This document shows, one piece after another, positions 1 through 64,000 of a DNA stretch of 64,000 nt. The stretch lies in the IMG/VR virus record IMGVR_UViG_3300035698_014446, positions 28,206 to 92,205 of that record. One strand, written 5' to 3'. Both the position numbers and the translations under genes were made by a program. The notes under the pieces were generated by a model that saw only the letters and a program-made list of their open reading frames with translations, did no database searches and was not told the DNA's origin. This DNA comes from a virus. Positions within the stretch are counted from its first letter, which is position 1. Each line of letters opens with the position of its first letter.

Positions 1-523
1 AATCATCATCATCCGTAATGAATTTGTTTACCTTAAGACCATCGAATACCGTCCTGTCTTGTTTTATTTTACCGTATAAACTCCTAAATAGATCATGTAT
101 TCCAACGACCTTTACGTTGTCATTCTTAAAGCATTTACCAGCTAACGATACTGCAGGAACTCCCTTAGGACCGTCAATCAGTACCGCTATTCGCTTATCG
201 GAAAATACATCTATTATCTGGGATAATAGTGTATGCGCATCACCATTTATTATGGTTATGTTATGAAAAATGGATGTTCTTACTATAGCTTCCATTTTCG
301 TTTTCAAATCCATACTTATTAACGGTATCTTAGTAAAGTACTTACCAAGTATGGTGGTGGAACCACCATTACATATACCGGATTCGACAATAAGTTCAAC
401 ATCATAATAGTCTGCCAATGCACAAAAGGCAAACCCCTCACTGTTAAGTATACCTTTCGATAACTTAACGTTAGGCATAACTCTCAAGTTAAACCTCTGT
501 ATTCTTTCGTTCATTATGTCCAT
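1..523 (-). CDS. Class I SAM-dependent methyltransferase-like protein (runs off the left edge)
   Basis: Translated by hand from ATG 523: MDIMNERIQ...IVESGICNGGST...LIDGPKG...GIHD, which are Methyltransf_24-type motifs. No stop before the window edge. Confidence 0.6.
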   Translation of the reverse strand, partial: MDIMNERIQRFNLRVMPNVKLSKGILNSEGFAFCALADYYDVELIVESGICNGGSTTILGKYFTKIPLISMDLKTKMEAIVRTSIFHNITIINGDAHTLLSQIIDVFSDKRIAVLIDGPKGVPAVSLAGKCFKNDNVKVVGIHDLFRSLYGKIKQDRTVFDGLKVNKFITDDDD

Positions 524-528
524 TACAT

Positions 529-1257
529 TCATAATACACTGTCCATTCCTAATCTTAATAATACTGCATCTGTCCCAACAGCTATCATTCTGTAACCTTC
601 GACTACAGCCGCTTGCAAAAGGATTTTGTTTGGTTCGACTATGTGTATTCCTGCGGGGCTACCGGCATCTTTACACATGTCTAAATACCTACGCATATAT
701 TTGTCAAACAACATATCATCCATATTTATGTCTATCGAACCTTTAAGATCAAGAGGTCCAATAAACGAGCCATCAACACCGTCTACCCTGAGTATCGAAT
801 AGAGATTATCCATAGCTATACTATGTTCTATCTGGACAACTAATGATATGTTGTTATTAGCATTTTTTATGTAGTCTTTAAATGTCCGCCCGTATCCATT
901 ACAGTGTGAGTAACCGAATCCTCGCATACCCTTAGGTGGGTATTTTGTGTATCTAACAGCGGATTCCGCTTGTTCCACATTATTAACCATCGGCACGATT
1001 ATACCTTGTGCGCCAGCATCTAATGATCTACCTATCCATTTGTAGTCATTTTCCGGCACTCTAACAATCGGGGCTACACAGTGTGATGATATAACAGTAA
1101 CCAAGTTTGCTACCGACTCTATACTTATAGGTCCGTGTTCCAAATCGATACATATCCAATCGAAACAGTTGGAACCGGCCATTATGTCGGCAATAATAAC
1201 TGAGCCTGTTTGAATCCAACCACCAACAGTCGTTTTGTCTGATTTAAGAATGTTCAC
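529..1257 (-). CDS. HpcH/HpaI aldolase family protein
   Basis: Motifs FDWICIDLEHG, LDAGAQGIIVPMV, YPPKGMRG, VQIEH, FIGPLDL. Confidence 0.9.
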   Translation of the reverse strand: MNILKSDKTTVGGWIQTGSVIIADIMAGSNCFDWICIDLEHGPISIESVANLVTVISSHCVAPIVRVPENDYKWIGRSLDAGAQGIIVPMVNNVEQAESAVRYTKYPPKGMRGFGYSHCNGYGRTFKDYIKNANNNISLVVQIEHSIAMDNLYSILRVDGVDGSFIGPLDLKGSIDINMDDMLFDKYMRRYLDMCKDAGSPAGIHIVEPNKILLQAAVVEGYRMIAVGTDAVLLRLGMDSVL

Positions 1258-2233
1258 AGATGTCTCCTCTTTCGAAAGGAACTAAGTTGCCCGGCGCAGG
1301 TGGGTGACCATTTAATACACTCATACAATCCCTTGCCGCCTGTGTTTCCATATCAATTCTCGTACTAAGAGTCATGGACCCGACGTGTGAGGATAACAAT
1401 ACTTTGTCGTGAAGAATTAAATCACCTTCGTACGGTTCGTCACTGAACACGTCAATTGCTACACCGGCCAATTTCTCCGAATTGATTAACCAGTATAGTA
1501 ATGCTTCTTCATCGAGTATTTCACCACGCGATGTATTAATTAGATACGACCCTTGTTTCATCTTACCGATGAAACCGTGGTCTACCATGTTATGGTTATG
1601 TTTACTCATTGGTACACTAACTGATATTATATCACTTTCGGCCAACACCTTGTCCAGACTTATTGATGGTACAAAAGCATAGTTTGATTCGCCCCACCAC
1701 GAAGTAACCATGGCATCATTTGTATCGTATGCCAGTATGTCTTTTGGGCTGAATGGCTGTAATCTTTTAATTACCCTTTTACCAATTCTACCCACGCCTA
1801 CCACACCAATTACTAACTCAGATATTTTTCTACCAAGAGGTCTATCCCACCGTCTGTGATGGATGGAATTGTTCATTGTGTGTAGTTGTCTTGTCATATT
1901 AAATATTTGGGCAATAATCAATTCGGCTACGCTACCGGCTGGGGCATCCGGGGTGTAGGTTACAACTATTCTATGTTTCTCACAGTACTTTAGGTCCACA
2001 TTATCGAATCCCACACCCATTCGTGAAATTACTTTTAGTTTAGTTGCCGTAGATAATACTTCGGAATTATACGATTCTGTTCCAGCTATTACTCCTTCCG
2101 CGTCCTGTAAACAACTAACTTCTTCCATCCCCGCATCTGCAAGAAGATATCTCGCCGTAAGGTCGAAAGTACCAAACGTGTTGTCTCCCACAAATATTTT
2201 CATTTCATCAGTCATGCCAATAAGGCCTCGCAC
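1244..2233 (-). CDS. D-isomer-specific 2-hydroxyacid dehydrogenase (phosphoglycerate dehydrogenase-like)
   Basis: SRMGVGFDNVD, GVVGVGRIG Rossmann motif, INTSRG, DVFSDEP, SHVGS. Confidence 0.9.
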   Translation of the reverse strand: MRGLIGMTDEMKIFVGDNTFGTFDLTARYLLADAGMEEVSCLQDAEGVIAGTESYNSEVLSTATKLKVISRMGVGFDNVDLKYCEKHRIVVTYTPDAPAGSVAELIIAQIFNMTRQLHTMNNSIHHRRWDRPLGRKISELVIGVVGVGRIGKRVIKRLQPFSPKDILAYDTNDAMVTSWWGESNYAFVPSISLDKVLAESDIISVSVPMSKHNHNMVDHGFIGKMKQGSYLINTSRGEILDEEALLYWLINSEKLAGVAIDVFSDEPYEGDLILHDKVLLSSHVGSMTLSTRIDMETQAARDCMSVLNGHPPAPGNLVPFERGDICEHS

Positions 2234-2862
2234 TTGTAAATCCTTCCAACAATGTCCATGAACTCTCTCGGAGCAAACTCATTTATAAACACAAAATCAC
2301 CAAAAGACGAGTTTGGCTTACGCGCATTTCCAAGAAATCGAAAAGTACCGTTTGTTACGATATATTTACACACTTCGTCAACCAGTGGTGCATCCTTATA
2401 AAAAGGAGCAAAGAATACTTCTACCTGAATACACCATATAGTATTCAAGTATTTACCCAAACTTTTGATAACTTTTAAATCATATCCTTGTGTATCCACT
2501 TTCAAAAAATTAAAATGTGGCTCCATCGAATCGAGTATCGTGTCCAACCTGATTCTGTTTACCTTAATAACCTGCTTTATATCAAGGTCCGTTGGGCTTT
2601 GTGGCCTCATAGACGCAGCCGTATCTTCTACCTCAAAAAAGGATGAGCAATCCTGTTTTTTTAACACGTTAAAATCGGTTATTCCTTCCTCGTCCGAGAT
2701 AGCAAGTCGTAAATGACAATGATTCGTAGTATTGAACGAATTGTACAACGGATTAAAGGATAATATATATCCCATTTTATCCAGTTCTTTTTTCCACTGG
2801 TTATTCATGTCACCAGTAAATCCAACATCGATCAAATTGAGCTTAATATTATTAGTGCCCAT
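2212..2862 (-). CDS. FkbM-family methyltransferase
   Basis: IDVG, SSFF, RLDTI, FLKVDTQGYDLKVIK, IQVEV. Confidence 0.85.
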   Translation of the reverse strand: MGTNNIKLNLIDVGFTGDMNNQWKKELDKMGYILSFNPLYNSFNTTNHCHLRLAISDEEGITDFNVLKKQDCSSFFEVEDTAASMRPQSPTDLDIKQVIKVNRIRLDTILDSMEPHFNFLKVDTQGYDLKVIKSLGKYLNTIWCIQVEVFFAPFYKDAPLVDEVCKYIVTNGTFRFLGNARKPNSSFGDFVFINEFAPREFMDIVGRIYKCEALLA

Positions 2863-2908
2863 ATTATATAACTTTCTTTATTCTTTCACTAAATACTTTA
2901 GGTATTAA

Positions 2909-3571
2909 CTAATTAAGTTTATCACCTTTTTTACAATTACAACTAACACAGGTAGGTACTACATTTTCTGGGGAATGTTCACCATTTTTATTAAGCGGTA
3001 TTACGTGATCTTGGGTTAGATATCCCTGTTTTGTTTCTATATCACTAATACTACAATACGCACATCTGTAATTATATTTTATTAAAATTTCTTCCCATTG
3101 TTCCGCATCAACACCAGTTCCGTTAGTTCGTTTTAGTACTTTATGATTTTTAGCATATGCCTTACATTTATCTTTGTTATTTTTACGCCATAAACTATAT
3201 GTTATACTTAATCTATCCTTATTATTTTGATAATATTTTTTATGTTTAATACGTACTTTTTTCTTATTTTTATTATACCATTTCTTTTTTCTATCTGATT
3301 CTTTTTCAGGGTTAACTTCACGGCGTCTTTTAACTTTTACTGCTATTTCTTTTTTATTATCACTATAATATTTTTTCTTTCGTGTAAGCAATTCTTTATT
3401 GTTCCTACGGTATTTCTTTGTTCGTTTACTAACACATACTTTACATTCCGAATTAAGTCCCGAACATTTACTGCTTTTTACATGAAAATACTCGGTAGTC
3501 GCCGGTAACTCATCACCACAACCCGTGCATTCTACAGTTAAATTAATTACTTTATTTTCCTTGCTACACAT
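2909..3571 (-). CDS. HNH homing endonuclease
   Basis: N-terminal CxxC...CxxC, basic linker, RCAYC...DHVIPL...H...NVVPTCVSCN. The stop TAG falls where the paralogues have Trp. Confidence 0.85.
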   Translation of the reverse strand: MCSKENKVINLTVECTGCGDELPATTEYFHVKSSKCSGLNSECKVCVSKRTKKYRRNNKELLTRKKKYYSDNKKEIAVKVKRRREVNPEKESDRKKKWYNKNKKKVRIKHKKYYQNNKDRLSITYSLWRKNNKDKCKAYAKNHKVLKRTNGTGVDAEQWEEILIKYNYRCAYCSISDIETKQGYLTQDHVIPLNKNGEHSPENVVPTCVSCNCKKGDKLN

Positions 3572-4131
3572 AGTCCGGCCCTTGTTGCACTTTTATATAT
3601 TAGTTCCCATTCATGTCTACTGTCCAATATTTCCTCATACGCCCGGTGATTCTTTATGCTTTTCGGAAAGTGTATATCATGAAGGGCTATAAAACCACCA
3701 ACCGGTAACATATCCTTCATTATCAACCATTCCGAGTATCCACAATATTCACCAGTGTCACAGAAGAAGAATTGTGGAAGACCATACGTTTTTATAGTCT
3801 CTCTTATAAGATCGGTTCTACCTTCCATTTTACACTTACCAAGAGCCACATCTTCATCCGGTGTATTTTTGTATCTTGATTCCTCAAAATACTTGTGTTC
3901 AGGACCTATTACATCTCCCGGTGCTATAGACCAACCTGTTATGTATGTCTCAAGCCCCATTACTGGTTTATGATCGAGTTTTGGTTTAATTAAATCGATA
4001 GACATTACCCTGACAAGACTTCTGGCAAAACACCGCGTAGAATAACCACTACCTGTTTCCAATACATAATTACAGTTCTTAGCAAGACTTATCAATACTG
4101 TTAATTCACTATCAGTCGGACTACCCATCAC
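3547..4131 (-). CDS. Class I SAM-dependent methyltransferase-like protein
   Basis: VLETGSGYST motif I, SID, LPVGGFIALHD. Confidence 0.7.
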   Translation of the reverse strand: MMGSPTDSELTVLISLAKNCNYVLETGSGYSTRCFARSLVRVMSIDLIKPKLDHKPVMGLETYITGWSIAPGDVIGPEHKYFEESRYKNTPDEDVALGKCKMEGRTDLIRETIKTYGLPQFFFCDTGEYCGYSEWLIMKDMLPVGGFIALHDIHFPKSIKNHRAYEEILDSRHEWELIYKSATRAGLCVARKIK

Positions 4132-4711
4132 TTCTCCTCTTACTCGTAACTATCCAATGTTTATTGTTAAGAAAACGAATATCTGATATATCTAACAGAC
4201 CATCGTATCTGTCATGAATTTCATCTTTATTCCCAAAATGTCTAACATGACATTTCGCTGGTTTATTTGGCACTGAAAAGAATACCCAAGTCCCTGCTTC
4301 TATTTCCTTAACAAATTCCAAATCCCATATTATATGTTCAAATATTTCTTGTGCAATCACACAATCATACTTGTTGAGATCAGCTGAATACCTAAATGTA
4401 TAATTGATTAGATCAATTGTACAATCTTCGTTATTAACACCCTGTAGCATAACCTCAGCGTAATCAAAAGAATCAGAAAATTCGTAACCAGTATACGTCT
4501 TTGGTCTAATCTCGTCCACAACCATAGCAATCATGTGCCCAAAACCAAATCCTACTTCCAGTACATGTTTCGGTTCGCAAGTAGCCTTTATTATTTCAAG
4601 CATTGGCCTCATGTACGGAAGTATTTCTCCGTATTTTGGATTTCTCGACCAAAATTCACTGTAGTAAACATGGTCTTTTTCGTTTTTGTCTATGTCAGGT
4701 CTACGTATCAT
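4121..4711 (-). CDS. Class I SAM-dependent methyltransferase
   Basis: VLEVGFGFG, YTGYEFS, YDCVIAQEIFEHI, FSVPN. Confidence 0.85.
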   Translation of the reverse strand: MIRRPDIDKNEKDHVYYSEFWSRNPKYGEILPYMRPMLEIIKATCEPKHVLEVGFGFGHMIAMVVDEIRPKTYTGYEFSDSFDYAEVMLQGVNNEDCTIDLINYTFRYSADLNKYDCVIAQEIFEHIIWDLEFVKEIEAGTWVFFSVPNKPAKCHVRHFGNKDEIHDRYDGLLDISDIRFLNNKHWIVTSKRRSDG

Positions 4712-4723
4712 ATTTTGTCCCTG

Positions 4724-5353
4724 TCAAGCAATTACCCAGTTTACTTTATTACCTTTTTTAGTGTTACATAGTATACAACACAGTACAATGTTATTTATTT
4801 CGTGCCTACCATCTCTGTCCAATGAAATAACGTGATCTTTACTTATACCATTCGGATTATATTTAAATTGTACATTTTCCTCAAGCACCACATTACAATA
4901 CACACAACGACCATTATACTCAGTTATTTTATCAGCCCATTCTTGTGCAGTTATACCTTCATCGCCTACTAATTTTAGTAATCTACGATTGTCGTTATGA
5001 ATTTTTAATGACTCTTTATTGTTCTTACGCCATTTCTTTTGTTGTAATTTTATTTTCCTACAATTCACCTCTCTGTATTCTTTTTGTTGTATGGCTATTT
5101 TATTTTTATTATTATCGTACCACACTTTTTTCCGTTTTACTTCTTTTTCTTTATTTTTATTACGCCACTTTTTACCATAAATTTTCATTTTATTTTTATT
5201 TTTACTACGCCACTCTTTACTATGGACAGCAGCACATTTTTTACATCGTTGTTGAAAACCAAATTTTCCCTTTTTATTTTTATAAAAATGTTCAGAAATA
5301 GCTAAAAACTTTATATTACAATCAGAACATATTATAAAATTATATGTAGTCAC
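4724..5353 (-). CDS. HNH homing endonuclease
   Basis: RCVYC...DHVISL...H...NIVLCCILCN. Paralogue of 2909 and 6039. Confidence 0.85.
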   Translation of the reverse strand: MTTYNFIICSDCNIKFLAISEHFYKNKKGKFGFQQRCKKCAAVHSKEWRSKNKNKMKIYGKKWRNKNKEKEVKRKKVWYDNNKNKIAIQQKEYREVNCRKIKLQQKKWRKNNKESLKIHNDNRRLLKLVGDEGITAQEWADKITEYNGRCVYCNVVLEENVQFKYNPNGISKDHVISLDRDGRHEINNIVLCCILCNTKKGNKVNWVIA

Positions 5354-6031
5354 TTATAACCGTACTCCTGTAATAATAAGTCTGTGTCCACGTATTGAGT
5401 TTTGGAGAGGATTATTATTAGTGTAATATTTTACCCAATAATCATTGAATTCCATTACCTCACTAGTTTCCTTTATTAATACATGCGCTGAATCAATGAT
5501 AGCATGTCTCTTTATCTCGTTAATCAGTTTTATTATGTCAAAATTAGACGAAAAATACCTAATACCTTGTCTATCCTGACGAATAATAGAACGTAAGCTA
5601 CCACCTACACTCCACTTAAACAAAGTAATATGAAATCGTCTAGCGCAAGTTGTTATGTTCTTTATCGCCGTTACTACAGGATACGTGTGTTCAACCACAT
5701 CACACACTCTCACCAGATCATACAAAATAACTGGTTCATTGACAAATCTCTCTATAACGCCTTTGATAATGTTAACGTCCGGATACATCTTAGCTATGTA
5801 ATCAATAAACGATTTTGACGTTTCCAACACGTTATACTTTATAGTTCTTATCTTTCTTATCTCCGGGTATTCTATTAATTGTCCGGGTCCTATTTCCAGA
5901 ATTGATTTTATATTTTCATGTTTTCTAATATACTCTATATACATTTTATGATATAAATCTTTTCTGTTATGTTCGATAAACCCTACATCACCGGGCTTAT
6001 ATTGATCCCACTTTTTAAGTAATTCCGTCAT
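5354..6031 (-). CDS. Class I SAM-dependent methyltransferase
   Basis: SILEIGPG, YDLVRVCDVVEH. Confidence 0.75.
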   Translation of the reverse strand: MTELLKKWDQYKPGDVGFIEHNRKDLYHKMYIEYIRKHENIKSILEIGPGQLIEYPEIRKIRTIKYNVLETSKSFIDYIAKMYPDVNIIKGVIERFVNEPVILYDLVRVCDVVEHTYPVVTAIKNITTCARRFHITLFKWSVGGSLRSIIRQDRQGIRYFSSNFDIIKLINEIKRHAIIDSAHVLIKETSEVMEFNDYWVKYYTNNNPLQNSIRGHRLIITGVRL

Positions 6032-6038
6032 TTGGTTC

Positions 6039-6602
6039 CTATGCCAATTTTAATTCTTTACCAAATATTTTTAGTTTTTTCCAATCTAATTTATTTTTCT
6101 TTTTTGTATTATAATCTCTACAACATGGAACAACATTATCTATTTCATGTTTACCACCCTTATCTAAAGGAATAACGTGATCTTGACTAATACCATTTGG
6201 GTTATAAATATTAGGTAAATTTTCTTCCAACCTAATACCACAATAAGCACACCTACCATTATACTCAAGTATTTTGTGTGCCCATTCCTTAACAGTTGTC
6301 CCTTTGCCAGATAATTTTTTAAGAATTTTACGATTTCTTGTTTTTATTCTTATTGTGTCTTTGTTAATTTTATAGTATTTTTTATAGCGTTTTCTATTAC
6401 GTTTATTCGCCACTTCTTTGTTTTCCTCATACCATTTTTTATTACGTTTGTTTATTGATTTTTTATTTTTCTTGTATTGTATTCTATAGCGTTTTCTCGT
6501 GCATACCTTACAGTCTAATCTTAATTCGTTACCTCTTCTGTGAAAATATTCCGGCGTATCCGGAAATTCATCACCACATTTTATGCACTCTTTCATTATC
6601 AC
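6039..6602 (-). CDS. HNH homing endonuclease (last Zn-ligand Cys replaced by Tyr)
   Basis: RCAYC...DHVIPL...H...NVVPCCRDYN. Confidence 0.8.
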   Translation of the reverse strand: MIMKECIKCGDEFPDTPEYFHRRGNELRLDCKVCTRKRYRIQYKKNKKSINKRNKKWYEENKEVANKRNRKRYKKYYKINKDTIRIKTRNRKILKKLSGKGTTVKEWAHKILEYNGRCAYCGIRLEENLPNIYNPNGISQDHVIPLDKGGKHEIDNVVPCCRDYNTKKKNKLDWKKLKIFGKELKLA

Positions 6603-7288
6603 TCAAGTATTCCCATCACATCTTTAAAGAACTTACTATGCACAGTCGGGGTTATAATATTAAAGTTTACACCAGCTACCCTTAGTAATTGCATCCCTTC
6701 ACGAGTTAATTTATCTTTAACAATACACTGTTCATAAGTAGCATCATCTGTAAAGCCATTACCATAGCAATGTTGATTTCCTTCACCATTAATTAAATCT
6801 TTTCGTGTATGAAGACAAAAACCGTCAAACCCTACTGCGTAAATCCTTTTTGCACCAAGTACTTTAGCAATGGCTATCGCGAGAACCCCGGCTATCCTGA
6901 AATGTCCATACAGAATACCACCTATATACCTGTATGGTACACCCGGTTCACTTTTGTAATTCACCTGAATATAATCACCACCTACCGCTGCTCTCAAACT
7001 TTCAACGATTCCTATACCAAGCATCAGTTTGGATTGAGAACGTATGCAGTTTCTTTGATCATGTAATCTCTGATTATTAGTCCATAAATGATAATCAGGG
7101 ATGAAAAAATCAGTCATTTTATTTATACCAATGGTTACCAATCTTTCATCCTTTATAAAGTGACGAATTTTTTGATAATACTTCCTTGTACCATCACCAG
7201 CACCAACAATCACAAAATCTCTGTCTTGTTCCGTGTTTTCATACCAACTTAGGCGGTTCACGAAGCATCCTTTCAAATCCCCACTCAC
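6599..7288 (-). CDS. DUF115/Maf-like (sialyltransferase-like) glycosyltransferase
   Basis: VIVGAG, TIGIN, PDYH, AIAIAKVLGAKRIYAVGFDG...HCY. Confidence 0.65.
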   Translation of the reverse strand: MSGDLKGCFVNRLSWYENTEQDRDFVIVGAGDGTRKYYQKIRHFIKDERLVTIGINKMTDFFIPDYHLWTNNQRLHDQRNCIRSQSKLMLGIGIVESLRAAVGGDYIQVNYKSEPGVPYRYIGGILYGHFRIAGVLAIAIAKVLGAKRIYAVGFDGFCLHTRKDLINGEGNQHCYGNGFTDDATYEQCIVKDKLTREGMQLLRVAGVNFNIITPTVHSKFFKDVMGILE

Positions 7289-8189
7289 GAGTTAATTTGC
7301 GATAATTAATAGAAGATAATCCAAGTCTCGGACATCTTTGGCACTCTACTGGTAATTCTGATACTTTGGTTGAATTGTAAAATTTATTCTTAAATTCAGA
7401 CATAATGGGATTTTGATTATTATAAGTCCCATATTTTTTGTTGGAATGAATGTGACAACACGGAGTAACATATCCGTTTAAACCAATAGTAATTCTATGG
7501 TTTATTATTTGAACACATAAACATCTTTCATGGTACTGACCCGGTAAATTCAACTTTATGTTAATGTTAAAATCGTTTCGAGCAGTTAATTCGCTAATAA
7601 AGTTTAAAAAATTAGAGTCTGGTTTTATTGTTTTGTACTTATCTACTACAGGATTATACTGGTGAAATCTGATTGTGTTGACACCCAATTCTTCACAAAA
7701 TTTAATCACATCAATTACATCCTCGTGATCGCCTGACATGAGTATGTAATTAATGGTTATCTTCTTTCTGTCAGGAGTAGACACAGCCAGTTTTATATTC
7801 TTAATTACTCTGTCAAATTGTTTTTGTGTTCCACCACGACGTACGGCATACTTGTATGCTGTGTACCCGTCAAGACTAATTACCATGTGCATATACTTAA
7901 TCATATCAACAAATTTATCGAGCAATTGACCATTAGTTATTACTTTGTTAACAATTACTCCGTTTTCGTTGGCATAACTAACCATTTCCCTGTACCGGGA
8001 ATGCATCAGTACTTCACCCTCGCTTTGTAGTAACAATTTATTGTAACCACAACCCTTCAAATAATCAATTATTCTCTGATATTCAGACATCGGCATTTCG
8101 GAATCAGTCTTCTCGTTATGTACCCATAAACAATGAGGACATTTGAGATTACATTTATCCGTAATATGTATGACCGCTACTTTATTCAT
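7239..8189 (-). CDS. Radical SAM protein with SPASM/twitch domain
   Basis: CNLKCPHC (CxxxCxxC), GEVLMH, ITNG, ISLDG, C-terminal C...GYVTPCC...CQRC. Confidence 0.9.
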   Translation of the reverse strand: MNKVAVIHITDKCNLKCPHCLWVHNEKTDSEMPMSEYQRIIDYLKGCGYNKLLLQSEGEVLMHSRYREMVSYANENGVIVNKVITNGQLLDKFVDMIKYMHMVISLDGYTAYKYAVRRGGTQKQFDRVIKNIKLAVSTPDRKKITINYILMSGDHEDVIDVIKFCEELGVNTIRFHQYNPVVDKYKTIKPDSNFLNFISELTARNDFNINIKLNLPGQYHERCLCVQIINHRITIGLNGYVTPCCHIHSNKKYGTYNNQNPIMSEFKNKFYNSTKVSELPVECQRCPRLGLSSINYRKLTREWGFERMLREPPKLV

Positions 8190-8614
8190 TATATTACGTA
8201 ATCGCCCTCTGGTACTTTGGTTTTGTTATTCACGGAGTCAATTATCTCCCTAAGTCTGTCAACACTTTTTTCTATTGATAATGTATCAGTATCAATAGTT
8301 AGATAATCATATAATTCCTCATAAAAGTGACCTTCTCTGTACGGCATCATTTTTCTGATATAAACAAAACTTATCATCGGGTAATTGGCACTTATCGTTC
8401 TTCTCGTGTATATCACCGGAGCAATTACTGATACAATTACATTAATTTGTTTAACGAGTTCCCTCACCAACCGAGCTACTCTATAGTTATGTTCTGATCT
8501 TTCATCAAGGGAGAATCCAGCGCCCAATAATATACTGTCCCTCATTTCGTCCCCATCAACTATAACAGTAATTGATGTCCCACAAGTTTTAAGTATGTGC
8601 GTGTAAAGTAGCAT
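8189..8614 (-). CDS. Adenylyl-sulfate kinase-like protein with a sulfotransferase-like N-terminus in place of the P-loop
   Basis: The body DGDEMR...GFSLDERSEHNYRVARL...VIVSVIAP...R...YEE is CysC-like. The N-terminus HILKTCGTS resembles the sulfotransferase HIPKTxGTS motif. Confidence 0.65.
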   Translation of the reverse strand: MLLYTHILKTCGTSITVIVDGDEMRDSILLGAGFSLDERSEHNYRVARLVRELVKQINVIVSVIAPVIYTRRTISANYPMISFVYIRKMMPYREGHFYEELYDYLTIDTDTLSIEKSVDRLREIIDSVNNKTKVPEGDYVI

Positions 8615-9071
8615 TATTATTCCTCATAACTTGACATACTACCTGTTTATTTCCTAAAATAGCCCAGCATACTATTCTGTGGTGTCCATCTTTAATACTA
8701 AATGATCTTCCCTCTTGAGCAATAACTACTGGTGGTTTAGTAATTCCCTTAATTCTTATGTTATTGAATAACTTCATAAAATTTGCAGCTTTAAATACGG
8801 CCACAGGATGCGATTTACCATACAATCTTTGCATCCTATAATAATCAGTATCCACGTAATCAAACTTAGTACCTGTAGTAGCACACTTTACGTACTCAAG
8901 GATGAATCGGTACATAGGTGATATTTTTAAACCGAGTACGTCGTCACATTTTGCCGGGAACAATGATTTATACAACTCATACCTTTTGGGGTTATACTCA
9001 ACAGTAAGACTATCGATATCTACCATGTTAAGTGATGACATTTTTCCGTTTGGTATTACAAATTCAACCAT
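8589..9071 (-). CDS. ParB/sulfiredoxin N-terminal-like protein
   Basis: IRIKGITKPPVV...IKDGHHR. Confidence 0.6.
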   Translation of the reverse strand: MVEFVIPNGKMSSLNMVDIDSLTVEYNPKRYELYKSLFPAKCDDVLGLKISPMYRFILEYVKCATTGTKFDYVDTDYYRMQRLYGKSHPVAVFKAANFMKLFNNIRIKGITKPPVVIAQEGRSFSIKDGHHRIVCWAILGNKQVVCQVMRNNNATLHAHT

Positions 9072-11673
9072 CAGTGTCCGATAATTTAGATATTAAGTTA
9101 GCTACGTTGCTCGGTACTCTCTTTTTCGGGTCGTTCTTACCAAAGATAACACACATTTCTTTGTGTTTACTCGGTACGTTTTTCATGATATTTTCTATCA
9201 CTTTTTTCTCAACGACAAATAAACCTTTACTCACAAACAATTCAATTATCTCCTCTTCTGTTTTGATAACTGTATGTCCGTTCTTTGGTTTATCATTAAG
9301 CGGATGATTAAAAAATAGTAATCCACCCGGTGTCATTATTCTGCAGATTTCGTTAACACCCGCCTCAAAATGATTGTGTGTTAACGCGTGATCAAGGACT
9401 TCCCAAGCAAAAACAATGTTTGTGGAACTGGTATTAATTGGTATATTGGAAAAATCACCCTTTAAACAATTGATTTTATATGGTAACTTATCCATTTCCA
9501 AGAATTTGTCCATCAGTATATCAATTGAGTATTTTTCCGCCTTAAACGGGAAAAATCTTAGCGCACCACCATACGCTCCCCCACCTATCTCAACTACTGT
9601 TTCTATAATTTCGAGGTCCATATTATCAGTAATCACCTGATCAACATTAAACTGGTTATATACTCTCTTGATGTCCTCTATATAATACTCATCCTTATTG
9701 CCCTCCCAATACTTCATTTCGAAGTCTGGCGACCATTTACCTAATATTTTGTGTCTTCTCTCCCGCCACATTTCAAGCACTTTGTTGTTTAACTTGTACA
9801 AAACTCCGCAAAGAGCCTTTGGTCTTCTTTTGGAATAGACACCCAATCTTAATAAACTTTGCCAAGACTCGCCCTTATAATGAATTATGTGAGTTTTAGT
9901 TGTTGGAACAATTCCCCTTGATTCATTAAAAAACTTCATCGGGAAACCTTGAAATTTTAAACCACTCACAACCATACCTTTTGTGAACTGATTCGGGTCG
10001 CGCGTATTAAGTATGAATCCAAATGATACCTGATCACCACCACCCCACAAAATATAACCATTCTTTTTTGCTGATTTATCAGCTTTCTGTGTTTTTATGG
10101 TTAATCTTGACCATTCCTTAAGAAAACTCCTAACTAACTCGGAATTTTTGGCCAACACTATGCCACAATTTATCGGCCAACTTATATTTTCATCATCACG
10201 TTCCTTATAACAAAAACCGACGTCAAAATCAGTAGTAAAGAACTTACCCATTTTCCTGACAACCATCATGTCTGCGTCCATTAATACTACATTCTGTAAA
10301 TCTTTGTTATCCTCAAGTATTTCATGCCATATTAATGATTTCTGCGCCGTTTTGTATTCTTTGTCACCAGCCTCACACCCTCCGTGTTTCGATTCCTTTA
10401 GTACCACGTATGGTAATATCTTTTTTATTTCATCAATGTACTCCGGGTCGATGTTATGGTAATAAAATATAACATTTGCCTTACCATCATACACCTTATC
10501 AATGCTCTGTAACAGAACGAACACGTTATCGATAAACTTATCGCCATAAGCGGAAAAGGCAAAAGTTATTTTGTTATCTTCTACATTCGCCAATTCTTCT
10601 TTCGCTACTGCCGTATCAATAATCTTATGAAAAACGTTGACCATGGAAGTACCAGCATCCTCCATACCAAAACATTCTTCGGCCTTAGACCTACAATCAG
10701 CGGATATCTTCTCCCTGTTCTTTTTGATTTCTTCCCACGCTATGTGTATCGTATCAGCAAACATTTCCGTATTACGTGGGTTACTACTGAATAGTGCATA
10801 TGGATTACCACTACCACCTATAATAGGTAACCCACAAGCCAATGCTTCCCTGATTATTCGCGTAGCTATTATATGCGGAGTAACTAATAAATCAGCCGCT
10901 CTATACTGTTCCCCCATATTAGGCATTAAAGTACACACATCGCCTAATAATCCCCTTTTACTCAACTGATTAATTATTATGTATATTGGGTCTTTTTTGT
11001 TGGAAGGAACACCATACATATGTATTCTTCCAGTTTGGCAATACTTTTCAATAAATCGTACAGCCGCAAATAAAATATTAAACGGTGTTGTATCTTCCCT
11101 CCACATATCGGCAATCATTATGTTGGGATTACCCCTACGTGTATCATAGTTACGTTTTTTCCCAACCGGTTTGTACTCATTCATATCAACCATTGATGGA
11201 ACAAATGCCATCGGTTTTTCTGGTATTAAATGTTGAAAATAGAATATATGTTCTTTCCAGAACGTAACCACGGCCTTGTATAGATCGTTATTAGCCACTT
11301 CTCTTATGAACGAATACACAGGTATTTGCCCATATTTTTCCAACAGGAATGAGTTTTCCGGTCTACCGTGGAGACACAGAATTATCGGTTTCCCCATACC
11401 TTCTAATTCTATTGGTATAACCGAATGTCGTACGAATATGTCAGCATTTGCAGCCCAATCCATGGACTGTGTGACTATATCGTTGTCCTCTTTGTCCTCA
11501 CACCCCTCGTTTTTCAAACACTTGGGACATACTGCACAATCAATGAACTGAGCATCTACCCCAAACATCCGTTCTGCGCGAATCAAGTCCCTTACTGTGG
11601 CATACTGTCCCGATCTTCCGGGTCCGAATGCCGCAAAATGTGCTACTTTTAGTCCATTTAGATCAGTCGCCAT
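9064..11673 (-). CDS. Multidomain protein: GT-B (GT4-like) glycosyltransferase, GT-A glycosyltransferase and C-terminal class I methyltransferase
   Basis: LHGRPE, YRAADLLV...REALACGLP (GT4). MDADM, INCGIV, GDQ, HYKG (GT-A). VEIGGG, EVLDH, MTPGG (MTase). Confidence 0.85.
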   Translation of the reverse strand: MATDLNGLKVAHFAAFGPGRSGQYATVRDLIRAERMFGVDAQFIDCAVCPKCLKNEGCEDKEDNDIVTQSMDWAANADIFVRHSVIPIELEGMGKPIILCLHGRPENSFLLEKYGQIPVYSFIREVANNDLYKAVVTFWKEHIFYFQHLIPEKPMAFVPSMVDMNEYKPVGKKRNYDTRRGNPNIMIADMWREDTTPFNILFAAVRFIEKYCQTGRIHMYGVPSNKKDPIYIIINQLSKRGLLGDVCTLMPNMGEQYRAADLLVTPHIIATRIIREALACGLPIIGGSGNPYALFSSNPRNTEMFADTIHIAWEEIKKNREKISADCRSKAEECFGMEDAGTSMVNVFHKIIDTAVAKEELANVEDNKITFAFSAYGDKFIDNVFVLLQSIDKVYDGKANVIFYYHNIDPEYIDEIKKILPYVVLKESKHGGCEAGDKEYKTAQKSLIWHEILEDNKDLQNVVLMDADMMVVRKMGKFFTTDFDVGFCYKERDDENISWPINCGIVLAKNSELVRSFLKEWSRLTIKTQKADKSAKKNGYILWGGGDQVSFGFILNTRDPNQFTKGMVVSGLKFQGFPMKFFNESRGIVPTTKTHIIHYKGESWQSLLRLGVYSKRRPKALCGVLYKLNNKVLEMWRERRHKILGKWSPDFEMKYWEGNKDEYYIEDIKRVYNQFNVDQVITDNMDLEIIETVVEIGGGAYGGALRFFPFKAEKYSIDILMDKFLEMDKLPYKINCLKGDFSNIPINTSSTNIVFAWEVLDHALTHNHFEAGVNEICRIMTPGGLLFFNHPLNDKPKNGHTVIKTEEEIIELFVSKGLFVVEKKVIENIMKNVPSKHKEMCVIFGKNDPKKRVPSNVANLISKLSDTDG

Positions 11674-11704
11674 GTTTCTTGTCCCTTAATTTTGTCTCGT
11701 TCTT

Positions 11705-11734
11705 AAAAAAGCGGACCCCCCACGGGGGGTCCGC
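11705..11734 (-). terminator. Rho-independent terminator after the major capsid gene
   Basis: Stem gcggaccccc/gggggtccgc followed on the minus strand by T6. Confidence 0.85.
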
Positions 11735-11768
11735 TCGCACTCATACTAATCGCAGTTGTCGAAGCAAT

Positions 11769-12800
11769 TTACGCAATGGCTGAAACCCTCTGCCACTGGG
11801 TTTCATTCAGGTACGCACCGTAACGACCCCACCCGGCAACAGTCTCGGCAAAGGCCAGAATGTCTGTCTCTGCGAGCAGAGTCAGGTCCATTCTGTTACC
11901 GATCTTGTTTTTGCGACCCGGAATCGTCAGATAGCCAAGAGGCTTGGACGAACCAGCATCACCGGTCCACTTCGTTGCTCCATCGTCATTGACGGTGGTC
12001 CAATCGAGGTAGGAGGTGTAAATCGGCGTGATGTTGTAGCTAAGCCCAACACCAGAAACGGTAAGAGTCCTTGCGGGATTCAATGCCATTTCGACACGAT
12101 GCTTCATCGACAGGTCAGTGTACAGAATCAGCGGCGTACCAGCGGTAACGCCAAGGCCTGTATCCCGGTGACGATTGATCAGCGTGTACGCTGCGTCATT
12201 AATGGTGTACCGGTCTTTGTCAGTGGTCGTAGTGGCCAGCGACGTATACACGGTATTGTACGTTTGGGATAAGGACTGAATCATATCATAGAACAACACG
12301 GCCTTTTCCTCAAACCATTTGCGTCTGAACTCAAGGGCGTTGTCCTCGATGGTCCACCATTCGCCATCGTCAAACCACGTTTTGAGCCATTGCAAGGCAC
12401 CACCGTAAAGATTCAACGAAACGGTAACCTCTCCACCAGAAACGCTGTAAATCCGGGCTTTGTCGCCATCGCGGACCTTTTTGAAGGTCAGGCCGGACTG
12501 AGAACTTCTGACGGTGAAACTTCCCGTCTTAACGTTGGTCAGATCGATCGAGTCGAAAGCTGCTTCGTACCCGGTATCCAACTCAGCGATATCGATGTGA
12601 AACTTGTCAACGATTTCAAGGACGGAATCAGGGAAATTCTGAGAACTTGTGAACTCCGTGATACCAGCCTTCCGAAGTAGCTGTCCAGCCCGCATAGCCT
12701 GCGAGAAATTATGCTGGATAGCACCAATAAAGGCATTACGGCCTTTCTTGGTTCCGACATTGATCATGTCGTAATTGTGAAAAATCTTACCAGTCTTCAT
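11769..12800 (-). CDS. Major capsid protein (HK97-like)
   Basis: 343 aa, follows the protease/scaffold/decoration genes, GC-rich codon usage typical of a highly expressed gene, strong terminator downstream. Confidence 0.75.
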   Translation of the reverse strand: MKTGKIFHNYDMINVGTKKGRNAFIGAIQHNFSQAMRAGQLLRKAGITEFTSSQNFPDSVLEIVDKFHIDIAELDTGYEAAFDSIDLTNVKTGSFTVRSSQSGLTFKKVRDGDKARIYSVSGGEVTVSLNLYGGALQWLKTWFDDGEWWTIEDNALEFRRKWFEEKAVLFYDMIQSLSQTYNTVYTSLATTTTDKDRYTINDAAYTLINRHRDTGLGVTAGTPLILYTDLSMKHRVEMALNPARTLTVSGVGLSYNITPIYTSYLDWTTVNDDGATKWTGDAGSSKPLGYLTIPGRKNKIGNRMDLTLLAETDILAFAETVAGWGRYGAYLNETQWQRVSAIA

Positions 12801-12865
12801 TGCTAAATCTCCATAACAGAAAATTGTGAACTCACTTCAACACGAATATTGCTTGTTAGGCAATA

Positions 12866-13288
12866 TTAAGTAATAGTCAAGGCATCACTCGGAGACTTAT
12901 CATCTTCGAAGCCGTAACCATTGAAGTGAACCATCAGTTCCGAAACACCAACGGCTTTTGCCTCAAGAGCAATAGCCGTGGCCTTAACCTCGGAACCCTG
13001 AGTCTCGAATTTCCCAGTACTCATTCGGAGACAAAGCTTCTCCCCTGCGTAAATCGCAGAAGCGGGGAATGCAGTAACCTGCAGCTTTGGAACCTCGTAA
13101 GCAGCGACGATAACACCGCTCGTTACAGTCTGCAACGGGAGGATGATCGCATCACTCCGTACTGCAAACGTACCGGCGGTAAAACCTTGTACATCCGAAA
13201 CCTCATAAACCTTAGCCTCGCCCACCGGGCATCGGAATCCGAGGACATCCGAACCAGTGGTCGTACTAACATCACCAATACTTCCCAT
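12866..13288 (-). CDS. Head decoration/cement protein
   Basis: 140 aa, beta-rich (AIYAGEKLCL...AIALEAK), immediately upstream of the capsid gene. Confidence 0.6.
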   Translation of the reverse strand: MGSIGDVSTTTGSDVLGFRCPVGEAKVYEVSDVQGFTAGTFAVRSDAIILPLQTVTSGVIVAAYEVPKLQVTAFPASAIYAGEKLCLRMSTGKFETQGSEVKATAIALEAKAVGVSELMVHFNGYGFEDDKSPSDALTIT

Positions 13289-13397
13289 GATGTTATCCTT
13301 CCGTATTTAAACACTTATCAACATTATTGACTGTCGTCAAACGAAAACATCAACTGCCGTTGACAAATATCCTATGCCGCTGACGCGACGTTACTAA

Positions 13398-14009
13398 TTA
13401 ATCATCCTTCTTACTATCACCACCCCCGATTAAGGGGTTGTTCTTCGGGTCCGTCATGTCCACGTCTTCATCACCCACTTTATCCTTGAACAAGTCCGGG
13501 TTATCCTCTGGTTTCTTGTCGTCTTCCTTTACTTTTAGTTCGATACCGTGTTTTTCGATCAGTTCAAGTTCTTCCTTGACGGCATCGTTAACTTTTTCCT
13601 GACGCTGATCATTTGTGAGATCGCCTGACAAATCAACACCACGACCGGTAGATAGTCTGTCCTTGATATAATTGACTACCTGTGAAGACTTGTCAGCCAA
13701 TTCCTTCGAACCGTCAACGAGAGAAGTTGTCTCCGCCTTGTCGCGAAACTTTTGGAGTTCCACACACCGTTGTTTGAGGACGACAATTTCCTTCTCAAGT
13801 TTTGTTTTGATCTTTGTCTCGGCGTCATGAGCAAGTTCAATGACGGTTCTATTCGTCGATATATCCTGCTTGTTGTACAACTCACTCATAGGAATGTCCT
13901 GCTTAGCGATAGCTGCCTTGATATCTAGTAAAGACAACTCATCCTCTTCACCCTCTTCGCTAATGAATGCTCTTCTCAATTCTAACTCTTTTCTGTCCTT
14001 CATGTCCAT
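13398..14009 (-). CDS. Capsid scaffolding protein
   Basis: Acidic coiled-coil protein between protease and capsid genes. Confidence 0.55.
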   Translation of the reverse strand: MDMKDRKELELRRAFISEEGEEDELSLLDIKAAIAKQDIPMSELYNKQDISTNRTVIELAHDAETKIKTKLEKEIVVLKQRCVELQKFRDKAETTSLVDGSKELADKSSQVVNYIKDRLSTGRGVDLSGDLTNDQRQEKVNDAVKEELELIEKHGIELKVKEDDKKPEDNPDLFKDKVGDEDVDMTDPKNNPLIGGGDSKKDD

Positions 14010-14797
14010 TACTCCTTATTCATTTCTTGAATTGTTGCTAACACACCAGCCCCGGAGAATCCCGGATTATTAACAGAAGAACTGCCAATGGCCAGATTAG
14101 TAATTTTGTCTACATCCTTCACAAACCAAGTACTAAACTTATCTTCTCTCGCCAGTAATACATTCCCTTCAATAGAACATATGTTAAGTTTACCACTCTT
14201 AATATCATCAATTATGTCCGAATCGGTGATATGTGCTACAGCAAGAGCGTGTAAACTGTCTTTTATAGTTTTGGTGAAAGAATGAATTACTCTTCCCACC
14301 TTACGTTTTATATCTTCGCCCGGAGCATTATGTCCGTGTATAATCCCTACTGCTCCTTCTTTGATTCTTCTTGACAATTCTTTTATAGCACGAAAAGACC
14401 ATATTTTTCTTTCCTTCTTATGGTCAATCTTTCCACTGGAAACACCTTCACCACCGACATCGTATACAACTAAAAATGGATGTGGGTCTGTTCTTTTTAT
14501 CTGTTGAAGGAGTTCTGAGGATATACAGTCAGATGCACTCATTTCTGAAATATGCGCAAATATTCTTACATCCATAGACTTGTTAACAAGTGCATTACCG
14601 CGCCTTTTAGATACAGCCACTTTTTTCCTATTTACATACTGTATTCTTAGTAATAGCTTATCGGCAGCGTTTTTCGCACACAGCACATCACCAGTTAGGT
14701 CCTCAACCCTTTCAAACTCACGTACATAAGCTTTTTGAACATGAGCAGGTTCGTGCCTAACCGCTTTCGGAGGTACTGTAGAGTATACTATAGCCAT
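14009..14797 (-). CDS. Putative prohead protease with a ChaB-like N-terminus
   Basis: Position in the head module. HGH and CSIEG could supply His/Ser. N-terminal YSTVPPKAVRHEPAHVQKAYVREF resembles ChaB. Confidence 0.45.
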   Translation of the reverse strand: MAIVYSTVPPKAVRHEPAHVQKAYVREFERVEDLTGDVLCAKNAADKLLLRIQYVNRKKVAVSKRRGNALVNKSMDVRIFAHISEMSASDCISSELLQQIKRTDPHPFLVVYDVGGEGVSSGKIDHKKERKIWSFRAIKELSRRIKEGAVGIIHGHNAPGEDIKRKVGRVIHSFTKTIKDSLHALAVAHITDSDIIDDIKSGKLNICSIEGNVLLAREDKFSTWFVKDVDKITNLAIGSSSVNNPGFSGAGVLATIQEMNKE

Positions 14798-14810
14798 AAT
14801 ATTCCAGTCT

Positions 14811-15401
14811 TTATATTGCAGTAATTATCATTCCAACGCCGGGGCACTCACCACCCACACCCCCATCAGCTTCCCATACGTAAGGATAAAGGTATCTAAT
14901 ACCGTTTGCGTCGAACCGCATCCACAGCATCTTGTTGTCACCATCAGCAAACACATTTACACCGCCAGGCCATTCATCATTAGTTAAGGTAAGTGTATCC
15001 AACCATCTACCTGTTTCCGTAGCCCCACCATCGCCAGACGCTCGTGCCGTACCTACTTGAGCAGCCTTAGTGGCGGCACTACATATTCGCATAGGCGGAT
15101 TAAACCCGTTTGCAGACCCGGCCCAACCGCCTCTATTGGGTGATCTGTACCCAATCAAATCAAAAGCAAACGTATCATCGTCAGCACATACTTGACCACC
15201 AAAACTCTGACCGAACATGGCAATAATCAGGTTTGAAAACTTGAACTCAAATAATGAAAACAAATCGATACAGTTTGCCTTTTGCTGGTGAAACGTAAAG
15301 CCAGTCAATACATTAGCTGCAGCCGCATCGTTTTCTGCCGCAACCGCCCTCAGGATTTCCTAAGGATGCATCGGCGTCATTAAAATATTTTCATCCGACA
15401 T
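14811..15401 (-). CDS. Virion-associated protein with an in-frame TAG at codon 14
   Basis: GGAG RBS and ATG at 15401 are in frame with ORF 14811-15308. TAG at 15362-15360. Confidence 0.5.
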
Positions 15402-15441
15402 GTTAATAACTCCTACTAAAAATAGAATTTATTACCGATTA

Positions 15442-16230
15442 TTACGGAGCAGCCCAAGTATAAGCTGCACCAAGATCAAGATACGTGATTATTATTGCAT
15501 ACCGACCAGCGGTAAGAGTAGTCCAATTGTCTTCGGGCTGCATATTAATCCAGATCGCTTTCGGGGATTGGGTTGAAGCAATAATAGGGGACCCAGCAGC
15601 AGCAGTTGTTATAAAATTATCCAAATCGTCAATAGTGTCCGTTGCGAGAACATCACCTGCACCACTTGATATACCTATATCAAGTGATATAATATCATCG
15701 GGGTCAGCCTCGGAAGATACTACAGCCTCTATACATCGTACTTGCGCACTTATAAGTTCACCCCAACCCGGTACTAGTTGACCGAGATTGATAAATTGTT
15801 CATTATTATTGGCTTGAGTATCATCAAACTGAAAATCATCCGCTGATGCGGCAACCACTATTGATATCGTTTTTACAACAGTTTTCAGACCCCATATTTG
15901 ATCGACGGCTACTATTTCCCCAGATGAAATGACTACGTTACCAGAAGAAGCAACGATATCGCCTAATACTGCTTGAACATCACCCGCACTCGCAACTATA
16001 TTCCCGGTAGTGGCGGTTATGTCACCGGATGAAACCGTATGGCCGCCAGAAGCAGTAAAAGTACCATTTGTTACTTCTACATTTCCGCGCGAATACCGAA
16101 GAAGGCCGCCGCCTCTTACCACCCACGGTCCGCTTCTTCTGCCTCTCTGACCAGCGGCGAATAAATACACTATCGACATAAAGCACAGTACGAACAACAG
16201 ACTTATTTGTTTTTTCCTTCTTTTCGACAT
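15442..16230 (-). CDS. Putative virion/membrane protein with an N-terminal TM or signal segment and short beta-repeats
   Basis: Basic then hydrophobic N-terminus, GDI/GNI..A..G repeats. Confidence 0.45.
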   Translation of the reverse strand: MSKRRKKQISLLFVLCFMSIVYLFAAGQRGRRSGPWVVRGGGLLRYSRGNVEVTNGTFTASGGHTVSSGDITATTGNIVASAGDVQAVLGDIVASSGNVVISSGEIVAVDQIWGLKTVVKTISIVVAASADDFQFDDTQANNNEQFINLGQLVPGWGELISAQVRCIEAVVSSEADPDDIISLDIGISSGAGDVLATDTIDDLDNFITTAAAGSPIIASTQSPKAIWINMQPEDNWTTLTAGRYAIIITYLDLGAAYTWAAP

Positions 16231-16464
16231 CGTTAATTCCTTTTTTTTTTTTAGTTACGGACCGATTCTTAACTCTGTGGACCGACATCAACAGAGTTAG
16301 GTGATACTGCGCCACCCGGACCCAATATAACTGCCACTTGCTTTGGGCTGGTTCCACCTGCTGCTTCTGGGTTTATTAAAGGTTTTGATTCCGGTGTTAC
16401 ATGACCTATTGTATCAGCCGTTCTTGCACCTTCACCAGCACCTAAGTTCCTACTTCTCTGTCTG

Positions 16465-16785
16465 TTAGCCATTACTATCTCCCTTATCTAAATTATCAAG
16501 AATATCCCAAACTACTCCAACTATTGTGGCTCCGTGTACTTCACCCACATAATCACGTAGTTTTTTAAGATCGTTTATAGATATATCCGGTTCATCAGAG
16601 CAATTAACAAGTGTTGCTAACTCGTACCTCTTGTATTTTAATTCGCCGGTTTCTCTCTGTGACTGAGGAGTATTCGCTAATATAGCATTGGTAAGTACGG
16701 TCCTAAGAATTATATTCTTTTTCTTATTGTCCTTTAGTGTGTCGTTGTTAAAATTTTTTAACTCTTGGGTTACGTCCAATTTCAT
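16465..16785 (-). CDS. Conserved phage protein (tail/appendage chaperone-like)
   Basis: GELKYKRYELA...L motif of a kind seen beside fibre genes. Confidence 0.35.
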   Translation of the reverse strand: MKLDVTQELKNFNNDTLKDNKKKNIILRTVLTNAILANTPQSQRETGELKYKRYELATLVNCSDEPDISINDLKKLRDYVGEVHGATIVGVVWDILDNLDKGDSNG

Positions 16786-16802
16786 ATCATCACCTTTTTT
16801 AC

Positions 16803-17135
16803 TTAGTCCGGGGTCGGTGCATCTGTTCCAGTTATAATATTATCAGGAATACTATGTTTAGGGGGATTAATAATACTTATTTCATCATTAAACCTAACCT
16901 TATCCTCGTGCAGTTTAGAAAGACGAACTAAAGCACGTATTGTTTTAGAGAATACTCTTTTAACAAATTCAGGATTTGTTTCTAACGCCGATTTATTTGC
17001 AAAAGAAAATTTTTGTGATGTCCTGTACACATCACCTTTTATTCTAATATCAAGTTGATTATTAACAAGTAACTTTATAGCCTGTAATACTACAATATCA
17101 TATTGATCTGGAATTTCTATACTTATTACAGACAC
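16803..17135 (-). CDS. Hypothetical protein
   Basis: ORF with RBS in the late operon. Confidence 0.4.
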   Translation of the reverse strand: MSVISIEIPDQYDIVVLQAIKLLVNNQLDIRIKGDVYRTSQKFSFANKSALETNPEFVKRVFSKTIRALVRLSKLHEDKVRFNDEISIINPPKHSIPDNIITGTDAPTPD

Positions 17136-17148
17136 GTTATTCTCCTAT

Positions 17149-17259
17149 TTATCTTTTACCTTTACCTTTTGATCTTGTTTTTTTACATCCACCTCGACCA
17201 CGATTAGCCCTTACACCCTTACCACTACCATTTCTTTTTGGTGTCCCTTTTTTATTCAT
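17149..17259 (-). CDS. 36-aa Lys/Arg/Gly-rich basic peptide
   Basis: MNKKGTPKRNGSGKGCKANRGRGGCKKTRSKGKGKR with an AAGGTGA RBS. Fills the gap between two late genes. Confidence 0.6.
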   Translation of the reverse strand: MNKKGTPKRNGSGKGVRANRGRGGCKKTRSKGKGKR

Positions 17260-17276
17260 AATCACCTTTTTAATTC

Positions 17277-20036
17277 TTATGGTGCATTAAGTTGTACTAT
17301 CCAATCTACATCATCACTATCAGTATACATAAATATTGTTGGATCATCATCCTTAACCCACAATTGACCGTATCCCGCAACTACGGCAGGAGAAGCAGCC
17401 ATTTTTGGCATATAATATGAGTACGCGTACATCGCAGTAAATGATGTACCAGCTAAACCCACGCTACCTTCATCATCATTATACGGAATAATTTGATCAA
17501 CATTAATTAAATTGTTTTCATTCATGTCAATATTACCACTACCCATAGTTATAGTATCACATATAACTAAAGTATCAATAGTAGCGGTATCCAGAACATG
17601 TAAATTACCCGCGAACACTGATCTACTGGCTATAGATGTTTCGTAATAACCAACATCAAGAGATGTCATTGCATTAAGGCAACCAAGCTCATGAATTTGT
17701 AGTATTTGACTTATAGATAATACAACATCATAAATTCTTACCTCATCAAGCCAGCCATCAAAATCGTTTCCATCAGGAGTATCGACATCTTCACCCAAAC
17801 TTATGTCTGTATCTGTAGTATTTATTGTTATACCTGCTGCTGACGGGCCCCCATCAACAACACCATCTATATAAAATATTATTCCATCAGAACCAGCACC
17901 ACTGGAAGTCACAGCTATAGAATGCCATTTACCATCCCTTAAATCTACTGCCCCAGCCCTACCTCCTCCAGCAAGCTCTACTGTTTGTACACCGGCTGCA
18001 CTTATAACCCAAGAGAATCGTTTTCCTGCACCAGTAGCAAATACTCCGTATTCGATAATATATTGATAACCAGAACCTATTGGAACTTTGATTCTCGCAA
18101 CATAAGTTCTGGCATCAGCACCATTAGGTATATTTGATGGTCCACCTATTGTGTGACTATGAACACCCCCGCCATAATAGAAACATTGACCAATTATACC
18201 AGTCGCTTTTGTTGGTGGCCCGGTAACAACAGTACAATGATTACCATTACCAGATAAATCTTGAATAAATGAAGCTCCGTCAGTAGTATCCATATCCCAC
18301 CACGCAACGAGTCCTGCGTCAAGTGCGAAGCCATGGTCTATGTGTTCGGTAGTTATAAAATCAGTAAATGCATCGTGACCTGTGCCAGGATTAACTATAT
18401 TATTACTACCCATGTCAAGAGCGCCAGTCATTGCCCTTATACCATCTACTAAAACGTATTGTGCATGATCATCATCAGATAAACCCGATAATGCTCCATG
18501 ATTATTAGCTATAGCCGTAACTCCAGTAATTGATGAACCACGAAAATCAGTAACATCTACTATCTTTGCATTATAAGTACCACCATAACTATCTTTAGTC
18601 TGCATTACAAAACGATATAAAAAGATAATTTCAGCAGCAGGCAATGAACCGAAACTTAGTATTTCGTTTTGTGCATCCTCGATAGCTGTAGCTTTAGTAG
18701 TATATTCTGACTGACCAACTATCATTTTAATAGGATACTGCCAATCATTAGTAGCCATTAATGTGTATCCAACCCACTGACCATCAGTAACTTCCGTTAA
18801 TGTTCCAGCATTATCATATGCTAATCTATCCTCACCACCCGCACCTGTTTTAACCCACGGTAACACAGATGCAGCTTGTTCTACCCAATTTAATGAACCG
18901 TCACGGTATAGCACAGGTATTTCAGCAATACCCGTTGCTCCACCACTTGATAATATTTGCTCATATTGTCCAGCAGCAGTTACTGCATCAGATATTTTTA
19001 TATTTATATCTTCATCAAAAAACTCACCATCTTCAATATCCATTTGTAATGCAGCATCTGTTTCCGTATTTTTAATATATTTACTTGCTGCAAAACCAGA
19101 TTTATAACTTGCACCTAAATTAAAATGTATCCAAGAATGAGTTTCACCAGACATTTGTAAATCATGAATTTCGTTTGCAAGTAAAAGAGCAGCATTAATT
19201 AAAGTGTTCCAATATACAATAATTACTAATGCTTTAGATATAAAAATCTCACTAAGTAATTCATCCGAAGGATTAATTATTTCAGAAATTACTGCCCCAT
19301 CATAATATATATAGTGTAGTCCAGTAGTATCAGCTATAGTAATTGTTTCCGTTCCACTGTCTGTATACCGAATTCCATCAGACCACCACGCAACAGTACC
19401 AGTAAATGTAAGAGTAATAGTTGGAGGATTACCACTATCAGTAGATAGTGCTATAGAACTGGCATCTTCAAATCCATTTAAATTATGTACTCTACGTTCT
19501 AATCCTGCTTCCTGTAATGATGCTTCTACAGTAGTACTAACATAATAATTACCTACGTCTTCCACACCTACTAATGAAGCACCAGAAGGGGCTACTATAG
19601 CACCAGTTTCTATTTCAGTATAATATCTTCCATCATGATCAGCAACGACTGCAGATGGCATATCAACTAAATCTACATGATTAATCGAACCAATACCACC
19701 ATAAGGACCGGGGTCACCCTTCGGACCACGACGACCTTTAGTATGTGATTCTTTAAGATAATCTTCTATTTTTTCCTTCATCCCCAAATCTAAATGAATT
19801 GATTCATCAAGAACATGTGCAGTACCTAACTTAATTTGGGTAAGTATGTCCTCATTTATATGTATTATTGTACTGAAAGTGTGTTCACGTAAATCTTTCA
19901 GTTCAAACTCGTGCTTAATCAATTCTTGTTTTTCTTCGACACTTAAATATAGTTTACCTCCACCTTCCGGAATATCGGAAGTAATAAGATTCACAAAACC
20001 TTGCTTACCTTGTACTGCATCAACTGACAATTGCAT
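17277..20036 (-). CDS. Large virion appendage/fibre protein with LamG (concanavalin-like) domain
   Basis: GLVAWWDMD...DLSGNGNH, DGKWHSIAVT, FYIDG, FDGWLDEVRIYD. Short collagen-like GxxGPKGDPGP. HGALSGLSDDDHAQY. Confidence 0.8.
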   Translation of the reverse strand: MQLSVDAVQGKQGFVNLITSDIPEGGGKLYLSVEEKQELIKHEFELKDLREHTFSTIIHINEDILTQIKLGTAHVLDESIHLDLGMKEKIEDYLKESHTKGRRGPKGDPGPYGGIGSINHVDLVDMPSAVVADHDGRYYTEIETGAIVAPSGASLVGVEDVGNYYVSTTVEASLQEAGLERRVHNLNGFEDASSIALSTDSGNPPTITLTFTGTVAWWSDGIRYTDSGTETITIADTTGLHYIYYDGAVISEIINPSDELLSEIFISKALVIIVYWNTLINAALLLANEIHDLQMSGETHSWIHFNLGASYKSGFAASKYIKNTETDAALQMDIEDGEFFDEDINIKISDAVTAAGQYEQILSSGGATGIAEIPVLYRDGSLNWVEQAASVLPWVKTGAGGEDRLAYDNAGTLTEVTDGQWVGYTLMATNDWQYPIKMIVGQSEYTTKATAIEDAQNEILSFGSLPAAEIIFLYRFVMQTKDSYGGTYNAKIVDVTDFRGSSITGVTAIANNHGALSGLSDDDHAQYVLVDGIRAMTGALDMGSNNIVNPGTGHDAFTDFITTEHIDHGFALDAGLVAWWDMDTTDGASFIQDLSGNGNHCTVVTGPPTKATGIIGQCFYYGGGVHSHTIGGPSNIPNGADARTYVARIKVPIGSGYQYIIEYGVFATGAGKRFSWVISAAGVQTVELAGGGRAGAVDLRDGKWHSIAVTSSGAGSDGIIFYIDGVVDGGPSAAGITINTTDTDISLGEDVDTPDGNDFDGWLDEVRIYDVVLSISQILQIHELGCLNAMTSLDVGYYETSIASRSVFAGNLHVLDTATIDTLVICDTITMGSGNIDMNENNLINVDQIIPYNDDEGSVGLAGTSFTAMYAYSYYMPKMAASPAVVAGYGQLWVKDDDPTIFMYTDSDDVDWIVQLNAP

Positions 20037-20565
20037 CCTCCGGTTCTTCTTCCAATTTTTCTTTTAATGTCCTATTTTTTACTAAATTCAGTAAAAAATC
20101 AGCTTCCAAATCATCCTTTACTGTCCTACTACCGATGATACGTTTCTTCATACCCAACATTTTAGTAAGTATTTTTATGTACATTGTGTAGATGTTGGAT
20201 ACTATAACTATTTCCTCAACTTCATCCTTTTTCCATTTCTCTACAGACGCACCTACGTCAAGACCAGTAGTAGCAAGCTTCGCAGCCATGCACTTCGTAG
20301 GTGATGTAATAAAATCTCTGCAAGCCTGAGGCCGTGTCTCGTAGATTCCACAGCCATCCATAACATGATAAAAAGGACACGCTGAAATAACATTCCCAAC
20401 CATCTTATTAATAAACCCGTCTTTTTCCACCTCAGTAAGTCGTGGTTCATTAATTAAGTCCTCATCAGTAACTGGTATTTTCCACGCTATACAACATGTG
20501 CCACATTTACGACAATCATACTCGTCATTCATTGCGGCTATAAATTTGTCCGGGTCCATGTTCAT
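20020..20565 (-). CDS. YkgJ-family CxxCxxCC cysteine cluster protein
   Basis: CRKCGTCC...CPF...CGIYETRPQACRDF. Confidence 0.85.
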   Translation of the reverse strand: MNMDPDKFIAAMNDEYDCRKCGTCCIAWKIPVTDEDLINEPRLTEVEKDGFINKMVGNVISACPFYHVMDGCGIYETRPQACRDFITSPTKCMAAKLATTGLDVGASVEKWKKDEVEEIVIVSNIYTMYIKILTKMLGMKKRIIGSRTVKDDLEADFLLNLVKNRTLKEKLEEEPEDAIVS

Positions 20566-20840
20566 TTTTTCTCAATAGTCTCCAATCTTTTGTCAATTCT
20601 GTCAAAACCTTCTTTTACCGTTTCAACAAAAGTATCTGTTTGCTGTTTTTGAGCCTCAAGATGCATTTCAAACACCTCTTTATCAACTTTATTGATCTTA
20701 ACTTCATCTATTTGCTTACACTGGTTTACTTGTTCGTTCCTCATTACCCCCCACGCGACACCAACTAATAAGGTAGCCACCATTATCGTCCATAACAAAT
20801 GGATTAGTTTCAAATCCCTTGATTTTTCTTCCTTAGCCAT
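20562..20840 (-). CDS. Small single-TM coiled-coil protein (holin-like)
   Basis: One N-terminal TM helix followed by a coiled coil. Confidence 0.4.
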   Translation of the reverse strand: MAKEEKSRDLKLIHLLWTIMVATLLVGVAWGVMRNEQVNQCKQIDEVKINKVDKEVFEMHLEAQKQQTDTFVETVKEGFDRIDKRLETIEKK

Positions 20841-20861
20841 CGGTCTACCTTTCGTAGTTGT

Positions 20862-22325
20862 TTATCCTTGAGTTTCATTAAATCTTGTACTACCCGTGTT
20901 TGGCTGGTCAATATCATCACGTGCGTTAGGACTTATGTTAGTTTGTTTCGTTTTTTCTACGGCTACATTCCTTGCATCGTCCTCTTTTTGTTGCGCTGCT
21001 AATCTTTCCCTTTCCTCGGCAGGATTAAATCCTGGTATCTTATCCCAGAAACCTTCTCTGGAAATTATCTTGTTTTCAGCGGCTACCATCCAGAATCTCG
21101 TTAACTGTTGCCAGATTCTGTCACTCATAGGTTTAAGTCGAGGCTTAATAATACCTGTTTTTAATTGAGTACCGTTAGGGCCTATGTTGAAATTTCTTAT
21201 GGTAATTACATTATCAAACATCTGCTCATAAAACGACTTCCACGAAGCAATATCGTTCGCGGCCACTATCTCTAATGGTTCCCCAAGACTATCGGCTACA
21301 GCCCTGTTACTCATCAAATCCGGAAATCCCAGCCAACTCACGGCTAACCCGGTAGCCCCAGAGACAAGCTGTAAGTTAAGTAATATTGCTTCCTTAATTG
21401 TTTCATAAAAATTGTCCGGAACAACCATTTTTAATTCACCCGATGAAACCATCATCTGCCCTAAAGTCCATCCCGAAGCAGTAATTTTATTAGTAAGTGA
21501 CTCAGCTTCATCGGCGTCAGCTATTTGTACAGCCGGTGTCGGGTGTGCATACAGTTTGTTCGATTTTCGCCAATAGATAAGATCATTACCTATATCGTCA
21601 AGACGAGACAAAACATTAGCAAGTGATGGACTACCTTCTATAGTATCATCATCGTTTAATATTTTATTAAAGGCCACAAATGCTATATTTTCATTAACTA
21701 AAGCACCAGCCGGGATTGTGTAACCTGTTTTCTCACCAGTTTCATCAGCAACTTCTACTTCTTCCCAGCTAACAGCGTACGGCGAAGTCATGTTGTTAAG
21801 ACCCACTGGATAAACAAAATACTTGTATTTATTCCATGACATATATTTAACTTTAACCATATTATCAGTGGAGTCCCAAGGAAGATTAACAAGACACTGA
21901 CCTTGTTTTTCCGCCTCTTTACTCAACTCAGTACACATTCCCTCGTTAAGTTGGTTTTTGTCTATAAAGCTTTGTATGTACTCCCTCTCTGGGGAATTTT
22001 TATTACCACCTTCGATTTCTAAACCATTCGGTATTTTCAAAGCAGCAGATACATTAATTATTCTCTTGACAAGATCACCTCCTATACCAGTGTTAGCGCG
22101 ATACATACTCATTATTTCTTGTATCTGCAACCCACGAGTCTGGTATTCATTACTACCAAGATTACCGCTGCTATCGTCTTGAAGCCGAAGCATAAGGTTT
22201 GCATTGGTTATCTGAATCGCTTCGATAATTATAGCATACTTAAGTTCCATCGCAGCAACTTCCTCAGTATGCATTTTCTTAAGCGTCCTTTTGCTAACCC
22301 TCTTGGTTCTTTTTATACCAAACAT
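20862..22325 (-). CDS. Portal protein
   Basis: 487 aa, helical, downstream of terL. SGATGLAVSWLGFPDLMSNRA resembles a portal motif. Confidence 0.75.
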   Translation of the reverse strand: MFGIKRTKRVSKRTLKKMHTEEVAAMELKYAIIIEAIQITNANLMLRLQDDSSGNLGSNEYQTRGLQIQEIMSMYRANTGIGGDLVKRIINVSAALKIPNGLEIEGGNKNSPEREYIQSFIDKNQLNEGMCTELSKEAEKQGQCLVNLPWDSTDNMVKVKYMSWNKYKYFVYPVGLNNMTSPYAVSWEEVEVADETGEKTGYTIPAGALVNENIAFVAFNKILNDDDTIEGSPSLANVLSRLDDIGNDLIYWRKSNKLYAHPTPAVQIADADEAESLTNKITASGWTLGQMMVSSGELKMVVPDNFYETIKEAILLNLQLVSGATGLAVSWLGFPDLMSNRAVADSLGEPLEIVAANDIASWKSFYEQMFDNVITIRNFNIGPNGTQLKTGIIKPRLKPMSDRIWQQLTRFWMVAAENKIISREGFWDKIPGFNPAEERERLAAQQKEDDARNVAVEKTKQTNISPNARDDIDQPNTGSTRFNETQG

Positions 22326-22337
22326 CTTTGCTCCGAT

Positions 22338-22727
22338 TTAGGATTTCGTACTATCGGTTTTAACTTCGCCGTCCTCATTGGCTTTGCGATTTATAGGGTC
22401 ACCCAACGCAAGTCCGCCTTTACAAGGTCGATGCATTCTTATATCACCTTCCTCATTCTTCATTTCGACGGGATAATCTACCTTCTCGTCGTTTTTTGCC
22501 TCCTGTTTCTCAGCTACCCTGTCAGCGTTCTTCTGTCTTTGCTTAGTCTCGGCAGCTTTCGATTCCTCTTGTGATTTCATGTCAGCAATGTGGTCCTTTT
22601 CTGCCTTTTTAAACTTTTTGACCACCTGCGGTCTACTATTCTTTCGGTTGATGGTTACTCCGAAATTGGCAAGAGCATAATCAGCCAGTCCCGCTTTTGT
22701 GTAATCTTCTACATTAATCTTAGTCAT
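22338..22727 (-). CDS. Hypothetical charged protein
   Basis: ORF with RBS between terL and portal. Confidence 0.5.
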   Translation of the reverse strand: MTKINVEDYTKAGLADYALANFGVTINRKNSRPQVVKKFKKAEKDHIADMKSQEESKAAETKQRQKNADRVAEKQEAKNDEKVDYPVEMKNEEGDIRMHRPCKGGLALGDPINRKANEDGEVKTDSTKS

Positions 22728-22742
22728 GTCCTTGTCCTTTCA

Positions 22743-24098
22743 CTATGCAGGGTATCGGTTACCCATATTATAAGCAAAATTTGCCACTTTATGTGACAAC
22801 CAATTATCAACTACGTATCTCTCTCCGTCAAGTAAATGGTTCCACGTATCAACTGGTTCATTCATGTACTCACCGTCTTTGTCTTCCATCCATTTGTAAT
22901 TACGCTTCTCTTTGATCAAGTTATCAGAATCACCATAAACGTGAACGTGATAGTCTTTCACCAACGATATTCCGTTCCGAATGGAATCCGGGCCTTTTCT
23001 ACACTCGATAATTTTAAACCCAGCCCGTCGTATTTCTTCAATGGACTTAGGCTCAGCACAGTCGGCGATTATTTTATTTTTCTTAGTAATTCCAAGTTTT
23101 ACAAGTTCTCTCGCTATGTCCTGATTGGTTAATTTTAGTTCAAATAACCGCTCTCTCTCCCATATTTCATCCCCTATCATACCCATTTCAATAACGCCGG
23201 TCGGGGCATTACTATAACCAAAGTCAAGACCAAAAGCATGTTTCTCAAACGATTGTCTGGCTGGCCATTCGTTACACACGCTCCAATTAAGGTCTTCCTG
23301 ATAAACCAATCCCTTAGGAGAACCCCATTGACCAAGTGCATAAATCCGATAAGCAGTTATATCCTTTCGCTTTAAATCCTCAAGAATTACCTTATATAAA
23401 TCATCAAGGAACCGGTTATCTTCGTAAGTAGTCAATAAAGAAGTACCGTAAACTTCACGTAGTTCCCCTTTAACAAGAGAAACTTTTTTGAATCTACGAT
23501 ATCTGTCGGTCGCTTTACTCGTTACATCGATTAACCCGGTCCCGTTTTCTTCCGTTTTAAACTCAAAAAATTCTTCCCGTAACCACTTTACCTCAATTGG
23601 GTTAAAGGTAATAACTATTTGTAAAAAAGTACTGGATAAACCCCTAATACGTCTGTCAAGTTCTCTGAAATCTGCCTCAGTAAACTCGGTTGCTTCCTCC
23701 ATCCACGCCCCGGTAAGACCTTCGATCGATTTGATTTTTTCCGGGTCGTCCAGTCCACAACATAAAATCATTGACCCGTCAGTAAAAGTAAAAGTCATGT
23801 CCTTTCTATTAATATGAACTATATTTTTGAGATTCCACAAATCGACGTATTTGTTAAATAACGAAAAAACAGATCGTCTTACCGCCGGTTGAGTCTTTCG
23901 AAGGGCTAATAGTTTATGGCGTATTCCTCTTTTCATTCCAACAAGGATGCGAAGAAGCCACCGTCTGGCGACTTCTTCGCTCTTCCCAGAACCCGCACCA
24001 CCGAACATAACCAAATACCGATCTCTAATACTCAACGCCGGTATATAAACTTCGTTGGAAGTTTCACAATACTGAGATAAGTTACAATTTATAGGCAT
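22743..24098 (-). CDS. terL: Terminase large subunit, PBSX family
   Basis: GGAGSGKS Walker A, GLDDPEKIKS, WMEEATE, TFNP, GLDFGY, ADCAEPKSI, NHLLDGERY. Confidence 0.95.
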   Translation of the reverse strand: MPINCNLSQYCETSNEVYIPALSIRDRYLVMFGGAGSGKSEEVARRWLLRILVGMKRGIRHKLLALRKTQPAVRRSVFSLFNKYVDLWNLKNIVHINRKDMTFTFTDGSMILCCGLDDPEKIKSIEGLTGAWMEEATEFTEADFRELDRRIRGLSSTFLQIVITFNPIEVKWLREEFFEFKTEENGTGLIDVTSKATDRYRRFKKVSLVKGELREVYGTSLLTTYEDNRFLDDLYKVILEDLKRKDITAYRIYALGQWGSPKGLVYQEDLNWSVCNEWPARQSFEKHAFGLDFGYSNAPTGVIEMGMIGDEIWERERLFELKLTNQDIARELVKLGITKKNKIIADCAEPKSIEEIRRAGFKIIECRKGPDSIRNGISLVKDYHVHVYGDSDNLIKEKRNYKWMEDKDGEYMNEPVDTWNHLLDGERYVVDNWLSHKVANFAYNMGNRYPA

Positions 24099-24655
24099 TA
24101 GTTGATTATAGCCTCCGTTAATTCCGCCGGTAATTGCACTTTTACCTCAACCTTGCCCACATTAATCAAATTCTCGCTCAAAAGACCAAGATGTCGCATC
24201 GTCAACTCGATACCCTTTAATTTATCATGAAGCTTAAACTCAAAGCTTTCGGTTATTGAGTCTTCATCAGTGCTGACGATGCGACGTTTGATAGACTTAA
24301 TTCCTCTGGTGTCTATATCTTTGCTCGGTAGTAATACTACATTGCCATCTTTGTCATATTTCGCAAAGTCACTGAACTTCATCATTGCGATTGACTTAAG
24401 TTCGGCTAATACAGCGTCAGCAGTAAGGTCCAATCTTTCAGCCCGTAAATCCATTAATCTTTTAACTTCAATACGGATTAGCTTTTGTTTCATCAATTCA
24501 ACGGAACGTTTTCGAGCTGTCTCCCTCTTCATACCCGGAGTAGCCATCGTGTCGAGATAAGTTTGAGTTTGATTCATCTTAATATCGGCTATAAGAGTTC
24601 TACAGAACATCCGATGCATATGATTCAATTTTCTCAACTCAGTTTTTCTTGGCAT
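24098..24655 (-). CDS. terS: Terminase small subunit
   Basis: N-terminal HTH-like region, TADAVLAELKSIA, KLHDKLKGIELTMRHLG. Confidence 0.85.
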   Translation of the reverse strand: MPRKTELRKLNHMHRMFCRTLIADIKMNQTQTYLDTMATPGMKRETARKRSVELMKQKLIRIEVKRLMDLRAERLDLTADAVLAELKSIAMMKFSDFAKYDKDGNVVLLPSKDIDTRGIKSIKRRIVSTDEDSITESFEFKLHDKLKGIELTMRHLGLLSENLINVGKVEVKVQLPAELTEAIIN

Positions 24656-24659
24656 ATCT

Positions 24660-25010
24660 TCAACTCAACTTCTCGCGTACGCGCGCGCCCGCGCGATGCG
24701 CTGCGCTTTCCCGTGCTCCCTAAGACCTCGTTTCGGTCCCACTCTTCCCCGGTCTTTTCCATCGGATATATCCAGTGGGTTTCGACACGGTATCGAGTAT
24801 GGCTGCGGGATAACCCGCTACCATATCCCCTTAACAGCGCAAGTATATTATATATATTATAAATACCCCGAAGGGGGTAGTCCGGAAACCCCCCGAAAAC
24901 CCCATAGAAAATTTTTCCTGAAAGGGAAGGTATACAGACGTACCCGGATGGTGTACGGACACCACATGAAACCGAATCAATGCGCCGGTCGTTATATTTT
25001 ATGAAAGGAT
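24660..25010. promoter_or_regulatory. Divergent control region between the late operon and the rightward accessory operon
   Basis: Intergenic. GC-rich arms flank a nearly pure A/T core (aagtatattatatatattataaata, 24841-24865). Confidence 0.55.
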
Positions 25011-25015
25011 TCTAT

Positions 25016-25459
25016 ATGAATGAGAAAAAGTTTCGCGAGACGCGGAAGAAAATTACGTATCGATATCGAAAAAATAATGCTGAAAAAATTAGAAAACAAG
25101 ACCGGGAACGGAAGCGAAAAGCCCGGTTAAAAAGGCAATTGATTGCCTCCTGTGAAAAAAGTATGGACGAAACATTCCAGACTATGAGGCCCGCATTATT
25201 TAAGTGGGCACAATTTTTTGCGCATTGGGATAAAAATTTTGAAATAAATGAGTTGGTAAATGTTGCTTTCGCTAATGGTAGTCTTCGGAGGATAAAAAAT
25301 CCCAAACTCTTATCTAAAAAAGTAAAATGGACAATGCAAAATTATATGTGTAAAATTAGACGAGAACACGACCCTGATAAACTTGTACAAATGTATGTTG
25401 ATATGTACGGGAGATTACCTGCTAACGTTGAGGAAAAATCAGATAATGATAATGATTGA
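25016..25459 (+). CDS. Hypothetical basic protein, weak resemblance to sigma-70 region 2
   Basis: AAAGGA RBS. LFKWAQFF...ELVNVAF...WTMQNYMCKIRR. Confidence 0.3.
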   Translation: MNEKKFRETRKKITYRYRKNNAEKIRKQDRERKRKARLKRQLIASCEKSMDETFQTMRPALFKWAQFFAHWDKNFEINELVNVAFANGSLRRIKNPKLLSKKVKWTMQNYMCKIRREHDPDKLVQMYVDMYGRLPANVEEKSDNDND

Positions 25460-25913
25460 TGAACTCACTAAACAAGTACAAATAAACGAGACAGAGTATA
25501 TTTATTATATAGGTGGTTCTGATATATATGGGGAAATGATTGTAGCATTAAAGGAATGTGATATTTCTAACGAAGCAATGCTTGATCTTGAACGTAAAAT
25601 TAGACAAGCGGAAGCAGGACCACGTATTAAAAAGTGGAGACAAAGAAATCCTGATAAATGTCGTAACTACACAAGAAATTATAATATATTAAAACGAGCA
25701 AATGGTATTGGCCTTAATACTGAACAATGGAAGAATATTCTCGAAAAGTACAATTTCAGATGTGCTTATTGTGGTGTTAAAAATAACCTTACCAGAGATC
25801 ATGTGATACCTATTAACAAAGGTGGTGAACATTCTCTAGTGGATGGGTTCCTCATATTTATGGAAAAATATAGATGGCAAGATGTGATCAAATGTCAATA
25901 TTCGACGCGTTGA
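25446..25913 (+). pseudogene. Truncated HNH endonuclease fusion
   Basis: RCAYC...DHVIPINKGGEHS, then lacks the NVVPxCxxCN half present in the paralogues. Confidence 0.6.
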
Positions 25914-26224
25914 ATGTTCTGGAAATGCCAGTTGGTTCAACGATGGAGAATATAAAGAAGAAATATTACGAGTTAGCGATGGTATTTCACCCGGATAAAA
26001 ATCCTGATAATAAGGAAGCAGAAAAAAGGATGAAATTAATTAATGTTGCTTATGAAGTGTGTTGTAAATATGTAGCGTCTAAATTAAAACCAAAACCAAA
26101 ACCAAAACCAAGGCCACAACCGACAAGAAGATCGGGAATACATCCCATTAGATACGTAACATTTACAGTAATGGGTTGTAATGTTAGAAGTAACATCAGT
26201 GGAGTAACGATTACTTTCGTATAA
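25874..26224 (+). CDS. DnaJ J-domain protein
   Basis: IKKKYYELAMVFHPDKNP...INVAYEV, followed by a PK repeat. Confidence 0.9.
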   Translation: MARCDQMSIFDALNVLEMPVGSTMENIKKKYYELAMVFHPDKNPDNKEAEKRMKLINVAYEVCCKYVASKLKPKPKPKPRPQPTRRSGIHPIRYVTFTVMGCNVRSNISGVTITFV

Positions 26225-27238
26225 TGGACAAGTTAGAAAGTAGTAAATGGATTACGATTTTCCGGACGATATTGTTAAGACCCGTACAGGGAGAAGGGCG
26301 TTTTTAGAATTGGGTGTAATAGGACTAAGAGTTAGGGCTCCTGACAGATTAACTATCGAACAACATCAGGAAAGGATAAGTGACGAAATGGGTGGAATGA
26401 CAGATAAGGAAAGGGCAGCAACATTCGACCCACAAGTGCTTGTTGAACATATAGACGCATTTGGCAAAGGGCTATCCCCTTGGGAAATAAAGTTTATTAA
26501 TGGAAATATTGATTATCCCCCGGTAAGGTATACTAAACTACAAGTAGACGTAATTCATCGTATATACTTGGAGAAGTGCGGTTAATGAAAACGAATCTTA
26601 TCATAGTTTGTGAGACATGCGGTGAGGAATTAAATGTTACGGACACAGTATGTGATATAACTAATCGGATAAAGTTTACTGTTCAACCATGTGCTAACAA
26701 AAAGTGTAATAAGGATTTTTGTGCGAATTGTGAGGATGTACAGAATCTTAGTGATAAATTAAGCATACTGGAACAGAGGATAAGAGACGCAAATTTAATT
26801 ATGATACCCATTAAAAGGAAGTTGAAGTTAGTGGAACTCCCTGATTGCTTCGGCGAGCGGGATGCTGAAAAGGCGAAAAAAGAAGATTGTCAATGTAAAG
26901 ATGAATGTGGATATGTTGAGGAATGTATCGAAAAAACGGCTGTTAGTTGAGAATATGTTATGAAACTTACAACATTACAACATTACAAGATTTTCAGGAC
27001 GCATTGTTAGCCTCAGAACTGGAATTAGCTAATCTTAAAGATGCTAATCGAGAACACCAGTATGGGGGAGCTATTTTTCACGCGAATTGTCCGTATTGTA
27101 ATTCTAAATTAAGTATGCCTCAAAAAATGAGTGTTAATAATTTTATGGATGATATAATGCGTATAGTTCCATCAATAATGGCTACCTGTAAAAAATGTGG
27201 TCCTGTAAAAATAGGGCTTAAAAGAATGGAGATACTCA

Positions 27239-27643
27239 GTGAGGAAAAAAGCACCAGTTAAGAAGAAAAAAGTGAAAAAGCGACCTAATTTCGGTCAAAT
27301 ATACATAAAACTGTTCAAGACTAATATATACTATGTATGTTGTAGTAGAAGAGACTACGATATTTTAATAAATCATGTCTTCAACGCTGTAATACCGGAG
27401 GATAAAGAGGGATTTGGTGGTACTACCGAAGGGTATGAGAAAGACAATCAAATAATTGATGTAATATGGATTAACAAAAAATGTGGCAAAGATTCCACAG
27501 TTATAGCACATGAGTCATTTCATGTGGTATTCAATATATTACAACGTAAGGGAATATGGCTTACCCAATCGTCGGAAGAATTGTATGCTTATCTTATGCA
27601 ATCAATAATGATAGATATACTGAATGATTGGAAAAAGAAGTAG
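27239..27643 (+). CDS. Phage HExxH metallopeptidase-like protein
   Basis: VIAHESFHVV...EELYAYL. Confidence 0.55.
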   Translation: MRKKAPVKKKKVKKRPNFGQIYIKLFKTNIYYVCCSRRDYDILINHVFNAVIPEDKEGFGGTTEGYEKDNQIIDVIWINKKCGKDSTVIAHESFHVVFNILQRKGIWLTQSSEELYAYLMQSIMIDILNDWKKK

Positions 27644-28462
27644 TGGAAGACGCTAAGGAAATATTCTACAAATTTATTGACAAAACTGGTTTTTGTTTTG
27701 ACGCATTTGCCGAGGTTAAAGACGATACTGATTATCACAGAATGGTAGCAGCAATGCTTAAGGCAAGTGAAGGTGGAGATCATAAATTTAGTGTAGGCGA
27801 CATGCTTGCCTTTCGTGATGAACTGTTTGAAGCAGGATTTAAGTGGAATATTGATTTTTATATGAGGAAGATTGAATAATGGGACATAAACTTATAATTA
27901 CTGCTCGCGTAACAGTCGACGAAGAAGAATACAAAGAAGCAATAGTCAAAGGTTGGGCGGATAAATTCCACGGAGAGGTATTGGACCCAGACACAATTCA
28001 GTCGTTAGATAACGCAGAGGATTTCATATGGGCCGTACCTTATTTAGATAAGGATGATTTTGACATAGGAGTTGTATGATGACTGAATTAAAAATGATGA
28101 TTGTTATATGGTTGGTGTGTGGTTTGATTCAATGTATAATTACCACAAAACATATCAGCAAATACGACGGTGATTATCTTGGTTGGGATGGAGTATTTGT
28201 GAATTTTGTGTGTGGTCCAATAAAATTATGTTGTTGTATAATTGCACAATTGTTAAGGAATATATAATGACTGGATTAAACATGAGAGTTGGCGACGAAG
28301 GTCAAAAATACGAGGTAAGATGTACTGACAGTGATGGGAAACCAATGGTTATGGGGTGGGCAGGAACTATGAAAGGTACAGGTGGTTTTGTTGATTCGGT
28401 AAAGCTACACCCGGTATTACATAGTCCGAAAATAACAGATAGAGAAACTGGAGAAGTAACAG

Positions 28463-28665
28463 ATGGGTGAGAAAAAATTTGAGTATGTATGTATCAACAC
28501 TTGGAAGTTGATCAGGCATTATTCGTTGATTGTAGAACCATAGTAATATGGCTTAATGAGTTGGGTGAACAGGGTTGGCAAGCAGTTGGTAATATGAGAT
28601 AAAGTGACACTGACCACGGAAAGATAAAATATACTATGCTACTAATGAGAGAAATAAATGGATAA
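28463..28665 (+). pseudogene. DUF4177-like pseudogene (frameshift plus internal TAA)
   Basis: KFEY in one frame. WLNELGEQGWQAV...LLMRE in another frame, with an internal TAA. Confidence 0.55.
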
Positions 28666-29149
28666 ACTAATTCCTCCCGATCTTGAGTTTATATTATATC
28701 TACGATTTAAACGTGGGCTTTTGGCATGTACCCAAGTAAGTGTAGGTGGTGGTATAGCTGATGTAATTGCTATCGACAAAAATAAGAAAATGGTGCTTGA
28801 GTTCGAATTTAAGAAAACCAGCCATGATCTAAAAGTACTTGAGAAAAAGAAAAGGAAACACGATTCTCCGTACAGAAAACCGCATAAATTTTACTATGTA
28901 GTACCCACTAAACTTTGGAAAAGAGAAGAAGCATATCTCCGAGAACAGAAATGTGGGGTAGTAGTGTATAACATTCCGCATAACAGTCTTCATGGTAAGC
29001 GGGAATTTATTACTGAAATCAATTGTCGACCAAATAAAAATATACCTATTGATTATGATTATGTATATCGTCAATTAATGATCAGGTGTACAAGCGCGTA
29101 CGCAAACATGATTATGGATTGTTATGGCCGTAAAAGGAGTTGGTATTGA
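28658..29149 (+). CDS. PD-(D/E)xK nuclease-like (MmcB-like) protein
   Basis: ADVIAI...EFEFKKTSHDL...KFYYVVP. Confidence 0.65.
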   Translation: MDKLIPPDLEFILYLRFKRGLLACTQVSVGGGIADVIAIDKNKKMVLEFEFKKTSHDLKVLEKKKRKHDSPYRKPHKFYYVVPTKLWKREEAYLREQKCGVVVYNIPHNSLHGKREFITEINCRPNKNIPIDYDYVYRQLMIRCTSAYANMIMDCYGRKRSWY

Positions 29150-29517
29150 AAAAGAAACAAAGTAATAAAGAAAAGAAAAAGGTTAAAAAGAGAAAACAAA
29201 AAAGTGCTAAAAGAATAAAAGAAGAATATTTAGCTGCACGTGATGCTCTAATTAATTATTAGAACAATTTTTGTGGAAAAAATCATGGTATTAAAAGAAA
29301 TATGGAAATTTCTTGATCTCTGGAATTATTTTAAGTATTTAGTTACTCTTAATGAAAAATATACATTTGATGATTTACCTGACGAAGGACACAAATGCCG
29401 GTTCTTAATTCCTTATGGTGAAACAGGTTATGTGGATAAAAAAAAAAAAAGAAAATCACATGAATTGTCGGTAGTATACCAATGTAAATGTGGTGAGTTA
29501 GCGGAGATTAATAAATA

Positions 29518-29778
29518 ATGACTGTGGATGATGTAAAAACAGAACTGTCGAGGTTGTTTCCCAACCGGGCTAAATATTTTGATGTGAGAGAACACAGGTT
29601 TGAAGTTGGGCAAAAACCAAAAATTAAAATAACACTGAGAATCGCTGGTGATCTTATTATTGGAGATCACGATGATTGTGGAATACTTTTTAGGCACGAA
29701 CTGAAAGGTTTGATGGTATCGGCGCAAGCTGCTATTATTAACGAACTCGGTTCAATGATAAGGGATATTGATGCATAA
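29518..29778 (+). CDS. Hypothetical protein, paralogue of 30050-30340
   Basis: MTVDDVKTELSRLFPN vs MTVDEVKGELVKLLPN. Confidence 0.6.
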   Translation: MTVDDVKTELSRLFPNRAKYFDVREHRFEVGQKPKIKITLRIAGDLIIGDHDDCGILFRHELKGLMVSAQAAIINELGSMIRDIDA

Positions 29779-30049
29779 TCTACCACAGTGTAAAACGTGT
29801 ATTTTTTATGAAACGAATACCGGTGATCTGGAAGAATACGAGGCTCACTGTTGTCGTTCGCCAAAACATGAGTGGACCGAATTGGACCTTAGGGAATGGA
29901 GAGATAAAAATCCTGACAGAAATGAGTTTACATTAAGGAATACGATACCTCCATTTAGAGTAGAGAGACATTGCGATTATATAGAGGGTGCAGGTATAGG
30001 TATGGGAACCGACCCAAGAATTAATCAGTATTGTTGAAAGAAATATATT

Positions 30050-30340
30050 ATGACTGTAGATGAAGTGAAAGGTGAATTAGTAAAATTGTTACCTAACCAT
30101 CATAAATTATTTGAAGTGGATGAACATGAAACTATGGCTGGTAATGGTACTATGGAGATAACAGTACGTATGCGGTTTGGTAGCGGATTTGTCAAGAGAG
30201 AAGATATACATCTTGATGTAGAACTATCAATGTTGATTGCAGAATTTCAGGGTTTTGTATATCTTAAGTTACGGGAAATGATTGATAAACTTAATTTGGA
30301 AAGGGAAAGTAATGGCCAAGAAGAAAAAGACAACAAATAA
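30050..30340 (+). CDS. Hypothetical protein, paralogue of 29518-29778
   Basis: Shared N-terminus and C-terminal L..MI. Confidence 0.6.
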   Translation: MTVDEVKGELVKLLPNHHKLFEVDEHETMAGNGTMEITVRMRFGSGFVKREDIHLDVELSMLIAEFQGFVYLKLREMIDKLNLERESNGQEEKDNK

Positions 30341-30650
30341 AAAAGCAACAAAGAAAGCGACGAAGAAAGCAACGTCTGAGAAGATAGCGCCGAAGGAAAA
30401 AGTAACGCCGAAAAAGACGGGGCCGTTGAGAAATGTAACCATGCGGGGTGTTGGTTCAAGCAATGCTCAGGCGGCAGGTTATGACGCATTAAGAAAGGAA
30501 CTGTTCGTCACTTTCAGAGGCGGAGCCACGTATAAATACAGCAACATTCCGGACTCCATCTATAAAGGGTTGTTGCAGGCCGAATCCTTCGGGAAATACC
30601 TTAATGATAAGATCAAAGGGGTGTATTCCTTCGAAAAAGTCATAAGTTAG
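30312..30650 (+). CDS. KTSC-domain protein with a histone-H1-like N-terminal tail
   Basis: KKATKK repeats, then SSNAQAAGYD...LFVTFRGGATYKYSNIP...LLQAESFGKYLN. Confidence 0.9.
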   Translation: MAKKKKTTNKKATKKATKKATSEKIAPKEKVTPKKTGPLRNVTMRGVGSSNAQAAGYDALRKELFVTFRGGATYKYSNIPDSIYKGLLQAESFGKYLNDKIKGVYSFEKVIS

Positions 30651-30903
30651 GTGAAACGCAAAATAGATTAGTCGTGTGTAGTAGACACAATAATTACCTA
30701 TATGGCGGCGGCTATTATTGTAATTATTGTGTGGTTGTGGGTTTTGTTATAGGAGAGAGATATGGCGAGGGCGACTAACTGTGATAGAACGTGTACAGCT
30801 TACGATGTATGTGATGAAGAAGGATGCTTGGATATGTTCATCCCTAATATTACGTGTACTGACAAAAACGTGGAAGAAGACGATGAGGAGGACGAAGAAG
30901 AAC

Positions 30904-31065
30904 TTGCCCGTGTACGTTGATAAAATGAGGAAATGTGTACCGAATAGTAAATGGAGATATACACAGTGTTGTCATTTAATAGCTGACACTGTTGACGAAC
31001 TCCATCGTATGGATATTGGTACAGGAACAGTTATTTGGAGTATTGGTGAGCAAACTCGACCCTAA
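30904..31065 (+). pseudogene. Truncated DUF4031-like protein
   Basis: PVYVD...W...CHLIADTVDELH, then diverges. Confidence 0.45.
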
Positions 31066-31395
31066 AAAGAGAGCAATATGTATTTGTTGTAGTCACGATA
31101 GAGATATACCTATGTGTGTACACACAGATTGTCCACATTTTAAAGGCGGACAGAGTTGGAAACACGATAATGATGGAAAGAATAAGAAAGATAAATAAAA
31201 CATAAATTAAAATGTTTTGGAGAATACGTGATTTAATGGCTTTACTGTTTGCTGTATGGTTGGTATTTGTATCTATAGTTGTAATTATATCCGTAATTGA
31301 CTGGTTATTATCACTTTCATTGTGGTTGATGGTTGTTATTATATCGGGACTGGTTATACCAATGATGTTACTTTGTTATTATAGAGATGAAATTG

Positions 31396-31626
31396 ATGGA
31401 TAATAATACATTTGTTAAGCAGTTAGCTGATGAAGCTGAGAAGGAATATTATGATATTCAGAATGTTATATATAAACTCGCCCAAGAGACAGAAAAATAC
31501 AAACATTAGGCTTTCAATTATGTATTGAAATCACTACATGAGAGAATGAATGTTCTTGGTAGGGATATAGGACATATAGTACATATTATTAAGAAACAAG
31601 ACAAAAATGGAGATAGTGATGATTGA
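31396..31626 (+). pseudogene. Small gene interrupted by an in-frame TAG (31507)
   Basis: Overlaps the upstream stop and the downstream start only if read through. Confidence 0.5.
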
Positions 31627-32260
31627 TAATTTTGACAGACTCAAAAAATTAGCTGGTGGTGGTTATACATGTAATTGTGACAGCGTTACACATATGGTAT
31701 GTGTTGGGTGTATGGCTAATAATGCTTTACGTGATTTGTCCATTAAGGCTTCTGAAAAGTTGGCTGAGATTAAAGAATGTCATCCGGATGTAATTATACC
31801 CATGTAACGGAGAAAAAATGGCAAGGGTAACTAACTGTTCCACAAAATGTATATATCGTTTAGTTTGTGAGGTGGACGGGTATATAGATAAATTGGTTAC
31901 TGGTTAAGATGGAAGTAATCAATGGTTAGTACATATAGTATTTCGGAATAATTGTGTAGCAATTCGAGAATCTGCTTTGTTTCGTTAGAAAATAAAGTAT
32001 GATTCGAGAATATTTTCAACCTTAAAAGGTGTATTTTACGTTCTATAAGGTATATTTTTATATCTCATATACGTTCTAATATATCTTTATACCCATTTAT
32101 GTTGAAAATATTTGTACTCCAGTTATAGTTTTATTATTGCCTACATATATATATACTCAATGTTGACCCGGTATTTGTCAATATTCAGCACCGTCCGTTC
32201 TCTTACCCCGGTCCCGGCATCTGCGCGGCTGAGTCTGCGCCGCCGCCCGGCTTCCCGCCC

Positions 32261-32628
32261 GCGCGCTCCCCGTCCGGCGCGCGCCCGCGCTGCTCTGTGC
32301 GCATACGTCTAGCGCGCCTCGGTGCGATGCACGACTCGGCGCGCTGGTCTTCCCCCGCACCTGTCCGGCGCGCCTCGGTGTGGGGTCTGGCTGGGCGCGC
32401 CGGTCCGCCGTCGCCGCCCGTCCGGCGCGCCCGCCTTCCGTGCGCGCTTGGGCGCGCCGGTCACTTGTTCAAGGTGTCTCCTCGCGCGCTCCGGGTTGGC
32501 GCTCCAATCCGTGTCTCGCGCGCCGCCCTGCCAATGCCGCCTGCGCCAGCCGGGTAGCCCTGCCGTCCCCACCAGCTGAGCACCGCTAACCTGAACGCAC
32601 CAACCGGACCCCCGCCAATCGGGCGCGC
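32261..32628. repeat. Array of ~12 GCGCGC-core motifs with ~27-34 bp spacing (iteron-like), A-depleted on the + strand
   Basis: GCGCGC at 32261, 32277, 32312, 32339, 32368, 32395, 32425, 32442, 32452, 32484, 32518, 32623. Confidence 0.7.
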
Positions 32629-32640
32629 TCTGTTGGGAAA

Positions 32641-33150
32641 AACCAGCCAAGCCGAAAAAAGGCGGGTTGGCAAAACAAAAAGCCAAGCCAAGCCAAACCA
32701 TACCCCCGCTCTCCACCAACCACGCACCCCCCGCCAGCGCAAGCGGGCACGAGGAAATGCTACACGCCAAGGCGAAAAACCAGCCCCCACCGGGAAAAGC
32801 TAGCCGGGAAAAGCCACACCCGGTTACGCAAAGCCAGCCGTTGGGACGAAAAGCCAGCCTTTGCCAGCAAAGCCCCCGCTGAGGAAACGCGCCAACCGAG
32901 GCAGAGAGCCACTAAACCGGGTGAAGCCCCACGGAAAAGGGGCCGCCGCACCCACACCCATAGGGCCGCCGCACCGACGCAAACACCCCCGCCGCACCAA
33001 CACCATCGCCCCCCGCCGCAACCCCGCCCAACAGACCGAGAAGCACCCACCCGCGCCAACAACGCCCGGCAAAGCGAAACGGAAACACAAAACCCGAGAG
33101 CCGAGGCCGAGCGATAAGGCCGAGCAACAAGGCTGAACCGCCAAAGCGGG
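32641..33150. other. T-depleted, probably non-coding GC/A-rich tract with AAGCC(A) and GCCGCACC repeats
   Basis: 21 T in 32641-33120 (480 nt) by hand count. Confidence 0.75.
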
Positions 33151-33323
33151 TTAAGTTGTGTGGCGTCCGCACCACGCCGCTCCACCGCACGGGAAGCCGC
33201 GCCCGGGGCCAAGAATCACCGGGGCGTCGCCCCCACCTCGACCGCGCCAACGTAGACGGGAAGCCAAAGGAAGGGCCACGCCGAGGTCGAGGACAGGGCA
33301 ACACACCAAGACGGGCGCAGAAA

Positions 33324-33362
33324 TGTGGTCCGCTCGACACATCGCGTAGTCCCGACACTACG
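33324..33362 (+). promoter_or_regulatory. Tandem upstream activator-like palindromes (TGT-N12-ACA and CGT-N12-ACG) for promoter 1
   Basis: tgtggtccgctcgacaca (33324) and cgtagtcccgacactacg (33345), 21 bp apart. Confidence 0.55.
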
Positions 33363-33413
33363 CCACCGGACCGCGCACCCCCTCTCCTGGCCTCCCGTGA
33401 AGGGTACGCGCTC

Positions 33414-33428
33414 TGGCACGCGGGTTGC
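33414..33428 (+). promoter_or_regulatory. sigma54 (RpoN) -24/-12 promoter 1
   Basis: TGGCACG-CGGG-TTGC, followed by tcttttttagg. Confidence 0.85.
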
Positions 33429-33497
33429 TCTTTTTTAGGTGGGGGCCGCCCACCGGGCGGCTCCCGCCGCCCCCCTGTCGGGGGCGGACCACGAATC

Positions 33498-33535
33498 GGG
33501 GCCACCCGTCCCCACGAGTCGGGCAGAATAGGAGC
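33498..33535 (+). ncRNA. 5'-UTR pseudoknot motif copy 1 with SD
   Basis: P1 gggg/cccc, P2 cccg/cggg, loop acgagt, then cagaataggag. Confidence 0.6.
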
Positions 33536-33542
33536 ACCAACC

Positions 33543-34016
33543 ATGACCACAAAACAAACGAACGAAGAAAGGGCCGCCGCACACCGTGCCGCCGCCACCG
33601 AACACGAAGCCCGTGCTGCCGGACCCGCCACAGGAGGCCGGACCGACAACCACGAAGCCCGCGCCGCCGAACACCGGGCCGCCGCCCAAACACACACAGC
33701 AGCCGCCGCCGCACAACGAACAGCAGCCGCACCGGCAACCAGCACCGAGAAAAAGTGCACCGACGCCAACGCCGCCGACGTCACAACGACACACGCCACC
33801 GACGCCACGCTCGCCGCCGCCGACGCCCGCAACGGCGTACCGGCAACCAGCACCGAACAAGCCGCCGCCGGAGCCGCCGCCGAAGCCGCAGCGGCGCAGA
33901 ACGAAGCCGAGCGCCAGACGGACCGGGGTCGCCCCGACCATGCCGCTCGCGCCCGGACCGAAGCCGCCGAAGCGCACGATGCAGCAGCAGCACATCACCG
34001 CACCGCCGCCGAGTAG
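33543..34016 (+). CDS. Ala/His/Thr-rich early protein encoded almost without T
   Basis: AGGAG RBS, first gene after promoter 1, 14 T in 474 nt, HRAAA repeats. Confidence 0.75.
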   Translation: MTTKQTNEERAAAHRAAATEHEARAAGPATGGRTDNHEARAAEHRAAAQTHTAAAAAQRTAAAPATSTEKKCTDANAADVTTTHATDATLAAADARNGVPATSTEQAAAGAAAEAAAAQNEAERQTDRGRPDHAARARTEAAEAHDAAAAHHRTAAE

Positions 34017-34136
34017 CACAACAGCCCCGCCCCTCGGCCAGCGAGCCGGGGGGCCGTCGGGCCAGCCCCCGCAACAGCGGGGGCGAGCCCGGCGCGACCG
34101 AGCGACCCGCACAAGCGGGAAGCCGACGACGCCAAA

Positions 34137-34177
34137 CGGGACCAGTCCGGACCCGACCAAACCGGGCAGAACAGGAG
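34137..34177 (+). ncRNA. 5'-UTR pseudoknot motif copy 2 with SD
   Basis: P1 cggg/cccg, P2 gtccgg/ccgggc, then agaacaggag. Confidence 0.6.
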
Positions 34178-34185
34178 CAACGATC

Positions 34186-34755
34186 ATGGGAACCAGACAA
34201 AGCAAGAACAGCACAGGCCGCAAGGCCACAGAGGCCAAAACAGGAACCGCAACCCCCAACACGATCAGCAAGGCCACGCCGCCGAGCGCACCCGCGCCGA
34301 CCCCCGCCGAAACCACCGTGCCCACCTCATCGGTCGTCGATGTCCGCGACCTCTCAGTTGCCGAGCTTCGACTACTGCTGACAGAGGCCAAAACACGCGA
34401 AGCTCCCGCCAAGGCCGCAGCCAAAGGACAGGCTAAGCTCGCCAAACTCCGGACCTATGCGGTCCGGCAGCGGGCGTGGGCCGAGTCGCAGACTGCCAAA
34501 GCTAGCACGGCGTGCGACCGGGCCGACAAGGCCGAGGCCGCACTGGCGACCTACGAGGCCAAGTTGGGCATCGACCCCGCGACGGAGGCCGAAATCGCCG
34601 CGACTCTCGCCGCGCTGATCGCCTCCGGGCGAGTCGTACAAGTCGATTCGTCCTCTCTCGTCGGGCCAGAGCCGGAGGGGACCGAGGCTGAGACCGCAGT
34701 CGCCGACGTCGAAACCGCCAAGACCGACGACAAGGCCGACTCCGCCGCCGCGTAG
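34186..34755 (+). CDS. Early coiled-coil protein, GC-rich paralogue of 37239-37847
   Basis: LSVAELRLL...KLAKLRTYAVRQRAWA...YEAKLG...GRVVQV aligns without gaps to the paralogue. Confidence 0.85.
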   Translation: MGTRQSKNSTGRKATEAKTGTATPNTISKATPPSAPAPTPAETTVPTSSVVDVRDLSVAELRLLLTEAKTREAPAKAAAKGQAKLAKLRTYAVRQRAWAESQTAKASTACDRADKAEAALATYEAKLGIDPATEAEIAATLAALIASGRVVQVDSSSLVGPEPEGTEAETAVADVETAKTDDKADSAAA

Positions 34756-34975
34756 TGCGGAACCAGCTCCACCGACGCCCCCGCCTCGTGCGGGGGCCAT
34801 CGGGCCGACGCCCCGACCAACCGGGGGCGTCCGCCCGGTGACGGACCGCCAACGGGGACGGTGCACGTCCGCTGCGAGCGGACGCCGCCTCCGGGGGCCG
34901 ACTGCGCCTCCGCTACGAGCGGGGAGCGTCGGGGGCCAGCGCGCGAGCGCGGGCCGCCCCGCCAAGGCGGGCGAA
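34756..34975 (+). other. Cluster of about six GC-rich stem-loops in an intergenic spacer
   Basis: e.g. gcccccgc/gcgggggc, gacgcccc/ggggcgtc, cgtccgc/gcggacg. Confidence 0.55.
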
Positions 34976-34982
34976 CAGACAC

Positions 34983-35019
34983 GGGCACGGGTCCGCCCAC
35001 GAACGGCCCAGAACAGGAG
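34983..35019 (+). ncRNA. 5'-UTR pseudoknot motif copy 3 with SD
   Basis: P1 gggc/gccc, P2 gggtc/ggccc, loop acgaa. Confidence 0.6.
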
Positions 35020-35027
35020 CAAGAACA

Positions 35028-35288
35028 ATGGAACACGAACAAGAACAGAAAAGAGCAATCGTTATCAGCTATCGCGAGCTGTACAAGCTTGGTATGCCCA
35101 ACGACGAGATACACGGTATTCTCGTTGTGGGACACGACAAGTGGGCAGCTATCGGGGCTACGGTTGACCTCTACATGGATCCCAACGAAAACACAGCGTA
35201 TCTCGTCGTCCGGGGTGTTAGCGAAGCAATCATAGCGCTAGTACACGAAATGACTGACCAAATGATAGACATCAGCTACACTGACTAA
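35028..35288 (+). CDS. Hypothetical early protein
   Basis: AGGAG RBS and pseudoknot leader. Confidence 0.7.
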   Translation: MEHEQEQKRAIVISYRELYKLGMPNDEIHGILVVGHDKWAAIGATVDLYMDPNENTAYLVVRGVSEAIIALVHEMTDQMIDISYTD

Positions 35289-35399
35289 GCAACAACCGAA
35301 TAATCAACAACTAACGTTTCCCCGGCTTGCCGGGGCCACCGGGTCATCATCCGCGTATGCGGGCATCCGCTCGGTGTGTAGGTGTACACCAAACCAAAC

Positions 35400-35436
35400 G
35401 GGTATGGACCGGCCCACGAATGGTCCAGAACAGGAA
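35400..35436 (+). ncRNA. 5'-UTR pseudoknot motif copy 4
   Basis: P1 gggt/gccc, P2 tggacc/ggtcca, loop acgaa. Confidence 0.6.
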
Positions 35437-35444
35437 CAGGAACC

Positions 35445-35939
35445 ATGAGACACAAACAGAAACAGGCGCAAACAACCACCTCAATGCACATTGATGCAGC
35501 ACAGGCACTTGACGCGTTGGCTACTGCTACTGATGATGCAGAACAGACCGCATCATACGTCGCTGATGCCGCTGAACACCGCCGCGCTGCCAGTGTAGCT
35601 AATCAAGCCACAGTTGTTAACAACTTGGTTAAACAAGCACAAAAGCAAGATAACGCAACAAAGGCTGCAGGTGGTATCGGGCATATTGCAGTAGCAACCG
35701 AACATCGTGTCGCTGCTGCCGCACATGATCAGGCAATGAAAAATGAGTTGGTGGAGCACATTAACGGACCAGATATAACCATCGAAGAAGTAATTGCCCT
35801 GTACAACGTGTTAGCACAGAACGAAATCCTTGAAAAAAGAGCATTGGATGACATGGTGGAAGAGATAGTGGAACATCTTTCCGGCGGTGACGTTACTAAG
35901 GAAGAAGTAATACGAATGTATTGCACATTAACGGAATAA
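35445..35939 (+). CDS. Ala-rich early protein related to 33543-34016, with a duplicated C-terminal motif
   Basis: AAEHRRAA and TEHRVAAAAHD. ELVEHINGPDITIEEVIALY repeated as EIVEHLSGGDVTKEEVIRMY. Confidence 0.65.
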   Translation: MRHKQKQAQTTTSMHIDAAQALDALATATDDAEQTASYVADAAEHRRAASVANQATVVNNLVKQAQKQDNATKAAGGIGHIAVATEHRVAAAAHDQAMKNELVEHINGPDITIEEVIALYNVLAQNEILEKRALDDMVEEIVEHLSGGDVTKEEVIRMYCTLTE

Positions 35940-36020
35940 AAACCACGTTAGCGGTAAATAGCGTTAACGTGCTGTGTGTACGTTGTGTTAAAACAACATG
36001 TATCAATGACTGTTGATGTA

Positions 36021-36194
36021 CATATACCACCGGTTGTATATGAGACATCATGAGAAGCATTGACATACAACCGATGGTATATGATGAGCATGTTACGTAC
36101 AAACAACATAATGTTGTGTTGAAACAACATGCCCAATGTACCAACCACAACCGGTGGTATACCGAACAGTACAATATACAACCGGTGGTATATG
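36021..36194. repeat. Four palindromic operator-like boxes, consensus ATAC(A/C)ACCGGT(G/T)GTAT
   Basis: Copies at ~36021, 36064, 36146, 36174. Confidence 0.75.
36091..36129 (+). promoter_or_regulatory. Tandem TGTT(A/G)-N8-CAACA upstream activator-like sites for promoter 2
   Basis: 36091 and 36112, 21 bp apart. A third copy at 35981. Confidence 0.7.
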
Positions 36195-36202
36195 TGGCTT
36201 TC

Positions 36203-36217
36203 TGGCACGCGGATTGC
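36203..36217 (+). promoter_or_regulatory. sigma54 promoter 2
   Basis: TGGCACG-CGGA-TTGC, followed by tcttctttagg. Confidence 0.85.
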
Positions 36218-36294
36218 TCTTCTTTAGGGTGGAGGCACAATCTCCAAGGGCAGGTCGCCAGTCTCGACGAATCTGGCAGATAGGAGCACGAACC

Positions 36295-36606
36295 ATGTGT
36301 GAGGAACGAACAGGGACTCCGGCTGAGGAACACGCCCGCGATCATGCGGACTTCGTGGCTGGACAGGAGGCCGTTACTGTTCTTGCCGGACAGGTCAGGA
36401 TGGGTCCGGTCGAGCAAGCCGCTGCGTGCGGCTACGCGGTTGATTGCAACGACTGTCAGCAGAGGCACAAATGCGCAAGGCACTCCATCAACGAACTGTG
36501 GCTTGTGGTTCACGCTAATCGCGACCACGACGCTATTCTTGAGGCGGCTGAAAGTAGGGCCATGACCGCAGAGAACCTGATCGGGGTCATCAAGCGGCTG
36601 CTGTAG
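36295..36606 (+). CDS. Hypothetical early protein with CxxC
   Basis: AGGAG RBS. First gene after promoter 2. Confidence 0.7.
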   Translation: MCEERTGTPAEEHARDHADFVAGQEAVTVLAGQVRMGPVEQAAACGYAVDCNDCQQRHKCARHSINELWLVVHANRDHDAILEAAESRAMTAENLIGVIKRLL

Positions 36607-36685
36607 CACTGATATCGTCCCTTGCTGATTGCAGGGGGCGTCAGGCCTACGTCCGCGATGGCGGACGTTAACCTAACGCAAATGA

Positions 36686-36722
36686 GGGTATGGGTTGACC
36701 CACGACAGACCCAGAACAGGAG
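36686..36722 (+). ncRNA. 5'-UTR pseudoknot motif copy 6 with SD
   Basis: P1 gggt/accc, P2 tgggtt/gaccca, loop acgaca. Confidence 0.6.
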
Positions 36723-36727
36723 TAGTC

Positions 36728-36925
36728 ATGAATGACAATATAACAGCAAAAGACATGGAAAACATCCAAATCGTCGACAAACACACCTATTATATTGTAA
36801 TTGTTGGCCAGGTGTACTTGTCGGCTAACAACAGCCTTACGCCAATATTGTCCGCAGCAAAACAATACCCCAATTATAACGCCGCAAGTTATGCTGCAGA
36901 TTTATGGCTCGAGAGTACGTATTAA
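36728..36925 (+). CDS. Hypothetical early protein
   Basis: AGGAG RBS and pseudoknot leader. Confidence 0.6.
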   Translation: MNDNITAKDMENIQIVDKHTYYIVIVGQVYLSANNSLTPILSAAKQYPNYNAASYAADLWLESTY

Positions 36926-37238
36926 CCACTATAACCTTTTTATGGGAATAGAATTATGATACTTGATTTAGACTCACGCAAACACGAAATAACTAACGAA
37001 AAGGAACAGATTGTCCATGTTGACAATGCAAAAGTATTTTGGATTAACGGCGAAGTCGAAGATTGCTCATTATCGTTTCAACGACTGGCAAACTTCAACT
37101 TTGATTTTGATAAACTCGACGACTTCTATAATAATAACTAACTTTCGCCGCTCCTAGCCCCAGCCGGTTCAATTCCGACAAGCGGTTTAATGAGTAAGAA
37201 ATTGAAAACTTAATAATACTTTTGAAAGGAAAAGAAAC

Positions 37239-37847
37239 ATGAGTAAAAGTAGAAAAAACAAAAGCAGTCAGAGTCCGAAACAGGTCCCAAAACGTGCTAG
37301 CGAAAAGGCAATGCGTGAAAGCACATCCAAGAAAGGGCCAAAACTATCGCCAAACACCCACGGAACTGAGAATAACCCAAAACAGGTTGACGAAAGTAAA
37401 ATTGCCGCCATCGACGCTGCTGCAGCCGATAAGCCTGAGAAAATAATCGACCCAAAGATTGCGGTAATACTGGCTAAGCCGCCAACTGAATTAACCGTCA
37501 AAGAGTTACGAATCCTGATCAAGTACAAGGAAGGCGACAAAATTGCAGCCAATGCTGCAGAGCGAGGCAAAAACAAGCTTGCCAAAATGCGAACGTATGC
37601 TATCCGTCAACGAGCGTGGGCAGACAGACAGACGGAAAAAGCCGAGGCATCCGAGAAGAAAGCCACAACCGCGGAGGCCAAACTGACTGAGTACGAGGTA
37701 AAGATTGGGGTTGAAGAATTGACTGACGAGGAGATTGACAAGGTACTAAAAGAATTGATGAGTCAAGGTCGTGTGGCTCAGATATCAATTAAGAAAATTT
37801 TGGAACCACACGAGGATGATCAAGCAGCAACAACGGTAATCAGTTAA
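37239..37847 (+). CDS. Coiled-coil protein, normal-composition paralogue of 34186-34755
   Basis: LTVKELRIL...KLAKMRTYAIRQRAWA...YEVKIG...GRVAQI. Confidence 0.85.
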   Translation: MSKSRKNKSSQSPKQVPKRASEKAMRESTSKKGPKLSPNTHGTENNPKQVDESKIAAIDAAAADKPEKIIDPKIAVILAKPPTELTVKELRILIKYKEGDKIAANAAERGKNKLAKMRTYAIRQRAWADRQTEKAEASEKKATTAEAKLTEYEVKIGVEELTDEEIDKVLKELMSQGRVAQISIKKILEPHEDDQAATTVIS

Positions 37848-37850
37848 TGA

Positions 37851-37902
37851 ATAGCTACGGTACGGCAGAGTTATAAGCTCTGTCGGTCCGTAACTGTTTT
37901 TT
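37851..37902 (+). terminator. Probable rho-independent terminator
   Basis: Imperfect stem tacgg..cggcagag/ctctgtcg..ccgta followed by a T-run. Confidence 0.55.
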
Positions 37903-38646
37903 AATTTTTAAAAGGAGCAGAAACATGAGTGCAAAATACGTAATATACCATAAAGGTGGTGGGTACTTACAGGAAGACGGTAACTACACTAATGATATTA
38001 AAAAAGCATGGATTTTCAACACCAAAGAAGATGCCGAAATTGAAATTGCTGGGTGTAGTGAAAAAGTGGAAACTGTAACTATATAATAATATTGTTTTAA
38101 TCAACACGATTAAAACATAAAAATAAAATTAGAGAGTTTAGACTAAAATGAAAGGAAATAAAGATGGAAGCTTATTTTTGTAAAAATTGTAAAGTAGTTA
38201 TTCTTGAAGATGAATTAGAGAATGACTGTTGTCCTCATTGTGGTAATGGGGAGCTAGAAATAGTTCCTAAAGAAACTCAATAACTTTTACCGGAAATACT
38301 GTAGTGATAACGCGTTAAATTGCGGAATCATCAGCTTAAAATCGAAGGGGTGGACTCTTGACAAAAGATCACCCACCCACGATCGCTTCATTGTGGCTTA
38401 CAAACCGGTTTTAACGATTCACAAGTGCTAATTAACAGAAGGACAAAATAACATGGCAACTATGGACCCAATACTGAAAAAAGAGATAAAAAGCGTTATA
38501 GAATCGTTTGAATTGTTTGCTGAGGAAGTACTACCTCAGTCCGGTTCAATAGTCTTTGATATCGGCAATCTGAACGATGGTCTATTATTGGCTAAAAAAG
38601 TGAAACACTACTTAGATGGTTTGGACTAAACAAAAGGAAGGACAGA

Positions 38647-39024
38647 ATGATGCAGATAGGTAATATTGAAAAACATTTAGAAGACAACTGTAGTCTTGAG
38701 GACATACAGGAGTTGAGCAAGGCTTTGGGTATAGCAATAAAGCACCTACCGAATATACTGGTGTCGGAATTGTACCTCAGGGCATTAACCGCCAGCGTTA
38801 ACATGATCGGACACAAGAAAGGCGATGAACCAGCAGCGGACCTGATCAAGCGGTTGTGCAAAGAGCATAATGAAACAGAAGAATACATCCGCGGGACAGC
38901 TATTGACGCAGCCATGCAGACGATATCAAGCTTAAAACATGGCGATATTTTTGACATGCTGGGTCTTGAGGATGATGATGAGTTATTCAAGTTTATTGAT
39001 ATTGCGATAATACTAAACCTGTGA
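38647..39024 (+). CDS. Hypothetical protein
   Basis: ORF with AAGGA RBS. Confidence 0.6.
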   Translation: MMQIGNIEKHLEDNCSLEDIQELSKALGIAIKHLPNILVSELYLRALTASVNMIGHKKGDEPAADLIKRLCKEHNETEEYIRGTAIDAAMQTISSLKHGDIFDMLGLEDDDELFKFIDIAIILNL

Positions 39025-39037
39025 ACAGTAGTGGGCG

Positions 39038-39142
39038 TGTTGCGTCGGTGCAACATGTGTTTATTCGGCGCAACATGGCCTACCGGGATATATACAACGG
39101 GTTGTATATTGGGTATCACTAACATACTACCCGTAGTATATG
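39038..39142 (+). promoter_or_regulatory. Tandem TGTT-N9-CAACA-type sites (39038, 39058) and two ATAC..GTAT palindromes (39089, 39123) upstream of promoter 3
   Basis: Same order and spacing as at promoter 2. Confidence 0.7.
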
Positions 39143-39148
39143 CCATCT

Positions 39149-39163
39149 TGGCACGAAGTTTGC
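39149..39163 (+). promoter_or_regulatory. sigma54 promoter 3
   Basis: TGGCACG-AAGT-TTGC, followed by tctttttagg. Confidence 0.85.
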
Positions 39164-39181
39164 TCTTTTTAGGGTAGAGAT

Positions 39182-39220
39182 TGGCGGCGGACCGGCCAGT
39201 GACAGGTTCGAGATTTGGAG
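39182..39220 (+). ncRNA. 5'-UTR pseudoknot motif copy 7 (fully covaried)
   Basis: P1 tggc/gcca, P2 ggacc/ggttc, then GGAG SD. Confidence 0.55.
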
Positions 39221-39225
39221 CAGTC

Positions 39226-39654
39226 ATGAGTGAGTATTTTAAAGTAGTTGAGTTTAAGCATGGTGGGAACAATGAACACGTAGAAACAGTACAGCGTGTG
39301 TCAGGACTTCCTATAGAACAGATCAAGGGTGAACGGTTTAAAGGACAGGTATGGTTCACAACTCTTGGCATCATCGTCTCAACCTACGATGGTGAAAATC
39401 AACGACAGCTAATTGTAAACGCTGATCAGAGTGGGAGAACAGAAGTATTGATGATCTACTCACCAGTTGACAGTCCGATGATCATCGAACACACGGTGTG
39501 TGAAGGGCAAACCTATCAACAGAGGCAGGAAGGGATTATGGTCGACAGGGCGGGCATCATCAACCCAAAGATTGAGGAGTTTATGACTTCTATCCCAGAT
39601 GAAGCGGCCAAGATCATAATGGACTCCGAACTATGGCAGTATATGACATACTGA
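39226..39654 (+). CDS. Hypothetical early protein
   Basis: GGAG RBS. First gene after promoter 3. Confidence 0.65.
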   Translation: MSEYFKVVEFKHGGNNEHVETVQRVSGLPIEQIKGERFKGQVWFTTLGIIVSTYDGENQRQLIVNADQSGRTEVLMIYSPVDSPMIIEHTVCEGQTYQQRQEGIMVDRAGIINPKIEEFMTSIPDEAAKIIMDSELWQYMTY

Positions 39655-39951
39655 AAGGAGCAGTCATGAGTACTTATCGAACAATAGGTGGTAAGAAGGT
39701 TGATATAATGATGGAAGCGGACATCATAACCCGTATTGAGGTGGATTTCCGCGATCAACAAGACAGAATGAGAGACGCGACGTGTAAAGAAATATATGGA
39801 CCAATAGGAGAAATGGAACATATGTTGCAAATTTTAGGATTTACTATTGTACAAACATCTGATAGTAAATTACTAGTAATCGGTGATGCCGGTCTGTTGC
39901 GAGTAATGGAGATATTGGCTAACCAAGCACCAGATGTAAGGTGGGTGTGAT

Positions 39952-40221
39952 ATGAATACTCGCAGACGAGTAAGAGAACACGGTACTATGGAAACAGTAG
40001 CCGGTAATGGCAAAGACAGAATGAACGCAATCCGCACAGTGGTCCACGAAAGTCAGTTTGCAAAGATCGACGGAGTGATGATGGATCTATTCACCGCAAG
40101 TATCATTTGTCAGGTGTACGATGCGTTAAGTGATGCAAACAAAGAGAAGTTCGCCAACCACCCGGCCCCAGCCATGGCCAACATCGCGTACAAACTGGTC
40201 GGGAAACGGGGTGGAAAATGA
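39952..40221 (+). CDS. Conserved phage early protein
   Basis: KIDGVMMDLFTASIICQVYDALSDANKEKF, a motif I recall from phage early proteins. Confidence 0.55.
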   Translation: MNTRRRVREHGTMETVAGNGKDRMNAIRTVVHESQFAKIDGVMMDLFTASIICQVYDALSDANKEKFANHPAPAMANIAYKLVGKRGGK

Positions 40222-40776
40222 CATTAGCGCAATTGTACAATAGATGGGTTAATGCACTGGTCAAACAGTTAAAAGACCGTAAAGCGTACGAGGTAATCCT
40301 CAACAAAAGGGATAGTACAAGATACAACATCATGTTTAGTAGCTGTAATAAGTCAGATTTTGAATCTGTGTGCAGCATAACCATGTTCTTCAAAGAACCG
40401 AAGAGATTACATCTTACAGCTTTAACCGTGTATGGAAAACGGGGGATAGAAATGGCCATCGACGACACTGATAGTGTGATCGCATGGTTTGACAAACAAG
40501 ACGTACTTAAATGAAAGGAGCAAGAAGTGGGTTATTACGGCTACAACAGAGGAGTCAAGTTACTAAAGAAGGATGAATTAGGTAACAGTTGGGGACATGA
40601 TAGACTGATTACCCACCGTGAGTACGTCAGTGCGTACTCCGCTAAACACGCGGTCTTTGCACTGAAATTACACGGGTGGGACGTTAGCAACGCCTATCCG
40701 ACGAAAGATTATAAAGTGGTAGCGTCCAAACGAGTGTAAGTCCAAATGTTAATACTAATTCTAAAGGAGAGCAAAA

Positions 40777-41619
40777 ATGGTAGCACCGGGAACCGAACAG
40801 ATGTTCAAACAGGGAATGGTGTGGGAAGTTAACGACCGATTTGGTCACGCCCGCGCAATCAGGATTAAGACACCGGATGGGAAAGATACGAGTTTTTCGA
40901 TGGTATACGGCAAGGACGAGAAAAGGAACTGGATTCCCGTCCGCCCGGTGTCTGACCGGTTCACACCAATCGGAACAGAGAAGATCATCGACAAGGTGAT
41001 CGAGAGACTCGGCGGTAGAAAAGAGATTTTCAGCGAAAGGCTGAGACTCGAACGTGGCGGGGTTTCTCAACAAGTAGAACTGGTTCTCAAAAGCCATGAA
41101 ATCAAGATTGGTAATGTCGTCGAGCCCGAAGATTCGGACCTGATATCCGAAGGCCTCATCAAAAGGAACGGCGATATTTGGCGTCCGACAGTGAGAGTGA
41201 ATAATGCTCTCGACGGAACCAAATCTATCTCTGTGATAGCCGGATGGTTTCGGCTGGTCTGCTCCAACGGTATGATTGCTGAGGCGTGGGAAGGGTCGTC
41301 GTCTAAGACGATCAAGATTCATACAGTACATCAGGTCGAGAATGCGTTGGATGAGATCAAGAATTTCGATTTCAACGTGAAGGAATTTGCCAAGATGTTC
41401 AAAAAGTTGCGGGGCGTGGTGATTGATAAGCCCGAACTCAAACGAATACAGAAGGCCTTACCTAAAAATTATATGAAAGGTCTGGAAGATATCCCGGAAA
41501 AGACGGCGTATGGCGTGATCAATTACATCACGTACATACAGTCTCATCAAATGTCACTGACTCGTGGTAGCATTGTTCAGCCGATAATCAACAGCATGTT
41601 GAAGAAAGCGGCTGCATAG
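40777..41619 (+). CDS. DUF932/DUF945-family protein
   Basis: VSDRFTPI, NNALDGTKS, GWFRLVCSNGM, KIH. Confidence 0.8.
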   Translation: MVAPGTEQMFKQGMVWEVNDRFGHARAIRIKTPDGKDTSFSMVYGKDEKRNWIPVRPVSDRFTPIGTEKIIDKVIERLGGRKEIFSERLRLERGGVSQQVELVLKSHEIKIGNVVEPEDSDLISEGLIKRNGDIWRPTVRVNNALDGTKSISVIAGWFRLVCSNGMIAEAWEGSSSKTIKIHTVHQVENALDEIKNFDFNVKEFAKMFKKLRGVVIDKPELKRIQKALPKNYMKGLEDIPEKTAYGVINYITYIQSHQMSLTRGSIVQPIINSMLKKAAA

Positions 41620-41635
41620 TGTGACTGCTCCTTTA

Positions 41636-41670
41636 GCCTTGGCGGTGCGTAGCCGCCAAGGCGTCTTTTT
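41636..41670 (+). terminator. Rho-independent terminator
   Basis: gccttggcgg/ccgccaaggc followed by T5. Confidence 0.8.
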
Positions 41671-41735
41671 GAAAGGGAATATGAAGTCTAAACAAGCAAT
41701 CATAGCTATAAGCGCAATCAGATGGAGTTGACTTA

Positions 41736-42047
41736 ATGGTTAAAGTAAATATAGAAACTAAGTACTTTTCTGGTGAAGTAAAACTGACATTCGTTAGATA
41801 TCCCCACGATAATAGTATGTGTATTGTCATGACCGACAAAGAAGGACCGGTGGGTAAAGCCACGGTATATATCGATGGTCACCCCCCGCCGTACAATTAC
41901 GTACTCCTCAAAGGTTGGTCTGAAAATGAAGGAATACCAGAGGCTCTTGAGAAAGCTGGAATCGTTAAGCTGACTGGACATACTGTATCGACTGGCTTTT
42001 GTGAAGCACAAGTAGGAAAACTACTTATTGATTATAAGGATATGTGA
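41736..42047 (+). CDS. Conserved phage protein (DUF4313-like)
   Basis: KATV...VLLKGWSENEGIPEALEKAGIV...TG...GF. Confidence 0.55.
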   Translation: MVKVNIETKYFSGEVKLTFVRYPHDNSMCIVMTDKEGPVGKATVYIDGHPPPYNYVLLKGWSENEGIPEALEKAGIVKLTGHTVSTGFCEAQVGKLLIDYKDM

Positions 42048-42673
42048 TGGATAAAATACCACCAGATATTTTCAAAGTTGACTACAAAAAACTTAAGTTG
42101 ACAGTATTGTTTCAAACAACCGAGTTTGATGAGCAAATAGTTGGAAAAAACAAAAATATGATAAAACACATACTGAAAAGTATACATACTAAATTTGTTG
42201 ATGATAAGGAAACAGCGGGTGTTCTGCAGGTTTATGAATGTGCTGCTCTTAAAGCTGGATTGACTGTTACTGAAATAAAGGAATGCTATGTCCAAGATAC
42301 GTAAACAGACAAGGTTGTGGAAGACACGTGATAGAGGTAAAGTCCGGATATGTGATATGTCCGACCGCCACCTTGATAACACTGTCAAAATGTTCCTCAG
42401 GAGTTATAGAATTTTGCTGTACAGGAGTTGGTGCGATATAATGGTATACCTATCTAACGACCCACCAGACGGGGCTTATTTCGCCGCCAGTGGGGAAGAA
42501 GCCCAACTGGCGGCGCTAATCTGGGGTACTGAGGAAGATTATGGTTTAAGCCTTGAAGAACAGGCAGAACGGGAGATATCCGAATTACGGAGTATGCTGC
42601 TTGAGAAATTACGTAGAGTAAACGCTAACAAACAAACATGGGATAATCTTACTACCAAATTAGGGAGCAGGAA

Positions 42674-42898
42674 ATGCAAGAAGCGGAAGTAACTTATTAT
42701 GGTGTATTTGATATGTAGGTATGCGTACCTCGACACTGGACTGACAAACAAGTGTTAGAGTTCGCCGAGAGAGCGTACCCGTCCGCAACAAGTGGGTGGT
42801 GTGTCAGGAAAGAAGGCGACGAGGCGTTGGACGGTAGTCACGAACGAGTACCGTGTAAACGGGATAAAAGCAAAATTCACATAATGTTGGATGCATAA
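42674..42898 (+). pseudogene. Conserved small phage protein with an in-frame TAG (42716)
   Basis: DM*VCVPRHWTDKQVLEFA...ERVPC...HIMLDA. RBS and end position fit the neighbouring genes. Confidence 0.6.
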
Positions 42899-43562
42899 CT
42901 ATGGCTGTAAACATGCAGGAATTGCAAAAGAAGTGCGACGAACGCGGCATAAGGATACTTAAGCTGCAGGAAATGTTATTTTGTATCAGAGAAGTGGCTG
43001 TCGTGGATTTTAACGACATAATGGTATGGTTGGCTGATAAAGAATTGGACAAGGATTTCCATATAACCAAAACAAGGTTCCGGAGTATATTAGGAGAATA
43101 CCCGAAATCCAAAGGAACAGCCCCGGGAGGTGTGCCGGATATATAGATGAAACTGAGTTCATATTTCAGACGTTATAACTATAGAGGGATTGTTCTCTGG
43201 GTTAGAGGAATTGTTCCTTTAGTTTTGGTAAGACGGGATTTCTTGTGGGGGGTGACTCCCACAGGAATTTCCTGTCGAAAGGAAACCTTTGGACGGACAA
43301 CCAAACGACGTTTATTTGTGGGTGTTGCTCACCTTTTGGATAATAGTTCCATTCGCCGTTAACTTAGTATGGTTTATATTTTTTGTCAAACAAACCAGAA
43401 AGTACAAATATTTCGATGAGATGTCAGAAAACATAAATTACAACGTTAAATGGGGTTACAAATGGTATGGAAAACCATACATCAAAAAACAAGGGTACGG
43501 AATAAATTATTCCCAACTATCCAAAGAGGAATATTTTAACGAATTAGTGGCCAAGAGAGAAA

Positions 43563-44177
43563 ATGAACAAAGATAAACAAAGAAAATACTTTAAAGAATG
43601 GTATACAAAAAATGTTACACAAGTAGCCGTTAGAATGAAAAAGCACAATACCAAAAACAAAATAACGGTTATTAGTCATTACACTGACGACAATTGTTGT
43701 GTTTTATGTGGTGAATCAAATATTAATGTATTAACAGTTGATCATGTAGGTGGTGGTGGAAGAAAACAACAAAAAGATATAAACTGTGGTACTGGTTACA
43801 AATTGTATAGATGGTTGATTAAAAAGAATTTTCCATCAGGGTATAGAATTTTATGTGCAAATTGTAATCATAAAGATGAAATAGTAAGATTAAAAAGAAA
43901 TAGAAACATACCTTGGAGTAGACAAGTAGTTCTTAATGATAAACGTAAAATATTAGTTTTTAACCAGTATGGTGGTAAATGTGTCAAATGTCACATAAGC
44001 GATTATGATATGTTACAAATGGACCATGTAAACAACGATGGTGCAACCCATCGTCGTGAAAGAGGAAATAAAAGTGGTATAAAATATAGTTGGATTATCA
44101 AAAATATGTTTCCTAAAAATTTACAACCACTATGTGCTAATTGTAATTTAATCAAACAATTAAAAACATACAAATAA
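43563..44177 (+). CDS. Tandem HNH-like endonuclease
   Basis: Two copies of CxxC...DHV..G...W...FP...LCANCN. Confidence 0.75.
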   Translation: MNKDKQRKYFKEWYTKNVTQVAVRMKKHNTKNKITVISHYTDDNCCVLCGESNINVLTVDHVGGGGRKQQKDINCGTGYKLYRWLIKKNFPSGYRILCANCNHKDEIVRLKRNRNIPWSRQVVLNDKRKILVFNQYGGKCVKCHISDYDMLQMDHVNNDGATHRRERGNKSGIKYSWIIKNMFPKNLQPLCANCNLIKQLKTYK

Positions 44178-44254
44178 CTTAAGTATTTTGATTACTCTAT
44201 GTTGAGTAATTACACAATACTTCAATAATTTAGCTGAGGAAAGGAAGGACTAAT

Positions 44255-44710
44255 ATGGCAAGAACGAACAGGTTTTCAAAGATTGACAAGATTCTCCCTG
44301 TTACATTGAAGGGCAAGGGTAACAAGAAGACCCGGAGAATCGCAACGGACCGGACAATTTCCGACAAGTTGGCCGATGAAATGGCAGCATGCGCAACGCC
44401 GTCGGCGCTAGCTATGCTGGCATCAAAATTTGGCTTCACGGATGAGGACATCAACAAGTGGGCCAAGGATGCCCCGAATTTCGGCATGTTCCGGATGCGG
44501 GTTGGCAACAGGCTCCGTGGCGTCATGGCGAGAATCGCCAGAGCCAAGAAAAGCAACATCACGCTGAGCGTGAAAGACGCAGCGTACGCCAAACAGTCGA
44601 GGTCGAAGGTCAAGAAGTCGGCCAAAAAAGCAACCAAGAAGGTCGCCAAGAAAAAGGTGGCCAAGAAGTCGAAGAAGAAAAAGAAAAAACGCGCCAACCG
44701 CGTCACCTGA
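44255..44710 (+). CDS. Basic DNA-binding protein with an H1-like C-terminal tail
   Basis: NFGMFRMRVGNRLRG core, then KKSAKKATKKVAKKKVAKK. Confidence 0.7.
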   Translation: MARTNRFSKIDKILPVTLKGKGNKKTRRIATDRTISDKLADEMAACATPSALAMLASKFGFTDEDINKWAKDAPNFGMFRMRVGNRLRGVMARIARAKKSNITLSVKDAAYAKQSRSKVKKSAKKATKKVAKKKVAKKSKKKKKKRANRVT

Positions 44711-44820
44711 GAGTAAGCAAGATGATCACCTCGACTCCGGGCTCCTTTTGTTGCTATTCTGTGACCCAGTGAAACAGATATAACCGGGAGTCCGGAGTAT
44801 ACCAAAACTAAGGGAGTGAT

Positions 44821-45471
44821 ATGGACTTAGAACGGATAAATAATACGTATGGTAAAATGATTTGGTCTATTGCCGGTAGATACAGTACAGGGGTATGGGA
44901 CCAGATGGACGTGTACAATGAGTTATTGTTACAAGTACTCATTGGTATGGAGAGAGGACAGATTCCGCCAGACGGTTCTGAGGAATCCAAATCCAAGGTT
45001 GCTCAATTTGTAATTTGCAGATCAATAGATATTGTCAGAAATGAATATCGACGAAAAGGAATGTGGAGTCTGTATACCAGTAGAAAACTAATAGAAGAAT
45101 TTGACGAAAATTCCGTCGAGGCAAGATCGTCAGAGTACGATTACGAAATGGAAAAGCGATTTATATGGGAAATGTTGCAAACGTTATTACCTATTAAATC
45201 AGCCATATTTGTATACGAATTAACCTTTCCCCGACAAAAAACAATAGAAATAGCTATGCGAGATAAAATCAACGCTGAAAACGACCCAAAGTTGAGGATG
45301 AACAGTGCCAATCTTAAAATTCTCCCCCGACACGTGGCCGAGGCTTTGGGTCCTGATTTTAAGCTGTCCAAAGCCACAATGAGCAGAATCAAACAACAAG
45401 CCAGAACAGTAATTGAAAAAGCTCTAGATTTGGAAATGGAAATCAAAAAATGTTATGTAAGTGGTGAATAA
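44821..45471 (+). CDS. Phage sigma-70/ECF-like sigma factor
   Basis: Region 2-like YGKMIWSIA...DVYNELLL...RSIDIVR. Region 4 HTH HVAEAL...SKATMSRIKQQAR. Confidence 0.65.
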   Translation: MDLERINNTYGKMIWSIAGRYSTGVWDQMDVYNELLLQVLIGMERGQIPPDGSEESKSKVAQFVICRSIDIVRNEYRRKGMWSLYTSRKLIEEFDENSVEARSSEYDYEMEKRFIWEMLQTLLPIKSAIFVYELTFPRQKTIEIAMRDKINAENDPKLRMNSANLKILPRHVAEALGPDFKLSKATMSRIKQQARTVIEKALDLEMEIKKCYVSGE

Positions 45472-45907
45472 TATAATGGATAGACAAGACTTAATAAGTG
45501 CTGCAAGAGACTTGTTAATCGTGGTTGATAACCCGAAGTCTCTTTGTCCTCAGGAAATAGAGAAGATAAGAATAAGATTTATTAAGGAGTTGGAGGCAGA
45601 GAAAGAGAGACAATTATCACGGGCAAGTAAAGTCTGTGTCAATTGCGGATTCTATATGTTGTCTGCAAATGGATGTGATACTAAGTATATAGCAATGGAC
45701 GGCAGTTACTATCTGCGAATATTGGTTGAAGAAAAAGGCCTTACCAAGGAAGGTAGATGCCATGATTGCGGTGCTTTTCTGGGTAAAATTCACCACATGG
45801 GTTGTGATATGGAGAGATGTCCTATATGTAAAAAAGGTCAATTTATAACCTGTGATTGTATAATTGGTAAAGAAGTATCAACGGTGAACGTAAACGAGGA
45901 AAGGTAA
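45461..45907 (+). CDS. Cys-rich Zn-binding protein
   Basis: RCHDCG...HHMGCDMERCPIC...CDC. Confidence 0.6.
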   Translation: MVNNIMDRQDLISAARDLLIVVDNPKSLCPQEIEKIRIRFIKELEAEKERQLSRASKVCVNCGFYMLSANGCDTKYIAMDGSYYLRILVEEKGLTKEGRCHDCGAFLGKIHHMGCDMERCPICKKGQFITCDCIIGKEVSTVNVNEER

Positions 45908-46396
45908 TGCCACCAAAAAAGAGGAAAAAGGAAGCACCATACGTTAGTAAGAAGACGTGCGATGTAAAAAAGTGTAAAAATAAAATTATTTGTATGTGGG
46001 GTGATTTTCCTGATATAGATAAGGGTAATCATTTTGGAATATGTAGTAAACATTCTACTAAACATCGAGACGAAAAAGATAAATTCTCCTTGTACGAGGA
46101 ATTTAGTGTTAATAGGCAAGGGATGGTTGGTAGTGTTGATCGATTTGGATTTCCTATGGCAAGAGATCATAACGAAATGATTAAAATGTTGAGTGTAAGG
46201 GAAAAGAAGGACAATTCTGAAAGTATCCAAAGACTCAAAGATTGGAAAGAAAGAAATAAAGATAAAGATAAAGAAAAGAAAAAGAAATTCAAGCCTAAAC
46301 AAATAAAAACCAGAAGAAGTCGAGAAACATTAGCTAACATGAAAACCAAAAAAGTGTCTAATGATGATATGGATGATGTATTGGCGGGTATATTAG

Positions 46397-46615
46397 ATGG
46401 ATGACACAAAAAGAATAGTTTTTGGTTATCATAACCTTACTGCAGCGGCTATGGAGAACGTTAAAAAGAGAATAGCCGATGAGAAATTACCTATTAAGGT
46501 GCGCATGCAAATACACGACGAGGTAGTTTTTGAAGTACCGAAGGATAAACTTGCGGAGTACACCAAACTGGTATCCGAAATGATGAAAGTGGAAATTTTT
46601 AGATTACAATGGTAA
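46397..46615 (+). CDS. Stand-alone PolA C-terminal (motif C) fragment
   Basis: AMENVKKRI...MQIHDEVVFEVP...LVSEMM. Confidence 0.6.
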   Translation: MDDTKRIVFGYHNLTAAAMENVKKRIADEKLPIKVRMQIHDEVVFEVPKDKLAEYTKLVSEMMKVEIFRLQW

Positions 46616-47333
46616 TGGGAGATAGTTATGTTTGTGGTATGTAAAAATGATTATCCGTGGTTTGTTTGCCCGGAAGACACAACAGAAGTACAGGCACAAT
46701 ACGTAAGGAAAATAAAACAGATAGAAGTTGATAAAGACTGTACCCAAAACCATACAAAAGTTTACGTACATGTTCAAGTCGTGGACATGTTATCCGACAC
46801 ACAAATGAATGCTCTTCTAAGTAGAACTGAATAAAATGAGTGATATGTGCGATTGGAGTGAGCAAGCGGATGATTGCGTAGTCGATCGTGATGATTGTGA
46901 AGATGGTATCGACATAGGCAATGCGTTTGAAGTCGAACGTAGAAATATTCCGTTTAAGATAGACAGGAGAGCCAGCATATACCGAAGCCTTACACCATTC
47001 GAACGAGACATAATGGGAGCCTTTGAGCGGGCGGGTCTTGGACCCCGTATTTGGTGTTTAGCTGCAGGTGGGTCTTGTTATATAAAATTTGGGGAATCGC
47101 GGTTACGCAGCCTCAGGATAGGTGATCACAGAGGACGAAAGAAGTACAGATACAAGTGGAATCTAAGGGTTAATTACAAAATGTTCAAACGTGAACAGGA
47201 TGGGAAAGTGGTGAGGTTTTACTACCCCATATTGGAATACAACGATATGGTTAGGCATATGGTTATGTACCGAAATAAAATACTCAGGGATGATGATAAC
47301 AAGAAAAATTTGCCATATTAGAAGGAAAATACT

Positions 47334-48071
47334 ATGGCTAAGTTACACCCCACAGATGGTGGTTGTTGGTTCTGTCACAAAGACGATGAAGACAAACCTC
47401 TTGTTTTAGACACAGAGTTTGATACATTTGTTCATATAGAATATGTTAAGCACAACCTAAAGAACGCCCCTGATTTTGATACGTTTCGTGAAGCAGAAAT
47501 AATGTCTTATTTACTTGAATCAGATAAACCTAAATGGAAGGAGCAGCAAATGGAATATCTACCTCTCGAAATCAAATTTTATATTGGGGATGGACCGTGG
47601 GCAACAACTGTAGACAAAGTAATACGTCTCCGGTCCGACAAGACCCACGTTGAAGCCAAATTTCCTGATAGAATTTATGAATTGGTGGGGCGTAGTTTCT
47701 CATCGTCCATCCGGAAAGATATATCCTCCGGCAAAAGCGAAGGCGTGAGACTCAAAAACATCATGTACTCACACCCGGAACGGTGGGTAACTTATATTCT
47801 GTGGGTCACCAGAGAAGAATTGGATGTGATGTACAGAGTAGCAATGGTTATGAATAGACTGGATATCAAGTATGACAAACGGGCTATACTTGGATTCCTT
47901 ATCACTGGTAGACATAACCCAAGAGCTTACTTTTGTTCCGAAGTTGTGTACGCATTGCTGGCTACGTGTTTCTTGTTCCCCGGAATGAACCACAAGATGC
48001 ACCCGGATGCGCTGGAAAAAGTAGTGAAGAAATTAGCAGACGTGCTGCTTGATAGAAAAATGGCGGCATAA
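47334..48071 (+). CDS. Permuted NlpC/P60 (YiiX/C92-like) protein with an N-terminal Zn-finger-like segment
   Basis: THVE...KYD...YFCSEVV...HP. Confidence 0.6.
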   Translation: MAKLHPTDGGCWFCHKDDEDKPLVLDTEFDTFVHIEYVKHNLKNAPDFDTFREAEIMSYLLESDKPKWKEQQMEYLPLEIKFYIGDGPWATTVDKVIRLRSDKTHVEAKFPDRIYELVGRSFSSSIRKDISSGKSEGVRLKNIMYSHPERWVTYILWVTREELDVMYRVAMVMNRLDIKYDKRAILGFLITGRHNPRAYFCSEVVYALLATCFLFPGMNHKMHPDALEKVVKKLADVLLDRKMAA

Positions 48072-48412
48072 ACGAGTAGCAATCGTTTTCGTTTCGGTTG
48101 GCCCGCTCGGTGCGAGTCAGCCACTATTTTAAAAGGGAGAAAAAATGAATAAAGATACCGTACGGATGTTAATTACCGTGTTAATCGGTGTTGCGGTGAT
48201 GGCTGCCTCAATCATGTGGCTTCGCAGCATAGCACACCGTTATTGAGGAGAAATTATGGATGAATTAGAGGGAATAACACCCGGACCAACATCAGAAGAT
48301 ATACGAGAAGATGATGATGACGAGTATTGCCTCCGTTGTGGGGAAATTTGGGTGTATTGTTCCTGTTACGATTATAACCATTATTATAGTGTCGCAAATT
48401 GGAGTCAATAAT

Positions 48413-48658
48413 ATGAATTGTCCATTATGTGGATGTAGCACAACAGTTATTGACTCAAGGAATAGTCAAAGTGTAAAAAATGCAAGAAATCGCAGAAGAA
48501 AATGCGTTAATTGTGGACACAGATTCTCCACTATAGAAATAGATAGGGACGTGTATCACAAACGTAAGATGTTCAACAATAGATACGCGAGCTTGAAGAA
48601 AAAGATTATGGGAATTATTGATGCTGACATCAAAAAATATAACGAAAATCCAAGTTAA
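48413..48658 (+). CDS. NrdR-like Zn-ribbon protein (no ATP cone)
   Basis: MNCPLCG...VIDSR...RRRKCVNCGHRFSTIE. Confidence 0.8.
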   Translation: MNCPLCGCSTTVIDSRNSQSVKNARNRRRKCVNCGHRFSTIEIDRDVYHKRKMFNNRYASLKKKIMGIIDADIKKYNENPS

Positions 48659-49929
48659 GAAATTACTTGATCTCCTTGAAGAATACACAAGGTCTGATAT
48701 AGCCGCCCGGCTGGGCGCTGTTCCCGGTGATGTGTTTGTCAATCTCACTCAGATGACCGTTGACAAAATGGACGAGTTACGTACACTTTTGTACGGTACA
48801 GATGATATGGTAAAATTAGGATTAAATTTTGGTATAATCAAACCACGGACTAAGAAGAAAAAGAAAAAGAAGAAAAAGAGGATAGACAGAGTATGAATAA
48901 AAAGAAACAAAAGAAAACAAAGAAAAAAGGTAACTGTAATGCCTTATTTAATCTATGTCATCCACACGATGTGGTAAACAGAAAACAATATTACGGCAAA
49001 AAATCCGAAAAATAAAGAGGACAAACAAGATATGATTGTGTATATGATACTTTGGGCCATCTTCATGATCTTTATAGGATGGTTTACTATTGGTTGTATT
49101 GTATCAGTTTTGTTCGGACACATGGTTACTAAAATAAACCCCCCAAAACGCAATTATACTACTGGCCCAGAAGACTTAAGAGAAATAATGACATGGCCTT
49201 ACATATTTTATAATATTTGTAAATATCGGAGAAAACATGATTAGTAGCGTACAACCAAACATACCAACAGACATACCAACAGACATACCATTAAGCTGGG
49301 TGATAGTTTCTGGAGTGATTTGTGCATTATTTCTGTTGTGGGTTGCCTATCAGTTCTATGAAGGTTGGGTAGGTGAGAAATGCAAACACTGTAAGTGTAG
49401 ATCGGAAAAATGGTTACAGTGGCATCAAATGGATAAAGATGATTATCGGGGTTATATCTGGTGTCCTGTTTGTTTTCACGAGTGTTGGCAGGGATTTCAA
49501 GATAGAGTATTTGGTTAATAAAATCTAAAGAAAAGGACAAACAGAATATGAACAAGGCACAATTCGACCAAATAAGGGAACATATAGAAATACGACACCA
49601 AAAACGAATAGCAGAGATAACCGCAATACGGGACAAAGAATTAGCGGTTATCGAATTAGTACGTAGATTGTCCGGTCCAGTATCCCGCACAAGAGTGCCT
49701 ACTCCTTTAAGGAATGTAGTTGATAAAATGACCGGAATGTTTACAAAGCACGATTTACGAGATTATATAATGGAGAATTGTCCACAAATATTGAATGGTC
49801 ACCCCAGCGATTGTTATTTGGCCGATGCGTTGGCTCGATATGCAAAACAAGGTTTTATACAGGTAGTATTAAGTGGTGCTGGTAGACGGGTTACCAGGTA
49901 CGCAAAGATAGAAGAAGAGGAAGTAACAC

Positions 49930-50100
49930 ATGACTGAGAAAATTAAGGAACTCATTAGAAACATCGATAAACGGATTGAAAAGACTTATAACAAAAAGAT
50001 GGGATAGTTAAAAATGAAGTTGAAGGAATTAACCTCTTATTAGGGAGGCGTAGTAGACGCACTTATTGATTTCAAAGAACATTTTTTCGGGAGAGAATAA
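49930..50100 (+). pseudogene. Small gene with two in-frame TAG codons (50005, 50041)
   Basis: MTEKIKEL...KMG*LKM...TSY*GGVVDAL...GRE. Confidence 0.4.
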
Positions 50101-50454
50101 TCAAAAAACTATTATTATTACTACCACTTACACTGTTTGTTTCCGGGTGTTTACCGACATTAGTGCTTTTCTTTTTTGCTACTAGAGAACCAGCTTGGGC
50201 GCGTGAGCAAAGGTTGGAAAAAGAGGCAAGAGAAACAAGAGAAACTGTTGTCGCACCAGAAGATCATACTAAAAAGTAAACACTACCGCCGGTCGTTCGC
50301 CATTCGTGTCTTCCAACCGCTGAATCTCTGCATCGCTATACGGTGGGGCTATAATATTGGAACACCCGGTTATGTACATCAAAACATACCCCACTAATAA
50401 TCCCAATAAAATCCCAACAAATACTCTCATTATAGTCTTGATCATCATTTCTCC

Positions 50455-51390
50455 TCATACACAGGTCACATGGATTGGTTGAAATATAGTCCTCTTTTTC
50501 GACAGTAATTCCTCAGTTATCAATTCCATCTTTTCCCGCCCCAAATCACCGGGGTCCCCTTCCATGTGTACAAACACAGGAAATGCGTTCAATCTAAAGT
50601 TTCTTAATTTTTGTGCAACCATCATAATAGTTATGGCTGCGTCAGGGTCCCCTATAACAAAAACTGTTTTTACTTCATCGTCTCTTAGTTGGAGAATTTG
50701 TGTAGAGTTGATGCTTGAACCCATTATCGCATATGAAAACGGAGTCACAAAATGATCGAATACCCCTTCCACCAGTGATACCACGTCCCGGTGAACTTTT
50801 ACGTGTCTACCAAACAGAGGCTTTTCTGTGTTCTCCGCATCTTTCGTCCTTATGTCTTGGTTCCCCATCATCTTCCGACCCATATAGTAGACTATCTCTC
50901 CTGTCCCATCCCAGTACGGGAAGTACACACGGGGGTCCATAGGACACACGTATACCCTGTAGTCCCGTATCTGTTCCTTCGTGAGTCCCCTTTTGAGGCA
51001 ATACTTGAAAGCTCTCTCGCACAGAGACAAACTGTTCTGTATGTGTCTGGCCGTCGCTGGTTCTGATGGGTACAAAACACTGTATATAACAAATGCGTTC
51101 TTCGGTAGAACAATTTTTCCGGTAGACTTACTACCGAGTAAGTCTTTCGATAGCAAATTTTGAGTTAATTTCTTCCATTGTACCCTATTACTAAGTATTA
51201 CACTGGATAACCGTCCACCACAAGGGCACTTAAAACAGTTATATCTACCATTTGATATGTTAACGCTGAAATGAGATTCATCACCGCATTCTGGACAGGC
51301 TATGAATAACTCTCTACCTGCAATATGGTACGCTCCGTCATGTATGTGTGCCACTACGTACTGATATACTTGCTTGAGATTATTCATCAA
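50455..51390 (-). CDS. DNA primase (Zn finger and TOPRIM)
   Basis: CPEC...H...CFKC, LVEGVFD, GDPD, DPGD. Confidence 0.9.
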   Translation of the reverse strand: MMNNLKQVYQYVVAHIHDGAYHIAGRELFIACPECGDESHFSVNISNGRYNCFKCPCGGRLSSVILSNRVQWKKLTQNLLSKDLLGSKSTGKIVLPKNAFVIYSVLYPSEPATARHIQNSLSLCERAFKYCLKRGLTKEQIRDYRVYVCPMDPRVYFPYWDGTGEIVYYMGRKMMGNQDIRTKDAENTEKPLFGRHVKVHRDVVSLVEGVFDHFVTPFSYAIMGSSINSTQILQLRDDEVKTVFVIGDPDAAITIMMVAQKLRNFRLNAFPVFVHMEGDPGDLGREKMELITEELLSKKRTIFQPIHVTCV

Positions 51391-51552
51391 TCATGAACCT
51401 TCATCAGTCTATACATATGAAAATTGATCATTAAAGACATGGCTTCGTCGTGGGTAAATCCGGCTTTTATCAAAGCAACAAAATAATTCCTGAGATATGT
51501 AGGCCACACCTCACAAACCATGGCCATTTCCTGATCAATGTGCGATCTGACT

Positions 51553-51909
51553 TCATCGTTTATCATGTGCTAAAACCCATAAATCAATCATTTTGTTCAT
51601 TTCTACACCTATAGAATGTATCAACGACGAATTAACATCGTCTCTTGGCTCAAATATCTGATGTAGATATTTATCATATAATACTTCCCAAGGTACACCA
51701 TACTGTAATGCTATACTTATGGTTATGGCAAAAGCTTCGACAAATCCAGATATGGCACTACCTTCTTTAGCCACAGTAACAAACAATTCCATCGGTTGTA
51801 CGTCTACGAAATTAACCGTCAGATAATACGTAAGGCCACACGCATCTACCCGTTTGGTTAGCCCAAATCTCACCTCTGGTAATTTGGTCCTATTACTTCC
51901 GTGTTTCAT
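51553..51909 (-). CDS. Stand-alone TSCPD-domain protein (class II RNR C-terminal domain)
   Basis: CG..YYLTVN...PMELFV...KEGS...ISIALQYGVP...FEP. Confidence 0.8.
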   Translation of the reverse strand: MKHGSNRTKLPEVRFGLTKRVDACGLTYYLTVNFVDVQPMELFVTVAKEGSAISGFVEAFAITISIALQYGVPWEVLYDKYLHQIFEPRDDVNSSLIHSIGVEMNKMIDLWVLAHDKR

Positions 51910-53631
51910 ATTGTCTATTTCCTTTTTCACCATTACATCTTTATCAAATCCCACATTGGCGTCCCATAACAAGTCTCATGCCAGTCCGGAACACCAAATC
52001 TGTCATTATGATCTAATTCTCTTTTACCGCACCTCTTACATTTTCTCCAGTGTGGTGGAAATCCCGATAAACCGTACTCTTTCCACAGATGATCTCTTTT
52101 TAGCTTACACCATATCGGAGCAAGATAGATGCGCTCAATTATATCCACACATTTGTAGTACTGATCTTTTATCCACAGAAATTCAGGGACATAAAACGAA
52201 ATATGTATTGTTTTCTTTTTCATTTCCTTTTCCAATGTACCCTTCTGTTAAAATGTCTCCCCCGATTCATTGGCGGCGCACCAGCACGAAACTGATTTGT
52301 ACGCAGACTACGATTTATTCTTACTTTGTTTCTTTTGACAAATACTGGAGTCCAGTATATAATAGATAATATGTACTCGTCCCAACACTTGCAATATATA
52401 GTTCTTACTACAGCACCGAACGCTTCCAGAGCAAGCATCGCTTCCTCTATACTGGCAATAAGCTTTGCAAGGTCAGATTCAAATTCCCTAACTACCTCTA
52501 CAACAATAGTTCCATCAGCTATTCCATTGGCTATTTCACTGTCTGTATTTGCAGTACCATCATCACTTAGAGGATTCATAGCAATCATTACCAACTCCTT
52601 TAGCGAGATTCATATATTATTTCGGCAAAGCAATCATCGCACTGATCATCACCACATGATAACCCGTTATTAAAATGCTCAGTTGCCAATTTACCGCATT
52701 TACATTGCTTAAGGGAGCCTTGAACCATACCACCTAACACACCCGAATCACAGGTACACTATGCGTATCCGTTAGTCGGACATGGCGGCTGGTGTTTTAC
52801 CATTTCGAAGTCTATCCGTTTTCGTCCTTGTCCTGATGCCCCTGCGGTAAAGGGTGTTCACCCAACATCGTTTCGGTAACCGTCGGTTCGATACTGGATT
52901 GTGCCTGCATTTCCGCAATTACACCCTTTTCGATAGCGGTGTTCTTGTTAGCGGTGGACAATACCCGTTTCGCATAAAGAACACGTGTTTTGAACTCCAA
53001 CGTATTCGTCCCTTTGTCGCTACCCTTAAGCATAGGCTCATCACTTGCTAGCCTTTTTAATGCCTCTTGAAGTCGCGCTTGTATGTTCATCATTTAACCT
53101 TTCAAAACTGGAAAGTGGACAACCGTTAGATAAATCCACCTTCCATGATCACATTCATTTAATCATTCGTCGAAACAACAACAAATAATGGTCGCTAATA
53201 ATGCATAATACACCTCTCTTTCTGCATTTTAGAATCTCCATTTCCATTTCCACTTACCGCCACCAGCATACAGCAGTAGCTGGACGTAAAATCTAAAAGC
53301 CCACAATATCAAGAATATGATGATCAGTAATGGTCCGGATAGCAACGCAGCAATTAATCTTTTAAATTTCGTCCATGTACTACATTCGTGCCACATTCTC
53401 CTATCACTACGCATTCTTATCCCATCGTCCGGCCTAACCATCTTCTTTTCTCCTAAAATAGATACATTCTTCACTGATAATCCTATACATTTTATCAGTA
53501 GGTCCCGTCCGTGACGTAGGCTTAAATATCTTTATGTGTCTTTTTAACGACTTAATCAGTTTATCAATAATCTTACATATACAAAAATGTATGCAATCTT
53601 TGCATGTCTTATTTTTTCCCACTTTTTCTCT

Positions 53632-53952
53632 CTAAAAATTATATACAATATAACATTGTATTATATGCCACAACTGATCAAGATAAAAGTACCATGTTGG
53701 AAAACTTTTATCTTTAGGTAACCGTTTTCTGGAATTAAAGACCCACTGATCACAAATAACATGACCTAAAAATAGAAAGTAAAATTTCCAATCAGCCATT
53801 CGATCTTGGTATTGTAGTGCGGTACAGATGCAAAATGTCCATATCATACCATGACATAACATAGTATACCGGTACTTACCTTTGTTAAGGGCAATCCATT
53901 CTTTTTGTAGGGCAAAATCACCTATATAGTGTGCAAAAATTAACCAAATCAT
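53632..53952 (-). CDS. DUF3307 membrane protein
   Basis: AHYIGDFALQ...H...H...D...DQLWH. Confidence 0.85.
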   Translation of the reverse strand: MIWLIFAHYIGDFALQKEWIALNKGKYRYTMLCHGMIWTFCICTALQYQDRMADWKFYFLFLGHVICDQWVFNSRKRLPKDKSFPTWYFYLDQLWHIIQCYIVYNF

Positions 53953-53955
53953 ATT

Positions 53956-54252
53956 TTACCAATCTAATGCGTTTGAATCAATACAAGCTATAGCAAAAGT
54001 ACAAGATACGCCTAAATCTTCTAATTCCTTTTTTACTTCTATTAACGATTTTCCGTGAACTGCATCAATCAGTTCATCATACTCTTCAACGATTATTCCC
54101 AACAATTCGTGTCTTGACAACCACGCACCCGCTCCCTTTTCTTGAAGTCTCATGCGTAATTTAGTAAGTACTTTTGAATGCGCCACACGAATAGTTTCAT
54201 CTTTTATTTGTGACCGGTGATCTTTGTCGCTCCTTTTTTGAGTCTTACTCAT
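53956..54252 (-). CDS. MazG-like nucleotide pyrophosphohydrolase (MazZ candidate)
   Basis: EEYDEL...KELED all-alpha NTP-PPase motif, 98 aa. Confidence 0.7.
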   Translation of the reverse strand: MSKTQKRSDKDHRSQIKDETIRVAHSKVLTKLRMRLQEKGAGAWLSRHELLGIIVEEYDELIDAVHGKSLIEVKKELEDLGVSCTFAIACIDSNALDW

Positions 54253-54845
54253 GTTTTTCTACCTATCACATTAACAGAAAATCTAACTCGTTTCCTTTCC
54301 CCCGGCTTTATTTCAAAACCGAACAACCGTTTAAAAGCAGAAGAACAGAGGCGGAAATATTTAGGTAAATTAAACACTTCATCTTTTCCTATAACCACAT
54401 CACCCACCCCACCAATTACAACATATCTCATTACCTCTTTACCATACGATATTGTACTACCTATTCCCTTATACCGAACTTTTACATCCGTATATTCAAT
54501 CGGTTGTGGAAATTGATTATAGTCCCACACATCATAACAAGTATCCCCGCCACTGTCCCTCGTTATCCAAAAAGTTTTAGTTTTTGCTTTTTGTGTCTTA
54601 CTCATTTTGGTTCCACCACCCAACTAACATCAATCTAGTACAATTTTCCCGTTTTAAAATTAGCTATATACAATCTTCTTTGGTAGCCTATACGATTAAG
54701 TATATCACCTGTCTGTACAACGCCGTCCGTTTTTCTTCGAAATTTTACCATATCCCCAACTTTGAATAATCTACAAAATTTAGCATTTGTAGTTGTTTTT
54801 GCTTCCTCTTCTCTTTCAAGAACTTTTTTGTATTCAATCCAATTT

Positions 54846-56105
54846 TTATTCATGTTTTTTCTCCAATGGGTCCCACACATGTTGTACGGCAAAATCAACC
54901 GCCAAATCTCTTTTCTTGTGAGCCTCACTGTCCCGCACCTTAGACGTAAACAATGATATACTTCCTCGTTGTTCGTCCTCAAGTGTACGACCAAATCCAA
55001 TAACTATATCCGGACTTTCCATAGAACCCCATGATTCACCAGCATGCTCATAACCAATTACATCTTTACCTACTTGTGTCTTATTTACCTGTCTCGCTGT
55101 CCAGTGTACTAATTTCATACTTTTAGCCATCTGTTTACAGTCTTCAAATATTTCCCGTAATGCGTGTCGTGGTTCGTTGTTTCTTGTCATAGCCTTGAAT
55201 CTGTCTGCGTAATCAGTAACAACCAAATCCACTTTTCTTTCCCTTACTTCCTCCACTGTCCTTATGAAGGCTGCTGCGTCACTAACGGTTGATATTCTGG
55301 TAGACAAATCTTTGATTTCACAAGAACCGCCGTATTTCACCAAAAATCTGGTTCTTTTACTAAGAGATTGCTTGTGTTTATTAGCCAAATCCTTCTTTGT
55401 CATTCGACAGATCGTTTGCATTATGCGTCGTTTGATCTTACGTTCTCCATCCTCAAACGTGAAATATACCACCGACTTACCTAACAGTAATGCGTGTCTA
55501 ATAATGTTACATAATACTGTAGTCTTACCTCCACCTATCACGGTGAGTACTACACACAAATCGCCTATTTCTGGTCCACCCTCCAGTTGGTCATTAAGCC
55601 ACCCCCAAGGTGTGGGTATAACTTCTTTTCTTTCATGCTCGGTGTCTTTGTCCAAAGAAGTATGAGAGAATAATAAGTCGTCCCCAACCTTGGAGGCTCG
55701 TTGGATACTATCGGCTAATTCACTTGGGTTTTTGATACCTAAATTCAGTATGTCTTCAATAGCTGTCCATTTTGCCCAATTGAGTATTCTGTCCTGTATA
55801 TACTCTATATTTTCACATGGTTCTGCACCCTCAATTATACCAATGGCGTCTGCTTTATTCCTGAACAAACTCCTCCTGATCATATCGGATAAAGTACCGT
55901 TTATGGGGTGTTCACCATACTGTTCATAATATTCGTGTACTGTACGAACTATGAATTTGTTTGTGTCGTCTATAAATGCATCCGAACTTATTACAGACTT
56001 GAACTTACCCATAAACTCTGGGTTTTTTAGCACAGCCTGAATTACAGTCTTCTCAAAATCAGGTCCTAATTCCTGATTGCCATACCCAACGATCTTGTCT
56101 TCCAT
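54846..56105 (-). CDS. Replicative DnaB-like helicase
   Basis: GGGKTT, FTFE, VTDYAD, TARQVNK, KVR. Confidence 0.9.
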   Translation of the reverse strand: MEDKIVGYGNQELGPDFEKTVIQAVLKNPEFMGKFKSVISSDAFIDDTNKFIVRTVHEYYEQYGEHPINGTLSDMIRRSLFRNKADAIGIIEGAEPCENIEYIQDRILNWAKWTAIEDILNLGIKNPSELADSIQRASKVGDDLLFSHTSLDKDTEHERKEVIPTPWGWLNDQLEGGPEIGDLCVVLTVIGGGKTTVLCNIIRHALLLGKSVVYFTFEDGERKIKRRIMQTICRMTKKDLANKHKQSLSKRTRFLVKYGGSCEIKDLSTRISTVSDAAAFIRTVEEVRERKVDLVVTDYADRFKAMTRNNEPRHALREIFEDCKQMAKSMKLVHWTARQVNKTQVGKDVIGYEHAGESWGSMESPDIVIGFGRTLEDEQRGSISLFTSKVRDSEAHKKRDLAVDFAVQHVWDPLEKKHE

Positions 56106-56117
56106 GGCTTCCTTAGA

Positions 56118-56573
56118 TTAGTTTTTTGTAGAACCGAATCCTTTCTCTCCACGAACAGTCTCCGGCATTTCCTCCTCAACTACTGTTAACACCGGAGTGG
56201 CAACAATTATTAGTTGCGACAGACTTTCCCACGGTTTAATCAATACCGGTCTGTCAATATGCATAAGATTTGGATGCCAAACAAATGAAAATATAGGTCC
56301 GGTGTACCCACTATCTATCAGGCCGCCTACCACGAACAGCTTTTTCTTAAAGAACGTGGATGATCTTGCCCGGACCAGTCCACAGAATCCGTCCGGGATT
56401 TTAACCCGTATTCCGGCATTAACCTGTATGCTCTGGTATGGTGCAAGGGTTAATGTTTCATCTGTAGCATTAAACAGATCAAACCCGGCATCACCTTTCA
56501 AAGCTTTACTAAATTCTGCTCTGTCACGTACTTCATCGTTATCGTATTGAACAATTATCTGCGGATTACTCAT
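56118..56573 (-). CDS. dut: Trimeric dUTPase-fold protein
   Basis: DAGFDL, RSS, GLIDSGYTG, SQLII, RGEKGFGST. Confidence 0.85.
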   Translation of the reverse strand: MSNPQIIVQYDNDEVRDRAEFSKALKGDAGFDLFNATDETLTLAPYQSIQVNAGIRVKIPDGFCGLVRARSSTFFKKKLFVVGGLIDSGYTGPIFSFVWHPNLMHIDRPVLIKPWESLSQLIIVATPVLTVVEEEMPETVRGEKGFGSTKN

Positions 56574-57214
56574 ATTTGCATTTCCTTTATTGACAAAGCT
56601 TTATAGTTCCCAGAAGCAATCATCTTCTTTGTTAATTGGTGTATTTCAATCATCGATGCTCGGTCTGTGTCGATTCTCTGTTGCAAGAACTCTTTTTCCT
56701 CACTACTACCACACAAGGCCATCCGCCCACTGATTCTGTCTTTGTGGTCGTTCTCGTCCACGTACAAAAATCGCATTTCAACATTTACGTTCCGCGTGGA
56801 CGCGAAAGAACTGTTCATCAACCACAATAACTGTTGTGGCTTTCTGGGGAATGAATCAGTTATTACATCCATGTCATTATAATACGCAAGATTCATAGCG
56901 TGGTGCATCATGCTATTTACCCAATGATCTGTCGCCTCCGGAGAACCCGGATTAGGCAAATCCTTGAAAAATTCAGCACCCACTGTCTCTCGGAAGAATC
57001 TACCTATACTTAAGGTAAGTGGTCTATTTTTCCCTTCGTACTCCGACGCATACCGACCATCCAGATCGGCGATAGCTCTCATATACGTTGTTTTTCCTGA
57101 ACACGCTACGGCATTCAGACAAATTAAATTTATACCCTTCATAACATCCTTTCCTGTACTAAGAGGCGCTGGAACATAGCCGCAACTTTTACAATCATCG
57201 CGTGAATCAACCAT
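56570..57214 (-). CDS. Adenylate-kinase-like nucleoside monophosphate kinase
   Basis: ACSGKTT P-loop, SIGRFFR, DSFPR..QQ (DGFPR in AK). Confidence 0.75.
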   Translation of the reverse strand: MVDSRDDCKSCGYVPAPLSTGKDVMKGINLICLNAVACSGKTTYMRAIADLDGRYASEYEGKNRPLTLSIGRFFRETVGAEFFKDLPNPGSPEATDHWVNSMMHHAMNLAYYNDMDVITDSFPRKPQQLLWLMNSSFASTRNVNVEMRFLYVDENDHKDRISGRMALCGSSEEKEFLQQRIDTDRASMIEIHQLTKKMIASGNYKALSIKEMQI

Positions 57215-57220
57215 GGTGCA

Positions 57221-58375
57221 TCAATCCTCTATATATTGAAATTCTTCATTTTTCATAAATCGGTCATGTCCGCACTGTATACAACTGTCATGCTTATCGG
57301 AAATCGTACCACATTGACAACACTTCCAGTCCATCACTCGAAGTACTCTCATATCCTTGTTCATCGCCCCGGTCCCCAACAGCGTCAGCTTACATCCGTG
57401 GTCCGCCAGCAGTTTTCCCTTATCACTCAAAAACTCTTCCAATTCGTGCTGGTTGATGTAATTAACGAAATTCAGGAACGCGTAATCCGGTTTTACCGCA
57501 CACAAGAACCGTTCAACCTGCTTGTCCGACCATGTAAACAATCGGCGAATCCGTTTAGTTACCGTGGTCCTCTCTTCCACATTCATCCCAATCTTCGCAC
57601 TCAAATCAACCCACGTCATTTCGTGCTGATCATGGTAGAAAGGGCCGCTGGTCCCGCCGGGGGTATTACCTACTCGTATGGGGTAAGTCCTGAGGCTTGC
57701 GAAGATGGAACCGCAATCCTTCACGCTTACTCCGGCGTTATCCAGCACCCTTCCCACCATGCAATCTCTGCTCGTGCAATACGGCCACTCGAATCCGTTG
57801 TTTAGCCCAAGGTCAAAACCTTGTGCTGTCTCCAGTAACGCTGTCTTGCCGTGCTTGAGCAGTCTCTGCATCAACTTATGTGTATCGCATACAAACTCTC
57901 TCAGTTTGGGATTATCTTTAGCCAAATGCGCCTTTTCTGGACTTCTCCACATTTTCCTAATCACTGACGCACAGCTACCCTGCATAGTACTGGATATGCT
58001 GTTTAGTTCTTCTCGCTCCGTAGCTGCGTCTGCATCACACAAAACGGTTACTAACGGGTGTATATGTAGTGAAAATTTCCTCGTTGCAAACTGTTCACGC
58101 AACAATTCCTCAAAAACCCTTGCTTCCTGAATCACTGCGTGGGGACCGACGATCACATTTTCTATGTAATCAAAACTTATTGCCGATGGTAGGGCTTTGG
58201 TGATGTGTGATACCCCATCATCACTTACATATGTATGCCCGGCGTTCGGCATGAAATCACACACAGCGACGGTTATTTCTGGATACGTATTATACAAATA
58301 TGCAGCCAATTTTCCTTTTCCAGTTGACCCCCACTGTCCATCGATAATCACGTTGGCTTTTCCTGTTTGAATCAT
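57221..58375 (-). CDS. purZ: N6-succino-2-amino-2'-deoxyadenylate synthase (PurZ)
   Basis: GQWGSTGKG (Ser in place of the PurA catalytic Asp), PNAGHT, YCTSRD, RTYPIRVG, TTVTKRIRR, LNFVNY in place of PurA TKLD. Confidence 0.92.
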   Translation of the reverse strand: MIQTGKANVIIDGQWGSTGKGKLAAYLYNTYPEITVAVCDFMPNAGHTYVSDDGVSHITKALPSAISFDYIENVIVGPHAVIQEARVFEELLREQFATRKFSLHIHPLVTVLCDADAATEREELNSISSTMQGSCASVIRKMWRSPEKAHLAKDNPKLREFVCDTHKLMQRLLKHGKTALLETAQGFDLGLNNGFEWPYCTSRDCMVGRVLDNAGVSVKDCGSIFASLRTYPIRVGNTPGGTSGPFYHDQHEMTWVDLSAKIGMNVEERTTVTKRIRRLFTWSDKQVERFLCAVKPDYAFLNFVNYINQHELEEFLSDKGKLLADHGCKLTLLGTGAMNKDMRVLRVMDWKCCQCGTISDKHDSCIQCGHDRFMKNEEFQYIED

Positions 58376-58406
58376 TTCATCAGTTCCTTTTTACGAAAAA
58401 CTTATT

Positions 58407-59570
58407 TTATGCCTTAATCACGGCTAACGGTTTTAGTTCAACCACTATATCTACTAAATCTTTTTGATTTTCCATGACAACTGTTATATCTTTATACGCG
58501 CCGGATGCCTCATCCAAATCTGTTACTGATCGAATAGAATGGATAATGTTGGAATCATTGAGAAACTTAATTTCTTTCTCAAGATCAAGTTCACGCCTTG
58601 CTTGATTCCTGCCCATTTTTCTACCAGCACCGTGGGAACAAGACATAAAACTATCACGACAACCCTTACCCTTAACAATGTAACTTGATGTACCTTGTGA
58701 CCCAGGTATTATTCCAATTTCACCATCTTTGGCGGACGTTGCACCCTTACGATGAACTATAACATTTTTACCAAAATGATTTTCCCACCGAGCATAATTA
58801 TGGTGTACATCAATTGGGGAATCGTTAAAATTTTCTGATGTTGGTCCATCGAGGCAGTACTCTACTTTTTTCATCATTAATGCTCTACTATTTTTTGCAA
58901 ACATTAGTGCGTAATTCATAGCCTCTATGTATTCTTTAGCTTCGTTTGTTTCTATCGGTAGAAACGCAAGACCATCCTCACCTTTACAGACAGGAATGTT
59001 AGAATACCATCTTTCACAAAGTGATTGTGCGATTTTGTTGTACTCTTTAGCTATTTTAAGTCCGAAATTACGACTTCCGGAATGAAGCATTATCCATATA
59101 TAACCATCAGACCCCTGTTGTATTTCTATAAAATGGTTTCCACCACCAAGCGTCCCCATCTGCTTTCTCGCTGACGCAAGTTGTTTTTGTATTACTGGTA
59201 TATCTGGTGCGACAGCAAACCCCGACCAGTATTGGTTTTCTTTATGATGATTGAATCCTAACGGTATTACTTCTCTAATAGCAGACATAACCATCTTTAA
59301 TTCTGCAGTAGTAATAGATTTTCTGGCAGTTTTAACAGCACACATACCACAACCAATATCCACACCTACCGCGTTAGGAATTACTACGCCGTTTGTGGCT
59401 AAAACTCCTCCTATTGGCATGCCGTACCCTCTGTGAGCATCCGGCATTATAGCTACGTGTTTAAACGTAAATGGGAGATTTGCTAAATCTATAGCTTGTT
59501 TCACAGCCCCATCCTCAATGTCGTCTAACCACATTTTTATAGGTTTGCTCTCTGTTATTAATACTTTCAT
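58407..59570 (-). CDS. rtcB: RtcB RNA ligase
   Basis: MPDAHRGYG, VGVDIGCG, GTLGGGNHF, HSGSR, HRKGA, SHGAGR, DEASGAYKDI. Confidence 0.95.
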   Translation of the reverse strand: MKVLITESKPIKMWLDDIEDGAVKQAIDLANLPFTFKHVAIMPDAHRGYGMPIGGVLATNGVVIPNAVGVDIGCGMCAVKTARKSITTAELKMVMSAIREVIPLGFNHHKENQYWSGFAVAPDIPVIQKQLASARKQMGTLGGGNHFIEIQQGSDGYIWIMLHSGSRNFGLKIAKEYNKIAQSLCERWYSNIPVCKGEDGLAFLPIETNEAKEYIEAMNYALMFAKNSRALMMKKVEYCLDGPTSENFNDSPIDVHHNYARWENHFGKNVIVHRKGATSAKDGEIGIIPGSQGTSSYIVKGKGCRDSFMSCSHGAGRKMGRNQARRELDLEKEIKFLNDSNIIHSIRSVTDLDEASGAYKDITVVMENQKDLVDIVVELKPLAVIKA

Positions 59571-60193
59571 TTTCCACTCTTTAGTCTTTCTACCATTTTA
59601 TTGAAACCACAAGTACATTTAAATGGCTTATTATCAAGTCTTGGCATACGATTTATATGACAATTTGTTTCGTGTCTCATATACCTTTTTACATCTTTTA
59701 ACTGTCTTCGCATTATTAACCACGATATACAGATAGAGTATCCTTCCTCGTCAAATGCTTGTCTACACCCACTCTTGTAGTATTTAACCATCGAAACTAA
59801 TACTTTAAGTACTTTCACTGGTATCCCTCATACAACACTGAACACATTCACCCATACCTATTATATGTATTTTACCAAAGGGCATATTTGATTCTTTCGG
59901 TCAACATGTTATCACCGATTTACGTTTACAGACATATTCATCCATCCCGTCTTCATTCACGTCCCCTACATTATGTGCATGTACACAATCAGCCATTTTT
60001 CTTTCTCACTATGACAGGATAAGAACCATGTTCGTCTATCCTGATAATAGTCCATGTTTTACCATTACTCGGTAATACTACATCATCCCCCACTTTTGGC
60101 CACCCATCAAATAACACCGTTCCTTCCGGTTCTGGGGCGTCGTCCGGATACTCACACATTACGCCAAGACCAATTTTCATACTATTATCCTAT

Positions 60194-60239
60194 AAAAAAT
60201 GGCAAGCGTGGGCAACTTCCGGTTAACCCACGCCGCCAC
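60194..60239 (-). terminator. Rho-independent terminator downstream of the SSB gene
   Basis: Stem tggc..gcgtggg/cccacgc.gcca followed by T5 on the minus strand. Confidence 0.65.
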
Positions 60240-60382
60240 CCGTACGAGGATACATTTATCGCTCCGTCGCTATCTCGCATGCAGTAGCACATTTGCTACT
60301 GTACTCACACTTTGCACATTCCTTGTCTTTCAAATCGAAACATGCAGGGTTCCCCAAACACATCGGGGCCTGTTCGTCACCA

Positions 60383-61492
60383 TCAAAAGTCACCCGCCGT
60401 TAAGGCAAGTTCCTCCAACTTGACATCGTACTGCTCACTGTTTCCATCTTCGATAACGACATCATTACCGTCAATACTCTTTACGGTGCTGATTTCCTTT
60501 TCGCCGTCGTAATGGACTTCGGAACCTACTTTAATTTTTGGCTTCGGTTCAGGCTCTTCTTTAACGTAGAGCTTCAACTGGTTCATCGTCGCGTCGTACT
60601 CATCACCCTTCTCGTCCTCAATAACTACGTAGTCGCCGTCTACCTTGTTGACATGGTAGACAACTTCTTCGTCTTCATAGAGAACAGCCACACCGACATC
60701 AATCACGTTCTCGTCGGCAGGATGGTCTGGCTCAGAAGTCTTGTTCTTCTTGGATTTGGTTTTGGCCTTTGTAGTCTTGGACTTTGCGGTCTTTGAAGTC
60801 TTAGCTTTGGCCTTACTACCGCCTTTAGCCTTGTCTTTCTTACCCGCCACCTCAAGTTCCGCGTCGTCGAATAATTCACCGACTTTGTAGCCCAATTCCT
60901 CACATTGTGACTTAAGGCCTACGTCACCGAAATCACCAAGTGGGTCCGATACCTGTTTCATCAATGCTGGACTTACCGGCCACGGTTGTCTCTGTGGCTT
61001 TGCGGTGTAGGTAGTATCGAGTCCCGAACCCTCACGCTTGCAATTCAAAGCTGTACCGGGTTTCGGTTCCAGAATATCCGCCCAATCCTCGTCCATAACG
61101 TACTCTGCTACTTGATCATATAAGGTAGTGGGTAGCATCCACTTTCTTACGGACGGTTGTTGATCGTTAATGTCAACGCCGTTCACCGTGTACCTTGTCC
61201 GTGTGTTGTACAACAGTTCATCACCGGCATCACGTCTTTTCTTGTTCACCTGACAGAAAGCACACGGTTCACCGAATGTTTGCTCCCTGCAGACACCAAG
61301 AGCTTTGCCACCCTGCGCATTGACCTCGCGGTGTTCAGAAAAAGGACGTGCGAAAATATTCTCGCCTTCCTCATCCTTAAATTCAAGGATTCTTAGGGTG
61401 GTAGTAGAATCCTTCTTAAGGTATCGAAACTTGCCCGATCGCTGTTTACTGTCGGCCATCTGTTTCTTAACCTTGTCCCTGTTAACAGCCAT
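60383..61492 (-). CDS. gp32-like single-stranded DNA-binding protein with two C-terminal acidic SH3/Tudor-like repeats
   Basis: LRIL...H...C...PCAFC, KREGSGLDTTY, Lys-rich linker, duplicated I.VG..V.Y....V..VDG..VVIED..G.Y. Confidence 0.7.
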   Translation of the reverse strand: MAVNRDKVKKQMADSKQRSGKFRYLKKDSTTTLRILEFKDEEGENIFARPFSEHREVNAQGGKALGVCREQTFGEPCAFCQVNKKRRDAGDELLYNTRTRYTVNGVDINDQQPSVRKWMLPTTLYDQVAEYVMDEDWADILEPKPGTALNCKREGSGLDTTYTAKPQRQPWPVSPALMKQVSDPLGDFGDVGLKSQCEELGYKVGELFDDAELEVAGKKDKAKGGSKAKAKTSKTAKSKTTKAKTKSKKNKTSEPDHPADENVIDVGVAVLYEDEEVVYHVNKVDGDYVVIEDEKGDEYDATMNQLKLYVKEEPEPKPKIKVGSEVHYDGEKEISTVKSIDGNDVVIEDGNSEQYDVKLEELALTAGDF

Positions 61493-61893
61493 ACCCGTAC
61501 TCCTTCTTTAACATAAAATTTCATCTATTAAATTGATTTGCCAGCATCAATCATCGCTACTATCTCTTTGATGGCCTCAGTGGCTTCCTCAACACATACG
61601 TTTCTTGCTCTGTTAAAATCACCCAAGCTGGCTCCTGCCTCCAGAGCCATACCCTGTCCCACTTCCACCCGTATAGACTCGAAATTACCTATATTACAAG
61701 TCTTCCCTATAGAGAAGTATACGCGGTTTCCGTTTTGTCCGTCCGAAGCCTGTGCGAAATCACCGGCCATTACATTAATTCCGCTGGAAGATTTCTTCTT
61801 TTTCTTACTTTTCTTACTTTTTGCCATAATACACCCTATCCTTTCTCATACTATAACGTTCGGCGCATTGACTCGGTTTCATACCCCCTCTTT

Positions 61894-62187
61894 CTATATC
61901 ACGATAACATCCACGACCATATCGCCCGCATCGAGGTCCATGACTCGAACCCCCTGACTGTTCGCGGTAAGGACTCGCATCTCCTTGACCGGCCACACAG
62001 CCAATTGTCCGGACTTAGCGACAACGACGACCTTCTGCGACATTTTCTTCACTTCCCGCACAGCAATAACATCACCGTTACGCTCGTTAGTGATGATGCT
62101 TTTGTTGCCTTTTTTGCCGCGATGTCTGACAGTGTACTTGTTTTCCATCAGCAGCCCGTACCCACACTCGGTTACAACTAATAACAT
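61894..62187 (-). CDS. Stand-alone GyrA/ParC C-terminal beta-pinwheel repeat protein (~2 blades)
   Basis: LLVVTECGYG, RHRGKKG (GyrA-box-like), SQGVRVMDL..GD.VVDV. Confidence 0.75.
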   Translation of the reverse strand: MLLVVTECGYGLLMENKYTVRHRGKKGNKSIITNERNGDVIAVREVKKMSQKVVVVAKSGQLAVWPVKEMRVLTANSQGVRVMDLDAGDMVVDVIVI

Positions 62188-62190
62188 AGC

Positions 62191-62493
62191 CTACCCTTTC
62201 AACAGAAACTCTTTTATAGTTTCGGCGTGACACCTTTTCGGTACACACCAACAGAATAATCTCAACTTTCCAAATTTTTCGTATACCTGCTTCATATCAT
62301 CCAAATATTTCATACACCTTTTATCGTTTATTACTGTACTAACGAACCAATCCTCATATTGATCACACACTTTATTACGATTTTCCTCTCCAGCAAGTAC
62401 AAAAGGATTACCTATGGGCGATCTTCTATCAACAACTATATCCCACGGGTGAGTAGGGCTACTATTCCCCATATTTTTTATTTCTATATTCAT
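62191..62493 (-). CDS. DUF4326 protein
   Basis: VDRRSPIGNPF...R..VCD.YE.W...LFCWCVPKRCHA. Confidence 0.9.
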   Translation of the reverse strand: MNIEIKNMGNSSPTHPWDIVVDRRSPIGNPFVLAGEENRNKVCDQYEDWFVSTVINDKRCMKYLDDMKQVYEKFGKLRLFCWCVPKRCHAETIKEFLLKG

Positions 62494-62981
62494 TCTTTAA
62501 TTCTCCAATATTGACATTTTTTACCTATTTCTTCATTCATCCACACAAATTTAGCGTGTAATTCATCAAGATGTTTTTCCGACCACCCATCAACACGAGT
62601 ATTAAAAATAGACTTAATTATTACCCCTACGGCTTTAGCCATAACGGTGTACATATTACAGTTAGGTAAACATTCACAGTTACAACACGATCTAACTGGT
62701 TCTTTTTCAGTACTCATATATATATATAACCTTTTATTTACTAAAATTTTGATCAAGTGGACACAGTTTTTCACGATGTGGAATACTAATAGTACCATCA
62801 GGAATGGTAATTCTCATACTTAAAGGGCAATCATCACATTTTCTGTTTTTACCACCGGGCAGATGTATACATGTTTCTGGTTGACAAATTTTAAATAACG
62901 CTTCTCTTACTGTCTCAGAATGTACCAATGCACTACGTTTCACATAGCTTTCCATTTCCTTTGCTGTCAGTAAAAACTGCA

Positions 62982-64000
62982 TTACGCTGCCTCCTTCAAT
63001 TCTTTATAGTTGGGACCAGTAGTTATGTCTATTTCCATAGGAACTGGTTTATCTCTCCAATAATCTTCTGTGTTATGAATTAACATTCCTTCATTTACCG
63101 CCTGCATTACTTGTCTCTGGTGCGACTTTTTAAAGTCAACTATTATACTATCATGAACTGTGCCAACCACTAATGCTGGTAGTTTTCTCTCTTTAAATAA
63201 ATCCATCACTCTACACATACCTATCAAACAAAAATGATTTCCAGTTGACTGAATTGGGTAATTGCTTGCTTGTCTCTCCGCTCTCTCTTTTAACATTCTA
63301 TTAGACAGCATCGCATTCGGAAGATGTCTTGTACCACTGAATAGATCGTGTGATTTCCCTGTTCTACGTGCTATCTTGTGAAATTTCACTCTGAAATCTT
63401 TTATACCACCAAATCTTTCAAAGTATACTTTTTGTAATTCTCTTGCATGTTCAAGGGAAATACCGGCTGCCAATGCTAACCCTTCTGGAGTTTGACCGTA
63501 CATCTGACCAAGATTCATCCTCTTACCTAATTGCCTTTGTGTGAAATTCACATCTTCATACAACACATTGTGTATCTTCGCGGCAACGAATTTATGTAAA
63601 TCAAATCCTCCATTCAGTGCCTCACACATAGCTGGGTCTTCCGACCATCCCGCGAGAATCCTCGGTTCAAGCTGTTTGTAATCTGCACTTAGTATTAACC
63701 CAAACTTACCAAATCTTGACGAGAAAACGATCTTTATTATAGATTCAGTCGGTATATTCTGCAGATTTGGTTCTGTAGAAGATAGTCGCCCGGTGAGAAC
63801 TACGTCCTGATTATAATTGGTATGTACACAACTATTCGGTCCTGTAAAAGTTTCCCATTTCTCAATAAAACCAGAGAACATTGCATTAATCGATCTAAGT
63901 GCGTTCAAATCCTTTACTATCGGGTGTGATTCCTCAAAGGGTTCTAACGCTCTTTTATCAAATGAAAAACTCTCTGATTTAACTCCATCTTTCCATTTGA
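62982..64000 (-). CDS. polA: Family A DNA polymerase, C-terminal part (starts beyond the right edge), DpoZ candidate
   Basis: TGRLSS..PNLQNIP, motif A DYKQLEPR, motif B RQLGKRMNLGQMYG, NYPIQ, motif C VHDS. Frame open to the window edge. Confidence 0.93.
   Translation of the reverse strand, partial: KWKDGVKSESFSFDKRALEPFEESHPIVKDLNALRSINAMFSGFIEKWETFTGPNSCVHTNYNQDVVLTGRLSSTEPNLQNIPTESIIKIVFSSRFGKFGLILSADYKQLEPRILAGWSEDPAMCEALNGGFDLHKFVAAKIHNVLYEDVNFTQRQLGKRMNLGQMYGQTPEGLALAAGISLEHARELQKVYFERFGGIKDFRVKFHKIARRTGKSHDLFSGTRHLPNAMLSNRMLKERAERQASNYPIQSTGNHFCLIGMCRVMDLFKERKLPALVVGTVHDSIIVDFKKSHQRQVMQAVNEGMLIHNTEDYWRDKPVPMEIDITTGPNYKELKEAA

Follow-up and report, generated by a model that had tools for sequence, protein, structure and literature searches.

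Layout of the T-poor island

The 92,205-bp genome of a salt-lake phage contains a single 2.8-kb stretch, or island, that is almost free of T on the coding strand (32190-35027; coordinates are positions in the window, the 64,000-nucleotide stretch of DNA that was analyzed). Immediately to its left lies an AT-rich spacer (31808-32189) with an (AT)n run and a plus-strand sigma70-like site, TTGAAA-16-TATAGT (32102-32129). In run X1, one contig has an additional AT after position 32144. The island begins with a left arm of 74% GC (32190-32640), a non-coding array of GGCGCGCC-centered hairpins at 57-bp spacing, the plus strand of which is 8% A and 17% T. Two copies of a hairpin or cruciform, CCGGCGCGCC-N21-GGCGCGCCGG, occupy 32365-32405 and, 57 bp further on, 32422-32462. 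The left arm has no 3-base periodicity, and its RNA fold score is z = -0.4. The initial annotation had noted that, read outward from about 32600, the template strand is nearly A-free in both directions; leftward transcription was not borne out, as the A-poor arm is the hairpin array and neither an ORF nor a promoter was found in it.

From 32641 to 33413, the plus strand is a T-poor, A+C-rich non-coding stretch (A 28%, C 39%, G 27%, T 6%) in which codon periodicity is absent and the RNA fold score is z = +0.9. Three iteron-like units of repeat family D3, with the core GCCGCCGCACC, recur there at 23-bp spacing (32928-33004), and a fourth, degenerate copy read from the sequence seems to reach about 33030. 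The stretch ends at P1 (33414-33429, plus strand), a sigma54-type promoter, TGGCACGCGGGTTGCT, with an exact -24/-12 consensus; no promoter was established for the T-poor 0.77 kb upstream of P1. On the same strand, P1 is followed by leader 1 (33430-33542), in which CAGAATAGGAGCA, a motif common to the leaders, lies ahead of the ATG at 33524-33536, and by gpA (33543-34016), a 157-amino-acid orphan with strong 3-base periodicity. Leader 2 (34017-34185; T 2%, CAGAACAGGAGCA at 34167-34179) separates gpA from gpB (34186-34755), a 189-amino-acid diverged paralog of gpH (E = 4e-30), and leader 3 (34756-35027; GC 77%, T 6%, shared motif at 35009-35021) completes the island. We infer that this unit is transcribed rightward, its 0.77-kb non-coding part included.

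Beyond the island, also on the plus strand, composition returns to near normal with gpC (35028-35288; GC 49%, T 20%), the first gene of which this is true. Further to the right are a second sigma54-type promoter, P2 (36203-36218), preceded by four enhancer-like sites that resemble ACAACCGGTGGTATA; gpH (37239-37847), the paralog of gpB with normal composition; and a third promoter of the same type, P3 (39149-39164). The genes behind P2 and P3 contain 15 to 28% T. Orthologs of gpH occur in other metagenomes, and its modeled fold has a disordered N terminus followed by a 70-residue helix.

PurZ is the gene for swapping adenine for 2-aminoadenine (Z). The PurZ reported for this genome in the initial annotation is genuine (57221-58375, minus strand): its nearest match is phiVC8 PurZ (E = 1e-52), and it has the PurZ motif GSTGKG. 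Its flanks hold a dUTPase-fold gene (56118-56573), a weak MazG-like gene (53956-54252), and a replicative helicase gene, with PolA and nucleotide-pool genes beside it, and no HD-type DatZ was seen adjacent to PurZ. The phage genome presumably contains Z.

Extent, origin, and recoding of the island

The base counts that had first drawn attention to the region were exact: positions 32221-32460 contain 8 A, positions 32641-33120 contain 21 T, and the 474-nt gpA ORF, where A stays abundant (122 A), contains 14 T. Outside the island, 480-nt windows across the genome contain 151.7 ± 26.7 T (minimum, 66), such that counts of 21 and 14 lie about 5 standard deviations below them (z of about -5); the 8 A in 240 nt correspond to z = -4.8. 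Over 32641-35027, T makes up 158 of 2,387 nt (6.6%), A 573 (24%), and GC 69%, and the longest runs in the island are 138 nt without T and 103 nt without A. A sliding-window analysis of the entire genome found the island to stand alone, as no 500-nt window elsewhere in the 92,205 bp had fewer than 50 A or fewer than 50 T. The left edge is sharp at 32190, where a composition jump had been noted, and the right edge is sharp at about 35030-35060, where gpC begins. The gradual relaxation of T avoidance proposed earlier does not describe the island and holds only for a milder preference for C over T at the third position of codons, where C/(C+T) is 0.85 to 0.9 in the island, about 0.5 to 0.6 up to about 41.6 kb, and 0.2 to 0.35 elsewhere. 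No precedent for such a T-free island was found.

An assembly chimera or sequencing artifact would account for the abrupt GC jump and for the k-mer depth of the island contig, which is 12.7 compared with 4.5 to 8.2 for neighboring contigs. We consider this origin hardly credible, because an independent Logan contig covers 31961-35494 and spans both edges, and pieces of the island and its flanks recur at 100% identity in three other studies. Moreover, the argument against a chimera made in the initial annotation stands, in that the island and its neighbors share the promoter type, the leaders, and a true paralog. We conclude that the island is native DNA and not a chimera.

T is depleted at every codon position and equally in non-coding DNA, amounting to 1, 3, and 5% at the first, second, and third codon positions of gpA, 2 to 6% between genes, and 6% in the 773-nt non-coding stretch. 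At 4-fold degenerate sites, gpA has 23% A, 60% C, 12% G, and 5% T, compared with 30% A, 12% C, 22% G, and 36% T in normal genes, and the choice between A and G is unaltered, as 71% of purine-ending codons in gpA end in A versus 66% in normal genes. T was kept in the -24/-12 elements of P1 and the T-run after it, in start and stop codons, and in gpB mostly where the conserved hydrophobic core requires it (third-position T, 6%). This retention of T where function needs it indicates that the unit is under purifying selection. The pyrimidine specificity speaks against general GC pressure or a GC-rich donor as the cause of the composition, and a clade relative of 64% GC (G011) is not T-free. We conclude that the recoding is pyrimidine specific, replacing sense-strand T with C in coding and non-coding DNA alike.

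In gpA, 144 of 157 codons lack T, and the protein consists almost entirely of A, T, E, R, H, D, Q, G, N, P, and K. No family or homolog was found for it, and its similarity to gpD is not significant (E = 0.91). Lacking a hydrophobic core and a homolog, gpA may not work as a protein, and its frame may be a T-free sequence that is open by default. gpB is a long branch that is not sister to gpH and lies outside the gpH/P0003/P0004 group, being nearer to the Ala-rich homologs P0006 to P0008 (51 to 54% identity) than to gpH (41%). That placement, the sharp edges, the position of the right edge at a conserved leader, and the existence of G011 would suit a module imported by recombination at conserved leaders from a GC-rich phage of the same group, with a composition that is the donor's and serves no function. 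Such an import is improbable: a GC-rich origin does not yield 24% A with 6.6% T, G011 itself has 13 to 18% T throughout without a long T-free stretch, and donor-like sequence was absent from every collection searched.

Related and cultured PurZ phages

The island was sought in two related PurZ-encoding phages, G006 and G007, and was absent from the half-genomes examined (contigs of 46.6 and 44.6 kb). Both share the replication and Z module with this phage (27 to 53% amino acid identity) and have the sigma54 promoter and enhancer sites in common with it, but what follows the promoter is T-rich DNA, with third-position C/(C+T) at their own background of 0.12 to 0.29. No kilobase-scale island was found around 80 other PurZ genes (1.21 Mb of surrounding DNA) or in the cultured Z phages ZP6, phiVC8, BUCT555, and Bm1 (first 50 kb only). 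ZP6 and phiVC8 show a mild dip in sense-strand T, to 11 to 12%, at their first early genes.

This distribution implies that the cause need not be Z, and one alternative without a link to Z is that selection acts on the RNA. U-free transcripts would escape U-dependent endoribonucleases (RNase E and many toxin and HEPN RNases) and form no U-tract terminators, such that cassette products would still be made once host RNases are unleashed. The recoding pattern fits this explanation as it does the one we prefer below, and the phage encodes an RtcB RNA ligase (E = 4e-120), which points to a conflict involving RNA cleavage. We nonetheless regard it as unlikely. No precedent for natural U-free mRNAs emerged from the literature search, no convincing RNase was found in the phage (the sole match being a sub-threshold Mut7-C), and neither the A-poor left arm nor the occurrence of the sole such island seen in a rare PurZ phage is explained.

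Selection, mutation, and known systems

Our best guess, held tentatively, is that an accessory cassette specific to this lineage has been under selection for a template strand without A or Z, which is equivalent to selection for a transcript without U. The island would be a native cassette of a PurZ phage with a presumed Z genome, comprising the GC-rich hairpin array, the 0.77 kb of A+C-rich non-coding DNA with iteron-like repeats, P1, and the two genes together with their leaders. To the right of 32641, sense-strand T would have given way to C wherever function permits, leaving the template strand almost free of A, hence of Z, and the transcript almost free of U. Selection on expression of the unit would most likely maintain the T-less state: a Z-free template would stay readable regardless of how Z affects RNA polymerase or anything that binds or damages Z, and U-free RNA would also lack RNase E-type sites and U-tract terminators. 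The two targets, Z-free template and U-free RNA, are inseparable from sequence alone.

We infer that the cause is selection rather than mutation bias. T loss at all codon positions and in non-coding DNA, pyrimidine specificity, T kept at functional sites, two sharp edges of which the right one is a gene start, and the presence of PurZ count for selection. Spontaneous damage to single-stranded DNA is chiefly C-to-T; such damage would be expected to raise the AT content, whereas GC reaches 69% in the island. Counting against selection are the T-rich DNA behind the same promoter and enhancer sites in G006 and G007, the absence of a kilobase-scale island from the other PurZ loci and cultured Z phages examined, the position of the T-poor 0.77 kb upstream of P1, the lack of a hydrophobic core or homolog for gpA, and the lack of an HD-type DatZ beside PurZ. 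Moreover, 4-fold sites changed from T to C and not to the A that this phage otherwise prefers, which fits a transition-driven process at least equally well.

A serious rival, which we consider possible, is a mutational footprint, in which A or Z would have been changed to G locally and strand specifically, in 32641-35027 on the minus strand and in the left arm on the plus strand. 2-Aminoadenine deaminated at C6 would give guanine directly, leaving nothing to repair, or G would be misinserted opposite T while dATP or dZTP is scarce at replication onset. Either would act on single-stranded or first-copied DNA near an origin or genome end, with selection merely preserving needed T's. The footprint predicts what is seen in gpA, T loss matched by C gain with sense purines untouched, and non-coding DNA affected like coding DNA. 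gpA looks forced into a 12-amino-acid set of T-less codons rich in His, Thr, Ala, and Arg, the T-to-C products of Tyr, Ile/Met, Val, and Cys/Trp codons. The AT skew flips sign near 32600, by the AT-rich spacer, the hairpins, and the 23-bp iteron-like repeats, which together resemble an origin; the milder preference for C over T continues as far as about 41.6 kb; and a mechanism specific to Z-DNA is consistent with PurZ. Against the footprint, the edges are sharp rather than graded, spontaneous deamination of single-stranded DNA is mainly C-to-T and would lower GC, and enzymatic deamination of A or Z within DNA is not known in such a setting. With an origin at 32600, the strands exposed as lagging-strand templates would be the opposite ones, and no origin, genome end, or antisense promoter was demonstrated. 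No such mark was found in any other PurZ phage or relative examined, nor was an unmutated progenitor copy.

The initial annotation had presented the island as a "boot sector," the first DNA read or copied in a Z phage. A real, unique, and native island in a PurZ phage was upheld; its being read first, its location at a genome end, and its leftward transcription were not. The supposed first early genes lie 7.4 kb into a rightward block, behind about 20 ORFs, and the contigs gave no grounds for placing a genome end there, as the assembly is circular through the PolA gene and the phage has a PBSX-family terminase. Evidently, transcription of Z-rich templates is routine, given the T content of the P2 and P3 genes, a genome-wide AT3 skew of -0.05, and cultured Z phages that fall inside the control range, and this too counts against selection for a Z-free template. 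The remaining genes of the phage show no T avoidance. The evidence does not show that the island is a first-read boot sector, and we do not think that it is the first DNA read or a universal feature of Z phages.

Z phages of the S-2L, phiVC8, ZP6, and SH-Ab 15497 type (PurZ, MazZ, DatZ, DpoZ) share PurZ, here beside PolA and nucleotide-pool genes, but the four cultured ones examined (Bm1 over its first 50 kb) have no kilobase-scale T-free stretch. G-less and U-less in vitro transcription cassettes are likewise units lacking one nucleotide, transcribable without that NTP and the matching template base, but they are laboratory constructs for which the literature search gave no natural counterpart. 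The nearest real counterpart of the boot sector idea is the first-step-transfer (pre-early) region of T5 and its relatives, likewise a bounded group of small genes, not assigned to known families, that must work before the rest of the genome. The T5 block is set by terminal-repeat position and two-step injection and not by base composition, whereas here a genome end could not be assigned to the island, a PBSX-family terminase is present, and about 20 co-oriented ORFs lie upstream. Restriction-site avoidance in early-entering phage DNA is likewise a local word rule that overrides codon and even amino acid choice, but known motif avoidance concerns short words, usually palindromes, on both strands, whereas the island bans one base on one strand over 2.4 kb; the ban also removes all A/T-containing palindromes but increases GC-only sites. 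Finally, the heavy and light strands of vertebrate mitochondrial DNA and the APOBEC3G gradients of HIV likewise pair a G+T-rich, A-poor strand with an A+C-rich partner and, as in the island, extend to amino acid usage. Those footprints are graded, dominated by C-to-T, and AT enriching, whereas the island is sharp edged and GC enriching within 2.8 kb.

Composition and continuity of the island

Base composition changes abruptly at 32190, where GC content jumps from ~33% to 61-72%, and it falls back at ~35030. The initial annotation counted 8 A residues in 32221-32460, 21 T residues in 32641-33120, and 14 T residues in the open reading frame (ORF) at 33543-34016; these counts are exact, and each lies ~5 standard deviations under the remainder of the genome. 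The plus strand of 32641-35027 is 24% A, 6.6% T, and 69% GC, and its longest T-free run is 138 nt. We define 32190-35027 as the island. A composition scan of the entire 92,205-bp genome indicated that nothing comparable is present elsewhere, in agreement with the island being the sole region of its kind. The excess of C over T at third codon positions is weaker (0.5-0.6) up to ~41.6 kb, a zone that holds the sigma54-type promoters, and is 0.2-0.45 beyond. A literature search found no paper on a natural U-free or T-free transcription unit, and the DNA of the region gave no similarity match among GenBank phages. We conclude that the island is confirmed and really strange, and that no counterpart to it was found.

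The island begins with a noncoding left arm (32190-32640; 74% GC, 8% A, 17% T) that is made of hairpins centered on GGCGCGCC with a spacing of 57 bp and that contains the longest A-free run, 103 nt. Searches for ORFs and promoters found no leftward ORF and no convincing leftward promoter in the left arm. Next is an A+C-rich stretch (32641-33413), 773 nt of noncoding DNA with 6% T and no codon periodicity, which contains repeats with the core GCCGCCGCACC 23 bp apart. The stretch is followed in order by the promoter P1, a leader, the gene gpA, a leader, the gene gpB, and a leader, and composition is near normal again at gpC, the gene at the right edge. RNA folding of either noncoding arm was no better than that of shuffles, and an Rfam search returned a chance microRNA match only. 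The 23-bp-spaced repeats, the hairpins, and the neighboring AT-rich spacer are origin-like elements; neither an initiator gene nor a turning point in the skew was found. We note that an (AT)n run directly left of the island (32134-32150) is length polymorphic, as a contig of one sequencing run (X1) carries an extra AT after 32144. A single E. coli Chi site in the protective orientation at 32571 is, by our own estimate, at about chance level for the local composition and was dropped.

The junction at 32190 is continuous, as the probable source run yielded a Logan contig that covers 31961-35494 and thus both edges, and pieces of the island and its flanks had matches of 100% identity in three other studies. 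Moreover, the island was found to share elements with downstream DNA as originally proposed, namely, a sigma54-type promoter, the leader motif CAGAACAGGAGCA (three of five copies are inside the island), and a paralogous gene. Identity between the island and downstream copies of the promoter and leader segments is 78-89%, and gpB (34186-34755) is a true paralogue of gpH (37239-37847), a gene of normal composition (BLASTP E = 4e-30; 41% identity). The window covers bases 28206-92205 of an IMG/VR virus record of 92,205 bp. The record, which originates from salt-lake metagenomes, has a 127-bp end overlap within the PolA gene and is thus an assembled circle. We consider an assembly artifact very unlikely and give it next to no weight. 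K-mer depth in the probable source run was 12.7 for the island contig versus 4.5-8.2 for its neighbors, a difference that was not clear in other runs. It could stem from a terminal repeat, from GC bias, or from a higher library yield of DNA with fewer Z:T pairs (Z, 2-aminoadenine replacing adenine).

Sigma54-type promoters and recoded genes

The exact TGGCAC-N5-TTGCW consensus of sigma54 promoters (-24 GG/-12 GC) has three coding-strand matches, which are P1 at 33414, P2 at 36203, and P3 at 39149. Five matches were found when up to one mismatch was allowed, a count reached in 0 of 100 shuffles. Upstream enhancer-like sites of the ACAACCGGTGGTATA type are repeated before P2 and P3 and are conserved in G006 and G007, two relatives that also encode the Z synthesis enzyme PurZ, while those before P1 are degenerate and GC shifted. 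The phage genome has no PF00158 match for an AAA+ enhancer-binding activator, and thus, a host activator would be needed. No phage-encoded RNA polymerase was found, a weak blank as the control genomes likewise had no RNA polymerase match, and the combined promoter-plus-leader pattern had no match in IMG/VR. Sigma54-type promoters with ATATACCACCGGTTGT and TGTTGTGTTAAAACAACA sites occur at 36020-36220 and 39085-39165 of the window, at 20020-20325 of G006 contig C1 (locus L171), and at 12380-12690 of G007 contig C1 (loci L172 and L173), and none of the three phages has a recognizable AAA+ activator gene. This distribution points to a Z-genome phage clade that relies on sigma54 of the host together with a host or unconventional activator. 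Recognition of the -10 element by sigma70 is said to be impaired on Z-DNA (PMC8342488), and ATP-driven promoter opening might suit such DNA.

The coding sequence of gpA is nearly purged of T, which occupies 1, 3, and 5% of codon positions 1, 2, and 3, respectively. T is absent from 144 of the 157 codons, and the protein is built nearly entirely from the set of twelve amino acids available to codons without T. Fourfold-degenerate sites are 23% A, 60% C, 12% G, and 5% T in gpA, versus 30% A, 12% C, 22% G, and 36% T in normal genes of the phage. Pyrimidine-ending codons end in C in 88% of cases in gpA versus 27% in normal genes, whereas purine-ending codons end in A in 71% versus 66%. As the choice between pyrimidines shifted and that between purines was kept, the change is from T to C on the sense strand and not a general drive toward GC. 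Intergenic DNA (2-6% T) is affected just as strongly, and T was kept in the sigma54 elements, at start and stop codons, and where gpB encodes its conserved hydrophobic core. A is also lower in gpB and in the rightmost spacer. Hypermodification of thymine was rejected as an explanation because T residues are retained on the template strand. We conclude that whatever process shaped the sequence must have been specific to a single strand and a single base pair. Import of the module from a GC-rich relative could explain the sharp edges and the long gpB branch but does not account for the strand asymmetry, and we regard it as distinctly improbable.

Searches for the ancestry of the island genes returned little. 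A reduced-alphabet search for a hypermutated progenitor performed no better than its shuffled control, and the paralogy considered between gpA and gpD was not significant (E = 0.91). With that score, and with gpB and gpH at 41% identity, neither pair indicated an unmutated progenitor of the ADAR/APOBEC-like kind, differing mainly by one transition type. Pfam and PHROGs gave no informative family for the proteins of the island and its neighborhood, gpH had no match in IMG/VR or, by tblastn, among GenBank phages, and an alignment of the gpB/gpH family found nothing in IMG/VR or GTDB genomes. The same alignment found one 2.8-kb contig of normal composition in JGI metagenomes. An AlphaFold model of the gpH family has a disordered N terminus and one long helix and gave no functional clue.

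PurZ and possible causes of the bias

The gene at 57221-58375 on the minus strand encodes PurZ as initially annotated, matching the PurZ proteins of phiVC8 (6FM1; E = 1.2e-52) and S-2L (7ODX; 8e-39) more strongly than its best PurA match (9e-17). Its P-loop reads QWGSTGKGK opposite QFGSTGKG of phiVC8 in the alignment. PurA has GDEGKG in its P-loop where PurZ has GSTGKG. A dUTPase-fold gene (E = 1e-13) and a helicase gene are nearby, and PolA is further along; a MazG match near PurZ was below threshold (18.9 bits; cutoff, 22), and no HD-type DatZ was found among the ten PurZ-neighbor proteins scanned. Virion DNA presumably contains Z. Protein output from Z-DNA templates is reported to be 35-85% lower in an E. 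coli cell-free system, and a cost of Z in the template is plausible for bacterial RNA polymerase. The proposed link between the island and Z draws on co-occurrence and on in vitro data from other polymerases.

Two further observations concern genes of the same genome. PurZ is adjoined by an RtcB-type RNA ligase gene (58407-59570, minus strand; PHROG 1075, E = 4e-120), a possible sign that RNA cleaved by host nucleases is repaired. A 72-amino-acid ORF (46397-46615, plus strand) at a distance from the full PolA gene resembles the C-terminal portion of family A DNA polymerase (PF00476 positions 309-360; E = 6e-11) and may be either a small paralogue or the fragment of a gene.

One way in which the bias could arise is selection on the transcribed unit with Z as the favored cause, a reading we hold tentatively and at somewhat less than an even chance. 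Selection for a template strand free of A, or of Z, would at the same time be selection for a U-free transcript. Such selection accounts for the purge of both coding and noncoding DNA, for the functional T residues that were retained, and for the sharp edges, but it leaves the purge of 0.77 kb upstream of P1 unaccounted for unless that DNA is transcribed from further left. Selection for U-free RNA independent of Z, which sequence alone cannot separate from selection on the template, seems quite unlikely. A more specific proposal, which we rate as rather unlikely, is that a Z-genome phage keeps one sigma54-driven cassette with a template strand free of adenine and hence of 2-aminoadenine. The cassette would be readable, or would survive Z-directed attack on one strand only, regardless of substitution across the genome. 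If so, the sequence itself would encode an "unmodified window" on one strand of a genome that is otherwise modified throughout.

Alternatively, the minus strand could have experienced a local mutational bias from A or Z to G. The exact trade of T for C with purines untouched is consistent with such a bias, as is the position of the origin-like elements at the skew switch. Deamination of 2-aminoadenine at C6 yields guanine, and thus the bias would be specific to Z-DNA. A mutational origin is nonetheless rather doubtful, as it would call for a novel mechanism, graded edges would be expected, and no such bias was seen in other Z phages.

If selection keeps the strand free of A or Z, the island would be the first natural sign of an in vivo cost of template 2-aminoadenine, in a phage that escapes its own genome-wide base substitution through the spelling of its genes. 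Selection would also open a direct route to studying how Z-DNA is handled by host RNA polymerase, sigma factors, RNases, or defenses, and it would supply a rule for designing synthetic Z-DNA constructs. A mutational cause would instead reveal a process that turns Z (or A) into G on one strand of phage DNA, a novel origin for compositional islands and for orphan proteins with a 12-amino-acid alphabet, such as gpA. Either way, the region amounts to a clean natural experiment, as within 4 kb it offers both a T-free and a normally spelled version of one promoter type, of the leaders, and of a paralogous gene.

Genome position and comparison with other Z phages

The initial annotation read the island as a "boot sector," the first early genes spelled for host polymerases not yet adapted to Z. 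The rightward gene block, however, begins at ~24.7 kb, where gene orientation diverges, and within it the island is preceded by ~20 ORFs that share its orientation and have a normal composition. A T5-type first-step-transfer region would instead hold the first genes of the early program. Contig-level data, including the end overlap inside PolA, gave no evidence of a physical genome end at the island. The terminase is of the PBSX family, and its close relatives had no island in short contigs that end before the island position. Genes upstream of the island include those for a DnaJ J-domain protein (25874-26224, plus strand; E = 6e-15) and a KTSC-domain protein (30282-30650, plus strand; E = 1e-19).

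A single PurZ query returned nothing, whereas an alignment of five PurZ proteins retrieved 80 PurZ-positive viral loci totaling 1.21 Mb, across which T fell below 6% in just one 300-nt window. Two contigs of this set, G006 (46.6 kb) and G007 (44.6 kb), belong to true relatives, with syntenic PolA, SSB, PurZ, kinase-like, dUTPase, helicase, and primase genes at 27-53% amino acid identity. In both, a sigma54 promoter with ATATACCACCGGTTGT and TGTTGTGTTAAAACAACA sites precedes a homologue of the DUF932 gene, and the DNA that follows is T rich, with third-position C/(C+T) at background values of 0.29 in G006 and 0.12-0.21 in G007. The island expected in purZ-positive relatives was absent from both contigs, each about half a genome by CheckV, and G011, a relative with 64% GC, is 13-18% T throughout. 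We note that all called genes of G006 and G007 are on one strand with the sigma54 promoter directly after the primase gene and that the replication module of the present phage is inverted relative to its sigma54 zone.

The AT3 skew of this phage is -0.05, within the range of cultured Z phages (-0.17 to +0.09), and avoidance of T on the sense strand is no stronger in this phage or in the cultured ones than in 45 control loci. Together with the T-rich DNA that follows promoters in the relatives, the normal genome-wide skew indicates that Z-rich templates are routinely read in the clade, including from the same promoter type. We conclude that the boot sector reading is only partly supported: the island is real, but by gene order it does not come first, and the half-genome contigs of two purZ-positive relatives contain none.

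Among cultured Z phages, ZP6, phiVC8, BUCT555, and Bm1 (first 50 kb) have no kilobase-scale island. At the first early genes of ZP6 and phiVC8, T on the sense strand dips only mildly, to 11-12%. In Burkholderia phage Bm1, the plus strand of 45200-45400 is 2% A (thus 2% sense T) inside an early gene (45130-45708, minus strand), and this 200-nt stretch, a much smaller echo of the same kind of bias, may be a low-complexity coding repeat.

Follow-up and report, generated by a model that had tools for sequence, protein, structure and literature searches.

Three promoters of the sigma-54 type (P1, P2 and P3), with enhancer-like sites upstream, are supported in silico in front of the small genes of this phage. 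We consider it likely that they are genuine sigma-54 (RpoN) promoters, served by the host holoenzyme together with a host activator protein and followed by a cascade that runs through a sigma factor of the phage itself. The window analysed is a stretch of 64,000 nucleotides (positions 28,206 to 92,205 of IMG/VR record IMGVR_UViG_3300035698_014446), and coordinates refer to it unless marked as genome positions.

Sigma-54-type promoter motifs precede three blocks of genes

The promoter cores are located at 33414..33441 (P1), 36203..36230 (P2) and 39149..39176 (P3), all on the + strand, in intergenic gaps and co-oriented with the gene downstream. Each consists of an exact -24/-12 sequence, TGGCACG-N4-TTGC (33414-33428, 36203-36217 and 39149-39163), followed by TCTT(T/C)TT(T)AGG. 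The spacers between the two elements differ (CGGG, CGGA and AAGT), while the elements themselves are invariant. Predicted start sites lie at about 33438-33441, 36227-36230 and 39173-39176, which is 50-105 nt from the ATG of the first gene, with a ribosome binding site of the AGGAG type or GGAG. None of the first genes of the three blocks has a sigma-70-like hexamer pair immediately in front of it. A search for RNA runs that contain this sequence found none. Both strands of the complete 92,205-bp genome contain three matches to TGGCAC-N5-TTGC, namely P1-P3, compared with a mean of 0.1 in second-order Markov simulations. Likewise, the extended form YTGGCACG-N4-TTGCW is found at all 13 consensus positions in 3/3 copies, where the same simulations give 0.01 expected. 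A sequence-only reading of this DNA, which had located the three motifs and proposed a genome-wide scan, was correct on these motifs, and the scan yields these three sites and no others. The same extended form precedes many bacterial genes in metagenomes.

Each promoter would head one block of + strand genes, that is g1-g4, g5 to 39024, and 39226 onward. Block 1 (33543..35939) comprises g1 (33543-34016), g2 (34186-34755), g3 (35028-35288) and g4 (35445-35939), which match no Pfam or PHROG family; only 11% of its coding strand is T. Block 2 (36295..39024) extends from g5 (36295-36606) through the gene at 38647-39024 and includes g8 (37239-37847), a paralogue of g2. Block 3 (39226..49937) holds the small co-oriented genes that follow P3, among them a DUF932 gene (40777-41619), and contains no further sigma-54 motif. 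The P2 and P3 blocks are of ordinary base composition. Phage early regions are usually made up of short genes that point the same way and seldom match a known family; the genes downstream of these promoters are of that kind, and their region is probably the early one. No integrase was found, and the phage is apparently lytic.

P1 differs from the other two promoters in its surroundings, a GC-rich (70% GC) and T-poor island. Since the T-poor zone begins near 32636 and P1 lies about 780 bp inside it, transcription of g1-g4 might begin further upstream. This location, together with the lack of clear sites of the two classes described below, counts against the sigma-54 reading for g1-g4.

Candidate activator and operator sites upstream of P2 and P3

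Upstream of P2 and P3 lie tandem TGTT-N10-AACA dyads, here called A-sites, which are candidate sites for an enhancer-binding protein (bEBP). Those of P2 are at 36091-36108 and 36112-36129 (centres about -129 and -108), and those of P3 are at 39038-39055 and 39058-39075 (centres about -128 and -108; right halves GCAACATG). The sites of each pair are 20-21 bp apart, dyad-symmetric, in tandem and on one helical face. Of the five TGTT-N10-AACA sites that the genome contains, four are these A-sites; the bare TGT-N12-ACA occurs 44 times. P2 and P3 are 37% identical in an ungapped register, and the offsets of their A-sites, B-sites (see below) and cores agree within 1-2 bp.

The sequence-only reading had described position-conserved tandem sites at all three promoters. 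Palindromes of the form TGT-N12-ACA do start 90, 91 and 91 bp ahead of the TGG, at 33324, 36112 and 39058, respectively, and the partner sites at 36091 and 39038 are there; the claim stands cleanly for P2 and P3 only. At P1 the upstream elements (33324..33362) are one weak A-like site with imperfect arms (33324-33341, TGTGG-N8-ACACA, centre about -107) and, on its downstream side, where P2 and P3 have the partner upstream, a perfect palindrome unrelated to the A-sites (33345-33362, CGTAGT-N6-ACTACG), which had been taken for the partner. A third, more distal A-like site of P2 (35981-35998, CGTTG-N8-CAACA, then TG) had been overlooked.

We compared the A-sites with known activator sites. The NifA upstream activator sequence is TGT-N10-ACA and the GlrR/QseF site is TGTC-N10-GACA. 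Like these, the A-sites are TGT...ACA dyads upstream of a sigma-54 promoter, and they share the 18-bp span of the GlrR site; however, their spacing is N12 rather than the N10 of NifA, and their inner half-site bases are TGTT/AACA rather than TGTC/GACA. Judged by these letters, membership in the NifA or GlrR/QseF class cannot be claimed for them, and TGTTG-N8-CAACA (right half CAACATG) matched the site of no activator that we could name. Tandem CAACAT sites with equal spacing and distance do precede real bacterial sigma-54 promoters. At a Desulfosarcina locus, two TGTTG-N9-CAACA sites lie between a divergent gene for a GAF-AAA+ activator and a sigma-54 promoter. The bacterial look-alikes pointed to no single host clade and no single activator.

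A second class of palindromes, the B-sites (ATACNAC-NN-GTNGTAT), has five sites in the genome (10 observed over both strands vs 0.07 simulated). Four of these are situated between P2 or P3 and the respective upstream sites, and the fifth is far off, at genome positions 10070-10085. P2 has two exact 7-2-7 palindromes (36024-36039 and 36176-36191) and two degenerate ones (36065-36080 and 36145-36160); the pair closest to the promoter is centred at about -76 and -45. P3 has B-sites at 39092-39107 and 39124-39139 (centres about -75 and -43), and P1 has none. The earlier reading had missed this class, which is statistically much more significant. Because their centre is 2 nt, B-sites cannot form RNA hairpins, indicating that they are sites for a protein at the DNA level. 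Placed at about -75 and -45, between enhancer and promoter, they are probably the operator for another protein, most likely encoded by the phage, which would shut off or tune P2 and P3.

This layout resembles that of E. coli glnAp2, an enhancer-dependent sigma-54 promoter with tandem NtrC sites. The -24 GG and -12 GC of the phage promoters fit the extended consensus, the tandem dyads sit about 110-130 bp upstream on a single face of the helix, another candidate protein-binding zone separates enhancer and promoter, and the promoter occupies an intergenic gap before an operon. In contrast to glnAp2, these promoters belong to a phage with no sigma-54 and no activator of its own, and the intervening sites are 7-2-7 palindromes instead of IHF-like sequences.

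A single diverged relative, metagenome contig L272, keeps the core before a homologue of g4/g5, a match that is partly by construction since the same promoter pattern retrieved the contig. The gene directly downstream of its core (79 aa) is 65% identical to g4 and a mosaic with g5. The region upstream of the L272 promoter cannot be aligned to this phage and carries CTGTCA half-sites, unlike A- or B-sites; thus the enhancer is not conserved.

The phage probably needs a host activator

The bEBP family PF00158 has 0 matches in the whole genome, while the control was positive in 14/14 genomes; the earlier statement that the window lacks a bEBP gene therefore extends to the entire phage. Likewise, no match to Sigma54_DBD was found in the genome, and none to T7-type RNA polymerase in a family search run without a positive control. 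The ORFs of at least 869 aa have tail and lectin-domain families among their matches. With no gene for sigma-54 or for an activator in the phage, the simplest source of the activator is a bEBP of the host, and the phage probably needs such a protein, which lends in silico support to the earlier proposal of a borrowed host activator. In the mechanism that we favour, host sigma-54 RNA polymerase holoenzyme would read P1-P3, and a host AAA+ enhancer-binding protein would most likely assemble on the two same-face dyads at about -129/-108 of P2 and P3. The bound activator would loop to the closed complex and open the DNA using ATP. It counts against this mechanism that a signal-gated host activator is a risky design for the early genes of a lytic phage lacking an integrase.

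It is unlikely, in our estimate, that the upstream sites of these sigma-54-type promoters are bound not by a host bEBP but by proteins of the phage, synthesised early or brought in along with the DNA. In that case a host activator in solution or an unrecognised phage factor would do the activating, and the A- and B-sites would have a part in architecture or in repression timed by the phage. Such an arrangement would suit L272, which keeps the promoter while its upstream palindromes differ, as expected of fast-evolving phage regulator-operator pairs. It would also suit P1, taken to work without clear sites, and the phage-specific B-sites with their distant fifth copy. Nearly all early genes lack a known family, so a regulator could hide there, yet a joint scan of 36 small + strand proteins found no HTH family. 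Furthermore, tandem dyads with the spacing and positions of the A-sites are the classical bEBP arrangement, and their look-alikes precede bacterial sigma-54 promoters. All sigma-54 activators known to us belong to the AAA+ proteins; the PF00158 search finds no such activator in the phage.

Sigma-54-type promoters and Z-DNA

The phage carries a PurZ-type gene. The product of ORF 57221-58375 matches Pfam Adenylsucc_synt (E = 3.8e-26), and its best phage matches are annotated PurZ proteins of cultured phages (35-42% identity), indicating a probable adenylosuccinate-synthetase fold most like that of phage PurZ. The rationale of the sequence-only reading was that sigma-54 was adopted because the genome is putatively Z-substituted, ATP-driven opening bypassing a sigma-70 -10 element that Z:T pairs would make difficult to melt or to recognise. 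The template strand of the P1 island would indeed be almost Z-free, given the T content of its coding strand, and sigma-70-like hexamer pairs at 24.5-32.3 kb are fewer than in shuffles (19 vs 32.5 +/- 5.3).

We nevertheless regard this explanation as quite unlikely. Nine cultured purZ-type phages (eight from Proteobacteria and one from Flavobacterium) show no excess of sigma-54 motifs: they contain 1 exact motif in ~549 kb, roughly the chance estimate, and their one-mismatch counts equal those of a reversed-pattern control. Conversely, a complete 153-kb phage without a match to the present PurZ has four clustered sigma-54 motifs. The survey of purZ phages that the sequence-only reading had suggested thus argues against a general tie of sigma-54 to Z-DNA. 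Its further idea, that a promoter with few A bases would evade a Z-stabilised -10 box, is contradicted at P1-P3, where the melting region from -11 to -3 is a T-run, so that its template strand has consecutive A (Z) where the DNA has to melt. Moreover, the ordinary composition of the P2 and P3 blocks does not suit such an explanation, and our literature search found no paper linking Z-DNA to promoter choice.

A more specific proposal is that host polymerase can start on the first genes in Z-substituted DNA because the host activator opens it with ATP. The P1 block would be a 'boot' operon on an almost Z-free template, and its products, followed by the phage sigma, would fit transcription to Z-DNA; we give this proposal little credence. 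The phage does pose a testable question, namely how host polymerase starts on Z-substituted DNA.

A predicted ECF-like sigma factor downstream of P3

Inside block 3, downstream of P3, a + strand ORF (44821..45471) encodes a 216-aa protein that appears to be an ECF-like member of the sigma-70 family, with a region 2 fold and a C-terminal HTH (region 4). The ORF itself is below the Pfam cut-off, but Sigma70_r2 is matched by 7/30 of its homologues (best 9.5e-6), and C-terminal HTH families are matched as well. The top PDB profile matches are the ECF sigmas SigW and SigL. Residues 1-81 of the predicted model (pLDDT 87) superimpose on region 2 of E. coli sigmaE (Z 8.3 and rmsd 2.8 A, with 76 residues aligned); of the 50 entries listed in a structure search with the model, nearly all are sigma factors. 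We looked for target promoters of this sigma and found none. Transcription would likely proceed from host sigma-54 to the ECF-like sigma made from the P3 block, and then to later genes. Cascades from host sigma to phage sigma are known from SPO1 (gp28) and T4 (gp55). Here too a phage sigma-70-family factor in an early block would later redirect host core polymerase, but the first step would use sigma-54 and not the housekeeping sigma.

The presence of this sigma gene, the TCTT, T-run and AGG shared by the copies beyond the sigma-54 core, and a T7-type polymerase search run without a control leave room for the 30-bp repeat to be a promoter for the phage sigma or a phage-modified polymerase that resembles sigma-54 promoters by chance, or a repeat that is no promoter; this is very unlikely, given the perfect consensus in every copy, its occurrence before many ordinary bacterial genes, the 4-5 bp between conserved elements (sigma-70-family -35/-10 elements are 16-18 bp apart), and the position of the sigma gene downstream of P3, from where it cannot start the cascade.

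Relation to known phage transcription

Published phage transcription schemes known to us are almost entirely based on sigma-70, phage sigmas or phage polymerases. If the sigma-54 reading with a host activator is right, a complete, apparently lytic phage depends on sigma-54 for all of its small-gene (probably early) region, and infection would be gated by the state of a signal-sensing host activator. With three promoters, two classes of binding sites and a downstream phage sigma, it would also be a compact test system.

That phage use of sigma-54 is rarely reported, as the sequence-only reading had remarked, agrees with our search, in which the only published precedent found was one promoter in the Pseudomonas phage YuA (Ceyssens et al. 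2008, cited in PMC10914365). This sigma-54-like promoter is reported to be backed by a promoter trap and a mapped start site. Like the present phage, YuA is tailed, has no RNA polymerase of its own and seems to rely on host sigma-54 for some of its transcription. The present promoters, in contrast, are known from their sequence; they are three in number, carry a conserved layout of enhancer and operator sites and precede a whole small-gene region. The two phages are unrelated; the present one, from a salt lake, has purZ.

Three predicted sigma-54 promoters

The phage record is complete (92,205 bp, with overlapping ends), and the window is part of it. The sequence-only reading had placed sigma-54 (-24/-12) motifs at 33414, 36203 and 39149, and all three were borne out (hereafter P1, P2 and P3). 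A pattern scan of both strands of the full genome found TGGCAC-N5-TTGC at these positions only. All are intergenic and on the + strand, and they match alike the extended consensus YTGGCACG-N4-TTGCW. When the genome was simulated 200 times under a second-order Markov model, the former pattern occurred 0.1 times and the latter 0.01 times on average, against three observed. The -24 and -12 elements are invariant; the 4-base spacer varies among the copies (CGGG, CGGA, AAGT). The predicted starts (about 33438-33441, 36227-36230 and 39173-39176) lie 50-105 nt before an ATG that has an AGGAG-type or GGAG ribosome binding site, and no sigma-70-like hexamer pair was found immediately ahead of any of the three first genes. 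P1-P3 are quite likely to be functional sigma-54 promoters.

Each predicted transcript begins with a hairpin that lies only a few nucleotides from the predicted +1 (33438-33470, 36230-36246 and 39180-39199), that at P1 being a predicted 14-bp stem. These hairpins may stabilize the 5' end of the transcript; the stability of the 5'UTR folds was not significant (z = -2.2, +0.7 and -1.4). A one-mismatch sigma-54 site at 48099 was rejected as a promoter, as it seems to belong to a hairpin that follows a gene.

Paired upstream sites at P2 and P3

Aligned in register, the regions upstream of P2 and P3 reach only 37% identity, yet share four elements at common offsets. Two are TGTT-N10-AACA dyads (A-sites, candidate activator sites) centered at about -129 and -108, 20-21 bp apart, with right halves reading CAACATG or CAACATA; the genome holds five such dyads, four of them being these sites. 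An additional A-like site of P2 lies at 35981-35998. The other two elements, overlooked in the sequence-only reading, are 7-2-7 palindromes, ATACNAC-NN-GTNGTAT (B-sites), centered at about -75 and -45. Four of the five exact copies in the genome are at P2 and P3, and counted over both strands there are 10 against 0.07 in simulations. P2 has two further, degenerate copies. Since the center of a B-site is 2 nt, these palindromes cannot be RNA hairpins, and we regard them as putative protein sites on DNA. Rfam returned only a sub-threshold mir-552 match over them, which we took as spurious. No alternative sigma-70 promoter using the TATAT within the proximal B-site was found in a search done partly by eye, as no -35 element lies at the correct distance. 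The fifth exact palindrome (ATACCACCCGTAGTAT) is far from the sigma-54 promoters, at genome positions 10070-10085, which precede the start of the window by 18,135 bases. It lies near a DUF7873 gene (genome 9075-9869), a locus that the protein binding the B-sites may also control.

Position-conserved tandem sites had been proposed for all three promoters. This holds for P2 and P3 and fails at P1, where a single imperfect site, TGTGG-N8-ACACA, matches the proximal A-site in its offset and B-sites are absent. The neighboring palindrome at 33345, CGTAGT-N6-ACTACG, is unrelated to the A-sites and lies on the promoter side rather than the far side.

Bacterial look-alikes of the A-sites

In 185,579 species genomes we looked for tandem CAACAT sites ahead of TGGCAC-N5-TTGC, with spacing and distance as in the phage. 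The 25 raw matches, some of them chance matches in coding DNA, include Syntrophaceae (7), Desulfobacterales, one Lachnospiraceae MAG and one Methylobacteriaceae MAG. Many carry GC(A/G)CAACAT(G/A), as do the P3 sites, and the genes that follow are catabolic (dehydrogenases, acyl-CoA dehydrogenase, CoA transferase, FAD oxidoreductases, GntP permease). No single regulon, host clade or activator emerged from these 25 matches. In a Desulfosarcina MAG contig (L290, 1324-3618), a gene for a GAF-AAA+ activator (PF00158, 4e-67) diverges from the sigma-54 promoter of a hemerythrin gene, and two TGTTG-N9-CAACA sites occupy the interval between activator gene and promoter; the locus looks like a NorR-type sensing module. 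Together with the other bacterial matches, this locus argues that tandem sites of the CAACAT type are real enhancers in bacteria.

The window was said to lack a gene for an AAA+ enhancer-binding protein (bEBP), and the sigma-54 activator domain was not found in the whole phage genome (control, 14/14). That a host bEBP acts at the A-sites is, in our estimate, an even call.

The GC-rich island around P1

P1 lies within an island of 61-72% GC whose + strand contains about 11% T. The switch from AT-rich DNA to this composition is sharp and falls within 32180-35300. The + strand is poor in A at 32216-32575 and poor in T from about 32636 through g1-g4, the genes that follow P1 (33543-35939). The T-poor zone thus begins about 780 bp before P1, and a copy of the 27-mer upstream of P1, 70% identical, occupies the exact composition switch (32606-32632), which suggests that g1-g4 may also be transcribed from upstream of P1. 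The non-coding part of the island holds iteron-like GTCCGGCGCGCC and GGGCGCGCCGGTC repeats spaced 56-57 bp apart, as well as 23-bp CCGCCGCACC repeats. The first genes (33543-37847) form paralogue families, g1/g4/g5 (rich in Ala, Asp, Glu and His) and g2/g8, and each pair combines a copy encoded in T-poor, GC-rich sequence with one in ordinary code.

Sigma-70-like hexamer pairs are rarer at 24500-32300 than in shuffled sequence (19 versus 32.5 +/- 5.3). The best candidates, both on the + strand, lie at two AT-rich boundaries (24831-24858 and 32102-32129).

Gene content and a predicted phage sigma factor

The genome encodes PurZ, a family A DNA polymerase, a DnaB-like helicase, a gp32-like protein, RtcB, a large terminase and tail genes of the type with Pfam names from Rhodobacter Rcc01698 and phage phiJL001. 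ORFs of at least 869 aa include matches to tail and lectin-domain families. The sigma-54 DNA-binding domain, integrase and resolvase were not found in the phage genome, nor was a T7-type RNA polymerase in a family search that had no positive control. The genes after P1-P3 matched no Pfam or PHROG family except DUF932, and the first gene after P3 had zero homologues among 5.8 billion proteins. Scanned as a set, 36 small + strand proteins (25016-49515, thus also spanning 25016-31804 upstream of P1) include one each with DnaJ, KTSC, an NrdR-like zinc ribbon and HNH, and one with a short DNA_pol_A fragment.

The + strand ORF at 44821-45471 (216 aa) is a predicted ECF-like factor of the sigma-70 family, as judged from homologue profiles and its modeled fold. 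P3 is 5.7 kb upstream of it, and no other sigma-54 motif intervenes. The ORF itself has no Pfam match; its homologues in public metagenomes number about 30 (24-58% identity, with P0003-P0005 at 53-54%), and seven of 30 match Sigma70_r2. SigW and SigL were the top PDB profile matches. The model (pLDDT 87) aligns with region 2 of E. coli sigmaE over 76 residues (Z 8.3, rmsd 2.8 A), and sigma factors make up almost all of the 50 matches listed. K-mer and dyad searches found no motif common to the intergenic gaps that could serve as a late promoter for this factor.

A working model

In the scheme that we favor, host sigma-54 holoenzyme would form closed complexes at P1-P3, and a host AAA+ activator on the A-sites would open P2 and P3. 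P1 would be opened from solution or from a distance, or be fed by upstream read-through. P2 and P3 would be tuned or shut off by another protein, probably a phage product, that binds the B-sites, and the phage sigma factor from the genes after P3 would take over afterwards. P1-P3 appear to be promoters of a known kind in a setting rarely documented; the printed precedent is the sigma-54-like promoter of phage YuA (PMC10914365). This case adds a clean dual-site architecture, a phage sigma encoded downstream and a purZ background.

The sequence-only reading had explained the use of sigma-54 by DNA substituted with Z, the modified base made via PurZ, an explanation that we consider unlikely. It had proposed a survey of other purZ phages for -24/-12 elements: nine cultured purZ-type phages (hosts Alteromonas, two Vibrio, Acinetobacter, Klebsiella, Stenotrophomonas, two Burkholderia and Flavobacterium) yielded one exact motif in about 549 kb, roughly the chance estimate, and one-mismatch counts equal to the reversed-pattern control. 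Conversely, a complete 153-kb phage without a match to this PurZ (IMGVR_UViG_3300017917_003053) carries four exact motifs in a 3.6-kb stretch (144.7-148.3 kb); among them are divergent promoters arranged around four or more GTAGCAAAATGCTAC-like sites. The segment to be melted (-11 to -3) is moreover a T-run, so that the template strand is rich in A/Z. No paper tying Z-DNA to promoter choice was found. Three exact motifs also occur in a GC-rich viral contig (IMGVR_UViG_3300033488_000002), two of the three being followed by the same TCTTAAGATC leader.

Relatives, host and habitat

No phage record showed DNA-level similarity to the region, and protein-based searches of viral contigs with g8, g4, an alignment of g4, g5 and L272 (described below), and a homologue of the phage sigma (P0004) found no relative. 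The relatives found for the terminase are short fragments that lack both the early region and an exact sigma-54 motif. The phage has no tRNA genes and thus no host hint from them, and its terminase and PurZ matches are too distant for naming a host; its strong Shine-Dalgarno motifs, we assume, argue against Bacteroidota.

A pattern scan of metagenome contigs gave 68 matches, nearly all ordinary bacterial sigma-54 promoters, so the extended phage motif is the common bacterial form. One 2.3-kb contig (L272, SDBS01118751.1) is a true relative. Its layout is that of the phage: an AT-rich stretch, a non-coding stretch, a sigma-54 promoter and, directly 3' of it, a mosaic g5/g4-like gene (79 aa, 65% identical to g4, with an N-terminus matching g5). 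The upstream region is unalignable with the phage and has other palindromes (CTGTCA half-sites). The link between promoter and gene thus appears to be kept across this divergence, the promoter match being partly by construction. The next L272 gene starts like a serine recombinase (MKRVAIYARVST...), of which the phage has none.

No RNA runs were among the sequencing runs listed as containing the phage sequence. In four further salt-lake runs, contigs match the phage at 99% identity or more with one substitution, and hence reveal no population variation at the sites. Salt-lake metagenomes of 2017-2019 contain this same phage (at least 99% identical).

Follow-up and report, generated by a model that had tools for sequence, protein, structure and literature searches.

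A recurring H-type RNA pseudoknot just upstream of the Shine-Dalgarno sequence in sigma-54 operons of an uncultured Z-genome phage

An uncultured salt-lake PurZ (Z-genome) phage with a 92-kb genome carries, in the 5' leaders of the promoter-proximal cistrons of three sigma-54 operons, what we believe to be a genuine and conserved RNA pseudoknot of the H type, 26-31 nt long (probability about 0.85). The knot probably helps the first messages to be translated or to survive. The window discussed here is a stretch of 64,000 nt, positions 28,206 to 92,205 of IMG/VR record IMGVR_UViG_3300035698_014446. The original prediction had listed seven sites in it at which one topology recurs with covarying stems. 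All seven coordinates and all the quoted stem sequences are present in the DNA, six of the copies fit a single H-type layout, and the seventh, near 36248, is degenerate, as had been said of it.

Layout and genomic setting

The full layout is found at 33498, 34137, 34983, 35400, 36686 and 39182 (6/7 sites). It runs P1 (4 bp), L1 (1-4 nt), P2 (4-6 bp), one nucleotide (J), P1', a 6-nt loop ACGAAN (L3) and P2', and 3' of P2' come a single-stranded linker that contains AGA, GGAG and then ATG. The 1-6 nt originally allowed for L1 holds as 1-4 nt in the good copies, the value of 6 nt belonging to the weak copy alone. Spacing is fixed, the knot of the six good copies ending 5-7 nt ahead of GGA and 14-19 nt ahead of ATG. 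The seven copies, named s1 to s7, are given with the span from knot to ATG:

s1, knot 33498-33523, to ATG 33498..33545, + strand: GGGG-cca-CCCG-t-CCCC-acgagt-CGGG, cAGAATAGGAG, 8 nt, ATG (33543)
s2, knot 34137-34167, to ATG 34137..34188, + strand: CGGG-acca-GUCCGG-a-CCCG-accaaa-CCGGGC, AGAACAGGAG, ATG (34186)
s3, knot 34983-35009, to ATG 34983..35030, + strand: GGGC-ac-GGGUC-c-GCCC-acgaac-GGCCC, AGAACAGGAG, ATG (35028)
s4, knot 35400-35427, to ATG 35400..35447, + strand: GGGU-a-UGGACC-g-GCCC-acgaau-GGUCCA, GAACAGGAA, ATG (35445)
s5 (degenerate), knot 36248-36277, to ATG 36248..36297, + strand: GGG-cagguc-GCCAG-u-CUCG-acgaau-CUGGC, AGAUAGGAG, ATG (36295)
s6, knot 36686-36713, to ATG 36686..36730, + strand: GGGU-a-UGGGUU-g-ACCC-acgaca-GACCCA, GAACAGGAG, ATG (36728)
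s7, knot 39182-39210, to ATG 39182..39228, + strand: UGGC-gg-CGGACC-g-GCCA-gugaca-GGUUCG, AGAUUUGGAG, ATG (39226)

The degenerate copy s5 has its P2 (GCCAG/CTGGC), its ACGAAT loop and its AGA-TAGGAG tail all in register. Its P1 is cut to three weak pairs (GGG/CUC with one G-U), and it is not matched by our descriptor. Two further copies come from two distant relatives, the contigs L124 and L163, which makes nine in all. AGA follows P2' in 9/9 of these and GA is found in L3 in 8/9, the sole exception being s2, though the stems vary. P1 pairs 2 and 3, the central G-C pairs, never vary; J and L1 are not conserved.

Each group of knots follows a sigma-54-type promoter with the -24 GG and -12 GC elements (TGGCACG-N4-TTGCW). 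The window has three exact matches to this motif, against 0 in 100 shuffles:

Promoter 1, 33414..33429, + strand: sigma-54-type, exact motif match TGGCACG-N4-TTGCT; context, outside the RNA
Promoter 2, 36203..36218, + strand: sigma-54-type, exact motif match
Promoter 3, 39149..39164, + strand: sigma-54-type, exact motif match; compared with relative L124

The first gene after promoter 1 is that of s1, with two 5' hairpins between the predicted transcription start and the knot, and the first gene after promoter 2 is that of s5, again preceded by a 5' hairpin. The s7 knot begins about 6-10 nt past the predicted transcription start of promoter 3, and its orthologue in L124 (2017-2064 of that contig) does likewise. 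Behind each promoter only the leading one to four cistrons have the knot, and the later AT-rich genes of these operons lack it. In operon 1 each gene is followed by 2-4 very stable hairpins, a 5-10-nt A-rich linker and then the knot, and the mRNA of this operon has almost no U. The seven knot-led genes are unrelated ORFans, and no Pfam or PHROG family was found for proteins near the knots. We infer that these genes are early from position only, as promoter-proximal ORFans. The sole hint about the host is a gammaproteobacterium.

Evidence for the fold

For the six good copies the best pseudoknot stacking energy lies between -18.9 and -22.3 kcal/mol, a value matched by dinucleotide-shuffled versions of the 36 nt in 7/1000 cases for s1 and in 0/1000 for each of the other five. 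When s1, s3, s4 and s6 are aligned without gaps by MAFFT, pairing is kept in 92.5% of cells (74.6% in shuffles, 1/500), and five of the ten pairs change on both sides (shuffles 4/500); sliding the partners by one column or more lets at most 62.5% of cells pair. A coordinate-defined table of eight copies has 64/64 cells paired, a table that was fitted to the structure. In it 3-4 pair types occur at each of the four shared P2 pairs and at P1 pairs 1 and 4, the last two taking the forms GC, CG, UA and UG. Permuting partners among copies leaves P1 intact in every copy in only 4/5040 cases, and likewise P2. The two crossing helices share no nucleotide, P1' lies between the strands of P2, and the loops have groove-spanning lengths in all eight copies. 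The compensatory changes, seen in both helices, have small depth and come from three contigs. Nested minimum-free-energy folds are not the same between copies. With a conservative pseudoknot penalty the knot is predicted to be only about as good as the best nested core fold (-6.7 to -10.9 versus -6.6 to -9.1 kcal/mol).

Both stems covary in the two relatives as well as among the paralogues. Both have a sigma-54 promoter of the same type ahead of the element. Promoter, knot, Shine-Dalgarno (SD) sequence and first codons are about 90% identical between L124 and the window, whereas the flanks and the downstream gene differ. Three substitutions fall inside the L124 knot, located in L1, in L3 or changing G-C to G-U, and pairing is kept. 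In L163 a sigma-54 promoter and a 5' hairpin precede a knot with both stems rewritten (CGGC/GCCG, GCCC/GGGC), and J, L3 (ACGACA), the AGA linker and the SD are kept. With the element in only three contigs, and 7/9 copies being paralogues within a single genome, the covariation lacks phylogenetic depth. The central P1 G-C pairs and the GA of L3, both invariant, are predicted to adjoin in an H-type fold, so docking of L3 in the P1 minor groove would fit.

It could still be argued that there is no functional RNA knot here, and that only the P2 hairpin matters beside GGG/CCC words, or that the DNA is an operator or promoter, or that the repeats are a by-product of GC-rich duplication. The invariance of P1 pairs 2 and 3 and the lack of a proper P1 in s5 lend themselves to this, and chance stems are common in GC-rich DNA (a generic descriptor has about 100 matches in 3.4 Mb). 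However, P1 pairs 1 and 4 do covary, with the helix kept in so few permutations, and strand and spacing are bound to the SD and ATG. The half-sites vary from copy to copy, which speaks against one DNA-binding protein for all of them. A family-specific descriptor has 6 matches in the 92-kb genome, and in 5.7 Mb of other phage loci only about nine weak AU-rich matches in addition to the two true relatives; of the 109 chance matches that the linear motif has in IMG/VR, just 1 has knot potential. We consider it improbable that there is no functional RNA knot.

Comparison with known RNAs

The motif had been called an undescribed cis-acting RNA, a description that a match in Rfam would have undone. 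A covariance-model search of 33300-39400 gave no match at the gathering threshold or at E<=10, which supports it. The preQ1-I riboswitch (RF00522) resembles the phage element in being a very small H-type knot beside the SD with a purine-rich L3 along P1. It has no covariance-model match at E<=10, and in the phage copies the SD lies outside P2', which stops 5-7 nt short of GGA, the L3 sequence ACGAAN is no A-tract, and there is no queuosine-gene link. The guanidine-III riboswitch (ykkC-III, RF01763) has ACGR in L1. It too has no cmscan match, and the phage copies have ACGA in L3 and an L1 of 1-4 variable nucleotides.

The T4/T2 gene 32 operator is also an H-type regulatory knot in a phage leader upstream of a ribosome-binding site (RBS). 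In its geometry L1 (1 nt) crosses a stem 2 of 6-7 bp, and a loop of 6-7 nt crosses stem 1. It lies at the far 5' end of the leader, about 40-70 nt upstream of the start, where it nucleates cooperative gp32 binding on an unstructured A/U-rich spacer, and there is one per genome, at the SSB gene. In contrast, we see seven copies 14-19 nt from ATG, at ORFan genes, with a purine linker and no A/U-rich spacer, and no knot copy was found at the SSB-like gene (60383-61492, - strand). In coremin, or xrRNA-C, hp1 has 3 bp and its loop reads YGAD (4 nt) or YGNNAD (6 nt); the CUAC that ends a conserved spacer of about 10 nt pairs with this loop (PMC10321173). Like the element described here, it is a compact knot lying between phage genes; both have YGA in a loop, and in both adenosines may dock in the minor groove of stem S1. 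A roadblock role is possible for the phage knots. However, P1 of the phage element encloses a loop of 7-11 nt, its YGA is in L3, P1' is not followed by an AAAC or CUAC spacer, and the knots sit before starts and not after stops.

A possible parallel in function is the E. coli tisB +42 standby site, whose 5' pseudoknot is needed for binding of 30S and protein S1 and for standby translation (PMC7708055). Since that knot recruits 30S and S1 and is required for initiation, we propose the same mechanism here. Both are H-type leader knots, near the 5' end in the case of s7 and L124, and the position and topology of the phage element appear compatible with a standby pseudoknot of this type. In tisB about 100 nt separate the knot from an RBS that is sequestered, whereas the phage knots lie 5-7 nt ahead of an SD that is, by prediction, largely open, and the two have no sequence similarity.

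What the knot may do

Our best guess among the functions on offer is translation initiation, and we rate it at somewhat under even odds that the knot is a cis-acting initiation module which docks 30S and protein S1 and bounds the ribosome site. Because it ends 14-19 nt before AUG, its expected place, still folded, is on the 30S platform where the mRNA exit channel opens. There the subunit could dock or stand by on it, as could S1, which binds H-type pseudoknots with nanomolar affinity (PMC7708055). It could also act as a rigid 5' boundary of the ribosome-binding site, so that the very strong GC hairpins further 5' would not invade it. Because the mRNA of the first operon is almost U-free, it cannot offer S1 the customary A/U-rich leaders, and the pseudoknot could replace them. 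The ACA of the linker AGAACAGGAG may contribute enhancer activity, given that ACA motifs just 5' of the SD raise translation (PMC3879156). The 'insulator' half of this model has little support, since blocking the knot nucleotides in silico did not raise predicted SD accessibility in s1-s4 and raised it only in s6, s7, L124 and L163. Also against the model are s5, which lacks a proper P1 yet keeps its place, and the second gene of L163, a homologue of the s2 gene that carries a different leader. A sequence-specific trans-acting factor would account just as well for the conserved GA of L3 and the invariant AGA.

Such a factor would be a phage or host RNA-binding protein for which the knot is an operator, reading knot, AGA linker and SD and turning the first genes off (or on) together. 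T4 RegA, RegB and gp32 switch genes in this fashion. Restriction to first cistrons would make a regulon-like set, GA and AGA are kept while stems vary, and T4 RegB with S1 targets GGA-plus-A-rich sites in early SDs (PMC1702504). However, no candidate RNA-binding protein was found, and the neighbours belong to neither a Pfam nor a PHROG family; conservation does not extend to J and L1, and no antisense match to the tail was found within the window. We regard an operator as an unlikely reading, and equally so the idea that the knot is a 5' stabiliser or processing boundary of early RNA. On that idea cleavage of the polycistronic RNA would fall in the A-rich stretch that separates a gene's 3' GC hairpins from the next knot, and this knot would shield the 5' end so created against 5'-end-dependent RNase E or against a 5'-3' exonuclease, as it would the native 5' end of a primary transcript. 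The order of hairpins, A-rich linker and knot in operon 1 suits it, as does the closeness of the s7 and L124 knots to the predicted transcription start. In eukaryotic viruses, similarly shaped compact pseudoknots halt both exonucleases and ribosomes (PMC10321173). However, a stabiliser has no need of a fixed 5-7-nt SD spacing, and the defining features of coremin are absent. In E. coli, protection by 5' stem-loops is not known to tolerate a single-stranded 5' end as long as the 6-10 nt predicted here, and gammaproteobacteria, the only host group hinted at, lack RNase J. A small-ligand riboswitch of the compact pseudoknot type, tuning translation of the first genes to some metabolite, for example one tied to nucleotide or Z-base metabolism, is very improbable in our opinion. 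Size and topology are like those of the preQ1-I, SAM-II and guanidine-III aptamers, and the few invariant nucleotides gather around P1 and L3. But L1 and J, which usually line the ligand pocket, are variable, Rfam gives no match even at E<=10, seven unrelated ORFan genes would be controlled, and there is no obvious expression platform since P2' does not overlap the SD.

Implications

If the knot recruits or positions ribosomes, as the initiation model has it, then knot, linker and SD would form a compact, portable translation module of about 45 nt that would function in GC-rich mRNA, even in mRNA nearly without U. It would also offer a way into the question of how the first genes are launched in a PurZ (Z-genome) phage that uses sigma-54 promoters. 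More speculatively, and we hold this to be doubtful, knot, AGA linker and SD may be an 'immediate-early translation tag', a new class of leader recognised by the ribosome or by a factor. Such a tag would be part of a wider phage habit of setting pseudoknots flush against early ribosome sites, and would allow translation of the sigma-54-driven, partly U-free first messages of this Z-genome phage and later their joint shut-off.

Layout and covariation of the knot

Knot-like sites were predicted at seven window coordinates (33498, 34137, 34983, 35400, 36248, 36686 and 39182, here s1 to s7), and all seven are present as described, six of them sharing one H-type pseudoknot layout. This runs P1a of 4 nt, L1 of 1-4 nt, P2a of 4-6 nt, J of 1 nt, P1b of 4 nt, L3 of 6 nt and then P2b, where P1 and P2 are the stems and L1, J and L3 the loops. 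The L3 consensus in the six good copies is ACGAAN. On the 3' side of P2b come, in order, a linker beginning with or containing AGA, the Shine-Dalgarno sequence (SD) as GGAG or GGAA, and ATG; from the 3' end of the knot it is 5-7 nt to GGA and 14-19 nt to ATG. The unpaired nucleotides that are invariant or nearly so are GA in L3 (8 of 9 copies) and AGA after P2b (9 of 9). The copy near 36248, s5, was called the weaker one, and so it is: P2 (GCCAG/CTGGC), J, L3 (ACGAAU) and the tail are all exactly in register in it, but with CUCG as P1b the most that P1 can form is a 3-bp GGG/CUC helix with an L1 of 6 nt, and the knot descriptor does not match it. The predicted L1 range of 1-6 nt holds as 1-4 nt in the six copies, the value of 6 nt being seen in degenerate s5 alone.

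The stems of the knot change in sequence yet stay paired, as the original prediction had it. The MAFFT alignment of s1, s3, s4 and s6 is gap-free and was not fitted to structure; 92.5% of its cells are paired versus 74.6% when shuffled (1/500), and 5 of 10 pairs have changed on both sides (4/500 shuffles). Once the partners are shifted by at least one column, pairing falls to 62.5% or less. An eight-copy table was defined by coordinates and fitted to structure, which biases it towards the knot, and all 64 of its 64 cells (four P1 pairs and four shared P2 pairs) are standard pairs. In this table pair 1 of P1 occurs as GC, CG or UA, pair 4 as GC, CG, UA or UG, and every P2 pair in three or four types; P1 pairs 2 and 3 are always G-C. 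When the orthologous pair counts as one, P1 stays intact in all copies under only 4 of 5040 reassignments of the 3' strands, and the count for P2 is the same.

A covariance model had been proposed as a check. Built from four copies and run over 73 kb, it recovers s2 (E 4e-5), s5 (E 4e-4) and the knot of L163, a contig from a distant relative (E 0.075), and finds no further copy in the window. Model R1, in which P1 is nested, recovers these three, and s7 and the knot of a second relative, L124, weakly. Its alignment was excluded from the pair counts because s2 and L163 are out of register in it.

With a flexible descriptor, the best pseudoknot stacking energies of the six copies range from -18.9 to -22.3 kcal/mol, and dinucleotide shuffles of the same 36 nt reach the native energy in 7/1000 cases for s1 and 0/1000 for each of s2, s3, s4, s6 and s7. 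A generic knot-plus-SD descriptor gives about 100 matches, mostly GC-rich, in 3.4 Mb of other phage loci. The family-specific descriptor, which demands GA in L3, an AGA linker, GGA and a start, gives 6 matches within this phage genome, and about 9 weak AU-rich matches plus the two true relatives in 5.7 Mb. The linear motif has at least 109 chance matches in IMG/VR, with knot potential in 1 of 109 among the matches listed. For a family of this small size, the support for the structure is good.

Comparison with known RNA elements

The family is undescribed. As the claim of novelty needs, the Rfam search gave no match to the knot, whether the cut-off was the gathering threshold or E<=10. Nor does the knot show the set of features that defines preQ1-I, guanidine-III, coremin/xrRNA-C (PMC10321173) or the T4 gene 32 operator. 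Its geometry is like that of classical H-type knots with a 1-nt L1, and the S1-binding standby or enhancer pseudoknots would be closest to it in proposed function. Several other identities were rejected. A -1 frameshift stimulator would need a slippery heptamer and there is none, and the ORFs upstream have already ended 79-227 nt earlier. The U-tract of an intrinsic terminator is absent, GGA lies outside a hairpin loop as a CsrA site would not, and no antisense sRNA against the tail was found. As for a conserved alternative fold in which P1 pairs with P2', only s3 and s6 allow it.

The presumed early region and its promoters

The window covers bases 28206-92205 of a 92,205-bp virus record with direct terminal repeats, from salt-lake metagenomes. 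The gene content includes a PurZ-like enzyme, RtcB, a DnaB-like helicase, a primase and a PBSX-type terminase. Megablast of the region against cultured phages found no close relative, tblastn found no relative of the protein family of the s2 gene (the gene behind knot s2) among them, and TerL is at most 39% identical to any cultured-phage protein. The PurZ-like 2-aminoadenine pathway enzyme adjoins the RNA ligase, and the phage probably has a Z-genome.

57221-58375, minus strand: PurZ-like enzyme (PHROG 1211, E 1e-55)
58407-59570, minus strand: RtcB RNA ligase (E 4e-120)

Small ORFan genes on the plus strand occupy 33.4-39.3 kb. The first two (33543-34755) have only 3.0% and 9.8% T on the coding strand and a GC content of 67-71%, versus about 38% for the phage overall. 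Both have a paralogue: that of the s2 gene, at 37239-37847 (36% identity), is normal in composition, and that of the s1 gene is at 35445-35939. The region is present in nine salt-lake DNA sequencing runs; contigs compared from four of these runs are identical, with no population variants, and no RNA runs are listed among those with the region.

Three exact sigma-54-type promoters, TGGCACG-N4-TTGCT, lie in 33.4-39.3 kb, where none is expected by chance. They head operons 1 to 3.

33414-33429, plus strand: promoter 1
36203-36218, plus strand: promoter 2
39149-39164, plus strand: promoter 3
36020-36200: tandem inverted-repeat sites, TATAC-N-ACCGGTGGTATAT, upstream of promoter 2
39085-39140: the same type of sites, upstream of promoter 3

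By their sequence these repeats look like enhancer sites, and the architecture of promoter and enhancer-like repeats recurs in both relatives (L124:1815-1999; L163:4171-4186). A sigma-54 promoter with enhancer-like sites is unusual for phage early transcription. The sub-threshold Rfam match to 'mir-552' at 36022-36082, minus strand (E 9e-4, 33 bits versus a gathering score of 100), is no microRNA; what it matches is a long inverted repeat among the enhancer-like sequences that lie upstream of promoter 2.

In operon 1 each of the four genes has a knot before it; in operon 2 the first two genes do, and in operon 3 the first, while later AT-rich genes have plain AAAGGAG-type sites instead. In s7 and L124 the knot begins some 6-10 nt downstream of the predicted transcription start; in s1, s5 and L163 a 5' hairpin precedes the knot. 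Downstream of each operon 1 gene stand two to four GC hairpins of very high stability, followed by an A-rich linker and the knot. Such clusters lie 3' of each early gene, without U-tracts:

34029-34130: GC hairpin cluster
34775-34975: GC hairpin cluster
35320-35376: GC hairpin cluster
36619-36679: GC hairpin cluster

The stretch 34017-34136 folds at -76 kcal/mol over 120 nt (z = -6.5), and the clusters may serve as 3' stabilisers or as RNase III-type sites. A partial duplicate of the 3' half of s1 lies just upstream at 33470-33497 (GGACCACGAAUCGGGG versus CCCCACGAGUCGGGC); the matching 5' strands are absent, and from its sequence it is probably a duplication remnant.

Function of the knot

We rank first, at a probability of about 0.4, the reading that the knot is a cis-acting initiation module which would give the ribosome a docking place and also set a boundary to its binding site. 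We do so because of the spacing and by analogy with known systems. The fixed spacing would put the knot at the point where mRNA leaves the 30S exit channel. H-type pseudoknots are bound tightly by S1, and tisB mRNA needs a 5' pseudoknot for 30S and S1 standby binding (PMC7708055); ACA just upstream of the SD gives more translation (PMC3879156). The idea of the knot as an insulator finds little support in silico: blocking the knot nucleotides leaves predicted SD accessibility unchanged in s1-s3 and lower in s4, and raises it only in s6, s7, L124 and L163.

The conserved L3 and linker nucleotides fit a protein operator as well as they fit an initiation module, and the order of hairpins, linker and knot suits a 5' stabiliser or a processing boundary; we consider each of these two unlikely, to the same degree. 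More doubtful still is a reading without any knot, and a riboswitch is the least probable reading of all. On folding energy, a conservative pseudoknot penalty puts the knot at -6.7 to -10.9 kcal/mol and the best nested core fold at -6.6 to -9.1, and energy alone is not decisive; the nested folds vary between copies, and the knot is common to all.

Relatives and the leader as a cassette

Only two relatives with the knot were reached. The exact loop-plus-tail pattern gave only single chance matches in IMG/VR, all without a knot, and the s7-type pattern is absent from the genome contigs searched. The s2-family protein has no match in IMG/VR or GTDB genomes; a profile search gave four more distant members, one of them encoded on an 85-kb contig. 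A word-indexed search found no homologues of the 38647 protein. Loci of TerL relatives (80 of the window, 11 of L163) include no early region that bears sigma-54 promoters or knots.

L163, a 5.9-kb IMG/VR contig, came from a promoter-pattern scan of IMG/VR as the sole true relative in 59 matches. Besides a sigma-54 promoter and a 5' hairpin it carries a knot with both helices rewritten (CGGC/GCCG, GCCC/GGGC), and keeps J, L3 (ACGACA), the AGA linker, GGAG and the spacing. Its operon is syntenic with the window because the gene in second place is homologous to the s2 gene (E 2e-9); the leader of that gene differs. Later L163 genes carry another repeated leader.

L163:4715-4830 and 5805-5855: GGUC-RUUGC-GACC hairpins, six copies, then AACGAAAGGAGAAAC and a start codon

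L124, a 2.8-kb marine-sediment contig, was found by searching JGI metagenomes with the s2-family protein, and a protein identical to one of its own is annotated in a Methylophaga sp. bin. On it are an s2-family gene and the gene that lies upstream of promoter 3, together with enhancer-like repeats, a sigma-54 promoter and a knot of the s7 type. Its downstream gene has homologues at window 38291-38428 (with no obvious start) and 40557-40736. Window 39149-39235 and L124:1984-2070, spanning promoter, knot, SD and first codons (ATGAGTGA), are about 90% identical, whereas the flanks are much less alike and the downstream gene is different. The L124 knot has three substitutions: one is in L1, another in L3, and the third is a C-to-U change by which a G-C pair becomes G-U. 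Judged by this comparison, the leader of promoter, knot and SD behaves as a portable expression cassette.

What the first reader, a model, noticed from the sequence alone, without database searches (positions are those of the whole stretch)
34186..37847. Same protein encoded twice, once GC-rich and T-poor and once in normal composition
Seen: 34186-34755 and 37239-37847 align without gaps over ~100 aa (LSVAELRLL/LTVKELRIL, KLAKLRTYAVRQRAWA/KLAKMRTYAIRQRAWA, YEAKLG/YEVKIG, GRVVQV/GRVAQI). The first copy is very GC-rich with many Lys/Glu/Ile to Ala/Val swaps and sits under promoter 1. The second is A-rich and sits downstream of promoter 2. Inference: a low-Z bootstrap copy of an essential takeover factor plus a production copy, possibly an RNAP-binding or Z-tolerance protein.
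Basis: partly seen in the sequence, partly recalled or inferred. Interest (0 to 1): 0.8.

Follow-up and report, generated by a model that had tools for sequence, protein, structure and literature searches.

The report
Recoded duplicate of early phage protein
A salt-lake phage that carries the gene for replacing adenine with 2-aminoadenine encodes the same small, unknown early protein twice, once in ordinary DNA and once in GC-rich, thymine-poor DNA; both copies look functional, so the pair is a built-in control showing that the odd DNA composition is selected in its own right.

Summary
B1 (34186-34755, 189 aa) and B2 (37239-37847, 202 aa) align without gaps over 119 aa at 41% identity (E 4e-30). 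They are the only two copies in the 92-kb genome. B1 is 67% GC and 9.8% T. B2 is 46% GC and 38.6% A.

B1 lies in a 2.8-kb island (32190-35027; 70% GC, 8% T) behind the first of three sigma54-type promoters. It carries the leader shared by the first-wave genes. B2 is the last gene of the second sigma54-type unit, with a plain ribosome site and a strong terminator.

The family is new and tiny: about ten sequences among 1.84 billion representatives, with no Pfam or PHROG match. It has a basic disordered tail, a 70-residue helix with alanine every seventh residue, and a modelled antiparallel dimer.

B1 keeps 13 of 15 columns that are invariant in the other members. It is closer to GC-type relatives from other metagenomes than to B2, so the split is old.

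The "early copy plus later copy" reading is plausible but untested. An RNA polymerase or Z-tolerance role has no support: the family is absent from 50,697 GenBank phage records, of which 190 match this PurZ.

This scan had noted the island before, on this genome only, not on other DNA.

The parts
32190..35027 (.). GC-rich, strand-asymmetric island that holds B1. The + strand is A-poor at 32190-32580 (A 5.9%) and T-poor at 32581-35027 (T about 6.8%). Overall it is 70.2% GC, in a genome of 40% GC.
   Evidence: both borders are spanned by a 3,536-nt contig of run X1, and pieces were recovered unchanged in runs X2-X4
33414..33428 (+). First sigma54-type promoter (TGGCACGCGGGTTGC), 758 nt upstream of the B1 start; the ORF at 33543-34016 lies between.
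   Evidence: 3 sites against 0.12 expected; 89% identical over 35 nt to the second promoter
34106..34185 (+). Leader before B1, ending in CAGAACAGGAGCAACGATC-ATG. It is the same leader class as before six other first-wave ORFs.
34186..34755 (+). B1, the GC-type copy: 189 aa, 67% GC, T 9.8%, pI 5.7. Model: disordered residues 1-52, helix 58-127, helix 134-147, acidic tail.
36203..36217 (+). Second sigma54-type promoter (TGGCACGCGGATTGC), preceded by ACCGGTGGTATA-type repeats at 36023-36192.
37239..37847 (+). B2, the ordinary-composition copy: 202 aa, 46% GC, A 38.6%, pI 9.5. It has a plain GAAAGGAAAAG ribosome site and no shared leader. Model: disordered residues 1-70, helix 87-156, helix 163-175.
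37849..37905 (+). Hairpin followed by a U run directly after the B2 stop: a likely intrinsic terminator that closes the second unit.
   Evidence: -28.5 kcal/mol, z -6.0, 0 of 200 shuffles as stable
57221..58375 (-). PurZ homologue (context for the Z-genome reading).
   Evidence: (39% identity to Alteromonas phage ZP6 PurZ, E 3e-59)

Best explanation
B1 and B2 are two functional, long-separated paralogues of a new, narrowly distributed family of small early phage proteins. Each has a basic disordered N-terminal tail, a ~70-residue helix with Ala or Leu at every seventh position that most likely forms an antiparallel dimer, a short second helix ending in GRVxQ, and an acidic tail.

B1's odd amino-acid make-up is the footprint of a nucleotide-level constraint on the island it sits in. 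That constraint favours few A:T pairs and, above all, few T on the sense strand, and it acts on genes and spacers alike. It pushes every free position of B1 towards Ala, Thr, Pro and Gly codons, while the residues the protein needs are held.

The phage therefore supplies one biochemical activity from two expression regimes. B1 comes from the first sigma54-type unit with the first-wave leader. B2 is the last gene of the second unit, with an ordinary ribosome site and a terminator.

Shown: the paralogy, the conservation, the positions, the different leaders and the compositional contrast. Inferred: that both are expressed, their order in time, that they share a function, and the dimer. What the protein binds is unknown; my guess is nucleic acid or a host protein, held through the conserved RTYAxRQRAW face and the basic tail.
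For: Paralogy: and exactly two copies.

Purifying selection on B1:
- It keeps 13 of 15 columns invariant in the other nine members, and both changes are conservative (K>R, A>V).
- There are no indels over 119 aa.
- Nei-Gojobori pN is 0.39-0.43 against pS 0.72, which is saturated.
- The AF2 architecture is the same for both copies.
- The heptad A-L-A-A-A-A-L is identical in both.

Constraint at DNA level:
- The spacers flanking B1 have 2.4% and 5.9% T.
- B1's unconserved N-terminus has 5.6% T and its conserved core 11.8%, with 23 of the core's 35 T dictated by the amino acid.
- T3 is 6.3% against A3 16.8%.

Two regimes: the leader motif precedes B1 and six other ORFs but not B2, and B2 is followed by a terminator.

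Old split: B1's best core identity is 57%, to P0007, against 41% to B2 over the 119-aa alignment. It groups with P0008 and P0009 (support 83/93), and the AU test rejects a B1+B2 clade (p 0.02).

Dimer: ipSAE 0.63 against 0.27 for the best of 3 controls. That mark was reached by 20 of 30 proteins solved as pairs of one chain and 1 of 23 solved as single chains. The three runs agree in 100% of contacts and the partner pLDDT is at least 82. Contacts 142-128, 135-135 and 121-146/149 indicate an antiparallel arrangement on the Ala heptad.

Synteny: a B2-type gene sits in the same place, followed by the same promoter and leader, in a marine-sediment contig.
Against: - There are no expression data of any kind.
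- T-poor DNA has no stop codons in any forward frame, so the intact B1 ORF is not evidence of selection by itself.
- dS is saturated and the composition shift inflates dN, so dN/dS is only nominal.
- The tree rests on 99 columns and could be pulled by shared GC-driven amino-acid bias.
- B1 (pI 5.7, 14 Lys) and B2 (pI 9.5, 31 Lys) differ enough in charge that they may not do the same thing.
- One low-depth contig in run X1 joins 37213 to 37905 and so lacks B2, which hints that B2 is dispensable in some genomes.
- The dimer is a model only.
Confidence: 0.5

Rival explanations
1. The genome is Z-substituted and host RNA polymerase reads Z templates poorly. B1 is a boot copy whose template strand is poor in Z, and the protein is the factor that lets host polymerase (sigma54 holoenzyme) cope with Z-DNA. 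B2 then takes over as the production copy.
For: A PurZ homologue is present. No phage RNA polymerase, sigma54 or enhancer-binding ATPase was found, so host polymerase must read the DNA. B1 lies in the sense-strand T-poor island behind the first sigma54-type promoter. PMC10786293 reports 35-85% lower protein yield from Z templates in an E. coli extract, and cites up to 92% block of T7 and human polymerases by a single template Z.
Against: The family is absent from all 50,697 GenBank phage records, of which 190 match this PurZ. Three sampled PurZ phages have no such island. Five more genes, and a second and third sigma54-type unit of ordinary composition, are presumably read by the same polymerase. 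B1 is the least T-depleted part of the island. Lys>Ala and Glu>Ala swaps remove sense-strand A, which template-Z avoidance alone does not require. Nothing links the protein to RNA polymerase. Z in the virion DNA is itself unproven.
Confidence: 0.13
2. Xenologue. B1, perhaps with part of the island, was imported by recombination from a relative with a GC-rich genome. Its Ala-rich make-up is inherited rather than evolved in place, and the two genes are redundant or serve different hosts.
For: B1 groups with three GC-type members from other metagenomes (P0007, P0008, P0009) and not with B2. The left border of the island, at about 32190, is abrupt. Early regions of these phages are mosaic: the genes upstream of the B2-type gene differ in L005.
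Against: A T content of 2-7% with A of 22-28%, in spacers as well as genes, is not what a GC-rich donor gives; third positions have A 16.8% against T 6.3%. The island shares the native sigma54-type promoter (89% identity over 35 nt) and the native leader with the ordinary-composition genes. GC content stays intermediate (47-48%) for about 2 kb past the right border rather than dropping to the genome's level at once.
Confidence: 0.2
3. The two proteins are partners or have divided the work. Because the Ala-heptad interface is identical, they form B1:B2 heterodimers, or they act on different targets. The acidic B1 and basic B2 would then not be early and late doses of one activity.
For: All interface residues of the modelled dimer are the same in both copies. 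Net charge differs by 10 units and the tails are unrelated in sequence. Both lineages appear to have persisted for a long time.
Against: The heterodimer was not modelled or measured. The charge difference is what GC pressure on Lys codons would produce anyway. One contig lacks B2.
Confidence: 0.15
4. The agent is at RNA level rather than Z. The first operon, B1 included, is written to give U-poor, GC-rich mRNA that survives host or phage endoribonucleases that cut at U or in AU-rich stretches. B1 is then the nuclease-proof copy.
For: The sense strand is T-poor in genes and spacers alike. The phage carries an RtcB RNA ligase, which suggests that RNA cutting and repair matter in this infection.
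Against: This does not explain the A-poor left arm unless that arm is transcribed leftward. B1 still has 55 U. No ribonuclease was identified here.
Confidence: 0.1
5. B1 is a decaying relic that is no longer used.
For: Its open frame is uninformative in stop-free T-poor DNA.
Against: It keeps 13 of 15 family-invariant columns, has no indels over 119 aa, has an intact leader and AGGAG site, and has the same predicted fold.
Confidence: 0.04

Closest known systems
PurZ (Z-genome) phages: Alteromonas phage ZP6, Vibrio phage phiVC8-like H2 SGB-2014, Burkholderia phage Bm1
   Same: All carry a PurZ homologue beside family A DNA polymerase, helicase and nucleotide-hydrolase genes.
   Different: None of the 190 GenBank phage records that match this PurZ holds a B-family member. 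The three sampled have no island of this kind: their lowest A or T in 500 nt is 8-15%, against 2.8% here, and the 8% case is a Lys/Glu/Ala-rich protein tail. This phage is larger (92 kb) and uses sigma54-type early promoters.
Alacoil-type antiparallel coiled coils (alanine every seventh residue; recalled from Gernert et al. 1995, not checked here)
   Same: The same register reads Ala/Leu-Ala-Ala-Ala-Ala-Leu over about 50 residues in both copies. The dimer is modelled as antiparallel with its dyad at A135.
   Different: This is a structural motif, not a homologous family. Structure searches return only generic coiled coils at Z 6-7. There is no experimental structure.
Early regions read by host polymerase in staged infections (T7 class I genes, T5 first-step-transfer region; from general knowledge)
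   Same: A small block of first-expressed genes of unknown or takeover function stands at the head of a co-oriented early region.
   Different: Those regions are not compositionally recoded and do not carry a second, ordinary-composition copy of one of their genes. Whether this island enters the cell first is unknown.
Ordinary phage paralogue families (for example the multi-copy family at 2909-6602 of this genome)
   Same: Duplicated genes within one phage genome.
   Different: Those copies share the genome's composition. B1 and B2 differ by 21 points of GC within 3 kb, and they are the only pair that bridges the island and ordinary DNA.

Membership tests
B family (new, unnamed; defined here by alignment A2) | The conserved core: L-x(22)-KL-x3-RT-x-A-x-RQRAWA, the Ala heptad, and G-R/K-x-x-Q near the C-terminus. 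| tested here: met
   Both copies carry all 13 columns invariant across the ten members. B1 keeps 13 of 15 columns invariant in the other nine. Profile E-values are 4.5e-70 for B2 and 1.9e-60 for B1.
Any curated protein family (Pfam, PHROGs, NCBIfam) or solved structure | A significant profile or fold match. | tested here: not met
   There is no hit above threshold for either copy or for any of the ten members. The PDB profile search gave one short, likely chance match. Foldseek found nothing. The wide structural search gave only generic coiled coils at Z up to 7.1.
Z-genome (PurZ) phage | A PurZ homologue in the genome. | tested here: met
   PF00709 matches at 92 bits, and the nearest annotated relatives are phage PurZ proteins (ZP6, 39% identity, E 3e-59).
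Z-genome (PurZ) phage | 2-aminoadenine actually replacing adenine in virion DNA. | not testable with these tools
   This needs nucleoside LC-MS or restriction tests on virion DNA.
Z-genome (PurZ) phage | dATP- and dGTP-clearing partners (DatZ HD hydrolase, MazZ). | tested here: inconclusive
   A dUTPase-fold gene lies beside purZ. DatZ and MazZ were not searched for here.
sigma54-dependent transcription unit | A -24 GG / -12 GC promoter, TGGCAC-N5-TTGC. | tested here: met
   Three exact sites, all on the + strand within 6 kb, against 0.12 expected. A variant, TGGCAT-N5-TTGC, is kept in relative L005.
sigma54-dependent transcription unit | An AAA+ enhancer-binding activator and sigma54. | tested here: not met
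   Neither PF00158 nor PF04552 is found in the phage genome. Both would have to come from the unknown host, which cannot be tested.
Antiparallel Ala-heptad (Alacoil-like) coiled coil | Ala at a fixed heptad position, with helices packed antiparallel. | tested here: inconclusive
   The heptad is plain in the sequence. The antiparallel packing comes from a model only: ipSAE 0.63 against 0.27 for the best of 3 controls, a mark reached by 20 of 30 proteins solved as pairs of one chain and 1 of 23 solved as single chains; the runs agree in 100% of contacts and the partner pLDDT is at least 82.

The most novel reading that the evidence does not exclude
The pair is a compositional boot system. A phage with 2-aminoadenine DNA keeps one copy of a factor in DNA that host sigma54 polymerase can read before any phage protein exists, because that DNA has few Z:T pairs and almost no Z in the template. 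That factor, a coiled-coil dimer, is what makes the rest of the Z genome readable, including its own ordinary-composition copy. This would be the first known case of a gene kept in two 'dialects' of DNA to get past a phage's own base modification.
Probability: 0.12. Interest if true: 0.9.

Novelty: new variant of a known kind. Interest (0 to 1): 0.6.

Why it matters
Paralogues inside one small genome normally share its composition. Here one protein fold is written twice within 3 kb, at 67% and 46% GC. The GC-rich copy holds every residue the family needs and gives way everywhere else.

That makes the pair a natural experiment. It shows that the island's composition is selected at the DNA or RNA level and overrides amino-acid preference. 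It also supplies matched templates, the same protein in two compositions, for a direct test of whether 2-aminoadenine in a template hinders host transcription. How Z-genome phages start their infection is still an open question.

The work also defines a new early-protein family with a testable dimer model.

Tried and rejected
- The DNA around the relatives P0002, P0003 and P0006-P0010 could not be fetched, including the 85-kb contig of P0006. Whether relatives hold both copies, an island or purZ therefore stays open.
- **No relatives found.** IMG/VR scans with B2, the family alignment, the promoter pattern and a conserved neighbour gene found nothing. A GTDB genome scan found nothing. The JGI metagenome scan gave one 2.8-kb locus.
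- **No further members.** More protein searches added none. The ESM Atlas gave no usable hit.
- **No RNA data.** No RNA holder was listed among the public runs, so expression could not be examined. The population in the four runs laid is nearly clonal, with two single-contig differences in 7 kb, so pN/pS within the population was not possible.
- **Second pair rejected.** I tested whether the other island ORF (33543-34016) and the ORF at 35445-35939 form a second recoded pair, because of shared AEHR-AA motifs. This was rejected: BLASTP E 0.91, and z 1.9 with 26 of 500 shuffles as good.
- **Island-like stretches in known PurZ phages.** Bm1's T-poor stretch is only a Lys/Glu/Ala-rich protein tail. 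ZP6 has a mildly GC-rich spacer without A or T depletion.
- **RNA genes.** No tRNA was found in the window, and Rfam gave nothing relevant at 31000-40000.
- **Literature.** Full-text searches found no description of such an island or of sigma54 promoters in PurZ phages.
- **Not attempted.** A B1:B2 heterodimer model could not be run, because the single complex job went to the B2 homodimer.


Full report
**Setting.** The window is bases 28206-92205 of a 92,205-bp IMG/VR virus record with terminal repeats. Near-identical DNA occurs in salt-lake metagenomes from several studies between 2017 and 2019.

The genome is 40% GC. It has a replication block with a DnaB-like helicase, a dUTPase-fold protein, a gp32-like protein, a family A polymerase and an RtcB ligase. 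It also has a PurZ homologue at 57221-58375 on the minus strand. The nearest annotated relatives of that protein are the PurZ proteins of known 2-aminoadenine phages, such as ZP6 at 39% identity and E 3e-59. No T7-type RNA polymerase, sigma54 or enhancer-binding ATPase was detected in the phage.

**The observation.** The ORFs at 34186-34755 (B1, 189 aa) and 37239-37847 (B2, 202 aa) align without a gap over 119 residues: 41% identity, 62% positives, E 4e-30. The local score of 255 compares with 44 +/- 8 for composition-preserving shuffles. A profile search of all six frames finds these two copies and no third.

- Nucleotide identity by codon position is 0.55, 0.65 and 0.29. Synonymous sites are therefore saturated (pS 0.72) while pN is 0.39-0.43.
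- B1 is 67% GC with 9.8% T. B2 is 46% GC with 38.6% A.
- An all-against-all comparison of the genome's ORFs shows other paralogue families. B1/B2 is the only pair that bridges the odd-composition DNA and ordinary DNA.

**Where the copies sit.** B1 lies in a 2.8-kb island at 32190-35027. The island is 70% GC against 36% in the genes upstream. Its plus strand is A-poor for the first 390 nt (5.9% A) and T-poor for the rest (about 7% T). The spacers flanking B1 have 2.4% and 5.9% T.

The island is real. A 3,536-nt contig of run X1 spans both borders, although X1 may be the source of this record. Three other runs yield identical fragments, including the left junction.

Exact TGGCAC-N5-TTGC sites occur three times in the window, all on the plus strand, at 33414, 36203 and 39149. 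Only 0.12 are expected by chance. The first two promoters are 89% identical over 35 nt. From this the early region reads as follows:

- Promoter 1, the ORF at 33543-34016, B1, the ORF at 35028-35288, then the ORF at 35445-35939.
- Repeats of ACCGGTGGTATA type, then promoter 2, three small ORFs, B2, and a hairpin of -28.5 kcal/mol followed by a U run (z -6.0).
- More small genes, then promoter 3.

Seven ORFs share a leader that ends in CAGAACAGGAGCA just before the start codon. They are B1, all the others behind promoter 1, the first two behind promoter 2, and the first behind promoter 3. B2 lacks this leader. It has a plain GAAAGGAAAAG site like the genes that follow it. The sequence therefore places the two copies in different transcription units and different classes of translation start.

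**Is B1 a working gene?** An open frame means nothing here, because T-poor DNA has no stop codons in any forward frame. B1's frame is in fact open for 200 codons upstream of its start. The evidence is of another kind:

- The start at 34186 has the shared leader, and its N-terminus aligns with those of the homologues.
- There are no indels over 119 residues.
- Of the 15 columns invariant in the other nine family members, B1 keeps 13, and the two changes are K>R and A>V.
- The AlphaFold model has the same architecture as that of B2: a disordered N-terminus, one helix of 70 residues at pLDDT about 90-96, a second short helix and a disordered acidic tail.
- Within B1, T is rarest where the protein is free to vary (5.6% in the N-terminal 54 codons). 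It is commonest in the conserved core (11.8%), where 23 of 35 T are dictated by Leu, Val, Ile, Tyr, Trp or Cys codons.
- Third positions have 6.3% T but 16.8% A. This is not the symmetric pattern of a merely GC-rich gene.

I read this as two pressures in conflict. A nucleotide-level pressure is common to the whole island, spacers included. A protein-level pressure holds the core.

**What the protein is.** No Pfam, PHROG or NCBIfam family matches either copy or any relative. The PDB profile search, Foldseek and the ESM Atlas gave nothing. A wide structural search returns only generic coiled coils at Z 6-7.

A full HMMER scan of 1.84 billion representative proteins found 12 hits, 7 of them at E below 1e-10. 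The usable family is ten sequences. All come from metagenomes: salt lake, marine sediment, and one MAG labelled Methylophaga.

The conserved core is KL-x3-RTYA-x-RQRAWA followed by a strict seven-residue rhythm, identical in both copies, of Leu-Ala-Ala-Ala-Ala-Leu. A two-copy model of B2 residues 70-190 passed its controls. The ipSAE was 0.63 against 0.27 for the best of 3 controls. That mark was reached by 20 of 30 proteins solved as pairs of one chain and by 1 of 23 solved as single chains. The three runs agreed in 100% of contacts and the partner pLDDT was at least 82.

The contacts (142 with 128, 135 with 135, 121 with 146 and 149) describe an antiparallel pair packed on the alanine stripe. 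This is the arrangement I recall as the "Alacoil", a recollection I did not check here. It is a model, not a measurement. Because the interface residues are identical in B1, homo- and heterodimers are equally conceivable.

The tails differ. B2 is basic (pI 9.5, net +9) and B1 is near-neutral to acidic (pI 5.7). A basic disordered tail with an arginine-rich helical face suggests binding to nucleic acid or to an acidic partner. That is a guess.

**Age and origin of the pair.** B1 is less like B2 (41% over the 119-aa alignment) than like P0007 from another metagenome (57% over 99 core columns). In a maximum-likelihood tree it groups with P0008 and P0009 (support 83/93). B2 groups with the four closest AT-type members, and an AU test rejects a B1+B2 clade (p 0.02).

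The family splits into two compositional classes. B2, P0002, P0003, P0005, P0006 and P0010 have Phe+Tyr+Ile+Asn+Lys at 23-28%. B1, P0007, P0008 and P0009 have 8-16% and are rich in alanine.

Two explanations fit. Either the two-copy design is old and other phages also keep a GC-type copy, or B1 was imported from a GC-rich relative. Shared compositional bias could also pull the GC-type sequences together on only 99 columns.

The one related locus I could read, L005 from marine sediment, carries a B2-type gene in the same position. It is followed by the same neighbour gene, the same repeats, a TGGCAT-N5-TTGC site and the same leader. At 2.8 kb it is too short to show whether a B1-type copy exists.

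Several features argue against simple import: the island's native promoter and leader, its T-specific skew that extends into the spacers, and the intermediate GC content (47-48%) that continues for about 2 kb past its right border.

**The Z reading.** The literature gives the idea some footing. PMC10786293 reports 35-85% lower protein yield from Z-substituted templates in an E. coli extract. It also cites an up to 92% block of T7 and human polymerases by a single template Z. With no polymerase of its own, this phage must be read by the host enzyme.

The specific claims do not fare well:

- The family is absent from all 50,697 GenBank phage records, of which 190 match this PurZ. It is therefore not a general companion of purZ.
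- Three sampled PurZ phages show no comparable island.
- B1 is the least T-depleted segment of the island.
- The Lys>Ala and Glu>Ala swaps remove sense-strand A, which template-Z avoidance alone would not demand.
- Two further sigma54-type units of ordinary composition are presumably read by the same polymerase.

An RNA-level agent, namely U-poor and nuclease-resistant first transcripts, fits the sense-strand bias equally well. The phage's RtcB ligase makes that agent thinkable. Neither agent can be chosen from sequence.

**Verdict.** The assignment of a polymerase-binding or Z-tolerance function is unsupported.

The pair is most valuable as an internal control for the island. It also provides matched templates for a direct test of transcription on Z-DNA. 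Other notes of this scan describe the island, the promoters and the leader on this same genome. Nothing similar was found on other DNA.

Noticed in passing
window 37213-37905: In run X1, one low-depth contig (2.3 against 7.8) joins 37213 to 37905 with 8 other letters between. This removes exactly B2, its ribosome site and its terminator. A second contig diverges after 37923. A co-occurring variant or relative seems to lack B2.
   Followed up: partly
window 32264-32463: The A-poor left arm of the island holds repeated, partly palindromic CCGTCCGGCGCGCC / GGGCGCGCCGGTC motifs at about 57-nt spacing, all containing GGCGCGCC. They could be protein-binding sites (origin, packaging or operator).
   Followed up: partly
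window 32102-32129 and 37107-37135: Sigma70-like promoter matches (10 of 12) lie just before the island's left border and about 100 nt before B2. These are consensus matches only: 18 were found against 10 expected in the region.
   Followed up: no
window 58407-59570 (-): A full-length RtcB RNA ligase (PF01139, E 9e-107) lies directly beside purZ. This suggests RNA repair during infection.
   Followed up: no
window 2909-6602 (-), 25383-25913 (+) and upstream of the window: A paralogue family with at least eight members is spread over the late region, plus one copy on the + strand at 25383-25913 (30-68% identity).
   Followed up: no
window 37141-37238: The spacer before B2 contains GGTTCAATTCC, which resembles a tRNA T arm. 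ARAGORN finds no tRNA in the window and Rfam finds nothing here.
   Followed up: partly
L008 (Alteromonas phage ZP6) 37200-37500: The known PurZ phage ZP6 has a 65% GC non-coding stretch (genome mean 50%) at the head of its leftward early genes. It shows no strong A or T depletion, so it may be a faint analogue of the island.
   Followed up: partly
L005 1800-2060: The marine-sediment relative keeps TACTACCGGTTGTGTAT-type repeats, a TGGCAT-N5-TTGC site and the same leader before the gene that follows its B2-type gene. The early regulatory scheme is therefore conserved beyond salt lakes.
   Followed up: partly
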